This document shows, piece by piece, positions 1 through 32,000 of a stretch of DNA of 32,000 bases. The stretch covers positions 780,001 to 812,000 of the forward strand of contig OZ246396.1 of the NCBI GenBank assembly GCA_965230905.1. The letters are read 5' to 3'. The DNA comes from Candidatus Saccharimonadota bacterium. GTDB lineage: Bacteria; Patescibacteriota; Gracilibacteria; UBA1369; 2-02-FULL-48-14. The translations under genes and the position numbers were made by a program. Position 1 is the stretch's first letter. The number at the start of each line of letters is the position of its first letter. The notes under the pieces were generated by a model. It was not told where the DNA came from and made no database searches. It worked only from the letters and a program-made list of their open reading frames with translations.

Positions 1-258
1 TTAGGAAATGACGGTTATTATCAAGATCTATTCCATGGCCTATATACGGCTACATCTCATGATGAAGGTTATAAATTACTTACATGGATGCTTGGTCATG
101 CAGATGGAAACATCAAAGAACGTGGAATGAAGTTGCTTGGGCTCAGTAATGTTCCCCCAAGTCCTCGAGTAAGACCTGCCTATTATGCCGCCCTTCAGAG
201 CGTATGCCCCGAAGGTATACCAAATCATCTGAAGTGGGACGATACTCAGGCGGCCTAA
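1..258 (+). CDS. 3' end of an unidentified protein-coding gene (start lies upstream of the window)
   Basis: Frame 1 is open from base 1 to TAA at 256-258 (LGNDGYYQDLFHGLY...HLKWDDTQAA*). It is absent from the ORF track because it has no start in the window. No family recognised. Confidence 0.4.
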   Translation, partial: LGNDGYYQDLFHGLYTATSHDEGYKLLTWMLGHADGNIKERGMKLLGLSNVPPSPRVRPAYYAALQSVCPEGIPNHLKWDDTQAA

Positions 259-818
259 AAGCTTTCTTCCTGATTGTACTCCGCTCCGCCTACTTGGGGA
301 ATAACGGCTTCAATGGTTCCCCACATGGACTCGCGATCTTTGGGAATGATGAGGGTCACTTCGTCGCCCATGTTTCCTTTATAATAGGTTACGGAGGCGA
401 GCAGCACACGGTAGGTTTTTCCGTTGGCCACCACTTTGAACTGGCCGTCTTCTTTGAGCAGGGCGCCTTTTACGAATTCGCGGTCGATGGGTGCGATTTG
501 TTTATACACAAAGCTTCCGTTGGACATGATGGTGAGTTTTAAGCGGTCGCCTTCCACCAATTTGGATTTGCTGGCGTAGTTCGCTGGCACGGGGAAGATC
601 TTTTCGTTTGGCCCGATCATGTTTTGGCCGTCAAAAGTGCCTTCGATGATTTGGGTTTCGCCTTGGTCGTAGGCTTTGGCGTCCTCGGCTTTCATAGGTG
701 CGTGAGTGCTCACGGAACTTGGGGAGATCTCAGATAACAGATCGCGGGCGGACTTCAATGAAGACTCTGCCGCTTCGATCATGCGCAGAATTTTGGAGAT
801 TTGTTCGGTGTCGGACAT
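255..818 (-). CDS. hypothetical protein (187 aa), downstream of the FtsQ-like gene
   Basis: ATG-started ORF 15 nt after the FtsQ-like stop, with normal amino-acid composition. No family recognised. Confidence 0.6.
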   Translation of the reverse strand: MSDTEQISKILRMIEAAESSLKSARDLLSEISPSSVSTHAPMKAEDAKAYDQGETQIIEGTFDGQNMIGPNEKIFPVPANYASKSKLVEGDRLKLTIMSNGSFVYKQIAPIDREFVKGALLKEDGQFKVVANGKTYRVLLASVTYYKGNMGDEVTLIIPKDRESMWGTIEAVIPQVGGAEYNQEESF

Positions 819-833
819 GGTTTGTGTGTTTAT

Positions 834-1844
834 TTACTCAGGTGTGCCTAATTTATATATTACTTTTTCGCCGTTCTGTCCAGAAATTCTTAGGTCGATG
901 TACTCGAGCGGCGCGGTGTAAATATCGATTTCGGTAAGCGCTTTTTTGAGCTTCGCCAGTTGCAGCGGAACGTCCTGAGTGAGGTCGATCCACACAGAAA
1001 AATAACGCTCCGTGGAGAGGTGGAGTTCGCGGGCGCGTTTGAGATAGGCGATTTCCAGCACTTCCATGTCGAATTTTCCTTCAAAACTCTCGGCGGTTTC
1101 CAGCAGAGTGGCCAAGGTTTCCTGAGAAATCAACTCCTCGTTGATCTGGTCGGGCATGGTGTCGGCCGGAAGTTCTTCTTCCACAGCGGCTTCTTCTGTT
1201 GGAGTTTCTTCCGTGGGCGTCTCCTCAGCCACAGGTATGTCCATGTCGGTTCCGGTCACGTCCATCACAATCAGAGGCAGATTTTCCAGGCTGGTTCCAA
1301 TGCTGGCGATGAATCCGTGCTCATTGATCACAAAGTACTGGGTGCTGCCGTTTTCGAACTCCATGCGCACATTGGCCACGGGCGGGTAGGTCTCTACGGT
1401 TACGGAAATGGTGTGGAAAAAGTCACGGTCGATGTCCAGGGTTTTCAGGTAGGCGTAGGTGCTTAAAAACGCTTTTTCCTGGGTGCCGGTGTCAAAAAGC
1501 AGCAAATTGTCGCCCAAAAACTCTTGAAGCTCTTCTTTAATGGCGCTTTGCTCCTGGGCGGTGTCGGCTTCTCCTTTCACTTCAATGCTTTGAATTTCGA
1601 AGGCCGTGCTCAAAAAAAGCAGGTAGATGAGGCCTAAAGTGGCGACCACTCCCACGAAAATTTTGATGTACCATAAAAAGCGCCCGGTTTTTTCACTGCG
1701 ACGACGGGAGGCACGGTCGGTTCCGGCAATGGCACGCACTTTGGGCACAAATGGCTTTCTGCTCGAAAGCCGCGAGCTCTTGTAGCTGGTAAAGCTCGCT
1801 TGGCTGGTGCGGCGTTTTCGTTTAAAAACCGAAAAGAGACCCAT
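834..1844 (-). CDS. ftsQ: FtsQ-like cell division protein (POTRA domain, single N-terminal TM anchor)
   Basis: Basic N-terminus, one TM helix (FLWYIKIFVGVVATLGLIYLLFL), then a POTRA-like block (EIQSIEVKGE...LLLFDTG...TISVTVETYPPVANV). An acidic ETPTEETPTEE insertion is present. Confidence 0.6.
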   Translation of the reverse strand: MGLFSVFKRKRRTSQASFTSYKSSRLSSRKPFVPKVRAIAGTDRASRRRSEKTGRFLWYIKIFVGVVATLGLIYLLFLSTAFEIQSIEVKGEADTAQEQSAIKEELQEFLGDNLLLFDTGTQEKAFLSTYAYLKTLDIDRDFFHTISVTVETYPPVANVRMEFENGSTQYFVINEHGFIASIGTSLENLPLIVMDVTGTDMDIPVAEETPTEETPTEEAAVEEELPADTMPDQINEELISQETLATLLETAESFEGKFDMEVLEIAYLKRARELHLSTERYFSVWIDLTQDVPLQLAKLKKALTEIDIYTAPLEYIDLRISGQNGEKVIYKLGTPE

Positions 1845-1859
1845 AAATGGGGGGCGTGA

Positions 1860-2015
1860 TTAATTGCCCTTTGCCAGGGCTTCTCGCAGAGCGTTCTGAC
1901 GAGCTTCAGCACGAGGTCGGGCTTTCGCCTTGTTCTTGCGCTTAGAAAGCTTTGACTTCGGTCGAGTCGAATTGACCGTCGTCATCCCGTGTTTTAAGCT
2001 GTGTTTGTTTACCAT
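1860..2015 (-). CDS. possible small, very basic protein (52 aa from the first ATG)
   Basis: The ORF-track start at 2063 is TTG and the first ATG is at 2015. The product is K/R-rich (MVNKHSLKHG...KRKNKAKARPRAEARQNALREALAKGN). It ends 15 nt before the ftsQ-like ATG. No homology recognised. Confidence 0.3.
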   Translation of the reverse strand: MVNKHSLKHGMTTVNSTRPKSKLSKRKNKAKARPRAEARQNALREALAKGN

Positions 2016-2070
2016 AAGATTGATGAGCCAAGCGATTGTAGGAGACTTGAGGTTTAGAGTCAAGGGCAGC

Positions 2071-2107
2071 TAATAAAAGAGACCCTACCGTGGAGTGAAG
2101 GGCCTCT
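2071..2107 (-). terminator. intrinsic terminator downstream of nrdJ
   Basis: Minus strand reads AGAGGCCCT-(12 nt loop)-AGGGTCTCT, a 9-bp stem with one G:U pair, followed by TTTTATT. It starts about 64 nt after the nrdJ stop. Confidence 0.55.
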
Positions 2108-2170
2108 TTGAAGAGTTAAAATATTGAGTCCTGCGGACGGCTTTTTAGGACCTCCGCTTTCGCTGCGGTC

Positions 2171-5155
2171 TCACGAGCAGCCCATGCTATTCCCACAGTT
2201 TAGACACTTGTAGCAGGTGGCGTTGCGCACGGTCACGTGGCCGCAGGTTCCGCAGAGGGGAGCGTCGCCCATCATGCTTTTGAGTCCGGCGCTGAGGGCG
2301 TCGTGCACTCCAGCGCCAGCTGGAGCTGTTCCTGTTGTTCCTGTTTGGCTGGCGATGTCGCCGCTGTCGTCGTTTTCTTCGTCGGCGTCGGCTTCCATCT
2401 TAATGGCTTCGGTGAATTTTCCTTTGAGGGTGTTTTCCATGAACTGAGTGGTTTTGGGTTCCACGTGCACAAAGTCCGTGCGGCCGAGGTATTCCATTCC
2501 AAGCACTCGGAAAATAAAGTCTACAATAGAAGTACAGGTTCGGATGTTGGGGTGAGTGGTGAATCCACTTGGGTCGAAACGGGTGAAGGTGAAGGAGTCC
2601 ACGTATTTTTCCAGAGGCACACCGTATTGGAGACCAATAGAAACGGCCACGGCGAAACAGTTGAGCAGACTTCGGTAGGAAGCCCCTTCTTTAAAGGTGT
2701 CGATGAAGAGTTCTCCGAGTTGGCCGTCTTCGTATTCACCGGTGCGGAGGTACATTTTTTGTCCGGCCACAGCGGCTTCCACGGTGATTCCGTGACGCTT
2801 GGTGGGCATGGAGATTTTGGATCCACGGAGCACGGCGCCTTCTGGCAGGGTTGCTGCTTCGGGAGCGGCGACTTTGTCCTTTTTGCTGGAGAGCGGTTGA
2901 GAGTGCTTGCTTCCATCACGGTAAAGCGCGATGGCCTTGAGACCGAGTTTCCACGATTGGAGGTAGATGCCTTCGATTTCTTCTACGGTCGCTTCGTTAG
3001 GGATGTTTACGGTTTTGGAAATGGCTCCAGAAAGGAAGGGTTGCACGGCTGCCATCATTTTAACGTGACCGAGTGGGGCGATGTAACGGGTTCCTTTTCC
3101 ACATTTGTTCGCGCAGTCGAAGATGGCGAAGTGTTCTTCCTTAAGGCCAGGTGCGCCTTCGAGGGTTTCAGCGGCTTCTTGTTTGTCGTTACCCATCACG
3201 TACTCCACAATTTCTTTGATCTGGTCTTCGGTGTAGCCGAGGCGGAGCAAGATGTTTGGGATGGATTTGTTGATGATTTTGAAGTGTCCTCCTCCGGCGA
3301 GTTTTTTCCATTTCATGATGGAGAATTCAGGTTCCACACCGGTGGTGTCGCAGTCCATGAGCAGACCGATGGTTCCGGTTGGTGCGAGCACGGTGGCTTG
3401 CGCATTGCGGTATCCATATTGTTCTCCGAGTTTCACAGCGAGGTCTGCGTCTTCAACAGCGGCATCATAAAGGGCGGTGCCGGCGAGATTGGAGTCGATT
3501 TTGTGAGCGGCTGCACGGTGCATTTCCATTACGCGGAGCATGGGTTTTTTGTTGGCTTCGTAGCCGGCGAAAGTGCCCACGGCTTTTGCGAGTTCTGCAG
3601 AAGTGGCGAAGGCGTGGCAGTGCATAATGGCGGTTAGAGCCGCGGCGATAGAGCGTCCTTTGTCGGAGTCGTATGGCACGCCGAGCATCATGAGCAAGGT
3701 TCCGAGGTTGGCGTAACCGAGTCCGAGTGGACGGTAGTCGTGGCTGTTTTGCGCGATAGATGGAGTTGGGTAAGAAGAAAGGTCCACCAAGATTTCTTGA
3801 GCGATGAAGAAGATTTCAACGGCGTGGCGGTAGCCGGCGATGTCGAAACTGCCGTCGTCATTCAGGAATTTCACAAGGTTGAGAGAAGCAAGGTTGCAGG
3901 CCGTGTCGTCCAAGAACATGTATTCGGAGCAAGGGTTTGATCCGTTGATGCGTCCGGTGTTTGGACAGGTGTGCCAGTCGTTGATAGTGGTGTCGAATTG
4001 GAGTCCAGGATCGGCGCAAGACCAAGCGGCTGCACAGATTTCTTCAAAGAGTCCTTGTGCGTCCATTTCTTCGTACTTGCGGTTGTCGGTGCGGAATCGA
4101 GTCCAGAATTTTTCACGTTTTTCAACGGCTTCCATGAACTCGTCCATTACACGCACGGAGTTGTTGGAGTTTTGTCCAGAAACCGTGTGGTAAGCCTCGC
4201 CGCGCCAGTCTCCGCTGTACCCAGCGTCCATGAGGGCTTTGGCTTTCTTTTCAGATTCTACTTTCCAGTTCACGAAGTCACGGATTTCGGGGTGATCCAC
4301 GTCCAGCACCACCATTTTGGCGGCACGGCGGGTGGTTCCTCCAGACTTAATAGCTCCGGCTCCGCGGTCGAGTACTTCCAGGAAGGACATGAGACCAGAA
4401 GAGATTCCTCCTCCGGAAAGGATTTCGTATTTAGAACGAATAGCAGAGAAGTTGGAACCGGTTCCAGATCCGTATTTAAAGAGCTTAGCTTCGTTTTTTG
4501 CGAGTTCAAAAATTCCCATGAGCGAGTCGTCCACTTTTTGGATGAAGCAGGCGCTGCATTGAGGTCGGGAGTACACGTTGTCGATTTCCACGATTTTCTT
4601 TTCTGCAAAATCCCAGGCGTAGTTGCCGGCGTCGCCGACCACTCCGTATTCGTGGTAGAGCCCACAGTTGAACCAAACGGGGGAGTTGAAGGCCCCACGC
4701 TGCGTGATGCACATGAATTTCAGTTCTTGTTCAAAGGCATCGGCATCTTCTTTAGAAGCAAAGTATCCATTCTGTTCCCCAAAGGTACGGATGGTGTGAG
4801 ACACACGGTGCACGGTTTGTTTCGCGCTGTTTTCGCTGCCGGCTTTGCCATCCACTCCACGCTTGCGGAAGTATTTTTGTGCGATGATGTCGGTTGCGAG
4901 CTGAGACCAGGTCGTTGGCACTTCCACGTTGTTCATTTCAAATACAATCTTTCCATCGGGTTCGGTGATGCGGCTTTCGCGAGTCTCGAAATCGATCATG
5001 CTAAAGGCATCGAGGCCGGGTTTAGTGAAGCGGCGTTTGATGCTGAGGGCTTTGCCGGCGGGTTTTGCGTCGCGGGGTTGGGCTGGTTTTGCAGCGGGAG
5101 CCTTGGGAGCCGCGTTCGCCTGAACGGGGTCGGGTAAAGTGATCGATTGGGCCAT
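2171..5155 (-). CDS. nrdJ: class II (adenosylcobalamin-dependent) ribonucleoside-diphosphate/triphosphate reductase
   Basis: 994-aa ORF with blocks typical of class II RNR (KRRFTKPG, NSPVWFNCG, CSACFI, GSNPCSEY) and a C-terminal Cys cluster CGTCGH...CYKCLNCG. ATG at 5155, TGA at 2171. Confidence 0.95.
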   Translation of the reverse strand: MAQSITLPDPVQANAAPKAPAAKPAQPRDAKPAGKALSIKRRFTKPGLDAFSMIDFETRESRITEPDGKIVFEMNNVEVPTTWSQLATDIIAQKYFRKRGVDGKAGSENSAKQTVHRVSHTIRTFGEQNGYFASKEDADAFEQELKFMCITQRGAFNSPVWFNCGLYHEYGVVGDAGNYAWDFAEKKIVEIDNVYSRPQCSACFIQKVDDSLMGIFELAKNEAKLFKYGSGTGSNFSAIRSKYEILSGGGISSGLMSFLEVLDRGAGAIKSGGTTRRAAKMVVLDVDHPEIRDFVNWKVESEKKAKALMDAGYSGDWRGEAYHTVSGQNSNNSVRVMDEFMEAVEKREKFWTRFRTDNRKYEEMDAQGLFEEICAAAWSCADPGLQFDTTINDWHTCPNTGRINGSNPCSEYMFLDDTACNLASLNLVKFLNDDGSFDIAGYRHAVEIFFIAQEILVDLSSYPTPSIAQNSHDYRPLGLGYANLGTLLMMLGVPYDSDKGRSIAAALTAIMHCHAFATSAELAKAVGTFAGYEANKKPMLRVMEMHRAAAHKIDSNLAGTALYDAAVEDADLAVKLGEQYGYRNAQATVLAPTGTIGLLMDCDTTGVEPEFSIMKWKKLAGGGHFKIINKSIPNILLRLGYTEDQIKEIVEYVMGNDKQEAAETLEGAPGLKEEHFAIFDCANKCGKGTRYIAPLGHVKMMAAVQPFLSGAISKTVNIPNEATVEEIEGIYLQSWKLGLKAIALYRDGSKHSQPLSSKKDKVAAPEAATLPEGAVLRGSKISMPTKRHGITVEAAVAGQKMYLRTGEYEDGQLGELFIDTFKEGASYRSLLNCFAVAVSIGLQYGVPLEKYVDSFTFTRFDPSGFTTHPNIRTCTSIVDFIFRVLGMEYLGRTDFVHVEPKTTQFMENTLKGKFTEAIKMEADADEENDDSGDIASQTGTTGTAPAGAGVHDALSAGLKSMMGDAPLCGTCGHVTVRNATCYKCLNCGNSMGCS

Positions 5156-5285
5156 ACAGCGGGGATAAGGAGGGGGAAATAAAGGTGGATGTGGCTTGCG
5201 CCACGTTCCTGCTTAGCAGACCCGTTGGGTCCGCTTGAACGTAGTAAAACCCCGACCTAAGTGTAGTGGGGCGCCGACGTGGTAG

Positions 5286-5301
5286 ACACAAGATATGGGG
5301 G
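5286..5301 (-). promoter_or_regulatory. NrdR-box-like operator, promoter-proximal copy
   Basis: Minus strand cccccatatcttgtgt matches about 11 of 16 positions of the published NrdR box acaCwAtATaTwGtgt. It lies in the nrdJ upstream region. Confidence 0.45.
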
Positions 5302-5317
5302 ATTTGTGCCAGGTGTA

Positions 5318-5333
5318 CCCCAAGATACGGGAT
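5318..5333 (-). promoter_or_regulatory. NrdR-box-like operator, distal copy overlapping the predicted -10
   Basis: Minus strand atcccgtatcttgggg is a weaker match (about 9 of 16) but shares the core cc[c/g]tatcttg[t/g]g with the other box. The core is offset by exactly 32 bp, which is the typical tandem NrdR-box spacing. Confidence 0.4.
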
Positions 5334-5350
5334 TTTTTTTCCTGGGTCAA
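5322..5350 (-). promoter_or_regulatory. predicted sigma70-type promoter of nrdJ
   Basis: Minus strand TTGACC (5350-5345), a 17-nt spacer, then TATCTT (5327-5322). This implies a leader of about 160 nt. Confidence 0.4.
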
Positions 5351-5498
5351 AGTGATTTAAGTTCATTCCATTTGACGCCGGGGCACAAACTTTTCATGGT
5401 GATACACCGGGGCAGCCGGTCGTGTTCTGCACAAGGTTTGAAGCCCGTTACAAGCAGGGTGTCAAACCCCCCTTTTTTACAAAGTCCCGCCAGGGGTA

Positions 5499-5526
5499 TT
5501 GACATTTTCGCTATAAGGTTTATTAT
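5499..5526 (+). promoter_or_regulatory. predicted sigma70-type promoter of the 5550-7580 gene
   Basis: TTGACA (5499-5504), a 16-nt spacer, then TATTAT (5521-5526), about 24 nt upstream of the ATG. Confidence 0.5.
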
Positions 5527-5549
5527 TTCATAATGCTAACAACTCAAAA

Positions 5550-7580
5550 ATGTCTTCAATAGACGACTTAGCAGGTGGGCTCACTTATCCCACGGACGAA
5601 AATGGTTATATCTGCTTAAATGAATCGGGAGCCGTGCGGCTGCCGGATGACAGCTTACTTCGTTTTTGGGTAGATAGTGGGTATGTGGAAGTGGTGCTGA
5701 ACGAGGGTGTTTTTTGGAAGAAGGCCACGCCAGATCAATTCGAATGGGTTCTTGGAGAACTGTCACGCCGAATAGACACCCGTTTTGAATTGATTCACGA
5801 GGATGGAGAACGGATTAAACTGCTCCCGGTGGATTCCACCGATTCAACGGATTCATTGGATTCAATGAAGGACGATGATCCCCTGCCTTTGGACAGCCCT
5901 GTTGTGGTGAGGAGGGGTTTTCGGGATCGATTGAAAGCGGTGAGCGGATGGATTTTTAAGAAAAAAGAGCCTGAAGTGTATGTGAAAGGAGTTGGATTTA
6001 CCAAGGAGTCTGAGGTTGGGGAGGATGTTCGTGAGTACATTAAAACTAAGTTGGGCGTAGACGATGCGGAGTTGGATGCCATTGCGGATGAGTATTTCCA
6101 TCCGGGATTGACCATGGACCCCAAAGTTGCCAAAAGTGCCATCAATGCAGTTAAACAATCTGCAAAAGCAGAAAGCAATGTGCGCCGTTTTGCCGCCATT
6201 TGGGAGGATTTAACCGTGCGAATTCCTTTTACAAAATTTCGTCTGCCCATGCCTGCCGCGGATCCACTCATCAGTTTAATTCCTGGAGTTGGAGAGGTGG
6301 TGGATGGAGTGATTCCAACTGGAATTTTTGCCTACAACGGGCTCAAAGCGGGTTTGAACGCTGGGCCCATGGCTCGTGGGCTAGCCTTGCAATTCGGAAA
6401 CTTTGCCCTGCACATTTTGAAGTATGGAGGGCCGACGGTTGTAGTTAAGTTTGCGGTGGATTGGCTGTTCAATTCAGTCACCGCTACTACCCATGATTTC
6501 ATGGACCGCCGCTTGCAGGCAATTTCTGTGGCGCGTGGGTTTGGAATCACGGAAGAAGATATTGAAAAAGTGTCTCAAGAAGCCATCCGCAAGTCCACCG
6601 TTACCGAAGAAAATACACAAAATTCACGTATACTTAAGCGCTGGGTAGTGGGTGGAGTGATGTCTTTTGGAAGGCACAAAAATACAGCCATAGCCGTGGC
6701 CACAAAGCCTTTTGAAAAGAAAATAAGTGAGGGTACTGAAGCGGTTTTGGATTACTTTTATCCACTCTTGGAAGATCGGAAAGAAACGGAGCGGAGAGGT
6801 AGAAGTTTTGTAGAAAATGTGGGATCGGGATTCGCCCATCATGGGCACGATCACGGCCATGGGACACCGGCTCATGGGCCGGCTCATGGGCCGGCTCATG
6901 GGCCTGCTCAAATCCCTGCAGAGGATGATCATGGTCACGGACATGGTTTCGACCATCCAGTTCCAGTGGAAGCGGCGCCGGCTAGCCCTGAACTCGCCAC
7001 TTTAGCGGGCGCTTATCTTTTGTATGAAGATATTTTACATAGACTTTCCCCTGAAAGCGCACGACGTTTAGAGGCGGAATTAGTACGTGTGCGAGCAGGG
7101 AATTTGAAGGCCAATGAAGTGGATTATGCAAAAGCTTTGAAGCAAGTTTTTGAATTCGATAAATCTCAGGTTTTGAGGCTTTCGGATGATATTCGTGAAC
7201 GCTTTCAAAATCTTATGAGAACGAGTGGTTTTGTGCACAGCAATCCTTTTAGTGGAAGCCAGTCTTGGTCACTGTGGGATATTGCCAAACAATTCCACTA
7301 TTATAAAAATAAGAGAGCTGAGCCTAGCGACTATCACTTGGGCAATCCTTTGTCGGACCCACAGGTTCAGGACGAGATTGTTTACCGTCACTTTGGATGG
7401 GAACTGTATCAAAAATGGCAAAACCCGGCTGAACGGCCAATTCTTGAAGGTCTAATTGCTTTTCAGCCAAACCAAACACAGATTGAAGCTTTGCTAAATA
7501 AAGCGCACAAGCCAAATTATACCCTCAGCTCGAAAGACTTGGCTGAGTTGGGAGAACTGGTGGCTCGCTGTGTACGTTAG
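5550..7580 (+). CDS. large hypothetical protein with a DUF4112-like hydrophobic core and a His-rich repeat region
   Basis: 676-aa ATG ORF. The central segment DPLISLIPGVGEVVDG...GLKAGLNAGPMARGL resembles DUF4112 (DPLIGLIPGVGD). It also carries DSTDSTDSLDS and HHGHDHGHGTPAHGPAHGPAHGPA...DDHGHGHGFDHP low-complexity tracts. Confidence 0.75.
   Translation: MSSIDDLAGGLTYPTDENGYICLNESGAVRLPDDSLLRFWVDSGYVEVVLNEGVFWKKATPDQFEWVLGELSRRIDTRFELIHEDGERIKLLPVDSTDSTDSLDSMKDDDPLPLDSPVVVRRGFRDRLKAVSGWIFKKKEPEVYVKGVGFTKESEVGEDVREYIKTKLGVDDAELDAIADEYFHPGLTMDPKVAKSAINAVKQSAKAESNVRRFAAIWEDLTVRIPFTKFRLPMPAADPLISLIPGVGEVVDGVIPTGIFAYNGLKAGLNAGPMARGLALQFGNFALHILKYGGPTVVVKFAVDWLFNSVTATTHDFMDRRLQAISVARGFGITEEDIEKVSQEAIRKSTVTEENTQNSRILKRWVVGGVMSFGRHKNTAIAVATKPFEKKISEGTEAVLDYFYPLLEDRKETERRGRSFVENVGSGFAHHGHDHGHGTPAHGPAHGPAHGPAQIPAEDDHGHGHGFDHPVPVEAAPASPELATLAGAYLLYEDILHRLSPESARRLEAELVRVRAGNLKANEVDYAKALKQVFEFDKSQVLRLSDDIRERFQNLMRTSGFVHSNPFSGSQSWSLWDIAKQFHYYKNKRAEPSDYHLGNPLSDPQVQDEIVYRHFGWELYQKWQNPAERPILEGLIAFQPNQTQIEALLNKAHKPNYTLSSKDLAELGELVARCVR
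5832..5867 (+). repeat. 4 x 9-bp imperfect in-frame tandem repeat (gattcNNNg) encoding DSTDSTDSLDSM
   Basis: The sequence reads gattccacc gattcaacg gattcattg gattcaatg. Confidence 0.8.
6867..6910 (+). repeat. 3.7 x 12-bp in-frame tandem repeat (ccggctcatggg) encoding PAHG repeats
   Basis: Three perfect copies at 6867-6902 plus a partial diverged copy, inside the His-rich tract. Confidence 0.85.
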
Positions 7581-8245
7581 CAATCGCTGTTTCCGCAGCC
7601 ACAGGCGTCACCTTCCTTTTTAGTTTCGTTGCGACCACAACCACAACCGCCACCTCCGCTAGAGCAACCGCATCCGCCGGATTTTTTGGCCGTACTCGTA
7701 GAGAAATTGGGGTTGCTGATTTTGAAACCACTGCCGTAGGCGCTTTCTAAAAAGTCCACTTCGGCGCCGCCCAAGTTGGCCAGCGATTCCGGGTCCAGAT
7801 AAATCTCTACGCCGTGGAACTCAAAAGTCTTATCGTCCGCGGCGCCTTTTTCTGCAAAATCCATGGCGTAGGCGGGTTCGTTGCCACCGTTATCATTTGC
7901 GGTGATGCGAAGTCCGTAGCCTTCTTTATCTTCTGCTTTGGCGAATTCTTTTATTTTGATCGCGGCGTTTTCGGTCACATAAATGCCATCGTCCGGCGCT
8001 CGTTTGCGCGCGGCCGCGAGTTCGTTGATGCGTCCGATCATTTCATCTACCACGGCTTCTTCGATCCCGTGTGACATCGCACCCATTTTGAGCGGCTCGA
8101 ACACGTTTACGCTGCAGCTGGTGCAGTGCAGCCCAAAATCCTGCATGATTTGTGCAGAATCGGGCAGACGGTTCAGTACATCGCCGATCAACATGTCGCC
8201 GTTAATCAACGGTTGTTTCGCTGTTGAGTTCTGTGTTTGTGACAT
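7577..8245 (-). CDS. DUF1858 (redox-disulfide-type) domain fused to a HesB/IscA-like Fe-S carrier domain, with a Cys-Gly-rich tail
   Basis: The N-terminus GDMLIGDVLNRLPDSAQIMQDFGLHCTSCS is DUF1858-like. IYVTENAAIKIKEF...GLRI...GFKISNPN is HesB/IscA-like. The tail reads GGCGCSSGGGGCGCG...CGCGNSDC. The start was trimmed to ATG 8245 because homology begins there. Confidence 0.8.
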   Translation of the reverse strand: MSQTQNSTAKQPLINGDMLIGDVLNRLPDSAQIMQDFGLHCTSCSVNVFEPLKMGAMSHGIEEAVVDEMIGRINELAAARKRAPDDGIYVTENAAIKIKEFAKAEDKEGYGLRITANDNGGNEPAYAMDFAEKGAADDKTFEFHGVEIYLDPESLANLGGAEVDFLESAYGSGFKISNPNFSTSTAKKSGGCGCSSGGGGCGCGRNETKKEGDACGCGNSDC

Positions 8246-8351
8246 CGCTTGAATTAGAGGATCCCAATTGTAGCAGAAGAGGCGCAAGGGAGCCAGCCAG
8301 GAGTCCAATAATCATAATTACCGCGAAAATTTGAAAGATGCGTTTTTTCAT
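8202..8351 (-). CDS. possible small membrane protein (49 aa), not in the ORF track
   Basis: The ATG at 8351 lies 12 nt after the upstream stop. The product is MKKRIFQIFAVIMIIGLLAGSLAPLLLQLGSS..., with one clear TM helix. It overlaps the next gene's start by 44 nt in another frame. Confidence 0.25.
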   Translation of the reverse strand: MKKRIFQIFAVIMIIGLLAGSLAPLLLQLGSSNSSDVTNTELNSETTVD

Positions 8352-8363
8352 TGGGTTCGCTTG

Positions 8364-8732
8364 TTAGAGAACTTGAGTATCGATATAAACGAGTGCGAGC
8401 GCCACGAGCATGGCAGCAAAACCGGCAATGGGCATGCGCGTCTCGGTGAGCATTCGCACTTTCCATTTGGTCACGCTAGGAATCAGGCAAGCCACTCCTT
8501 TGATTCCAATGAGTACACCCATCCAAGAAAGCAGGCTTTCCCAATCCCAGCTGAAGCTCATTTCGGAGCTGATGAAGACCAGCAGGGCCAGCATCAAGGT
8601 CATAATGCCGCTGAAGAATTGCAATCCCATGGAATCGTCCCAATCTTTGAGCACGCGGCGCATCCCAGAGGGGTCGAGCACCATCTTAAAAGCGATCGGC
8701 AAGATCAATATGGCGAGGAGGGTGAGAGACAT
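8364..8732 (-). CDS. hypothetical integral membrane protein (122 aa, about 4 TM)
   Basis: ATG ORF 24 nt downstream of queA, with hydrophobic helices throughout. No family recognised. Confidence 0.7.
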   Translation of the reverse strand: MSLTLLAILILPIAFKMVLDPSGMRRVLKDWDDSMGLQFFSGIMTLMLALLVFISSEMSFSWDWESLLSWMGVLIGIKGVACLIPSVTKWKVRMLTETRMPIAGFAAMLVALALVYIDTQVL

Positions 8733-8756
8733 GGGGCGTGGTTAGATGGGTCTATT

Positions 8757-9794
8757 TTACAGAATCAACATCGAATCCCCAAATGAATAAAATCGAAAGT
8801 CGTTTTGTATGGCGATTTCGTACAAGTCTTTTAGATGACGCTTCGCATGCTTGTGCTGTAAAAAAGCCTCTACCAGCATCATGAGGGAGGAGTTGGGGAG
8901 GTGGAAATTGGTGAGGAGCTGATCGACGAGCTGGAAATCGAAAGGTGGAAGGATGAAAAGATTGGTCGTGCCACTATGCCCACGAGCTAAAGATTCCAGA
9001 GTGCGAGTTGATGTGGTGCCCACGGCGGTGCAGCGTTTGCCGGCGGCTTTGAGTTCGTGTATGCGGGCGACAGTTTTGGGAGGCAGGTCGATGTGTTCCT
9101 CGTACAGCGTGCGGCTTTCCATGTGTTCGGGGAGCACGGGCGCAAAGGTGCCCAGGCCTACGTGCAAAGTTATGAAAAGGCGCTCGATGCCGGCGGCGTC
9201 TAGGTCGCGGAAGACGCGGTCGGTGAAGTGCAGCGAAGCGGTGGGCGCGGCCACGGAGCCGGGATTTTTGGCGAAAATAGTTTGGTATTTTTCACGGAGT
9301 TCCGCCTCGCTGAGGCCGGCGTGCTGAATGTAGTGGGGAATGGGTGTTTGCCCGATTTCCAGGAGTAGTGCGGGCAGGGTATGGAGGTCGAAATTCGCGC
9401 GAAAGGTGAAGGCCTTTTGGGTTTCTTCAATCACGGTGAGGGTATGCAGCGGCGTGAGTTGAAGGGTTTGACCGTTGCGGAGACGCTTGTTGGCGGTGCC
9501 CTTAACCGTGCCACCTCCGATGACGGTGCCACCTTCGTAGTCCACTTCGCTGGGCAGAATCATCATTTCCAGGGTTTCGCCGTCGCGAGTTGCTCGCACG
9601 CGGGCGGGGAGCACCTTGGTTTCGTTCATCACCAAAAAAGAGTCGGATGGCAGGTACCGCGCCAGGTTTGCGAACGTGTCAAAAAGCAGCTCGTCGGTTT
9701 GAGTTTTATAAATCAGCAACTTCGAGGCGTCGCGCGGTTCACTCGGATGAGTGGCGATGCGATCAGTCGGGAGCAGGTAAGAGTAAAGATCCAT
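8757..9794 (-). CDS. queA: S-adenosylmethionine:tRNA ribosyltransferase-isomerase
   Basis: QueA hallmarks: DLYSYLLP..IA..P..PRDASKLL, AVGTTSTRTLES, NFHLPNSSLMMLVEAF. The track start at 9797 is TTG. The ATG at 9794 overlaps the upstream TGA (TGATG). Confidence 0.93.
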   Translation of the reverse strand: MDLYSYLLPTDRIATHPSEPRDASKLLIYKTQTDELLFDTFANLARYLPSDSFLVMNETKVLPARVRATRDGETLEMMILPSEVDYEGGTVIGGGTVKGTANKRLRNGQTLQLTPLHTLTVIEETQKAFTFRANFDLHTLPALLLEIGQTPIPHYIQHAGLSEAELREKYQTIFAKNPGSVAAPTASLHFTDRVFRDLDAAGIERLFITLHVGLGTFAPVLPEHMESRTLYEEHIDLPPKTVARIHELKAAGKRCTAVGTTSTRTLESLARGHSGTTNLFILPPFDFQLVDQLLTNFHLPNSSLMMLVEAFLQHKHAKRHLKDLYEIAIQNDFRFYSFGDSMLIL

Positions 9795-10093
9795 CAAGCT
9801 TTTACGAGCTCGCGGGCTTCCACTAGGCCTTCGGTGAATTCTTCCATCTCACTTTCGAGAGCGGAAAGGATTTCGTCGTAACCTTCCTCGTCGGATTGTT
9901 CGAGTTCGTCCATGGTGAGATGCATGTTCTCGAGTGACATGCGCAGATCGTGCAGCGCTTCACTGTCCTCGTCGTCCCCATCGTTTTCGTCGTTGTCGTA
10001 GAGATTGTCGAATTCCTCCTGAAGTTCATCCAGCTCTTCGGACCATTCCTCGAGTTTTTCCTTTAGGCTTTCAATAGTTTCGGTGCGGTTCAT
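9794..10093 (-). CDS. hypothetical highly acidic coiled-coil protein (99 aa)
   Basis: ATG ORF translationally coupled to queA. It is rich in Asp and Glu by eye. No family recognised. Confidence 0.6.
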   Translation of the reverse strand: MNRTETIESLKEKLEEWSEELDELQEEFDNLYDNDENDGDDEDSEALHDLRMSLENMHLTMDELEQSDEEGYDEILSALESEMEEFTEGLVEARELVKA

Positions 10094-10129
10094 AGAATCG
10101 GAGTTAATTTTTTGGAGAGCAGATGTGAC

Positions 10130-11377
10130 TTACGTCACCTTCTTGTCTAGCAAACCCTTTGGGTTCGCCTGGCGGAAGGATATCATAAACGCCGCCCATG
10201 CCAAGAGAATTATTACTGCACCTGTTAAAATGGCTAAATTCTCATTGATGCTCACTAAAAAGCCGGCGACGAGTGAGGGAATTGCCTGGCCCAAAGCACG
10301 CAATGATTGTGTAACTCCCATGGCTTCGCCTTGCTCGGTGGGTTTGGCGGTTTGGGAAACTACGGCCGTGGAGTTGGGAAAAGTGAGTCCTTCAAAAATC
10401 GCGACAAAGGGTTGGCTGAGGTAGAGCAGGGCTGTGCTGGGCACAAAAGGAACTATGAAAAGAATGGCTGAAAGTAGGAAGAGCGACTTGCGCAGGGTTT
10501 GTACCGGGTTTAGGTAACGAGCGGTGATGCGGGTGAAGAGCCCTTGGCTGAGCGCGATCCAAATTCCCACGAAACCAAAGAGCAGCCCTATTTGCGTGGG
10601 TGACATGGCGAATTTTTGTACCAGGAAAACCGGCATGAACTGCGTATAAAAAGCGAACCCGAGGGCGTGGAGGAAAACCACCAGAAAGATGGTTCGCAGA
10701 GCCGGCATTTTGAAGGATTTGGCGATGTGCTCAAAGCCCATGAACGGGTGAACGCGTTGGTGGGTCGCCTGTTTGAGGGTTTCTTTAAAGGAGAAGGTGA
10801 GGAGGGCTAGGCTGAGGCAAGAGAGCAGGGCCGCAAAGAGGAAAGGCACGGCTGGGCCGAACCAGGAAACGAGGTCTGGGTTGGCGAGTAGGCCGCCGAG
10901 GGTGGGGCCGATGACAAAGCCGAAGCCAAAGGCCATTCCAATGAGCCCAAAGTTTTTGGCGCGGTTTTCGTTGGTGCTCATGTCTGCAATTGCGGAGTTG
11001 GCCACGCCGATGTTCCCACCGGTGAACCCGTCCAGCGCGCGACTGAAAAAGAGCAGCCAAAGCTGGGAAGTGAAGAGGGCGTAGGCAAAGAGCAGGTAGC
11101 CGATGAGGGTTCCAATGAGCGAGAGGATGAGCATTCTTTTGCGTCCGTAGCGGTCTGATAGTGTGCCGAGAATGGGCGCGCCAAAGAACTGAGCGAGCGG
11201 GTAGGTGGCCACGAGCACGCCGAGCACGATATTGCGGGTGGCTTCGGTCCACAGGGTTGGTACCAGGTCACCGCCGGGTGCCAGCATCAGCGGCGCGAGC
11301 ACGGGAATCATGATTCCAATCCCAATGAGGTCCAGGAAAACGATGAGGAAGAGCGTGAGAAGATTGCTTTTTTTCAT
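10130..11377 (-). CDS. MFS transporter (drug:H+ antiporter/Tet-like subfamily)
   Basis: About 12 TM helices and MFS motif A GTLSDRYGRKRML. The start was trimmed to ATG 11377 (MKKSNLLTLFLIVFLD...). Confidence 0.9.
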   Translation of the reverse strand: MKKSNLLTLFLIVFLDLIGIGIMIPVLAPLMLAPGGDLVPTLWTEATRNIVLGVLVATYPLAQFFGAPILGTLSDRYGRKRMLILSLIGTLIGYLLFAYALFTSQLWLLFFSRALDGFTGGNIGVANSAIADMSTNENRAKNFGLIGMAFGFGFVIGPTLGGLLANPDLVSWFGPAVPFLFAALLSCLSLALLTFSFKETLKQATHQRVHPFMGFEHIAKSFKMPALRTIFLVVFLHALGFAFYTQFMPVFLVQKFAMSPTQIGLLFGFVGIWIALSQGLFTRITARYLNPVQTLRKSLFLLSAILFIVPFVPSTALLYLSQPFVAIFEGLTFPNSTAVVSQTAKPTEQGEAMGVTQSLRALGQAIPSLVAGFLVSINENLAILTGAVIILLAWAAFMISFRQANPKGLLDKKVT

Positions 11378-11422
11378 GGCCCGTGAAGAATAGTGGGCGT
11401 AGTATAAGTTTTTTTTACTCTC

Positions 11423-12097
11423 ATGGCGAGGCGGAAACTCAAACATTTCGATGAGATGAAGGCGATGGCGCACGTGTTTGAACCCACGCTGGCTTGGCAG
11501 AAGGGCGAGCCGCTCCAGTTGAAGGGAAGCTGGGCGCTTGATGGAGGGCGCATAATTTTAGAATTGGCCTGTGGCGGTGGCGATTACACCGTTGGCCTGG
11601 CGCAGCGGTTCTCAGATGCGACGATAGTAGGAGTGGATATTAAGGGAAGTCGCATGTGGTTTGGAGCTCGCAAGGCTGTGGAACTTGGTTTGCCCAACGC
11701 AAAATTTCTGCGCACAAAGATTGAACGCTTGGCGGACAGTTTTGAGGAAGGCGAAGTGGATGAGATTTGGATCACCTTTCCGAATCCACATCCCACGGAA
11801 GGCAATGCCAAGCGCCGGCTCACGTCTCCACGATTTTTAAAAATGTATAAAAAACTCTTAAAGCCAGGTGGCCTGGTGCATTTAAAGACGGACGACGCGG
11901 GTTTGTATGCCTACACTTTGGAAACCCTGCCCGCGGAGGGCTTCACTGTGGAAGTGGCTTTGGATGATGTGTACGGAGCTGCTGAGCGTGGGGAGGCGGT
12001 GGATGCGATTCTAACGGAAGTGCAGACGCAGTATGAAAAACGCTACTTGAAGCTGGGGAAGGCGATTAAGTATGTGAGGGCTAAACTCTTTACCTAA
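11423..12097 (+). CDS. trmB: tRNA (guanine46-N7)-methyltransferase
   Basis: SAM-binding LELACGGGDYTVGLA, VGVDIKG and IWITFPNPHP blocks typical of TrmB. Confidence 0.9.
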   Translation: MARRKLKHFDEMKAMAHVFEPTLAWQKGEPLQLKGSWALDGGRIILELACGGGDYTVGLAQRFSDATIVGVDIKGSRMWFGARKAVELGLPNAKFLRTKIERLADSFEEGEVDEIWITFPNPHPTEGNAKRRLTSPRFLKMYKKLLKPGGLVHLKTDDAGLYAYTLETLPAEGFTVEVALDDVYGAAERGEAVDAILTEVQTQYEKRYLKLGKAIKYVRAKLFT

Positions 12098-12139
12098 ACC
12101 TAAAAATATGTTAAAATATAAGGATTTAAATAAAAACAA

Positions 12140-12805
12140 ATGTTTACGCCGGAAGCTTTCATCTTTGGTTTCACACAGGGATTCGTGATTGGTCCGCTGA
12201 GTTTGTACGCTATTCGTGAAGGTTTGAATCCTAAAAAGGGATTTTGGTATCAGCTTCAGGTTATTTTAGGGTCTTTTGTGGTGGACCTATTTTACTTGTC
12301 ATTGGCTACGTACGGGATTGCTCAATTCGTTGAAATCAGTTGGGTGAAAATGTTTATGTGGAGCGGAGCGGCTTATATGCTCATTCGTATGGGAATCAAC
12401 AGTTTGCGTGAAATGCCCGGACGCATGACCTTTCACCATGCGCATCGACATAAATTGGCTTTCTTCGACACGGACTTCTTTAAAGGCTTCATTGTCAGTC
12501 TGTTCAACCCGATGGCGGTGGTTTTCTGTGTGATGATTGTGGGAAGTTTGTATGCCAGTTATGAAGGGGACGCCAGTCCCGCAAGCTTCGCCATGAGTGT
12601 GAACATGGGAGGTTTTGCCGCTGGACTCATTGTGTGTGCGCTCACGTTTATGATTCGCCAAGTTTTCCATCCTTGGATGCTTAAAAAGGTCATGATGCTG
12701 GGCTCATTTGTGCTCATTGGCTACGGAGTCTACTTCTCTTATAAGGCTCTTTTGGAAGGAGGCCCCATGGTGCAGGCGGCGTTCACTTCCCTTTTGAATC
12801 TTTAG
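12140..12805 (+). CDS. LysE/RhtB-type amino-acid exporter family membrane protein
   Basis: 221 aa with about 6 TM helices. The N-terminal FGFTQGFVIGPLSLYAIREGL...LGSFVVDLFY pattern resembles LysE-family translocators. Confidence 0.65.
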   Translation: MFTPEAFIFGFTQGFVIGPLSLYAIREGLNPKKGFWYQLQVILGSFVVDLFYLSLATYGIAQFVEISWVKMFMWSGAAYMLIRMGINSLREMPGRMTFHHAHRHKLAFFDTDFFKGFIVSLFNPMAVVFCVMIVGSLYASYEGDASPASFAMSVNMGGFAAGLIVCALTFMIRQVFHPWMLKKVMMLGSFVLIGYGVYFSYKALLEGGPMVQAAFTSLLNL

Positions 12806-13637
12806 TAGAGGCAAAATAGTCCTGTATGTACTGCTGGTACGCGGCCATCAGTTGTTTGGTGAGTGTGCCAGGTTTCCCTTTGCCAACTTTTTTTCCGTTG
12901 AGGCGAGTAACGGGAATCACTTCGCGCGGACGGTTGGTGAGGAAAATCTCATCGGCCGACTTCAAGGTGGCAAGTTTGAAGTTTTTTTGAATCACGCGGA
13001 TGCCCAGTTTTTTGGCCAAAATCATAACGCGTTTTCGGGTGAGCCCGGGCAGCATGCCACTTTTTGGCGTGATGAGTTTACCATTCTTCACGATCATGAG
13101 ATTGGTGGAGGCGCCTTCAGGAATGTTTCCATTATTGCTCACCATCAGAGCTTCATAGATACCTTTTGGGAACAGGTCTTTGTAGGCCACGACCATGTGT
13201 GTGAGGCCCACGGTCTTAATTTGGGGGAGTACGCGGTGGAGTTTCATGGTCACTACCGAAACGCCTTCGCTGTAATCTTTGGGATTGAGCACCAGCGGTT
13301 CGCAGGTCACCACGGCCATGGGGTCTTTGGTACAGGTGAAATCGAAGGTGTTGCAGCCTCGGGAAACCGTGATGCGAACGCGGGCGGATTTGGCTTTGTT
13401 GCGGTCCGCGGTGCCTTGAATCCAGTTGCGCAGCTGCTTTTCGGTCCACGGCAGTTCGATGTTCATCACCTGCGCGGAATGGAAGAGACGTTTGAGGTGC
13501 AGTTCCAGTTCAAGCACTTGGCCATGGTAGGTGCGCATGGTGTCGTAAAAGCCGTCGCCGTACAAAAAAGCGTTGTCCAAAACCGAGATTTTGGCCTTTT
13601 TTTCGTCCATCCACTTTCCGTTGATGCAAATAATCAT
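12783..13637 (-). CDS. fold-type IV PLP aminotransferase (D-amino-acid/branched-chain aminotransferase or ADC lyase class)
   Basis: Class IV blocks: VLDNAFLYGDGFYDTMRTY, LHLKRL, IKTVGL (putative PLP Lys), EGASTNLMIVKNGKLITP, LPGLTRK. Substrate class cannot be decided by eye. Confidence 0.85.
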   Translation of the reverse strand: MIICINGKWMDEKKAKISVLDNAFLYGDGFYDTMRTYHGQVLELELHLKRLFHSAQVMNIELPWTEKQLRNWIQGTADRNKAKSARVRITVSRGCNTFDFTCTKDPMAVVTCEPLVLNPKDYSEGVSVVTMKLHRVLPQIKTVGLTHMVVAYKDLFPKGIYEALMVSNNGNIPEGASTNLMIVKNGKLITPKSGMLPGLTRKRVMILAKKLGIRVIQKNFKLATLKSADEIFLTNRPREVIPVTRLNGKKVGKGKPGTLTKQLMAAYQQYIQDYFASTKDSKGK

Positions 13638-15040
13638 GTGGTTTCGTTACAAAGCAGAGTATAGATAATTGGCCAGTTGCTTTCAAAGGCATTCGCCAGC
13701 GTGATCTTCCCCAGGGCTTCCTGAGCTTCCGCCAGGGTTTTGCCCGTGCCGTGGAGCAGGAGGTCCAGATTCAGGGCGGGGCGGTCTGTTTCCAAAAAGA
13801 GAGTGTTGAGTCCGTAGTTGTATAAAGTGCTGTTGGCTTGGCAGGGCTCGGCATCCGCGCCGGCGCGGTTGTAGACTTCCTTCATTGCGTGTAGGTAGTG
13901 CATTTGGTTGAAGCCACCCAGGCAGTTGAAGCCGTAATACAGGTGAACCACCGTGTAAATGAGCAGCAGGTTGGGCATCAGCGCTTTCTCGCGCAAAGCC
14001 TGTGCCACCGCCTCGGGGGTGAAGGGCAAGCTGAAGCGGCCGTCTTCGGTGCAGAGTTGGCCGTCTTTACGTTGAAGTTTAGTTCGAGTGTTTTTTTCTG
14101 GATTCACCCACCAGAACAGGTGAGTCGCCAAATTTCCTTGGCGCAGGAATTCCTCCATGGCCGCCGTGAGGGCATCCAAGAGCGTGGCGTGGTTTGGGTC
14201 AAAGATCAGTTTGTGGATGAGGCTAGCGCTCTGCAGGTGATTTTCCAGAAGCAGTTCCGTCACCAGGGTTTCCAATTCCACGTAAATCAGGCTTTTGGCC
14301 TGGGGCTCGTTTTTGAAGATTTTTTGCCAGAGTTCGGCGTTGATTTGGGTGAACTGGTCGCACAGAGAAGGCGCTGAAAGGATTTCTGGCTTTTTATAGA
14401 TTTCCGTGAGCACGGCAAAAAGTTGGTCGGCCTCGGCGGTGCTGACCTCACCATTCCGCAGTTTTTCACGCAGGGCTTTTTCAATTTTCACGATTTCTTC
14501 CAGGTTGTACGGCCTAAAACCATAGACCAGGCTGCTGTGGCTGTTGCTCGGTAAAATGGAGAGCTTTTGAAGTTCGTAGGAGTCATTTTTGGCTGAGTGG
14601 AACAGAAGGCCGCGGGGATAGTCTTCGTTGTTGAGGGAAACGCTGGAACAGCTTAGGACGACCACGTTTTTGAGGACTGGATCGTTGAGTTCAGCGGCTG
14701 CGGTGGCCAGCATCAGGTTGGCGCTGGTGGGCAGGCTGGAGTTGAGGGTTCCGTGGTGGTCGGCGCTGGAGGCGCCGTAGTAGGCGTTTAATTGGACTGC
14801 CACCTCGTCGGCTTTGGCGGTGCCTAGGCGGCTGGCCACAATTTTATTAAAGCTACGTAAAAACTCCTCCTGGCGCTCCGGAGAGGCGGCGGGCAGGTTT
14901 TTCAGGTTGGCGATGGCAAAGTCCTTTAAAGACAGGTTCCCGTATTTCTCTATCAACTCTTTAAGCAGAGGGCGTTTCTCAAAGATGAATGCCTTCTGTT
15001 CAGCTGAGGTCGTACCGGCTTGAGTTTGCAGAAAAAACAT
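13634..15040 (-). CDS. unknown-family protein, copy A (468 aa), paralog of 17964-19499
   Basis: ATG ORF whose stop overlaps the aminotransferase start by 4 nt. It shares blocks with copy B: YYxxSxADHxG, DPxxxNVxVLxC, (Y/F)PRGL(L/F)FH, P(N/S)LLL, CLGGFNQxxYL. No family recognised. Confidence 0.8.
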   Translation of the reverse strand: MFFLQTQAGTTSAEQKAFIFEKRPLLKELIEKYGNLSLKDFAIANLKNLPAASPERQEEFLRSFNKIVASRLGTAKADEVAVQLNAYYGASSADHHGTLNSSLPTSANLMLATAAAELNDPVLKNVVVLSCSSVSLNNEDYPRGLLFHSAKNDSYELQKLSILPSNSHSSLVYGFRPYNLEEIVKIEKALREKLRNGEVSTAEADQLFAVLTEIYKKPEILSAPSLCDQFTQINAELWQKIFKNEPQAKSLIYVELETLVTELLLENHLQSASLIHKLIFDPNHATLLDALTAAMEEFLRQGNLATHLFWWVNPEKNTRTKLQRKDGQLCTEDGRFSLPFTPEAVAQALREKALMPNLLLIYTVVHLYYGFNCLGGFNQMHYLHAMKEVYNRAGADAEPCQANSTLYNYGLNTLFLETDRPALNLDLLLHGTGKTLAEAQEALGKITLANAFESNWPIIYTLLCNETT

Positions 15041-15078
15041 AGATGCTCAGTCATTATAACAGGTTTGGCTGGGCCTTG

Positions 15079-15831
15079 CTATGCTTTGTCGAAGTGTTGC
15101 CAGTCGCTTTCGCCTTCCCAGTCGCCGCCCCATCCCCATCCGTTGGCTTTAAAAGTACTCACCACGCTATCTCCTTCCACCAGCACGCCCGGCTTACCAG
15201 CTTCATAAACGGCTCCTTCAGGAACAATCGTACCGTCTTTGCGATAGTGAGGGTTCAGCAGGGGATTGATGTCCACCGCGCGGCCCTTTGCGTGTAGTGA
15301 CATGATAGTGGTGCCTGCGATAGTGCGGTAATTGAAGCCGGAGCTGTTGTCGGCGAGCATGGAGGCGTCGTCGTCCCATCCAAACTGGGAAACCGGGATG
15401 GCGGATCGAATGGGGAATTTCGCTTTAAAAGCAGCTGCAAAGACCGCTTCCACCTCCTCTGCCAGCTCCTCGTCCACCACCATTTGGCCTTTATGGGTCA
15501 GGCCATCGAAGCCCATGTAATACACGTCCAAAAGCGTTTGTTTGGCGAGGAGATCTTCGGGGCAATCGTCTCGAAGGCCGTTTACCACGCCTTCTACATA
15601 GGAGAGTTCGGCGTCTACCACGGCGTCGGTGGGGGCTTCTTCTAGGCCATAGTGTGCCAGCTTAGCGGGCCGGGATTGCAGTTTTCCCTCGGCCTTCATC
15701 TGCAATAAACAGGTGATTTTACTACGAAGAGCCGCCACCTCTGCGGTGACGGGCTCTTGTAAAACATTTTCTAGGGTGCTGAGTTCGGCAGCTCGTTGGT
15801 ACTCGGTTCTGCCGGGGGCGTGCTCGATCAT
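15079..15831 (-). CDS. M15-family zinc D-Ala-D-Ala carboxypeptidase/dipeptidase-like peptidase (VanY/LdcB-like)
   Basis: SLHAKGRAVDINP (SxHxxGxAxD) and GWGWGGDW...DWQHFD motifs. No signal peptide. Confidence 0.8.
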   Translation of the reverse strand: MIEHAPGRTEYQRAAELSTLENVLQEPVTAEVAALRSKITCLLQMKAEGKLQSRPAKLAHYGLEEAPTDAVVDAELSYVEGVVNGLRDDCPEDLLAKQTLLDVYYMGFDGLTHKGQMVVDEELAEEVEAVFAAAFKAKFPIRSAIPVSQFGWDDDASMLADNSSGFNYRTIAGTTIMSLHAKGRAVDINPLLNPHYRKDGTIVPEGAVYEAGKPGVLVEGDSVVSTFKANGWGWGGDWEGESDWQHFDKA

Positions 15832-15860
15832 TTGACAAGTTAGTAATTATGTTCTATAGT
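15832..15860 (+). promoter_or_regulatory. predicted sigma70-type promoter for the tandem M14-like genes
   Basis: TTGACA (15832-15837), a 17-nt spacer, then TATAGT (15855-15860). The ATG is at 15892. Confidence 0.55.
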
Positions 15861-15872
15861 CCTAAGCTAGAC

Positions 15873-15901
15873 ACTATAACCCCTAGATTAAATGGAAGCA
15901 A
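15873..15901 (-). promoter_or_regulatory. predicted sigma70-type promoter for the M15/copy-A/aminotransferase operon
   Basis: Minus strand TTGCTT (15901-15896), a 17-nt spacer, then TATAGT (15878-15873). This mirrors the plus-strand promoter. Confidence 0.4.
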
Positions 15902-16899
15902 ATCAATTTGATTTCTCACAGGAGACACTCGATCGGGCTAATCGTTCATTGATGGAATCAGAGCACCGTGGAGTACCTGGAGTTCAGGAATTCCGTGGAG
16001 AGGTTGCCGGCCCTTCGGATCCTGTTTTATACATTGGTACTCACACTCATGGAGATGAACCAGGATCAGGGGCTATTGTTCCAGCACTTATAAGTGGGCA
16101 AGTTAAGGTAGGGCGGGGTCGAGTAATTGTTGGGGTGAATAATTTGGACGCAGCGCGTGAAGGAAAACGATTTCTAAAGGGTGGACTCAACTTCAACCGT
16201 CTTCCTGCTGACGATATGTTGGCAGGCGCACATGCGAATAATGCTTCATTAGATTTTCAACGTATGCGAGCCTTGGCACGAGCCGGTTTATTGGAGGCTA
16301 CTCATGGCCTGGATCTTCATACCATCCCACATTCACCGGTTCCTGGGTTTAAGCTCCACGAGAAGGGTGACTATAATTTTGCTAATGCTATTGGAATCGA
16401 AGACTTTATTGCAGAGATCACTAACAATCAGTTCGATTCAGAGAACCCTGCCGGACCTAAAACGGTTGCCTTCGGAAATTATATTGGTGGTTTAGAAAAC
16501 AATATTCCAGTTGCTGAAATCGAAGGAGGAGGACCTGAAACACCTGCAGTTCGTAGAACCGTTGCACAAGGAACTCTTTCTGTTATGGCTCAGTTGGGAA
16601 TGATAGATCCTAGCCGTTATGGCCTCGAGCCAAGAGAAATAGAACAACGTTTATATACGGTTACGGATTGGGCTTGGGCTCCAGCGGGTTACACCTTAGC
16701 TCGACAATTTGAACCCTACGCAAGAATGCAAAAAGGCGAACCTGTAATGGTTGATTCTACGGGAGCAGGACGACCTGACATCGTGGCTCCTAGAGATGGA
16801 CATCTTATTATGCCACCTCCTTTTGGTAAGCCTCTTGCTGGTCCAGATGACTGGTGGCATTCCGCTCCAGTTGAGGTGAGCCGACAGAAGGTACTGTAA
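15892..16899 (+). CDS. AstE/AspA-type (succinylglutamate desuccinylase/aspartoacylase, M14-like) zinc hydrolase, copy 1
   Basis: GTHTHGDE (HxxE zinc site), NFNRLP, LDLHT (third ligand) and AEIEGGGP (catalytic Glu region). No signal peptide. Confidence 0.7.
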   Translation: MEANQFDFSQETLDRANRSLMESEHRGVPGVQEFRGEVAGPSDPVLYIGTHTHGDEPGSGAIVPALISGQVKVGRGRVIVGVNNLDAAREGKRFLKGGLNFNRLPADDMLAGAHANNASLDFQRMRALARAGLLEATHGLDLHTIPHSPVPGFKLHEKGDYNFANAIGIEDFIAEITNNQFDSENPAGPKTVAFGNYIGGLENNIPVAEIEGGGPETPAVRRTVAQGTLSVMAQLGMIDPSRYGLEPREIEQRLYTVTDWAWAPAGYTLARQFEPYARMQKGEPVMVDSTGAGRPDIVAPRDGHLIMPPPFGKPLAGPDDWWHSAPVEVSRQKVL

Positions 16900-16932
16900 A
16901 TTGACAGACCCTGATGTTGCCTTCATATTGAT

Positions 16933-17967
16933 TTGGTGCTGTACAAAATCACGACTTACGCGGAAGATCTTTTAAGGCAAAGTGTTGAGGCTTTGATGTC
17001 TTCTGTGTACCGAGGAGTACATGGAATTTATGAAATCAAAGGAGAGATTCAAGGGCCTTCTCAACCAACTTTATACGTAGGAACTTACACGCATGGTGAC
17101 GAGTTGCTTTCAGGTTCACCCATTTTACCCCTCCTTAAAGGTGATATTCGGCTAAAAAGAGGGCGGATTTTGCTCGCGGTCAATAATCTTGAGGCGACTC
17201 AAATGGGGCTGCGTATGGTTCCGGGTGAGATAGATTTTAATCGGCTGCCTTTAGAAGATGTCATGACCAGTTCGGACTCTAATCCCTCTTTGAGTCTGCA
17301 GCGGCTGCAGTCTCTAGGGAAAATAGTGCTTGAGGCAAGTCATGGGTTTGAAATTCATACCACCCCCAGTAAGCCTTATTTGGCTATGAGGCTGCCCATT
17401 AAAGGCGACCAGGCTTTTTCAGAGGCGATAGATGCGGAGATTTCCATCCTCAATATTACTCAGTTTCAGAAAGACTGCCGGGACCCGGACGGTCCTTGCA
17501 CCTTGGCATTTGGGAATTATATTGGCGGTTTGGAAAATCCCATTCCCGTGGTGGAATTGGAAGGAGGGGGGCCTCAGACTGCGGAGAACAATCCGCTCCT
17601 CTATGAATCGATTCTTCGTGCCTTGCTCTCAGTTTTGGCGCGTTTGGATATGATTGATGCCGAGGAATATGGGCTAAGCCCAAAAACCATTATTCGGAAG
17701 GTGTATGAAGTGATAGATTGGCAATGGGCTTCTCCTGGTTACGTACTTCCTCGCTTGTTTGAACCGTTTGCTTATTTGAAAAAAGGCGACGTGGTAATGC
17801 AAGATGGTACAGACTCTGGTTTGCCACCGATTCTCATGCCTGAAGACGGACACCTGGTGCTCCACCCCTCCTATAAAATAAAGGATGGAAAGCCAATGCC
17901 CTCCACTCATCCAAAAGATTGGTTTGTTTCTAAACCTGTGCACTTAGAATCTGTGGAAGTCCTTTAG
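16933..17967 (+). CDS. AstE/AspA-type (M14-like) zinc hydrolase, copy 2 (tandem paralog)
   Basis: GTYTHGDE, DFNRLP, FEIHT and VELEGGGP, collinear with copy 1. Similarity extends upstream of the first ATG, so the start must be TTG 16933 or GTG 16936. Confidence 0.7.
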   Translation: MVLYKITTYAEDLLRQSVEALMSSVYRGVHGIYEIKGEIQGPSQPTLYVGTYTHGDELLSGSPILPLLKGDIRLKRGRILLAVNNLEATQMGLRMVPGEIDFNRLPLEDVMTSSDSNPSLSLQRLQSLGKIVLEASHGFEIHTTPSKPYLAMRLPIKGDQAFSEAIDAEISILNITQFQKDCRDPDGPCTLAFGNYIGGLENPIPVVELEGGGPQTAENNPLLYESILRALLSVLARLDMIDAEEYGLSPKTIIRKVYEVIDWQWASPGYVLPRLFEPFAYLKKGDVVMQDGTDSGLPPILMPEDGHLVLHPSYKIKDGKPMPSTHPKDWFVSKPVHLESVEVL

Positions 17968-19499
17968 TCCTTCGGAATCTCGATACAAGGTTCGGCTTTA
18001 TCGTGAAGGCCAATCATCTCGCTGAGTTCCTTTTCGGTGATGGATTCCAGCTCGGGTTCCCATTCTTTTTTGTCGTAGGAGATTTTGTACATTTCCGGCA
18101 TCAGGGGGGTCAGCGCTTCTTCAAAGGTGATTTGCTTAGCGGAATCCACCAGGCGTTGCCAGCTGTCTTCTTTCCCGTACAAAATAAGGTCGGGACCGCT
18201 GGCTAGGCCCACCTCGTGGTCTCCGTATTCCATGAACGCAAAAGTGAGTCCGTCGCAGATCTCCTTGGTTTGTGCCCGGGCACAAACTTCAATACTGCGG
18301 TAGTTTCCAATATCCACGTTCATTTTAATGTAGCCGTTCTTCATGTGGGTGAGGTAGTTCACTTGGTTGAATCCGCCGAGGCATTTCACGCCGTAGTAAA
18401 AAGAAACGGTGGCGAAAGCCAGCAAGAGGCTGGGGATGAGTTCTTTTTCTTCCATGGCCTTTTGAATGATTTCCGGTTTGAGCTCAATTTTGTAGGATTC
18501 ATCTTTGGACACCAAGAAATTCCCTTTCCGCCAGAGTTGCAGGTTGCGCTTGCTTCCTTTTGGCAGCGCCCAAAACAGGTAGGTTCCGGATTCATCGGCT
18601 CGTGAGAAGGAACCAAAAATGCCTTCAAAATACTGGTTGATGTAGGGCTCGTAGGTGAGGTCGAAAAGGATGTGGTTCAAAATAGTGTGTTCGTAGAGAT
18701 GGTGCTTGATTAGTAGGCGAACCACGATGTCCTCCAATTCCAGGTAAACCAAGTTGGGAAGCTTCACTTTGCTGGTGGCGAAAAGGCGTGGCCAGAGTTT
18801 GAAGTTGGTTTTGCTGATTTGCTCCATGTAGGAAGCGGAGTTGTAAACTTCGGGTTGGTCGTAGACTTCCTGCATGAGTTGGGTCATTTTTTCGTGTTCC
18901 ATGGCGCCGATCTCGCCTTTGTCGAGCTTGATTTTTAATTCTTTGAGGATTTTTTCCACTTCCACCTTGGTGTAAGGGGGTAGGGTGTAAACGGCGGGTG
19001 GACGGGTGTTGGCTGAGAAAAAAGACATGCGGTGGGTTTGCAATTTTCCTTCACGCACATTGTGGAAAAAGAGCCCGCGTGGGAAAGAGGAGTTGTCCAC
19101 GGAGATGTTTGCACAGGCCAGTACGATGACATTTTGAATGGCTGGATCGGAATGATCGGCCATGGCGGCTGCCGTGAGCAAGTTTGAGTTCAAAAAGAAC
19201 GGATGGGTGATGGGCCCGTCGTGATCGGCCGTGGAAACGAAATAGTATTTTTTGAGCTGATTCACCACGGAGTCGGCCAGTTTTTTATCAAAACGGCTTT
19301 CCACCACTTCGGCTACCACACCCAAAAATTCATTCTGTCGCCTAGGAATGGTAGGGGGGAGGTTCACATCCACGTAATCGTGGGAGTATTCGAGGAGTTT
19401 TTTGGATCCTCGTTTCTTTAGAATTTCGTCTAGGACAGGTCTTTTTACGAGTACTTTTTCTTTTAAGCGTGCAAATCGATCGGCTAGGTCACCTTGCAT
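17964..19499 (-). CDS. unknown-family protein, copy B (511 aa), paralog of 13634-15040
   Basis: Same conserved blocks as copy A (YYFVSTADHDG, FPRGLFFHN, CLGGFNQVNYL). The start was trimmed to ATG 19499 because the track start overlaps rlmN. Confidence 0.8.
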   Translation of the reverse strand: MQGDLADRFARLKEKVLVKRPVLDEILKKRGSKKLLEYSHDYVDVNLPPTIPRRQNEFLGVVAEVVESRFDKKLADSVVNQLKKYYFVSTADHDGPITHPFFLNSNLLTAAAMADHSDPAIQNVIVLACANISVDNSSFPRGLFFHNVREGKLQTHRMSFFSANTRPPAVYTLPPYTKVEVEKILKELKIKLDKGEIGAMEHEKMTQLMQEVYDQPEVYNSASYMEQISKTNFKLWPRLFATSKVKLPNLVYLELEDIVVRLLIKHHLYEHTILNHILFDLTYEPYINQYFEGIFGSFSRADESGTYLFWALPKGSKRNLQLWRKGNFLVSKDESYKIELKPEIIQKAMEEKELIPSLLLAFATVSFYYGVKCLGGFNQVNYLTHMKNGYIKMNVDIGNYRSIEVCARAQTKEICDGLTFAFMEYGDHEVGLASGPDLILYGKEDSWQRLVDSAKQITFEEALTPLMPEMYKISYDKKEWEPELESITEKELSEMIGLHDKAEPCIEIPKD

Positions 19500-19526
19500 A
19501 TGCTTTCTTGATTTAGGATGGCGATA

Positions 19527-19536
19527 ATTTATACCA
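19527..19536 (-). promoter_or_regulatory. possible extended -10 promoter element for copy B
   Basis: Minus strand TGGTATAAAT lies about 28 nt upstream of ATG 19499, in the 68-nt gap after rlmN. Confidence 0.3.
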
Positions 19537-19567
19537 TTTTTAGAAAAGAAGCAAAGGGTGGGCGTTT

Positions 19568-20644
19568 TTACTTCTTCCCACCCAAAACAATCAACTGGCC
19601 ACAAGCAGCGGCAATATCGTCGCCCATGGTTTTGCGCATGGTAACAGGGACGCCGCGGCGTTCGAGGATCTCTTTGAAACGGTCGAGTTGGGCGCGGGTG
19701 GAGCGCTCCATGCCGATGTCGGTGAAGTTGTAGGGGATCATGTTCACCTTGAGCGGTTCTTCGCCGTGGCGGCGGCCGGCGGTGAGTTCGCGGACGAGGT
19801 CGGCGAGGACTTCGGCGTGGCGGTCGGTGTCGTTGATGTTTTTGAGCATCACGTATTCAAAAGTCAGGTGGTGGCGGCGGTTGCCGTGGACCACTTGGTA
19901 GCGCTTGATCCAATCTTTGAGTTTGCCAATAAAGCCGTCGAAGGAGCTGGGCACGATTTCCTTGCGGGTGATGGGGTCGGCGCTGTGCAAAGAGATGGCG
20001 AGACGGGTGTCGGGCCAGTCGGGATCCACCAAGATTTTTTCCAAAACTGGCAGCACGCCCACGGTGGAAACGGTGATGTGCGTGGGGCCGAGGTCGGTGT
20101 ATTTGAGCCAGGTGTGGATGGTGGTTTTCACATTTTCGTAATTGGCCAGCGGTTCGCCCATTCCCATAAAAACCACGTTGCTGATGCGCTGCTCGCCCTG
20201 GAGTTCCGTGTGGATGAAGTTTTGCCAAAAGCGATATTGATCCGTTATTTCGTCTGCGGTCAGGCTGCGGAGTAGGCCCATTTTTCCGGTGGCGCAAAAG
20301 GTGCAGCCCATGGCGCATCCAACTTGGGAGGACACGCAAATGGTCCAGTCGCCGCGCATGTTTTCCATGAGCACGGTTTCCACTTTTTGTCCGTCTTCCA
20401 GCTCGAGGAGCGCTTTGTGGGTGTCCCCGCGAGCACTGCGCATGATCTGCTGGCCAATATAAGAAAGCCAACGCGCGTTTAGGGTCAGCGTTTCGCGCAT
20501 GGCCAGTGAAAGATTCGTGATGTCGTGCCAGCCGAGTTTTCCAGGTTTAAAGAGGTTCTCCTCAATCTGCTTCCAGCGGAAGGATTTTTCATTGGGAAAA
20601 AGTTTCTGGAAGAGCTCGAAACGGGTTTTTATTGGTGTCGCCAT
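19568..20644 (-). CDS. rlmN: 23S rRNA/tRNA adenine-C2 methyltransferase (radical SAM)
   Basis: Radical SAM GCAMGCTFCATG, plus GMGEPL and DDIAAACGQL blocks typical of RlmN. Confidence 0.93.
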   Translation of the reverse strand: MATPIKTRFELFQKLFPNEKSFRWKQIEENLFKPGKLGWHDITNLSLAMRETLTLNARWLSYIGQQIMRSARGDTHKALLELEDGQKVETVLMENMRGDWTICVSSQVGCAMGCTFCATGKMGLLRSLTADEITDQYRFWQNFIHTELQGEQRISNVVFMGMGEPLANYENVKTTIHTWLKYTDLGPTHITVSTVGVLPVLEKILVDPDWPDTRLAISLHSADPITRKEIVPSSFDGFIGKLKDWIKRYQVVHGNRRHHLTFEYVMLKNINDTDRHAEVLADLVRELTAGRRHGEEPLKVNMIPYNFTDIGMERSTRAQLDRFKEILERRGVPVTMRKTMGDDIAAACGQLIVLGGKK

Positions 20645-20754
20645 ATCTGAATTAGCGTGATTGTGACATAAATGTGCAAAACTGGCAAAAGTTTAGGAAA
20701 AGAATTCAGGTTTTTGTCAGGATTTTCTCAAAACGCCTGTGTTACTGTTCTTTT

Positions 20755-21165
20755 ATGCGTGTTTATCAAACTAAAGTAGAAAAACTTAAGGGGACAGATT
20801 TTGTTGAAGTTCGAAGGAAAGCCTTTTTTATTTTTAAACAAATCAAAAAGAAGACTAAGCGACAGCCTTATATTCGGTCTGCTTATTTCAGTAAAGAAAA
20901 AGTTTTCTTGAATATCTTTTGGGCTCATTTATTCGAAAAACCTTCAAGTGAGCGTCTGCGTCGACTGAAGTATTTTGCTGCTGCGATCGAGCTTATTGAA
21001 CACAATCGTTTTACTCCGACAACCAAAACCGATTCTAACAATCCAAGATTTTTACTTCATAGATTTAGCGGACTTACAAAAGAGAATGAAATGTTCTATG
21101 TTCAAATAAAGGAGGATATTTCTTCTCAGAAGAAATATTTGATTTCAATATTCCCCGATATATAA
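20755..21165 (+). CDS. hypothetical protein (136 aa) in an AT-rich segment
   Basis: The ATG at 20755 was preferred over the track start. Lys-rich product (MRVYQTKVEKLKG...FWAHLFEK...FYVQIKEDISSQKKYLISIFP). Sampled GC is about 32-37%. No family assigned. Confidence 0.55.
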   Translation: MRVYQTKVEKLKGTDFVEVRRKAFFIFKQIKKKTKRQPYIRSAYFSKEKVFLNIFWAHLFEKPSSERLRRLKYFAAAIELIEHNRFTPTTKTDSNNPRFLLHRFSGLTKENEMFYVQIKEDISSQKKYLISIFPDI

Positions 21166-21169
21166 AAAG

Positions 21170-21219
21170 AAAGGCTCCCCGCTGTTGTGGTATATAAACC
21201 ACGGTGCCGATCAGCCTTT
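21170..21219. terminator. nested hairpin between convergent genes (possible bidirectional terminator)
   Basis: Outer stem AAAGGCT (21170-21176) pairs with AGCCTTT (21213-21219). Inner stem GTGGT-atataa-ACCAC is at 21187-21202. The flanking A/T runs are imperfect. Confidence 0.35.
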
Positions 21220-21285
21220 CATATATATTTTAACAAAGACGCGTTTATTTACAAGGGCTGGTTCGTACGGCGAAATTTATGAGTC

Positions 21286-21675
21286 TTACTTCTGTAATTT
21301 CCAGGCCACCCACGTCAGCACGTACCAGGCCACGAAGCCTATGCCGAGCCAGTTTAAATCCTCATCCAGGCTCAGGGTTGGGAAGAGCACGTGGTAGCCG
21401 CCCTGTTTGGAGATCCAGTAGGCGTTCAGCATTCCGAGCAAGAGTCCCACCATGGTGGCCACGAATAAAAAGCGGTATTTTTTTAGGTCGCTTGAAACCA
21501 GGCTTAGCAAAAAGGCTTGGGTGAGGGCGTACAGCGCGATGTAGCGGTCGTGGGTGAATATAAAAATGCGGTCGTGTTCCAAAATCGGGAGGCCCAAGAA
21601 GTGTAGGAAAAATTCGCTTAAGAAAAATAGAGCGCCGAGCCATAAAAGAACGCGAGTGAGGAGGAGTTTGTTCAT
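21286..21675 (-). CDS. hypothetical integral membrane protein (129 aa, about 4 TM)
   Basis: ATG ORF overlapping the upstream gene by 4 nt, with hydrophobic helices. No family recognised. Confidence 0.65.
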   Translation of the reverse strand: MNKLLLTRVLLWLGALFFLSEFFLHFLGLPILEHDRIFIFTHDRYIALYALTQAFLLSLVSSDLKKYRFLFVATMVGLLLGMLNAYWISKQGGYHVLFPTLSLDEDLNWLGIGFVAWYVLTWVAWKLQK

Positions 21676-22049
21676 CGGTGCTTTTTAAGTATGTAGAAAA
21701 TCAGTGGGGGAATGAGTGCCATCTGTAAAATGGGCGTGATTCCCACTTCAATGCCGGGTATGAGTGGCATGCTTGGTAGGTAAGCCCAGCGCTCCAGCTC
21801 AATGGAAATTTTCTCAATTACCACGGCGAGCACAGTTCCAATGAGCGCCATTTTCCAGAGGGAAGGCACTTTTTGGTGAATGGCGTAGAGCACCAGCATG
21901 ATACCGACGTCACCGATTGTGGCGTGCAGGCAAATCCAAAAACAGCGAGTCATGTCGATGCTGCACTCATAAAGTGGCGATTGAGCCAGTTCCCACGTGA
22001 GGTGAAAAACGAAGCTGAGGAGCAAAAGCCAAGAAAGGGTGCGTTTCAT
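21672..22049 (-). CDS. hypothetical integral membrane protein (125 aa, about 4 TM)
   Basis: The start was trimmed to ATG 22049 (MKRTLSWLLLLSFVFHL...), 17 nt after the upstream stop. No family recognised. Confidence 0.65.
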   Translation of the reverse strand: MKRTLSWLLLLSFVFHLTWELAQSPLYECSIDMTRCFWICLHATIGDVGIMLVLYAIHQKVPSLWKMALIGTVLAVVIEKISIELERWAYLPSMPLIPGIEVGITPILQMALIPPLIFYILKKHR

Positions 22050-22066
22050 GTGCCCAGCATAGCACT

Positions 22067-22981
22067 TTACAAGTGTGGTGCCATGACTTCTTCCACCAGC
22101 CATTCCAGCGTTGCCTTGACCATGCTTACGTTTTCTCCGCTGTACAAACTTTTTACTTTTATGTCAGCGGCGGGGCAGCGGACTTTTGGTTCAGCTGGGG
22201 TTTCTTCTGCTTCGAATTGCTGGATCAGTTTTTCTAAAACGCCTTCTTTAATATGTAAGACGGGGTAGTCTTTGCCGGATTCGTGGTTTAGGTAAAAGTT
22301 ATCTAAATTTATGCAAGGATGGAGGCCAATGTTTTTGTGTATGTACGAGATCAAAGCCTCCGATCCATTGGCCAGCCGTTGAGTCAGTTGGCTGAACTCC
22401 GGAGAACGGAGGATTTTTAAAAAAAGCTCCCCGGGTATTGGCCCCCCGGAGTTTGGAAAATCTTTTTGGTAAAGCCGGTCTATCAATTCACTAATGTGGA
22501 TTAGCAAGGAAATGGCACCATCTATTTCACTGTTTATATGGTCTTCTGGCGAAGGATATCGAGTTCCCTTGGTGGATTCAATTTTAACAATTTCTGTTAA
22601 TTTTGCGTGAGCTTCTTTTTGGAGAGTGCTGAGGTCCACCGGCACCTGGGTCGCCATTTTTTTGAGTGCTTTAAACACAAGCAATTTTGCTTCTTCCGCG
22701 AACACATGATATCGGTCCGGATCGATTTTCAGGTGATGGCTTAGCCACGCATGATCCACCGTGTGATTCTCTTCAAAAACAGACCAGAAAATTTGTGAAA
22801 CGTAGTAAGCTGTGAGAGCTCTTTGTGGAACTGCTTCTAGGCTGCTAAGAACGGGGTCTAGGCCGTGTGCCTCCACTTTTGAGGCTAGGTTTTTGTAAGG
22901 CAGTCCCGCCCCTTCGTGTTTAGCGGCTAGGATTATTTTCGTGTGAAATGGGCATCCGCTGGGTTTTTCTGAGTTGTTCAT
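22067..22981 (-). CDS. hypothetical soluble protein (304 aa), first gene of a three-gene operon
   Basis: ATG ORF with normal composition. The N-terminus contains GCPFH. No family recognised. Confidence 0.7.
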   Translation of the reverse strand: MNNSEKPSGCPFHTKIILAAKHEGAGLPYKNLASKVEAHGLDPVLSSLEAVPQRALTAYYVSQIFWSVFEENHTVDHAWLSHHLKIDPDRYHVFAEEAKLLVFKALKKMATQVPVDLSTLQKEAHAKLTEIVKIESTKGTRYPSPEDHINSEIDGAISLLIHISELIDRLYQKDFPNSGGPIPGELFLKILRSPEFSQLTQRLANGSEALISYIHKNIGLHPCINLDNFYLNHESGKDYPVLHIKEGVLEKLIQQFEAEETPAEPKVRCPAADIKVKSLYSGENVSMVKATLEWLVEEVMAPHL

Positions 22982-23056
22982 GGTTGACTATTCTGACCTG
23001 ATAGCTTAAGATCATAGCTTAATTTTCAAAAATGTCTAGTGTCCGGGTAGGGGCAC

Positions 23057-23085
23057 TTGTTTTATATGATGGAATAAACTATAAT
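23057..23085 (+). promoter_or_regulatory. predicted promoter of the vapBC-like operon
   Basis: TTGTTT (23057-23062), a 17-nt spacer, then TATAAT (23080-23085). Inverted repeats follow directly. Confidence 0.5.
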
Positions 23086-23110
23086 ATGAAAGATTTCATC
23101 ACATGAATTT

Positions 23111-23356
23111 ATGATTTCAGAAAAGGCCACTGTTATGCAAAATAACACGATTTGTATCCCTAAAAAGCTTCGTCTGAAGCTGAATATTAAGCCCAAGGAT
23201 ACTTTAATGGTGGTATTGAAGGGGGACTCCCTGCAGATTAAAAAATACCAACCCACTACTTTAAACGATTTGGTTGGGATTGGAAAAGAAGCTTATAAGT
23301 CTTATGGAGGAGGAGAAGCTTATCTCAAAAAAGAACGTGAATCGTGGAACGATTGA
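23111..23356 (+). CDS. vapB: AbrB/SpoVT (MazE/VapB-type) antitoxin
   Basis: The N-terminal KATVMQNNTICIPKKLRLKLNIKPKDTLMVVLKGDSLQIK matches the swapped-hairpin AbrB pattern (..IPK.iR..l.i..gD.l). It lies 2 nt upstream of a PIN gene. Confidence 0.75.
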   Translation: MISEKATVMQNNTICIPKKLRLKLNIKPKDTLMVVLKGDSLQIKKYQPTTLNDLVGIGKEAYKSYGGGEAYLKKERESWND

Positions 23357-23358
23357 TT

Positions 23359-23793
23359 ATGCGTAAAAATGTGAATTTATATGCCGGGAAAAGGGTAGCC
23401 ATTGATACCATGCTCATGATCTATGTACTTGAGCATCATCCAGAGTACATGCAAGTGGTGGCAGAAATTTTTGAGGACGCGCAATCGGTGATTTGCTCCT
23501 CGTTTCTTCTTGGAGAGTTGTTTGCCGGTCTATACAAAAAGGGGGATCAAAAAGCAGTGGATACTATTTTGGGCTACGTTGAGGATGCAGAAAATCTGGA
23601 AATTTACCCTTTCGATCACTCGACCAGTTTAGTTTTTGCAAAATTACGTGCACAGCATCCCAACTACTCTTCGCCAGATTGTATTCACCTTGCCACTGCT
23701 CTTCAATTTGAAGCTGATGTGTTTATCACCAACGATAAAAGACTTAAAAATTTGTCGGGTCTGAAAGTCTTGAATTTGGAGGAGTTGCTTTGA
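23359..23793 (+). CDS. vapC: PIN-domain ribonuclease toxin
   Basis: Acidic PIN residues are in place: VAIDTM, LGELFAG, DCIHLATAL, FITNDKRL. The ATG at 23359 was preferred over the GTG track start. Confidence 0.8.
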   Translation: MRKNVNLYAGKRVAIDTMLMIYVLEHHPEYMQVVAEIFEDAQSVICSSFLLGELFAGLYKKGDQKAVDTILGYVEDAENLEIYPFDHSTSLVFAKLRAQHPNYSSPDCIHLATALQFEADVFITNDKRLKNLSGLKVLNLEELL

Positions 23794-23795
23794 GC

Positions 23796-24530
23796 TTATT
23801 CCAACGGTAGCTTGAGGTCGCTGGGCAGAGTGTCCGTGGGGAGGTTTTCTTCGATTATCGGATCTTCTTCGGCTTCTTCCTCGAGTTCTTCTTCCTCTTC
23901 ATCCGTGGAATCTGGTATTACGATTGGATCAATTTCTGTGATATTGAATTCAATATCAAGGGCAGCTTCTTCGTGAAGATTAAACACAGAGTCGAAGGTC
24001 GATTCAATTTCGGCGACTTCCTCTTCTTTGCCTTCTGCTTTTAATTCTTTAAGGTGCTCCACAACGGCCTTGGCGTTTACGTCCAATTCCTGTTTGACCT
24101 CGGTCTTTATTTTAATGTCGAGTTTACCTGCGTTCTTTAAGGTTTCCACCTCTTCGAGACGACGTTCGATGCGGTCGAGTTCCCACTGAGCTTTGGACTT
24201 AGCGTCGAAATAGAAAAAGCCCTGCACTTGTTCGTTCACGTGGATTTTAACTGGGTAGAGAAGGTCACCGGGCACGGTGGATTCGGCGGCATAAGAAAGT
24301 CCGCTGGCAGAAACCACAAATACTCCGAGCAAGGTGGCAGTGGCTGCCATGGGGCGTCGGGTCATTGCGTAGAAACGGTCTAAGAAACGGGTGAAACCGC
24401 GGTCGTAATTTTGCCGGTGCACAGGATTTTTTTCCATGAATTCCAAGAATTCATTTCGTCCATCGCTCTTTTCCTCCTCGGAAAGACAAATAGAGTGGAC
24501 CGCATTTTTTAGTTTCTTAAATTCTTTCAT
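23796..24530 (-). CDS. putative anti-sigma/DUF5667-like membrane protein
   Basis: It overlaps the ECF sigma gene by 14 nt. It has a short cytoplasmic N-terminus, one TM helix (AATATLLGVFVVSASGL) and PGDLLYPVK as in DUF5667. The C-terminal tail is acidic. Confidence 0.6.
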   Translation of the reverse strand: MKEFKKLKNAVHSICLSEEEKSDGRNEFLEFMEKNPVHRQNYDRGFTRFLDRFYAMTRRPMAATATLLGVFVVSASGLSYAAESTVPGDLLYPVKIHVNEQVQGFFYFDAKSKAQWELDRIERRLEEVETLKNAGKLDIKIKTEVKQELDVNAKAVVEHLKELKAEGKEEEVAEIESTFDSVFNLHEEAALDIEFNITEIDPIVIPDSTDEEEEELEEEAEEDPIIEENLPTDTLPSDLKLPLE

Positions 24531-25032
24531 AGTTTCTTAAATATTTACGTAAGTCTTGTAAAGCCCGGTTTAGGCGCACCGAAACCAGGTTTTCACTGAT
24601 CCCCAGGGCATCAGCTGTTTGTTTGAGTGAGAGGTCACTGAAGTAGCGAAGCATCACTACTTCCTTGTATTCATCCTTCACATGCTCCAGAATTTTGAGG
24701 GCGTCTTTGGCGTCGAGTTCATCTTTGAGTTTTCCGCTTCGGTCTTCACCGGGTTCGATCCCAAATTCTACCATATCCTCCAGGGAGTCGGTTCTTTTTG
24801 AGCTGGGGCGACGGCTGTGATCAATAATTAAGTTGGTCGCAATCTTATAAAGAAGGGACTTGAGATTCTCAATTTTTTCTTCGGTTTCCCCGTAGTGTTT
24901 CCAAGCTTTCATAAAGGTTTCTTGTGTGAGATCCTTGGCGAGTTCGCGATCGTAAACTCTAAGGTAACAATGGCGGAATATGGCATCTGCATGTTTGTCA
25001 TAAGCTTCGGCGAAAATTTCTTGAGGCTGCAT
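24517..25032 (-). CDS. ECF-type RNA polymerase sigma-70 family factor
   Basis: Region 2 (AIFRHCYLRVYDRELAKDLTQETFMKAW) and region 4 HTH (SLKQTADALGISENLVSVRLNRALQDLRK). Confidence 0.9.
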   Translation of the reverse strand: MQPQEIFAEAYDKHADAIFRHCYLRVYDRELAKDLTQETFMKAWKHYGETEEKIENLKSLLYKIATNLIIDHSRRPSSKRTDSLEDMVEFGIEPGEDRSGKLKDELDAKDALKILEHVKDEYKEVVMLRYFSDLSLKQTADALGISENLVSVRLNRALQDLRKYLRNYERI

Positions 25033-25106
25033 ATAGTGCCTTACGTGAGATAGGACGCTAGTATAACAAAAACCTTACAGGAAAAAAAGTGGTGGGAGGG
25101 AAAGGC

Positions 25107-25817
25107 TTAGTTCTCTGAATAAAAGCGCTGGATGTAATCTTGGATGTATTCGTTTTTGGCTTCTTCTGACTCCAGGCGCTTTGGGGTTTCTACTTCTGGA
25201 CCTACGTCTATGCCGGCTACTTTGCAGAAGGCTGGAATGATTCCTTCATTTACAATAGGCCCAAGTTCATCGAGCATGCGGCGAGTGTCGGTGCGGGCGG
25301 CCTCAATATTTTTTGGAGTGGGATTCCGTAAGGCCATTCCAACGGCTTCCTGGGGATCGTAGAGCTCGGTATTCGAACCCTGCAGGGCATGGGGAAGGGA
25401 GATGGTCTTTCGCCAAGCTACGTCGTATTCTCGATGCAGAATTTCCCGGTGACTGAAAGAAACCGTAAAGATGACGTCAGCTAATTCTTTAGCATTGGGG
25501 CTCCATTCCATTGCTTTTGAGCGCATGGCCTCAGCGCGGACTCTACTCTCGTCTTTCATCTCCTCGATTAAGTAGGGGTTAATGGGGCCTCCGTTTCCAT
25601 CCCAGGGTCTGGCTCCTGCGGAGCGGACGTCGATGTACGGGAGCAGCAGTGCTTCATCCAAAGCTTCTTTCATCAAGAGCTCCAATGCTGGAGAGCGGTT
25701 GTAGTTTGCGGTGCACACAAAAGCTATCGAGAGAGGCTGTCGTCCTTTTTTTAGGTTTTCTTTAAAGGCCTGAGGAAGGGCGTCGATTAAGCGATCTGGA
25801 TTCAGAGAGTTGGACAT
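25107..25817 (-). CDS. low-molecular-weight phosphotyrosine phosphatase/ArsC-like protein with C-terminal extension
   Basis: P-loop IAFVCTANYNRS (C-X5-R-S), SAG, and a DP general-acid motif (ELYDPQEA). At 236 aa it is clearly longer than the typical short (about 150-aa) LMW-PTPs. Confidence 0.65.
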   Translation of the reverse strand: MSNSLNPDRLIDALPQAFKENLKKGRQPLSIAFVCTANYNRSPALELLMKEALDEALLLPYIDVRSAGARPWDGNGGPINPYLIEEMKDESRVRAEAMRSKAMEWSPNAKELADVIFTVSFSHREILHREYDVAWRKTISLPHALQGSNTELYDPQEAVGMALRNPTPKNIEAARTDTRRMLDELGPIVNEGIIPAFCKVAGIDVGPEVETPKRLESEEAKNEYIQDYIQRFYSEN

Positions 25818-25874
25818 AAGCGAGAACCCAATTCTAACATTATTTTAATATTCGTCAATATGCCGTCTGCGTCA

Positions 25875-26258
25875 TTAAGTTTTACTGAAGGGAAATTCTT
25901 CGTATTCCTTATGTTCTATATCCTCAAGGATTCGATCCATATTTTTGTTCAACTGGCCGAGTACTTCTGAATTATTCATGGCCATATTCATTCCAAAAAC
26001 TTTGTCTTTCTTTAGTCGGATGAGCGCTGGCACCACTTTTTGACTTTCTGTGACGAGGAAAACTATCATTCTAGCCCCGTTTCTTTTACCTACTCGTACT
26101 TTGAAGAAGCGAAAACCCCGTGCATTTGAGGGGGCTTTGACTTCTGTGACCAAACCTTTTAGTGCTTTTTTCGCTCCATCTAAAATATCTTCCAAATCAA
26201 TAAAACGGCTCAAAGGAGCCAGCTCATGCTTTGCAATGTACTTTGTAATAAGAAGCAT
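25875..26258 (-). CDS. RelE/HigB-superfamily-like toxin (127 aa)
   Basis: It overlaps the upstream antitoxin stop by 1 nt (TAATG). The core FFKVRVGKRNGARMIVFLVTESQKVVPALIRLKKDK resembles the K.Rv...G.R.Iy....i.ll.i..K pattern of RelE/HigB-like toxins. Confidence 0.55.
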   Translation of the reverse strand: MLLITKYIAKHELAPLSRFIDLEDILDGAKKALKGLVTEVKAPSNARGFRFFKVRVGKRNGARMIVFLVTESQKVVPALIRLKKDKVFGMNMAMNNSEVLGQLNKNMDRILEDIEHKEYEEFPFSKT

Positions 26259-26497
26259 TAACTCAATAATTTAGCTAATTTGGCTGCTGTCGCATTGAGC
26301 TTCTGGTCGTCAAAGAAAAGTTCTTCTACTTCAGGCTCTTGATCGGAAGTATCAATACTCAGGGAAATTTTTCCATCTACAAAGCCTTTCATCGCATAGG
26401 TAAGCAATGCTTTAAGGGTAATGCCTTGGCTCTTTGCCTTTTCTAAAGCTCTGTTTTTCAGGTCTTTATCTGCAGTGAAGGAAACCTGAGTAGTCAT
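26258..26497 (-). CDS. RelB/DinJ-family (ribbon-helix-helix) antitoxin
   Basis: The N-terminus TTQVSFTADKDLKNRALEKAKSQGITLKALLTYAMKGF parallels DinJ (..v.aRiDedlKn.A..vl...Glt.sd..r..l). Confidence 0.7.
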   Translation of the reverse strand: MTTQVSFTADKDLKNRALEKAKSQGITLKALLTYAMKGFVDGKISLSIDTSDQEPEVEELFFDDQKLNATAAKLAKLLS

Positions 26498-26519
26498 AAA
26501 CTATTTATTAAGTAGTTTA

Positions 26520-26548
26520 AGTATATATTAAAACTAGCTTTGTGACAA
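26520..26548 (-). promoter_or_regulatory. predicted promoter of the dinJ/relE-like operon
   Basis: Minus strand TTGTCA (26548-26543), a 17-nt spacer, then TATACT (26525-26520). A short inverted repeat AACTA-N9-TAGTT lies just before the ATG. Confidence 0.45.
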
Positions 26549-26642
26549 TCTAACTGGTACTCGGCTGACGCCTCGTGCCATCGTTTTTTTCGCTGTGCTC
26601 GCACTGACGTGCCTTTTTACATTCGTAAAAAGAAAAAACTTC

Positions 26643-26719
26643 TGGTCGGAGTGGCGGGATTTGAACCCACGACCTCTTGGACCCCATCCAAGCGCGCTAG
26701 CCAACTGCGCTACACCCCG
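26643..26719 (-). tRNA. tRNA-Pro (anticodon GGG), CCA encoded
   Basis: Hand-folded cloverleaf of 77 nt. Acceptor CGGGGTG/CACTCCG, D stem GCGC/GCGC, anticodon stem CTTGG/CCAAG with loop AT-GGG-GT (G37). Variable loop AGGTC, T arm GTGGG-TTCAAAT-CCCGC, discriminator A, then CCA. Confidence 0.92.
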
Positions 26720-26728
26720 ACGTGCATC

Positions 26729-26757
26729 TTTTTAACAGAATTATTTGGCTTTGTGAA
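26729..26757 (-). promoter_or_regulatory. possible promoter for tRNA-Pro
   Basis: Minus strand TTCACA (26757-26752), a 17-nt spacer, then TAAAAA (26734-26729), ending 9 nt before the mature 5' end. Confidence 0.35.
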
Positions 26758-26763
26758 CCTAAA

Positions 26764-28014
26764 TTAGATTAAAGTCTTGATCTTGCGGAGCCCGAGCACC
26801 GTGGTGGTGCCCTCTGCCGCGATGGCGGAGCCGAGGATGAAAATGGTTTTGAGTCCGAGGTCTGGGATGAAGGTAGAAACCAGGAGAAGGCTGAGTCCCA
26901 CTAGTAGGGCAAGGCCTTCTCTTTTTAGGAGCCACAGGTCTTTTTCAAAGGCGAAAAGCGTGATGAGCACTAGGTCATAAAAGTACGAAACGGCGGCGAG
27001 GATGAGGAGCATGGGGAGGATGAACCAGAGCTCGGGGAGGATGAAGAGTTTTCCGCTGAGTAGCTCTATGGCGGTGGGGGCGACGAAGGAGCCCCCTAAA
27101 ACCATGAGTATGGCCAGCACGAAAAGACTTTTTTTCAGCGTGTGCAGCAAGTCGCGAATTTTTTGTTTTTCTTTATGTTCAATGGCTTGTTTGAGCGCGG
27201 GCAGTGAAGAGAACATGAGCAGAGTGGAGAGCAGGGCCGCGGTGCTGGCGATGTGCAGACTTAAATTGTAGGAACCGTACTGCGCGTCGGTCAGGGTTTT
27301 AGCGGCAAACAGACTGGGTAGAAAGCGGAAATATAAATTGTTGATTATGTTGATGATTCCAAAAGGCAGCGCGGTGAGGAAAAGCATTTTCATAAGGTCG
27401 CGGTCGAGTTTCCATTCCAGGCGAATCAGCCTGCGGACGAATAAAAATGAAAGACTGGCGGTTACTACAGCGCCCAGCAGTGGACCTAGGAAAAAGATCG
27501 GCGCGCTTGTGGGTGCGCCCATTTTCACCAGCACTAGTAGCAGTGCCAAATTCGCTGCCCGTCCCAAAACCAGTGCCGCCACCGCGCGCCCCATCTTATA
27601 GTTTGCCTGCAGCATTCCGTCGCACACAGAGGTGATGTAGTCCAAAAACAGCGAGCCCATAAAAAAGACCATACCCAGGGCGAACACGGGGTTTGGTATC
27701 CAAATCCAGGCGACGCCCGCGCCCACGCCAAAAAAAATCAGCGCCGTGGCCATGCGCAGCACCAGTGCATTCACAAAGAGCTTTCCATCGCGCGGGCTCT
27801 CGGACATTTTGCGCACCGTGTTTCCAAAAATTCCCAAATTCGCGGCCACCGAAAAAAACAGCGCGTACTCGGAGATCTTTCCGTAGAGGCCGTACTCGTC
27901 CGCACCCAGGGCGTTGGTGACCAGTTTGATGCTGACCATGCCCATGACAATTTGGGCCAGCTTTCCTAAAAGCTGTACCAGGGTGGACCAAACGATTTTA
28001 TTGTAATACTTCAA
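26764..28014 (-). CDS. MOP-superfamily polysaccharide/lipid-linked oligosaccharide flippase (Wzx/Polysacc_synt-like)
   Basis: About 12-14 TM helices. The N-terminal KIVWSTLVQLLGKLAQIVMGMVSIKLVTNALGADEYGLYG is typical of Polysacc_synt proteins. There is no in-frame ATG before TM1, so the start is probably TTG 28014 (the track uses TTG 28068). Confidence 0.8.
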   Translation of the reverse strand: MKYYNKIVWSTLVQLLGKLAQIVMGMVSIKLVTNALGADEYGLYGKISEYALFFSVAANLGIFGNTVRKMSESPRDGKLFVNALVLRMATALIFFGVGAGVAWIWIPNPVFALGMVFFMGSLFLDYITSVCDGMLQANYKMGRAVAALVLGRAANLALLLVLVKMGAPTSAPIFFLGPLLGAVVTASLSFLFVRRLIRLEWKLDRDLMKMLFLTALPFGIINIINNLYFRFLPSLFAAKTLTDAQYGSYNLSLHIASTAALLSTLLMFSSLPALKQAIEHKEKQKIRDLLHTLKKSLFVLAILMVLGGSFVAPTAIELLSGKLFILPELWFILPMLLILAAVSYFYDLVLITLFAFEKDLWLLKREGLALLVGLSLLLVSTFIPDLGLKTIFILGSAIAAEGTTTVLGLRKIKTLI

Positions 28015-28747
28015 TGATTCGTGGTTCGCCCAACAGGATATCACTGTCGTGCCAATCGTGCAGGGCAAAGTCCACCACGTCCCAGTCGTACACGTAGTCC
28101 GCGCCGTTGCGGGTTCCCACGTCGTGCGTCACAATCTGCATTTTTGTCGCGTCGTAACCCTTCACCACCATCATGTGGTACACCGGCCCGCCGTTTTTGT
28201 AGTTGGGATTGCCCAAATGCTGGCCGGCAAAAGGTGCAATGATCAAATGACCCTGCGCCAGAATTTCCTGAAAATCCTCAAAGCTTGGATTCTCGTGGAT
28301 CACGGTTTCCAGACCGTATTGGTTCCTCATCATTTGAGCGGTTTGTTCGATGGTGGTGTGCTCGTAAGCCCCAAAGGTTGCGATTTCCCAGTCCACCAGC
28401 CGCAAAAGCTCCTCATTGAACCCGTTCACGTCCAAATTCATGGCCTTGTACAGGTTCGCCACCAGCAGCACGCTGGCCTCTTCACAGGCTTCCTGCCAGG
28501 GGTAATCCCAATTGCTCAGCGGCGCCTGTGTGTAAAAAGGCATGCTGATGTTGATGGACGTAGGCAGCTCTGGCTGAACCTGGGGCAGGTCCTCCAGGGA
28601 CTTTTTATCCTCCAAAATGTCCTCCAGCGTGATGGGGGTCGGGGCATCGGGGCCCTGGAGCTGCTGCTCCTGCCAATAGCCGTGCACCAGGTAGGTGCCT
28701 GTGCCTACAAAGGCCAGTACAAGCACACTTAAAATGACTTTTTTCAT
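27998..28747 (-). CDS. membrane-anchored C39-like (Peptidase_C39_2-type) cysteine peptidase domain protein
   Basis: N-terminal signal/anchor MKKVILSVLVLAFVG. It also has MPFYTQAPLSNWDYPWQEACEEASVLLV (catalytic Cys context) and GPVYHMMVVKGYD (His context). Confidence 0.7.
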   Translation of the reverse strand: MKKVILSVLVLAFVGTGTYLVHGYWQEQQLQGPDAPTPITLEDILEDKKSLEDLPQVQPELPTSINISMPFYTQAPLSNWDYPWQEACEEASVLLVANLYKAMNLDVNGFNEELLRLVDWEIATFGAYEHTTIEQTAQMMRNQYGLETVIHENPSFEDFQEILAQGHLIIAPFAGQHLGNPNYKNGGPVYHMMVVKGYDATKMQIVTHDVGTRNGADYVYDWDVVDFALHDWHDSDILLGEPRIIEVLQ

Positions 28748-28786
28748 GCCCCTAGTCTAGCCCTTTCAATCTTAAACGCAAACTAC

Positions 28787-28814
28787 TTGCCAAACTCTTG
28801 ATATATGCTAAAAT
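28787..28814 (+). promoter_or_regulatory. predicted promoter of the GGDEF gene
   Basis: TTGCCA (28787-28792), a 16-nt spacer, then TAAAAT (28809-28814). The ATG is at 28845. Confidence 0.45.
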
Positions 28815-28844
28815 AGCCAGGCTTGCTCCTAAAACTCATAATAA

Positions 28845-29924
28845 ATGAAAGGTCCACGTTTTGAAGACCGATTGCAAATTTTGAAAGCTGAATCTTTTAA
28901 AGGAGGCTTAGCTTCATTGGCTTTGGCTTCAGGACTGGTTGCCGATTCCATGGATGACGAGGACCCCGACACCGCCCCTAATAAATTGCTGGGAAGCGCT
29001 CTTTTGCATGGACTGGAGTCCTCTCGTTTTGTGGAGGGGATGAACCAGGAAGAAACTCACGCTGTTCGTTTGGCCGTTCGACGCTTTGTGGACGATTTAT
29101 GCTTTGAAGCTCCACGTGAACGCAAGCCTTCTTCTCAGGAGTTGCTCTATCACGGAGGGGACTCAGCAGAATTGGTTGCAGCACGTATAGAACAATATAT
29201 AAAGGATTTTATACACGCCTTTAAACCTGAAATTTTCTCTCGGTATATACAATATGAGATGAGAATAATGGCACTTGAAAAGTATCGTCGGGATCCTCTC
29301 ACGGGACTGTATGTGAGAAGGGCAGGTCAGGAGGCCGTTCAGACTTTGATTGAAAGAGATCCTACTCAAACGATTGGAGTGATTCTGCATGACATCGATA
29401 AATTTAAGAACTTCAATGACACGCACGGTCATGCCACCGGAGACGCTGTTTTGGCTCACGTGGGTGCGCTCCTTCGTAAAGATGCTCGTCCCACGGACGT
29501 GCTCATCAATTTAGGTAGAGAGCCAAAAGGGGGTCCGGAGGAGCGAGCTGAATTCCTTGCTTTGCTTGATGAACCGGAACAAGGGGCTGCAGTGGAATCT
29601 CATATGCAAGTTCGACCTGGAGGAGAAGAATTCATGGAGATTGTTTGTGTGAATGAGCGTGAAGGAGCGGTCTTTGTGGCCCGCCGTCAATCTCGTGTGG
29701 TGAGAAATACTCCTTTCCGGCAAGAAAATGGGCCGGACCTTAGTGTCACCATGTCGACGGGAGTGGCTTTTGGGCCAGTTGTCGACTTCAATACTCTGGT
29801 AAAAAATGCCGATATGGCTATGTACTGGGCTAAACGTGGGACTCAATTTCCAAATGAACCGGAGGCGGAGAATAATCGAAATCAGGTTTGGGTCTACGAT
29901 AGAACCCGTCCGGAGCCGCGTTAG
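28845..29924 (+). CDS. GGDEF-domain protein (putative diguanylate cyclase) with unknown N-terminal domain
   Basis: RDPLTGLYVRR, ILHDIDKFKNFNDTHGHATGDAVL and RPGGEEF motifs. An insertion of about 30 aa sits between the D(V)L strand and GGEEF. Confidence 0.8.
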   Translation: MKGPRFEDRLQILKAESFKGGLASLALASGLVADSMDDEDPDTAPNKLLGSALLHGLESSRFVEGMNQEETHAVRLAVRRFVDDLCFEAPRERKPSSQELLYHGGDSAELVAARIEQYIKDFIHAFKPEIFSRYIQYEMRIMALEKYRRDPLTGLYVRRAGQEAVQTLIERDPTQTIGVILHDIDKFKNFNDTHGHATGDAVLAHVGALLRKDARPTDVLINLGREPKGGPEERAEFLALLDEPEQGAAVESHMQVRPGGEEFMEIVCVNEREGAVFVARRQSRVVRNTPFRQENGPDLSVTMSTGVAFGPVVDFNTLVKNADMAMYWAKRGTQFPNEPEAENNRNQVWVYDRTRPEPR

Positions 29925-29977
29925 CCTCTTTACTAAAGCGCCCCGTTTGACTACAATCGGTTTTGCTTTTTAAACGT

Positions 29978-31000
29978 ATGTTTACTCTAAAAAATAAACT
30001 CGATAAGGCGACTTGCCTAAAGAAGTTGGAGGCCGAACCGTTCAAGCGTGTGACGCTGTCTTTTTACCGATATGTGAAGATTGAGCATGTTCGCGAATTC
30101 CGAGACCAATTGTTCCGAGAATGGAGCGATTTGGGTGTTTTTGGGCGAATTTACCTCGCTCGTGAGGGAATTAACGCTCAAATAAGCGTCCCAGAGCAGC
30201 ATTTCGATGCCCTGCGGGTGAATTTGGAGAGTCATGGGCCCTTTAAGGCTATGCCGTTTAAGATCGGTGTAGAACAGGGCGAATCCTTTTATAAGCTCGC
30301 TATTAAGATCAAAAATCAGATTGTGACGGACGGCCTGCCAGAAGATAGCTACGACCTTTCCCAGGTTGGGAACCATCTGTCGGCCGAGGAGTTCAATAAG
30401 GCTCTGGAGGATGGAGGCGCGATTGCTGTGGACATGCGGAACTTTTATGAGAGTAAAATTGGCCGTTTTGAGGGAGCTTTTTGCCCGGACAGCAATACTT
30501 TTAAGGAGGAATTGCCCATGGCGCTGGAGGCCCTAAAAGGGAAAGAAGACAAGAAACTGCTGCTGTACTGTACTGGTGGGATTCGCTGCGAAAAGGCCAG
30601 CGCCTACTTTAAACACCATGGTTTTAAGGATGTGAATCAGCTTCAAGGCGGAATCATTGCCTACGCCCATGAGGTTGAAGTCAAAGGCTTGCCCTCTAAG
30701 TTTAAGGGTAGCAATTATGTGTTTGATGAACGTATCAGCGAGCGCATCACCCCCGATATTTTGAGCGAATGTGACCAATGCGATGTCAAAAGCGACCACT
30801 ATGTGAACTGCGCCAATGCCGCTTGCAACCTGCTATTCCTGCAATGTGAGGCGTGCGGGGAGCGTATGCAGGGGGCTTGCACAGCGGCGTGCCAACAGAT
30901 TGTGCAGCTGCCGGAAGCGGAGCGAAAAGCTCACTACGCTGCGCAGAAAGAGGCTACCTACGACGTGTACATTTCTCGCATACGGCCAAACCTTAAGTAG
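29978..31000 (+). CDS. trhO: rhodanese-domain tRNA uridine(34) hydroxylase (UPF0176/YceA family)
   Basis: YRY...REGINAQISVP N-domain, rhodanese loop LLYCTGGIRCEKASAY, and a C-terminal Cys cluster. The ATG at 29978 was preferred over the TTG track start. Confidence 0.88.
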   Translation: MFTLKNKLDKATCLKKLEAEPFKRVTLSFYRYVKIEHVREFRDQLFREWSDLGVFGRIYLAREGINAQISVPEQHFDALRVNLESHGPFKAMPFKIGVEQGESFYKLAIKIKNQIVTDGLPEDSYDLSQVGNHLSAEEFNKALEDGGAIAVDMRNFYESKIGRFEGAFCPDSNTFKEELPMALEALKGKEDKKLLLYCTGGIRCEKASAYFKHHGFKDVNQLQGGIIAYAHEVEVKGLPSKFKGSNYVFDERISERITPDILSECDQCDVKSDHYVNCANAACNLLFLQCEACGERMQGACTAACQQIVQLPEAERKAHYAAQKEATYDVYISRIRPNLK

Positions 31001-31862
31001 GGCGAAAGTGAGCAACCATGGAGTCGATGTAAAATTTTGGATCAGTTTTGTCAGGGGATGTTCGCAGACGCCAGTTTTTTGTGGCCTGGTCTTCATTTTC
31101 AATAAGCCCCAGGTGGGCGATCCGTTCGTGCGCGGTGCAAAGTGGCCTTAATCGCCCAGGATCGTGGACTTTTTCCAGGGCAAAACGTTGGGTATGGTGC
31201 AGAGAGGTGGCGGGTCTTTTGCAGCTTGGGTAGGAACATAGGCTGCTGGTTCGATTGTCGACATATTCAACAATCGCTTTAGGAATGTAGCGAGAGTTGC
31301 TTTGAACAGGTGAGGGTTGTTCAATTTTTTCACGGGCAGCGGCTTCTTTTAGGACTTTCTCTAAGATTTCTTCAAAGTCGCTGCGTTTCTGAATTTCTTT
31401 TAATTGTTTTGCCAGTTCGGGCCTTAGCTCTAAGACCACTTTTTCAGATAGAGATTCCGGCCCGGGCCGGAATTCTACCCTGTAATCTTTTACGTAGGTC
31501 GTCAGGGTGTGCTTGCTCATAGACTTAATCTTTTCAGCCCAAAAGGATTGATTTTCTTCTGTAACTAAGTTGGCCACCGGTTTTACTCGATATAGACCTT
31601 TTTCTTTCACTAAATCAAGAAGGGCAGGCTTGTCTGCTATCTTCTGTAAAACTCGTAGGGCTTCGTCTACCGTGTAGCGACTCATGCCCGCCAGCTTGGC
31701 GGCGTACTCGTAAATGCTGGAGAATTTTTTCTTACGCCAAATTTTTAGGCGATCGATTTCGGGTAGCAGTAAAATGCATTTCCGAGTCCATTCACGCGCG
31801 TTTTGGCCGTATTCTGAGAATTGCTGGTGGAGGACTTGTTCGAGGGGAGTGAGCTTTGCCAT
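30993..31862 (-). CDS. HNH endonuclease domain protein with DUF222-like N-terminal region
   Basis: C-terminal CSYPSCKRPATSLHHTQRFALEKVHDPGRLRPLCTAHERIAH (HNH). It converges on trhO with an 8-nt overlap. Confidence 0.8.
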   Translation of the reverse strand: MAKLTPLEQVLHQQFSEYGQNAREWTRKCILLLPEIDRLKIWRKKKFSSIYEYAAKLAGMSRYTVDEALRVLQKIADKPALLDLVKEKGLYRVKPVANLVTEENQSFWAEKIKSMSKHTLTTYVKDYRVEFRPGPESLSEKVVLELRPELAKQLKEIQKRSDFEEILEKVLKEAAAREKIEQPSPVQSNSRYIPKAIVEYVDNRTSSLCSYPSCKRPATSLHHTQRFALEKVHDPGRLRPLCTAHERIAHLGLIENEDQATKNWRLRTSPDKTDPKFYIDSMVAHFRPT

Positions 31863-32000
31863 AAGAAAGAGTTAAATTCTCATGGCAGTGAGTCGATGAA
31901 TAAATTATAGGCGAGGCTAATCCAAAAATCACTCAAGTTGAGATGACAAAATGGATGGTGAGTATATATTCACCTTTCGGTCACAAAAAAGGAGCCGACA

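Follow-up and report, generated by a model that had tools for sequence, protein, structure and literature searches.

A CPR gene cluster with two BshC-like proteins that may build D-amino-acid-containing peptides or amides

Results

Gene Content of the Cluster

Our analysis covered a window of 32,000 nt (the whole stretch of DNA analyzed), in which the following features make up the cluster:

12140-12805 (+), LysE-family amino-acid exporter, 221 aa (PF01810, E=2.9e-17)
12783-13637 (-), fold-type IV (class IV) PLP aminotransferase, 284 aa (PF01063, E=3.4e-52)
13634-15040 (-), copy A, 468 aa, unassigned family; BshC-like Rossmann protein, putative amide-forming ligase
15079-15831 (-), M15 zinc peptidase, predicted cytoplasmic, 250-aa ORF (PF13539, Peptidase_M15_4, E=4e-16)
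15832-15891 (no strand), divergent intergenic spacer, candidate promoter facing the hydrolase genes
15892-16899 (+), AstE/AspA-type zinc deacylase paralogue 1, 335 aa (PF24827, E=5e-5, below cutoff)
16933-17967 (+), AstE/AspA-type zinc deacylase paralogue 2, 344 aa from TTG 16933
17964-19499 (-), copy B, 511 aa; BshC-like Rossmann protein, putative amide-forming ligase

The seven adjacent genes that the original prediction placed at 12783-19604 are all present as open reading frames at the positions and on the strands that it gave. The aminotransferase ATG overlaps the copy A stop by 4 nt (13634-13637), and the 3′ end of copy B meets that of the second AstE/AspA-type gene in a 4-nt stop/stop overlap. 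The copy B reading frame is open to 19604 (17964-19604, minus strand), but its start is most likely ATG 19499, in agreement with gene calls and orthologues, and the feature would therefore end ∼105 nt short of 19604. Outside these earlier coordinates, the LysE-type gene runs toward the aminotransferase gene, and the two share 23 nt where they converge. Because orthologues with 50-56% identity occupy the same position in two other genomes (L007 and L025), we assign it to the cluster; its product has strongly hydrophobic stretches. A 19-residue Kyte-Doolittle scan of the products of the seven originally listed genes found no transmembrane-like or signal-like stretch (maximum ≤1.42), and all seven are predicted to be cytoplasmic.

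The M15 protein carries the zinc motifs SLHAKGRAVD and DWQH, and its C-terminal motif aligned with two L-Ala-D-Glu peptidases (2vo9 and 6akv). Its orthologues in L007, L042 and L046 (60-64% identity) are ∼206 aa long and start at the place that corresponds to M45 of the window ORF (ATG 15699); the M15 protein in the window is possibly also of 206 aa, starting from this ATG. If so, the divergent spacer would be 192 bp rather than the 60 bp originally described as a control region. The shorter length holds for the long M15 ORF, in which case a near-consensus TTGACA-17-TATAGT site lies within the spacer (15832-15860, plus strand; 11 of 12 positions, a consensus match only). Another promoter-like site lies upstream of deacylase paralogue 2, at 16901-16929.

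The two deacylase paralogues are 45% identical, and their homology sets in at residue 9 of paralogue 2 when its long ORF is read; for this paralogue the gene caller gives an alternative start at 16996. Common to both are the motifs HGDE, [DN]FNR, [DE][LI]HT and E[IL]EGG (HGDE53, NFNR100, DLHT141 and EIEGG209 in paralogue 1). From single sequences the AstE/AspA assignment is weak, and paralogue 2 had no match in a single-sequence Pfam search. A profile of nine orthologues gave a full-length match to succinylglutamate desuccinylase (1yw6) with E=5.5e-8, and matched aspartoacylases with ∼1e-5 and MpaA with 0.01-0.04. Of the earlier description of these proteins as AstE/AspA-type M14-like hydrolases, the AstE/AspA affinity was thus recovered, while the likeness to MpaA was weaker.

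The aminotransferase retains the catalytic lysine (PQIKTVG) and scored under every cutoff of the NCBIfam equivalogs. Its nearest PDB relatives are archaeal BCATs (1e-47), with DAATs at 1e-30. The specificity motifs YGDGFYDTMR, RVR and TNRPRE, kept in 13-18 of the 18 cluster-linked orthologues, do not correspond to any canonical BCAT, DAAT or R-TA motif (PMC8401098, Table 1), and the canonical motifs do not reveal the stereochemistry of the enzyme. It belongs to a non-canonical fold-type IV subfamily. Judged by the same study (PMC8401098), both substrate pockets have extra arginines (RxR and NRPR).

Copies A and B Have a BshC-like Fold

Copies A and B are 31% identical across ∼470 residues (E=6e-85) and are paralogues within one large un-annotated family, in agreement with the original prediction that they belong to one family. 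No Pfam or NCBIfam model matched either protein. The family comprises at least 1,200 sequence clusters, and its named sources are all ultra-small CPR/Patescibacteria bacteria and all labelled "hypothetical protein." The same is true of 100% of the more than 346 homologues of B, the subtype with stronger conservation and wider spread.

Across 266 sequences, residues D94, H95, N138, R143, Q229, E257, G375, G376, Q379 and D426 were 89-100% conserved, and both window copies retain all family-wide invariant residues. H95 lies directly past the first Rossmann strand, which is the HIGH position in class I enzymes, and a GG-F-N-Q motif occupies a strand-to-helix turn. This conservation is enzyme-like and catalytic-looking.

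AlphaFold (AF2) models of copies A and B, with pLDDT values of 91.9 and 93.1, respectively, were compared with known structures using Foldseek. For each of these two independent models the top match, and the lone PDB match with E<0.001, was BshC (4wbd). Specifically, copy A matched BshC with E=1.6e-7 (prob 1.0), followed by class I LysRS (1irx, E=0.02), and copy B matched it with E=2.7e-6 over 501 aligned columns, its sole significant match. The likeness is one of fold only, with 11-13% identity and a TM of ∼0.45, and sequence and profile methods found no link between the family and BshC. BshC, which has a class-I-aaRS-type Rossmann core, is the putative ligase that adds cysteine in bacillithiol synthesis. 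No one is reported to have reconstituted the BshC reaction or identified its activated donor (PMC5790435); therefore, the resemblance is no proof of ATP-dependent ligation by A and B.

The same fold could suggest that A and B are aaRS-derived proteins that take aminoacyl-tRNA as their activated donor, as do cyclodipeptide synthases and Fem transferases, or that act on RNA. In line with this idea, LysRS-I is the second match of copy A, BshC is suspected of needing an unidentified activated cysteine (PMC5790435), and many loci have RNA methyltransferase genes (RlmN, TrmB, RlmI-like) beside the family gene. However, these neighbors are divergently transcribed housekeeping genes that may reflect synteny only, profile searches found no anticodon-binding or other RNA-binding domain, no aaRS was among the Foldseek matches of copy B, and the fusion partners of the family are small-molecule enzymes. 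We therefore regard an RNA-linked role as quite improbable.

Neighborhoods and Gene Fusions across CPR Genomes

Using two conserved motifs, we retrieved 83 loci, many of which are related by phylogeny, so that the counts are not independent. The neighborhood conservation expected at the outset was found: the same genes occur together, reordered, in genomes in which A is at 38-51% and B at 58-65% identity, and the recurrent set has changed order and orientation in L004, L007, L008, L010, L011, L013 and L033 (40-65% protein identity). Such recurrence in changed orders among diverged genomes indicates clustering beyond chance. An informative neighbor is absent from about half of the B-type loci, and in the window the cluster is flanked by ordinary housekeeping genes, as a chance juxtaposition of housekeeping genes would have it. 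This explanation is nevertheless hardly credible, as it is already contradicted by the conserved neighborhood and also by the translational overlaps and true gene fusions.

ATP-grasp peptide ligases, resembling either the cyanophycin-synthetase G domain (CphA-G)/GshAB or LdmS, lie beside or are fused to family genes in ∼24 of the 83 loci. Class IV aminotransferases are nearby in 17, CntK-like racemases in 5, LysE in 3 and an Asp-type racemase in at least one (L087, TIGR00035 above cutoff). The aminotransferase of L006 is of class I/II. Family genes are fused to CphA-G/GshAB-like ATP-grasp enzymes (P0121, P0123 and P0167), to an LdmS-like L-amino-acid ligase (P0076) and, for the B type, to CntK-like racemases (P0026 and P0177). 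The fusions with a C-terminal ATP-grasp copy the layout of bifunctional GshAB, in which an N-terminal non-ATP-grasp ligase precedes a C-terminal ATP-grasp; the closest relatives include the ATP-grasp half of GshAB. The D-amino-acid and peptide theme first proposed for the locus is borne out by three structurally unrelated D-amino-acid-forming enzymes that adjoin or are fused to the family, namely the fold-type IV aminotransferase, the CntK/DapF-like racemase and the Asp-type racemase.

The main CphA-G-like ATP-grasp was present in 0 of 16 multi-copy loci versus 21 of 67 single-copy loci (Fisher p ∼0.009, phylogeny ignored), a count that is blind to the LdmS-like ATP-grasp carried by L075. A second family paralogue and this ATP-grasp gene are mutually exclusive on that count, a pattern consistent with the paralogue taking over from the second ligase. 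The two gene pieces of L075 resemble one split gene.

A Possible Route to a D-Amino-Acid Peptide or Amide

From the observed fold, family membership, residue conservation, neighborhoods and fusions, we infer ligase activity, the use of ATP, the sequence of the steps, which amino acid is involved and its chirality, and what the product is. The reading that we tentatively favor, at a little under even chances, is that of a cytoplasmic module in which A and B are amide-forming ligases that build a small D-amino-acid-containing peptide or amide, with the aminotransferase supplying the D-amino acid and the hydrolases and exporter serving turnover and export. First, the non-canonical aminotransferase would convert a keto acid to an unusual amino acid, at a guess D-Glu or D-Asp. 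Copy B and then copy A would form two successive amide bonds, each activating a carboxylate, or taking an activated aminoacyl donor, and joining it to an amine; in other CPR lineages an ATP-grasp ligase would instead make the second bond. The M15 peptidase, acting on X-D-amino-acid bonds, and the two deacylases, acting on N-acyl-Asp/Glu-type bonds, would then hydrolyze the product or its precursors, or side products of mis-ligation. Finally, the LysE-type protein would export the product or an amino acid.

Two hydrolase types are unusual in a biosynthetic cluster and fit catabolism equally well. Imported cell-wall-type or other D-amino-acid peptides might be salvaged, with the M15 and AstE-like enzymes cutting them, the aminotransferase turning the released D-amino acids into keto acids and A and B reusing or re-ligating fragments in an Mpl-like manner. 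E. coli murein-peptide recycling, which uses MpaA, LdcA and Mpl, follows a similar logic, and the two kinds of cytoplasmic peptide/N-acyl hydrolase do share the cluster with a class IV aminotransferase. Biosynthetic genes, moreover, are few in CPR cells, which depend on amino acids from outside (PMC4736985). Against salvage, the hydrolases are the rarest partners in the survey (AstE-like in 7 and M15 in 4 of 83 loci), whereas the partners that dominate, and that even occur as fusions with the family, are ligases and D-amino-acid-forming enzymes. The 83 loci contain no conserved uptake system, the sole conserved transporter being of the LysE exporter family; the M14-type genes are nearer AstE/AspA than MpaA, and the core proteins have a ligase-type fold. 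The catabolic direction originally proposed is thus not favored, and we consider it rather unlikely. This CPR-only family with a BshC-like fold most likely represents a new module for building peptides, not a pathway for scavenging them.

An aminotransferase, an AstE/AspA-type deacylase and an acylating enzyme together are the recurring logic of the Arg, Lys(LysW), DAP-succinylase and AST pathways, and AstE itself belongs to one of these. By analogy, a ligase could acylate an amino group, the aminotransferase convert a carbonyl and the AstE-like enzymes deprotect. We judge this very improbable: no locus examined shows a kinase, reductase or dehydrogenase step, the fusions to racemases and ATP-grasp enzymes would be unaccounted for, and CPR genomes mostly lack amino-acid biosynthesis (PMC4736985).

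The ligation chemistry could alternatively be directed at peptidoglycan precursors, with A and B (or, in other lineages, a family protein plus ATP-grasp) adding residues, D-Asp or D-Glu among them, to the side chain or cross-bridge of UDP-MurNAc-peptide or lipid II, and the M15 and AstE-like enzymes trimming precursors, a scheme like that of the Enterococcus faecium Asl(fm) D-aspartate ligase and its racemase. The substrate that BshC and MshC acylate is an amino sugar, at its amino group, and M15 enzymes act on peptidoglycan stem peptides. L087 contains a string of Ddl, Asp-type racemase, family gene and ATP-grasp, and L086 a VanW/PG_binding_4 gene near the family gene; Peribacteria also carry Gram-positive-like envelope features such as sortases (PMC4736985). 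However, apart from the Ddl of L087, no Mur, Fem, MraY or MurG gene lies beside family genes in the Pfam-annotated loci and annotated neighbor clusters, the canonical peptidoglycan genes are all reported in Ca. Peribacter with none known to be missing (PMC4736985), and the LysE exporter and AstE-like deacylases would be unaccounted for. We hold such decoration to be unlikely.

For the favored peptide- or amide-building route, the D-amino acid of the product would probably be acidic. Several features hint at this: the arginines of the aminotransferase pockets (RxR, NRPR) in light of PMC8401098, the cleavage of N-acyl-Glu/Asp by characterized AstE/AspA enzymes, the alignment of the M15 motif with L-Ala-D-Glu peptidases and the Asp-type racemase in L087. 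The CntK-like racemase points instead to His-like substrates, and the amino acid may therefore vary among lineages.

Organization of the Gene Cluster

Every gene of the original prediction was found in the window, and the cluster, including a LysE-type exporter gene, is laid out as follows.

Genes of the cluster (window positions, strand, identity)
12140–12805, plus strand, LysE-type exporter, part of the conserved gene set
12783–13637, minus strand, fold-type IV aminotransferase, Aminotran_4 (Pfam) E = 3e-52
13634–15040, minus strand, copy A, its stop overlapping the aminotransferase start by 4 nt
15079–15831, minus strand, M15 peptidase, Peptidase_M15_4 (Pfam) E = 4e-16
15892–16899, plus strand, hydrolase paralogue 1, sub-threshold AstE_AspA match (Pfam, 5e-5)
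16933–17967, plus strand, hydrolase paralogue 2, no Pfam match
17964–19604, minus strand, copy B, its stop overlapping that of the second hydrolase by 4 nt

The hydrolases had been predicted to lack signal peptides and transmembrane helices; indeed, no compatible hydrophobic stretch was present in any of the seven proteins. Two details of the predicted layout required revision. The copy B gene itself stood, but gene calls and orthologues place its start probably at ATG 19499, giving a protein of 511 aa. The proposed 60-bp divergent spacer holds for the long M15 ORF, but could be 192 bp, as M15 orthologues begin at the position of M45. Specifically, the M15 ORF carries a 44-residue N-terminal extension (15699–15831) that is missing from three orthologues, which begin at the M45 equivalent, and by this alignment the true M15 start may be 15699. 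If the long ORF is taken, a promoter-like TTGACA-17-TATAGT facing the hydrolases falls within the spacer. A further promoter-like sequence, TTGACA-17-CATATT, lies at 16901–16929, before the second AstE-like gene. The gene-caller start of that gene is 16996 (323 aa), whereas homology to paralogue 1 reaches residue 9 of the ORF beginning at TTG-16933. All genes in the window are intact under genetic code table 11, on which basis the alternative code 25 was rejected. An Rfam search of the cluster found no riboswitch and no T-box, hence no ligand clue.

Copies A and B Represent an Unannotated CPR Family

Copies A and B share 31% identity across ~470 residues (E = 6e-85), which bears out the earlier proposal that they form one family. 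NCBIfam contained no match for copies A and B or the hydrolases, and Pfam none for A and B; at E ≤ 10, Pfam searches with A, B, and 24 relatives returned noise only and no family. A PDB sequence-profile search with the family gave two chance matches only and did not retrieve the BshC structure 4wbd. Word-indexed searches found 25 relatives with copy A and more than 346 with copy B, and when 1.84 billion representatives were searched exhaustively with a profile, 1,204 clusters matched at E ≤ 1e-3, 597 of them at E ≤ 1e-30. Where the source records and cluster entries carried a name at all, it was "hypothetical protein." Thus, a family of no fewer than 1,200 clusters (50% identity), kept in ~1-Mb genomes and often in two copies, is absent from Pfam and NCBIfam.

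All named sources belong to the CPR (Peribacteria, Peregrini-, Magasanik-, Kerfeld-, Lipton-, Falkow-, Roizman-, Doudna-, and Saccharibacteria, and Paceibacterota). Copy A has an identical counterpart in a "Patescibacteria group" metagenome-assembled genome (MAG) and is 89% identical to a protein labeled Candidatus Gracilibacteria, and relatives come from Peribacteria and Peregrinibacteria. Among the genomic loci compared (designated by L numbers), L020, L024, L039, L040, and L075 are labeled "uncultured Gammaproteobacteria bacterium." These loci carry CPR-type family genes, and their flanking gene clusters match those of Kerfeldbacteria loci L017 and L052. A Gammaproteobacterial origin was rejected on the basis of these common neighbor gene clusters, and the taxonomic labels of these MAGs are probably wrong.

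In an alignment of 266 members, a polar residue set is conserved at 87 to 100% (copy A numbering), namely D94, H95, S135, N138, R143, Q229, N234, W238, E257, H268, W310, D333, Y368, Y369, G375, G376, Q379, and D426. Both window copies retain the conserved residues. Judged from the alignment, this pattern is as expected of an enzyme.

Predicted Structures of Copies A and B Match BshC

To compare folds, we used AlphaFold models of copies A and B, built from different alignments, which had pLDDT values of 91.9 and 93.1, respectively. For both models, the top Foldseek match in the PDB, and the only one with E < 0.001, was Bacillus subtilis BshC (YllA; 4wbd; PF10079). Copy A matched with E = 1.6e-7 over 418 columns and copy B with E = 2.7e-6 over 501 of 511 residues, both with probability 1.00 and TM scores of 0.44 to 0.46. 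The BshC structure reportedly consists of a Rossmann core with class-I-aaRS-type connecting peptides, and by the Foldseek match both models have a Rossmann core with CP1/CP2-type insertions. Thus, the family is like BshC in fold across nearly the whole chain. However, sequence identity is only 11 to 13%, with no sequence or profile match (PF10079, NCBIfam bshC), and the family is confined to the CPR. It also differs in its surroundings: neither bshA (GT4 glycosyltransferase) nor bshB-type (LmbE-type deacetylase) genes occur near family genes, whether in loci annotated with Pfam or in the top recurrent neighbor clusters (±6 kb, 83 loci), the partners instead being racemases, the aminotransferase, and ATP-grasp ligases. 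Copies A and B thus belong to a new family within the BshC fold class and are not BshC orthologues.

In bacillithiol synthesis, BshC is assigned on genetic grounds to the addition of cysteine to GlcN-malate, a role in which the carboxylate of an amino acid would be joined to an amine as an amide. This reaction has so far resisted reconstitution, and no activated donor has been identified for it (PMC5790435; PMC6178380). Because the mechanism of BshC is unsolved, the analogy carries limited mechanistic information.

Class I lysyl-tRNA synthetase (LysRS-I) was the second match for copy A (E = 0.02) and was not among the matches for copy B. In the models, an invariant His within [ST]-A-D-H-H-G lies right after strand 1, where class I enzymes have HIGH, and an invariant GG-F-N-Q occupies a strand-to-helix turn; neither motif matches its class I consensus (HIGH or KMSKS). 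From the models, we infer that the family may bind a nucleotide. A tRNA-dependent or RNA-related role, which the LysRS-I match might bring to mind, appears improbable; Pfam and NCBIfam searches found no anticodon-binding or other tRNA-binding domain in A, B, or their relatives.

Family Genes Are Associated with D-Amino-Acid and Peptide-Bond Enzymes

The genomic context of the family was analyzed in 83 loci on independent contigs. Of these, 16 contain paralogue pairs or triplets, including L075, whose copies are probably one split gene. Where A and B occur together, B is better conserved (58 to 65%, compared to 38 to 51% for A). A class IV aminotransferase gene lies within 3 kb in 17 loci, 9 of which contain B alone; its presence beside B alone points to B and the aminotransferase as the core pair. 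In L006, the gene after B and A (9071–10219) encodes a class I/II aminotransferase (PF00155) rather than a class IV enzyme, which looks like a nonorthologous displacement of the amino-group supplier.

ATP-grasp genes adjoin family genes in ~24 loci and are fused to them in four family proteins (P0076, P0121, P0123, and P0167). The common type is most like the cyanophycin synthetase G domain, the ATP-grasp half of GshAB, and N-acetylglutaminylglutamine synthetase, and a second type resembles the L-Asp-L-Met ligase LdmS. A second paralogue and an ATP-grasp gene are mutually exclusive (0 of 16 compared to 21 of 67 loci; Fisher P ∼ 0.009, uncorrected for relatedness), a count that covers the CphA-G-like ATP-grasp only; multicopy L075 has the LdmS-like type but looks like one split gene. 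A CntK/DapF-like racemase gene is adjacent in five loci, and the racemase is fused to the B-type proteins P0026 and P0177. In Liptonbacteria locus L087, the gene order is Ddl on the minus strand, then an Asp-type racemase (TIGR00035, above cutoff), the family gene, and an ATP-grasp gene. Decoration of a peptidoglycan precursor, which the L087 gene order and a VanW neighbor in L086 would support, is a rather unlikely role for the family. Replacement of Ddl by A or B was rejected on two grounds: L087 has a canonical Ddl gene next to that of the family, and for Ca. Peribacter a complete set of peptidoglycan genes is reported (PMC4736985).

AstE-like genes were found in seven loci, M15 genes in four, and LysE genes in three. 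A lack of neighborhood conservation in relatives had been named as refuting the original prediction; the neighborhood does recur in other loci, although the full window arrangement is present only in L007, in a different order. Identities to L007 are 51 to 65%, and 30 to 35% for its single AstE-like gene. The remaining recurrent neighbors are housekeeping genes. Given this recurrence, a chance juxtaposition of the cluster genes is hardly credible.

The Aminotransferase Has a Noncanonical Active-Site Signature

The closest solved relatives of the aminotransferase are archaeal BCATs (1e-47), with DAATs at 1e-30, and its scores fall below all NCBIfam equivalog cutoffs (218 bits against 363 for PRK08320; 180 against 246 for ilvE_I). 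It has the PF01063 domain with the catalytic Lys, as do BCATs, DAATs, and R-selective amine transaminases, and has in common with BCATs and the noncanonical Haliscomenobacter DAAT an Arg on the β-Y strand. We compared its specificity motifs with those in Table 1 of PMC8401098. The canonical DAAT motifs (FxxxxYxV[IVA][KR] and the HxY...[RK]xH carboxylate trap) are absent, the window enzyme having YGDGFYDTMR, RVR, and no RxH loop, and the canonical BCAT motifs are altered (F36 to Y, G38 to T, Y95 to R, and GTAA to NRPR). Motif 1 is a BCAT/R-TA hybrid (Y....YDT.R), motif 2 is RxR, and the β-turn is NRPR instead of GTAA/STTS. The 18 cluster-linked orthologues have a signature of their own, [YF]GD[GA]x[YF][DE]T[ML][RK], with an invariant RxR on the β-Y strand and, in 13 of the 18, TNRPRE in place of the GTAA/STTS β-turn. 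A strongly positive O-pocket has been proposed as a mark of D-specificity (PMC8401098). The extra arginines in both pockets hint at a dicarboxylic D-amino acid, which they would suit, and D-specificity may be possible, since noncanonical DAATs exist.

The Hydrolases Are AstE/AspA-Like and M15 Enzymes

The two AstE/AspA-type hydrolases are 45% identical. A profile of their orthologues (n = 9) gave a full-length match to succinylglutamate desuccinylase 1yw6 (E = 5.5e-8) and also matched 1yw4, 2gu2, and 2o4h, with E values of ∼1e-5 for the aspartoacylases. Both paralogues contain the motifs HGDE, [DN]FNR, [DE][LI]HT, and E[IL]EGG, and H53, E56, N102, R103, H143, and E211 are invariant in the nine orthologues. 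We take H-x-x-E and the distal H to be zinc ligands, N-R to bind carboxylate, and E to be catalytic. Relatives in L005 and L007 carry PF24827 matches, that in L007 being only faint. The murein-tripeptide amidase MpaA had been put forward as a relative, a likeness that did not hold up: MpaA structures matched with E = 0.013 to 0.037 over ~60 residues, compared to 5e-8 to 1e-5 for AstE/AspA. The M15 assignment was confirmed by PF13539 (E = 4e-16, above cutoff) and by the zinc motifs SLHAKGRAVD (178–187) and DWQH (243–246). The DxxH stretch aligns with those of Ply500 (2vo9) and LysB4, and all motifs are invariant in four orthologues.

A protect–deprotect amino-acid pathway is a further reading, which we regard as very improbable. 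The original prediction was uptake-coupled salvage or catabolism of D-amino-acid peptides. The predicted hydrolases are in place, but we do not favor this direction and consider it unlikely, because the family-level associations are synthetic and the hydrolases sporadic.

Comparison with Known Systems

In van operons, the VanT racemase and VanC ligase are accompanied by the M15 enzyme VanXY, and Enterococcus faecium has Asl(fm)/Rac(fm) D-amino-acid ligase clusters. The cluster is like these in combining an enzyme forming a D-substrate, a ligase, and an M15 pool-editing hydrolase, and in L087 the Asp-type racemase lies beside the ATP-grasp gene. However, the ligase fold differs, the canonical Ddl coexists in L087, and resistance or regulatory genes are absent. 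Like GshAB/GshF and CphA1, fused family members have an N-terminal non–ATP-grasp ligase-like domain and a C-terminal ATP-grasp domain, an arrangement implying that two kinds of ligase would form peptide bonds one after the other, but here the N-terminal domain is BshC-like rather than a glutamate-cysteine ligase, and there is no Mur-ligase-like M domain. The window, moreover, has a second paralogue and no ATP-grasp gene. A CphA1-type system with N, G, and M domains was not found in the neighborhoods: neighboring ATP-grasp proteins match the G-domain region alone (residues ~205–470), with 182 to 188 bits compared to cutoffs of 850 to 877. By analogy, the cluster resembles the van and Asl/Rac systems and the fused forms resemble GshAB, each with one ligase swapped for a BshC-like protein.

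Escherichia coli murein-peptide recycling (MpaA, LdcA, Mpl, and YcjG) likewise combines cytoplasmic zinc amidases acting on D-amino-acid peptides with a ligase. It differs in that the window hydrolases are AstE/AspA-like and not MpaA-like, that the cluster has no Mur-type ligase, permease, or YcjG-type epimerase, and that the family-level partners are synthetic enzymes.

Searches of the available literature on the BshC mechanism, BshC in Patescibacteria, and cyanophycin in Patescibacteria gave no description of the family or pathway. A "cyanophycin synthetase" without cyanophycinase has been reported in 5 of 21 Ca. Lutisaccharimonas MAGs (Saccharimonadia) (bioRxiv 10.64898/2026.09.16.751625); this may be the CphA-G-like ATP-grasp partner of the family rather than a true CphA1.

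A Possible Biosynthetic Module

We favor a biosynthetic module, in which a D-amino acid is supplied and amides are formed by B and A, because peptide-bond and D-amino-acid partners dominate and are fused to the family, the hydrolases are sporadic, and the fold is that of an amino-acid-adding enzyme. We hold this reading tentatively, at a little under an even chance. In such a module, the aminotransferase would supply a D-amino acid, possibly an acidic one, and B and A would each form one amide bond; in other lineages, the ATP-grasp enzyme would make the second bond, as in two-ligase GshAB. The M15 and AstE-like deacylases might then hydrolyze the product, a precursor, or side products, and LysE would export the product or an amino acid. 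The bond types cleaved by the M15 and AstE families (X-D-Glu-like and N-acyl-Asp/Glu) fit an aminoacyl-D-Asp/Glu product.

More broadly, it is quite possible, if short of probable, that the CPR/Patescibacteria own an unrecognized class of amide-bond-forming enzymes, distantly related to BshC in structure, that together with an ATP-grasp ligase or a second paralogue and D-amino-acid suppliers produce a small peptide, or a molecule decorated with peptide, particular to the lineage. The product could be a cofactor like glutathione or bacillithiol, a compatible solute, a polymer of the cyanophycin type, or a side chain of peptidoglycan, and the chance that either product or chemistry is new is substantial. 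The CPR account for a large part of bacterial diversity and combine minimal genomes with many conserved genes of unassigned function. For this family, the partners point to testable chemistry, a D-amino acid and peptide-bond formation, which could bring to light an unrecognized metabolite or cell-wall feature of the CPR that bears on their episymbiotic lifestyle. For over ten years, the reaction of BshC, the only structural relative of the family, has resisted reconstitution (PMC5790435). A soluble relative whose neighbors are obvious suppliers of substrate opens a new way into that question, and if the relationship is true, solving the chemistry of the family would also reveal how BshC works.

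Additional Features of the Window and Related Loci

In seven loci (L068, L069, L073, L078, L080, L081, and L084), a family gene without an ATP-grasp partner lies in a conserved string ordered pilin-like gene, family gene, small ORF, HlyD-like gene, ABC ATPase, and two FtsX/MacB permeases, which suggests a link to a MacAB-type exporter. The unannotated neighbors in L005 and L085 had no Pfam match and are not family members. Two of these, at 4940–5938 (minus strand, 332 aa) and 6566–7969 (plus strand, 467 aa) in L005, lie between the CntK-like racemase gene and the A-type gene and may encode additional components; a Peptidase_S51 gene follows ~2 kb downstream.

The cluster is flanked in the window by TrmB and RlmN genes (11423–12097 and 19568–20644). 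An RlmI-like PUA/SAM RNA methyltransferase gene adjoins the family gene, aminotransferase, or LysE in 11 to 12 loci, including distant Doudna-/Saccharibacteria-type ones (L007, L012, L025, L028, L032, L034, L042, L046, L068, L073, L080, and L090). These RNA methyltransferase neighbors may reflect plain synteny or hint at an RNA link. About 4 kb from the cluster are a MazE/PIN toxin–antitoxin pair (23135–23793, plus strand) and an ECF sigma factor with a DUF5667 partner (23796–25032, minus strand), their coordinates having been converted from the gene calls of L001. Several sizable window ORFs without a Pfam match are located at 5550–7580 (plus strand, 676 aa), 22067–22981 (minus strand, 304 aa), 255–818 (minus strand, 187 aa), and 30993–31862 (minus strand, 289 aa).

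What the first reader, a model, noticed from the sequence alone, without database searches (positions are those of the whole stretch)
13634..15040. Unrecognised protein family present twice (copy A here, copy B at 17964-19499)
The two proteins (468 and about 511 aa) are collinear over essentially their whole length. Identity looks low, roughly 30% by eye, but several blocks are sharply conserved:
- YY(G/F)xS(S/T)ADH(H/D)G
- DP(V/A)xxNVxVL(S/A)C
- (Y/F)PRGL(L/F)FH
- LFW(W/A)
- P(N/S)LLL
- YYG(F/V)xCLGGFNQ(M/V)xYL

I see no P-loop, Rossmann or metal-site signature, and no TM helix or signal peptide. The invariant His, Asp, Cys and Arg residues look like an active site. I cannot place the family.
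Basis: seen in the sequence. Interest (0 to 1): 0.7.

Follow-up and report, generated by a model that had tools for sequence, protein, structure and literature searches.

The report
Unnamed tRNA-synthetase-like enzyme family, two copies
The two genes are real, distantly related copies of an unnamed enzyme family found so far only in the tiny-celled Patescibacteria; the predicted fold resembles class I tRNA synthetases and the bacillithiol enzyme BshC, and their neighbours are amino-acid and peptide enzymes, so they most likely join amino acids by amide bonds.

Summary
Copy A (13634-15040, minus strand, 468 aa) and copy B (17964-19499, minus strand, 511 aa) align end to end: 31% identity, E = 1e-85. 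All six quoted motifs are present.

No Pfam, NCBIfam or PDB sequence match exists, and NCBI calls copy A "hypothetical protein". The family is not tiny, though. A profile search finds 1204 cluster representatives. All 77 genome loci recovered carry Patescibacteria labels or share gene order with loci that do.

The family can be placed by fold. AlphaFold models of both copies (pLDDT 92 and 89) each hit BshC (4wbd, Foldseek probability 1.0) and then class I lysyl-tRNA synthetase. His95, Arg143, Gln229, Glu257, Phe-Trp309/310 and GGxxQ375-379 are family-wide invariants. The two cysteines are not.

Context:
- In the window's lineage, A and B belong to a conserved gene set with an aminotransferase, two AstE-like amidohydrolases and an M15 peptidase.
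- Elsewhere the B type is adjacent or fused to a cyanophycin-synthetase-like ATP-grasp ligase, or to a two-cysteine racemase.

Best reading: ATP-dependent amide-bond-forming ligases acting on amino acids. The exact substrate is unknown. I rate this a new variant of a known kind, interest about 0.6.

The parts
13634..15040 (-). Copy A, 468 aa. This is the 'A-type' paralogue, a sub-clade seen only in Peribacteria/Peregrinibacteria-like genomes.
   Evidence: AF2 model pLDDT 91.7, pTM 0.92. Foldseek 4wbd E 1.3e-7, probability 1.0. In the locus table A-type members have a B-type member within the stretch read, except L003.
17964..19499 (-). Copy B, 511 aa from the ATG at 19499. This is the 'B-type', the general form of the family found across Patescibacteria. 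It carries a C-terminal tail that A lacks.
   Evidence: AF2 model pLDDT 88.8, pTM 0.91. Foldseek 4wbd E 1.6e-6, probability 1.0. It is 56-62% identical to B-type partners in L002, L086 and L087.
14750..14770 (-). Copy A motif SSADHHG (residues 91-97). It follows core strand beta1 directly. His95 is 100% conserved. This is the position where class I synthetases carry HIGH.
   Evidence: (strand 89-91, helix 102-118). The equivalence to HIGH is inferred from topology, not from a superposition.
14609..14617 (-). Copy A motif Pro142-Arg143-Gly144 (97-98% conserved), after core strand beta2.
13904..13918 (-). Copy A motif GGFNQ (residues 375-379). Gly375 and Gln379 are invariant. It is a glycine-rich turn at the N-terminus of helix 377-393, after strand 372-375, in a KMSKS-like position.
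   Evidence: It is the only stretch that hhalign aligns with BshC (AGPGEIxYW), and not significantly.
19215..19235 (-). Copy B motif STADHDG (residues 89-95, His93).
18363..18377 (-). Copy B motif GGFNQ (residues 375-379).
12783..13637 (-). Class IV (fold type IV) PLP aminotransferase. Its start overlaps the stop of copy A by 4 nt. It belongs to a subfamily with non-canonical pocket motifs.
   Evidence: Pfam Aminotran_4 E 3e-52. Best PDB hits are archaeal-type BCATs at 1e-47. It lies next to a family member in 17 of 81 loci, mostly as the +1 gene. A class I/II aminotransferase replaces it in L084 and L086.
15079..15831 (-). M15 (VanX/VanY-type) zinc peptidase with an SLHAKGRAVD motif and no signal peptide. 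It lies directly upstream of copy A on the same strand.
   Evidence: Pfam Peptidase_M15_4 E 4e-16. Sequence, hydropathy. Orthologues (58-61% identity) sit in the same module in L083 and L087; M15-type genes also occur in L038 and L042.
15892..16899 (+). [not shown]
   Evidence: Pfam AstE_AspA_cat E 5e-5, below the curated cut-off. PDB 1yw4 succinylglutamate desuccinylase E 0.05. In the locus table Z-type genes occur only in loci holding an A-type paralogue (7 of 7). The later look-ups L083, L084 and L087 agree.
16933..17967 (+). [not shown]
12140..12805 (+). LysE-type amino-acid exporter, convergent with the aminotransferase. Its membership of the module is tentative.
   Evidence: Pfam LysE E 3e-17. 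The same convergent arrangement next to the aminotransferase is seen in L083. A LysE gene also lies about 5 kb from the B-type member in L085. Support is only these few loci.

Best explanation
Copies A and B are two anciently diverged paralogues of a previously unnamed enzyme family, recovered so far only from Patescibacteria (CPR). They have the class I aminoacyl-tRNA-synthetase-type Rossmann (HUP) catalytic fold with inserted sub-domains. The nearest solved relatives are BshC and class I LysRS.

Proposed mechanism (inferred):
1. ATP and a carboxylate substrate, most likely an amino acid, bind at the C-terminal edge of the parallel sheet. There the invariant residues cluster: His95 in the HIGH position, Pro-Arg-Gly142-144, Glu257 and GGxxQ375-379 in the KMSKS position.
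2. The carboxylate is adenylated.
3. It is then passed to an amine acceptor, giving an amide (isopeptide or dipeptide-like) bond. This is the chemistry of the cysteine ligase MshC.

In the window's lineage the two ligase-like proteins work in a conserved soluble module with an aminotransferase, two AstE-like amidohydrolases and an M15 dipeptidase. This suggests a 'ligate (protect), transaminate, hydrolyse (deprotect)' pathway for an amino acid or small peptide. It is analogous in logic to LysX/LysJ/LysK or AstA/AstC/AstE.

In other Patescibacteria the B-type enzyme instead teams up with, or is fused to, a cyanophycin-synthetase-G-domain-like ATP-grasp ligase or a two-cysteine amino-acid racemase. 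It therefore seems to be a general amino-acid-ligating partner, possibly for D-amino acids.

Shown: paralogy, family-wide invariants, fold, gene linkage and fusions. Inferred: ATP use, amide-bond formation, substrate class and pathway logic.
For: Paralogy: 31% identity, E 1e-85.

Family size and invariants: 1204 representatives at E <= 1e-3 and 597 at <= 1e-30. Invariant polar residues are listed.

Fold: the AF2 models have pLDDT 91.7 and 88.8. Each gives 4wbd BshC (E 1.3e-7 and 1.6e-6, probability 1.0, 382-417 aligned columns) and 1irx class I LysRS (probability 0.99 and 0.91) as the only credible hits.

Active-site placement: the invariant residues fall right after the predicted core strands 89-91, 125-131, 250-255, 354-356, 372-375 and 414-417. 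That is the nucleotide-binding edge of HUP enzymes.

Fusions and adjacency:
- The family is fused to a CphA-like ATP-grasp in P0121, P0123, P0167, P0170, L068 and L075.
- The same ATP-grasp is a separate adjacent gene in 19 loci. It matches the cyanophycin synthetase G domain at E 1e-30.
- P0076 is a fusion to a second ATP-grasp type, which is free-standing and adjacent in L073, L014 and L071.
- P0026 is a fusion to a DapF/CntK-like racemase, which is free-standing as the +1 gene in L023, L024, L034 and L044.

Conserved module with the window's genes:
- L083 holds FB, Z, M15, FA, T, LysE.
- L084 holds FB, Z, FA and a class I/II aminotransferase on one strand.
- L086 holds FB, FA and a class I/II aminotransferase.
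- An aminotransferase is next to a family member in 17 of 81 loci.

All module proteins except LysE lack transmembrane-like segments.
Against: - No nucleotide or substrate binding has been shown, and I could not superpose the models on 4wbd, 1irx or MshC.
- The canonical HIGH and KMSKS motifs are absent. The family has HHG(P/T) and GGxxQ, and no invariant lysine.
- The nearest structural relative, BshC, has never shown ligase activity in vitro, and it bound ADP outside the canonical site (PMC4360819).
- Sequence-profile similarity to BshC is not significant: hhalign probability 0.4%, E 0.14-0.16.
- TM-scores are modest (0.39-0.46).
- The invariant His/Asp/Glu set would also fit a metal-dependent hydrolase.
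- Neighbourhoods differ between lineages. Loci with the CphA-like ATP-grasp and loci with T, Z or the racemase do not overlap, so one common pathway is not established.
- The aminotransferase has an atypical pocket, so its substrate cannot be named.
Confidence: 0.5

Rival explanations
1. They are aminoacyl-tRNA-dependent transferases. On this reading they are class-I-synthetase-derived enzymes that have lost ATP chemistry, as cyclodipeptide synthases have. They would take an activated amino acid from a charged tRNA and form a peptide or amide bond.
For: The fold is class-I-aaRS-like, but the HIGH and KMSKS motifs are degenerate and there is no invariant lysine. An IleRS-type class I synthetase gene lies within three genes of the family in 5 loci. 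BshC's ATP-dependent activity has never been reconstituted (PMC4360819).
Against: Five of 81 loci is a weak association for a housekeeping gene. Both copies are acidic overall (pI 5.6 and 5.9). Fusion to ATP-grasp ligases and racemases points to free amino acids as substrates. Cyclodipeptide synthases did not appear among the Foldseek hits.
Confidence: 0.15
2. They are metal-dependent hydrolases or amidases, or another non-ligase enzyme, built on a Rossmann-like scaffold. The invariant His95, His268, Glu257 and Asp426 would serve as metal ligands, and the proteins would act in peptide or N-acyl-amino-acid salvage together with the M15 and AstE-like hydrolases.
For: The invariant set is rich in His, Asp, Glu and Gln and has no lysine. 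The neighbours in the window are hydrolases plus an aminotransferase, which also fits a catabolic or salvage route.
Against: Only ligase- and synthetase-type folds are matched. Repeated fusion to ATP-grasp ligases is more typical of consecutive biosynthetic ligations. The glycine-rich GGxxQ turn at a helix N-terminus is a typical phosphate-binding feature (inference).
Confidence: 0.15
3. They are true BshC orthologues. On this reading they are cysteine-adding enzymes of a bacillithiol-type low-molecular-weight-thiol pathway.
For: BshC is the top structural hit for both models. The weak hhalign alignment is collinear: LFW...GGFNQxxYL..MK.AY against LFY...GPGEIxYW.ELK.AF.
Against: - PF10079 and PF24850 are not hit by A, B or any of 96 members, whereas every BshC listed carries both.
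- hhalign probability is 0.4%.
- The BshC invariants GGQQ.G..GPLYTIHK and AGEDHD are absent.
- No coiled-coil C-terminal domain is present.
- No glycosyltransferase or LmbE-type deacetylase (BshA/BshB-like) is among the recurrent neighbours.
Confidence: 0.05
4. They are non-catalytic proteins, for example scaffolds or regulators of the partner ATP-grasp or racemase, or they are spurious ORFs.
For: No biochemical data exist for any member.
Against: There are 1204 homologue clusters with strictly invariant polar residues clustered at one edge of the sheet. Both models are confident and compact. Both copies keep every invariant residue.
Confidence: 0.05

Closest known systems
BshC (YllA), the bacillithiol cysteine-adding enzyme; Pfam PF10079 plus PF24850; structure 4wbd
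   Same: It is the best and only highly significant structural match for both copies (Foldseek probability 1.0, 382-417 aligned columns). Both proteins have an N-terminal helical region of about 85 residues before the first core strand, a Rossmann core with inserted sub-domains, and a glycine-rich turn followed by x-x-Y-(L/W) and (M/L)K.A(Y/F) in the same relative place. For both, the biochemical reaction is unproven.
   Different: No sequence-level relationship is detectable (Pfam none; hhalign probability 0.4%). BshC's invariant GGQQ and AGEDHD motifs are replaced by (S/T)ADHHG and SxxN...PRG. The C-terminal coiled-coil dimerisation domain is missing. The taxa differ (Bacillota, Bacteroidota and others, versus Patescibacteria), and so do the gene partners.
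Class I aminoacyl-tRNA synthetases, especially class I LysRS (1irx), and the CysRS-derived amide ligase MshC
   Same: Second-best structural match (probability 0.91-0.99). A conserved His sits right after strand beta1 and a conserved loop follows the last core strand, at the positions of HIGH and KMSKS. MshC's chemistry (adenylate an amino acid, pass it to an amine) is the model for the proposed mechanism.
   Different: There are no canonical HIGH or KMSKS motifs, no recognisable anticodon-binding domain, and no Pfam tRNA-synt hit in 96 members. MshC and CysRS themselves were not among the Foldseek hits.
Cyanophycin synthetase CphA1/CphA2 and GshAB (for the partner protein, not for the family itself)
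   Same: The roughly 396-aa protein adjacent or fused to B-type members matches the ATP-grasp G domain of CphA1 (7txv/7lg5, E 1e-30), CphA2 (7ta5, 5e-26) and the glutathione-synthetase half of GshAB (3ln7, 3e-23). These enzymes extend the C-terminal carboxylate of a peptide by one amino acid.
   Different: The partner lacks the CphA N domain and the Mur-ligase-like M domain. In the fusions the class-I-aaRS-like protein takes the place of a second ligase module. No such ATP-grasp is present in this window.
Protect-transaminate-deprotect amino-acid pathways: LysX/LysJ/LysK (LysW-mediated lysine synthesis), AstA/AstC/AstE, DapD/DapC/DapE
   Same: The enzyme types of the module match: amide-forming step(s), an aminotransferase and an AstE-type or peptidase-type amidohydrolase, with a LysE-type exporter next door in some loci.
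   Different: This is an analogy of logic only. None of those enzymes is homologous to the family, there is no carrier protein such as LysW, and no kinase or reductase is seen in the module.

Membership tests
BshC family (Pfam PF10079 BshC + PF24850 C-terminal domain) | Match to the PF10079 profile | tested here: not met
   There is no hit for A or B at E <= 1, and none in 96 diverse members at E <= 10. All listed BshC proteins carry PF10079.
BshC family (Pfam PF10079 BshC + PF24850 C-terminal domain) | Profile-profile sequence similarity to a BshC alignment | tested here: not met
   hhalign of A2 or A5 against A3 (26 BshC sequences) gives probability 0.4% and E 0.14-0.16, with only an 84-column stretch aligned. 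Caveat: the BshC alignment covered only Bacillaceae (>= 45% identity).
BshC family (Pfam PF10079 BshC + PF24850 C-terminal domain) | Same three-dimensional fold as 4wbd | tested here: met
   Foldseek E 1.3e-7 (A) and 1.6e-6 (B), probability 1.0, TM 0.39-0.46.
BshC family (Pfam PF10079 BshC + PF24850 C-terminal domain) | C-terminal coiled-coil dimerisation domain (PF24850) | tested here: not met
   No PF24850 hit. Copy A ends about 90 residues after the GGFNQ motif, and its C-terminal part is made of short helices.
BshC family (Pfam PF10079 BshC + PF24850 C-terminal domain) | BshC invariant motifs GGQQ.G..GPLYTIHK and AGEDHD | tested here: not met
   The BshC invariants are listed. At the corresponding places the family has (S/T)ADHHG and VSLNN...PRG.
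Class I aminoacyl-tRNA synthetases | Rossmann-fold catalytic domain with connective-peptide insertions | tested here: met
   1irx class I LysRS is the second hit for both models, probability 0.91-0.99. The models show a parallel-strand core interrupted by a beta-hairpin plus helical insertion and a beta-rich insertion.
Class I aminoacyl-tRNA synthetases | HIGH signature after strand beta1 | tested here: inconclusive
   His95-His96-Gly97-(Pro/Thr) occupies that position. His95 is 100% conserved, His96 79% and Gly97 77%, and the final His is absent. The equivalence rests on topology only, without a superposition.
Class I aminoacyl-tRNA synthetases | KMSKS signature after the last core strand | tested here: not met
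   The loop reads GG(F)(N/S)Q, and the family has no invariant lysine.
Class I aminoacyl-tRNA synthetases | tRNA aminoacylation and an anticodon-binding domain | not testable with these tools
   No Pfam anticodon-domain hit. Function would need biochemistry.
Cyanophycin synthetase (CphA1) | N domain + ATP-grasp G domain + Mur-ligase-like M domain in one protein | tested here: not met
   Only the separate or fused partner protein matches, and only the G domain: CphA1 residues about 166-478. The family itself has no similarity to CphA, and the window has no such partner.

The most novel reading that the evidence does not exclude
The family is the core of a previously unrecognised, Patescibacteria-wide, non-ribosomal route for joining amino acids. 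A class-I-synthetase-like ligase would work in tandem with, and sometimes be fused to, a cyanophycin-synthetase-type ATP-grasp or an amino-acid racemase. Together they would build a so-far-unknown D-amino-acid-containing dipeptide, isopeptide polymer or small protective peptide or thiol. In Peribacteria a duplicated version (A + B, each with its own AstE-like hydrolase) would drive a carrier-free protect-transaminate-deprotect amino-acid pathway. Working it out would also give the first workable handle on the unsolved mechanism of BshC-type enzymes.
Probability: 0.25. Interest if true: 0.8.

Novelty: new variant of a known kind. Interest (0 to 1): 0.6.

Why it matters
Patescibacteria are a very large, almost uncultured branch of bacteria with tiny genomes, and a gene kept in such a genome is likely to matter. 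This family is conserved across at least eight of their lineages and is duplicated in this organism. It carries strictly invariant active-site-like residues, yet it has no name in any curated library.

Placing it in the class I synthetase/BshC fold makes it testable. So does showing that it is repeatedly fused to ATP-grasp ligases and a racemase, and embedded in a module with an aminotransferase and amidohydrolases. A few recombinant proteins and ATP/amino-acid assays could reveal a new amide-bond-forming chemistry, and perhaps a new cell-wall, storage or protective peptide of these organisms.

It may also shed light on BshC, whose reaction has resisted reconstitution since 2010.

Tried and rejected
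- **Curated family searches.** Pfam and NCBIfam scans of A and B gave nothing except a sub-threshold DUF5659 hit at A's N-terminus (E 7.6e-4, below cut-off), which I ignored. A Pfam scan of 96 members at E <= 10 gave only scattered noise.
- **PDB by sequence.** A single sequence and a profile both gave noise only: a Pumilio repeat at E 0.04 and a phage decoration protein at E 3.
- **Profile comparison with BshC.** hhalign of the family profile against a BshC sequence or alignment was not significant.
- **Radical SAM neighbour rejected.** The gene at 19568-20644 is an RlmN-type rRNA methyltransferase. It is not conserved next to the family, so I rejected it as a partner.
- **'D-amino-acid aminotransferase' reading weakened.** The best PDB hits of the downstream gene are archaeal BCATs (1e-47, against 1e-30 for DAAT). 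Its pocket motifs fit neither class. A class I/II aminotransferase replaces it in L084 and L086. I therefore claim only 'an aminotransferase'.
- **PabC-like reading dropped.** This idea for the same gene rested on sequences recalled from memory only.
- **Alternative genetic code 25 (Gracilibacteria label).** I considered this and found it unnecessary: all ORFs are long and intact under table 11.
- **'Gammaproteobacteria' labels.** Seventeen loci carry this label. They share gene order with Kerfeldbacteria and other CPR loci and have 38-46% GC, so I treat the labels as probable mislabels. This was not proven.
- **Literature.** Searches for 'BshC-like', cyanophycin synthetase in Patescibacteria and CPR protein families found nothing describing this family.
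Full report
**1. The observation**

The ORF list shows 13634-15040 (minus strand, 468 aa, ATG) and 17964-19604 (minus strand, 546 aa from a TTG). That ATG lies 68 nt past the stop of the upstream RlmN gene. An AAGAAAG stretch and a TTGCTT...TGGTATAAAT promoter-like element precede it. These are consensus-level matches only.

BLASTP of the two proteins gives 31% identity over 473 columns with only 14 gap positions, E = 1e-85. Neither protein has a transmembrane-like segment or a signal-like N-terminus.

**2. Is the family unrecognised?**

By sequence, yes.
- Pfam and NCBIfam give no family for either copy.
- A scan of 96 diverse members against Pfam at E <= 10 returns only scattered noise, with no BshC and no tRNA-synthetase family.
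- phmmer and a profile search against all PDB sequences find nothing credible.
- The identical protein exists in NCBI as 'hypothetical protein' from a Patescibacteria MAG with a 1.3-Mb contig. Its 89% relative comes from a 'Candidatus Gracilibacteria' MAG.

The family is not small, however. The first word-indexed search found only 25 relatives. A full HMM search of 1.84 billion cluster representatives found 1204 at E <= 1e-3 and 597 at E <= 1e-30.

A pattern-plus-tblastn scan of one genome per species returned 77 loci. They are labelled Peribacteria, Peregrinibacteria, Magasanikbacteria, Kerfeldbacteria, Roizmanbacteria, Doudnabacteria, Saccharibacteria, Paceibacterota or Gracilibacteria. Seventeen are labelled 'uncultured Gammaproteobacteria', but these share gene order with Kerfeldbacteria and other CPR loci. 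The scan used two motifs of the close family, so 'restricted to Patescibacteria' is what was seen, not a proof.

**3. Family-wide conservation**

- His95, Gln229, Gly375 and Gln379 are invariant.
- Glu257, Phe309 and Trp310 are 99% conserved; Arg143 is 98%.
- Pro142 and Asp426 are 97%; Pro356 and Gly376 are 96%.
- His268 and Arg319 are 95%.
- Asn138, Asn234, Trp238, Tyr368 and Tyr369 are 90-94%.
- Asp94 is 84%.

They are structural, not catalytic. Both window copies keep every invariant, so both look functional.

**4. Fold**

AlphaFold2 with a 24-sequence alignment gave a confident model of copy A (mean pLDDT 91.7, pTM 0.92). An independent run gave a confident model of copy B (88.8, 0.91).

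| Foldseek hit (PDB) | Copy A | Copy B |
|---|---|---|
| 4wbd, *B. subtilis* BshC | E 1.3e-7, probability 1.0, 417 columns, TM 0.46/0.41 | E 1.6e-6, probability 1.0 |
| 1irx, class I lysyl-tRNA synthetase | probability 0.99 | probability 0.91 |
| All other hits | E about 1 or worse | E about 1 or worse |

[quoted passage not shown] The proteins are therefore class-I-synthetase-like Rossmann (HUP) enzymes.

In the model the invariant residues sit immediately after the core strands:
- (S/T)ADHHG after strand 89-91 and before helix 102-118, the HIGH position.
- SxxN...PRG after strand 125-131.
- Glu257 after strand 250-255.
- Pro356 in strand 354-356.
- GGxxQ after strand 372-375, at the N-terminus of helix 377-393, a KMSKS-like position.
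- Asp426 after strand 414-417.

**5. Is it a BshC?**

No, by every sequence criterion I could test.
- I verified the BshC sequence against 4wbd_A and collected BshC homologues, all of which carry PF10079 and PF24850.
- I aligned 26 of them and compared profiles. hhalign probability is 0.4%, E 0.14-0.16.
- The one aligned stretch is collinear and suggestive: LFW...GGFNQxxYL..MK.AY against LFY...GPGEIxYW.ELK.AF. It is not significant.
- BshC's invariant GGQQ and AGEDHD motifs are absent, and so is the coiled-coil domain.

The relationship is therefore 'same fold, probably very distant homologue', not membership.

**6. Genomic context**

Only the genes from 12783 to 19604 recur next to family members elsewhere. 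The rest of the window does not.
- The radical-SAM gene upstream of B is RlmN, a housekeeping enzyme.
- On the minus strand, M15 peptidase (15079-15831), then copy A, then a class IV aminotransferase (12783-13637) form an apparent operon. The A stop and the aminotransferase start overlap by 4 nt.
- Divergently, two AstE/AspA-like amidohydrolase genes (15892-16899 and 16933-17967) follow a strong promoter-like site at 15832-15860. They are 45% identical paralogues.
- Copy B converges on the second of them.

*(i) Peribacteria/Peregrinibacteria-like lineages.* A B-type gene (about 505-555 aa) and an A-type gene (about 455-490 aa) lie side by side or close together, usually with an aminotransferase just downstream.
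- The class IV type occurs in 17 loci. A class I/II type replaces it in L084 and L086.
- An AstE-like gene often accompanies them. In the locus table it is present only where an A-type copy is present (7 of 7), and the later look-ups L083, L084 and L087 fit this.
- L087 holds exactly the window's six-gene set in another order: Z, FA, T, FB, M15, Z.
- L083 holds FB, Z, M15, FA, T, LysE.
- L084 holds FB, Z, FA and an aminotransferase on one strand.

Conservation of the set despite rearrangement argues for a functional module.

*(ii) Saccharibacteria, Roizmanbacteria, Doudnabacteria, some Magasanikbacteria and others.* A B-type gene is directly followed or preceded, often with overlapping stop and start, by a protein of about 396 aa. 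This holds in 19 loci.
- The two are fused in L068 and L075 and in P0121, P0123, P0167 and P0170.
- That partner matches the ATP-grasp G domain of cyanophycin synthetase (E 1e-30), CphA2 and GshAB.
- Further fusions exist with a second ATP-grasp type (P0076; free-standing next door in L073 and L014).
- There is also a fusion with a two-cysteine DapF/CntK-like racemase (P0026; free-standing as the +1 gene in L023, L024, L034 and L044, and nearby in L003).

Loci with the CphA-like ATP-grasp and loci with T, Z or the racemase do not overlap. The window itself has no ATP-grasp partner.

**7. How it most likely works**

Shown: two paralogues; invariant polar residues; class-I-synthetase/BshC-type fold; repeated linkage and fusion with amide-bond-forming ligases, a racemase, aminotransferases and amidohydrolases; all soluble.

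Inferred: the family binds ATP at the His95/GGxxQ crevice, adenylates the carboxylate of an amino acid, and transfers it to an amine to form an amide. This is the MshC type of reaction.

In the ATP-grasp lineages, two consecutive ligations would give a tripeptide-like or polymeric product. The G domains of CphA and GshAB extend a peptide's C-terminus. The racemase fusion suggests that a D-amino acid can be the substrate.

In the window's lineage the enzyme set is two ligase-like proteins, one aminotransferase, two N-acyl-amino-acid-type amidohydrolases, a dipeptidase and sometimes a LysE exporter. This is what one expects of a pathway that masks an amino or carboxyl group by an amide, transaminates, and then unmasks. 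The logic resembles LysX/LysJ/LysK, AstA/AstC/AstE or DapD/DapC/DapE.

I put about 0.5 on 'ATP-dependent amide ligase acting on amino acids', and much less on any specific substrate. The fold assignment itself I hold at about 0.85.

**8. Rivals**

- A tRNA-dependent transferase, like cyclodipeptide synthases. It fits the degenerate motifs and the occasional IleRS neighbour.
- A metal-dependent hydrolase using the His/Asp/Glu invariants. It fits the hydrolase-rich neighbourhood.
- A genuine BshC orthologue. This is rejected on sequence, domain and context grounds.
- A non-catalytic protein. This is unlikely given the invariants.

**9. Novelty and verdict**

The superfamily is known. The family, its A/B duplication with paired AstE-like hydrolases, and its Rosetta-stone links to CphA-type ATP-grasp ligases and a racemase are not described in any library or paper I could find.

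I rate it a new variant of a known kind, interest 0.6. The finding is real and moderately exciting. It is not 'unplaceable', but it is a well-defined, testable, uncharacterised enzyme family of the candidate phyla radiation.

Noticed in passing
window 15892-16899 (+) and 16933-17967 (+): A second duplicated pair lies between copies A and B. The two AstE/AspA-like zinc amidohydrolases are 45% identical (E 5e-107). In the locus table such genes occur only where an A-type paralogue is present, and L087 also has two.
   Followed up: yes
window 12783-13637 (-); 16 related loci (e.g. L002, L004, L029, L038): The class IV PLP enzyme downstream of copy A belongs to a subfamily whose pocket motifs are GDGxYDTMRTY, ARVRxTxxRG..GFDF and FLTNRPREIIPV. 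These match neither canonical branched-chain (FEGIR, YIR, GTAA) nor D-amino-acid aminotransferases, so its substrate is probably unusual.
   Followed up: partly
window 15079-15831 (-): The M15 peptidase has a perfect SxHxxGxAxD zinc motif but no signal peptide and a 170-residue N-terminal region of unknown function. It looks like a cytoplasmic VanX-like dipeptidase rather than a cell-wall carboxypeptidase.
   Followed up: partly
copy B residues about 470-511 (window 17967-18090); P0024, P0026, P0076: B-type members share a C-terminal tail motif, roughly LT.EE(I/V)..(I/L)TGL..K(I/L), that A-type members lack. In fusion proteins this tail forms the linker to the ATP-grasp or racemase domain, so it may be a docking segment.
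   Followed up: no
L061 9379-10575, L011 6749-7939 and 17 other loci (the ATP-grasp partner): The cyanophycin-synthetase-like ATP-grasp partner has its own N-terminal region of about 90 residues, with a CxxC motif and a long hydrophobic or amphipathic stretch. This region is unrelated to the CphA N domain and is kept in the fusions.
   Followed up: no
L003 13431-14165 and 6138-6878: Near an A-type member lie a Peptidase_S51 gene (the cyanophycinase / dipeptidase E family), a CntK-like racemase, an M20 peptidase and a carbamoyltransferase. This is another hint of small-peptide metabolism.
   Followed up: no
window 23111-23793 (+): A PIN-domain protein (149 aa) is preceded by, and overlaps, an 81-aa ORF. 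This is a VapBC-like toxin-antitoxin pair.
   Followed up: no
window 23796-25032 (-): An ECF sigma factor (171 aa) is followed by a DUF5667 protein (244 aa), with overlapping stop and start. This is probably a sigma/anti-sigma pair.
   Followed up: no
window 20674-22981 and 5550-7580: Four consecutive ORFs (163, 129, 143 and 304 aa) and one 676-aa ORF have no Pfam match at all.
   Followed up: no
whole window: GC skew is positive in every 2-kb window (cumulative skew rises steadily), although most long genes are on the minus strand. A single tRNA-Pro(GGG) at 26643-26719 (-) is the only RNA gene found.
   Followed up: no
window 7577-8308 (-); L087 916-1599: There is a fusion of DUF1858 with an Fe-S cluster biosynthesis (HesB/IscA-like) domain. 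It is conserved in a related contig together with the MFS transporter and the Methyltransf_4 gene, which shows local synteny with L087.
   Followed up: no
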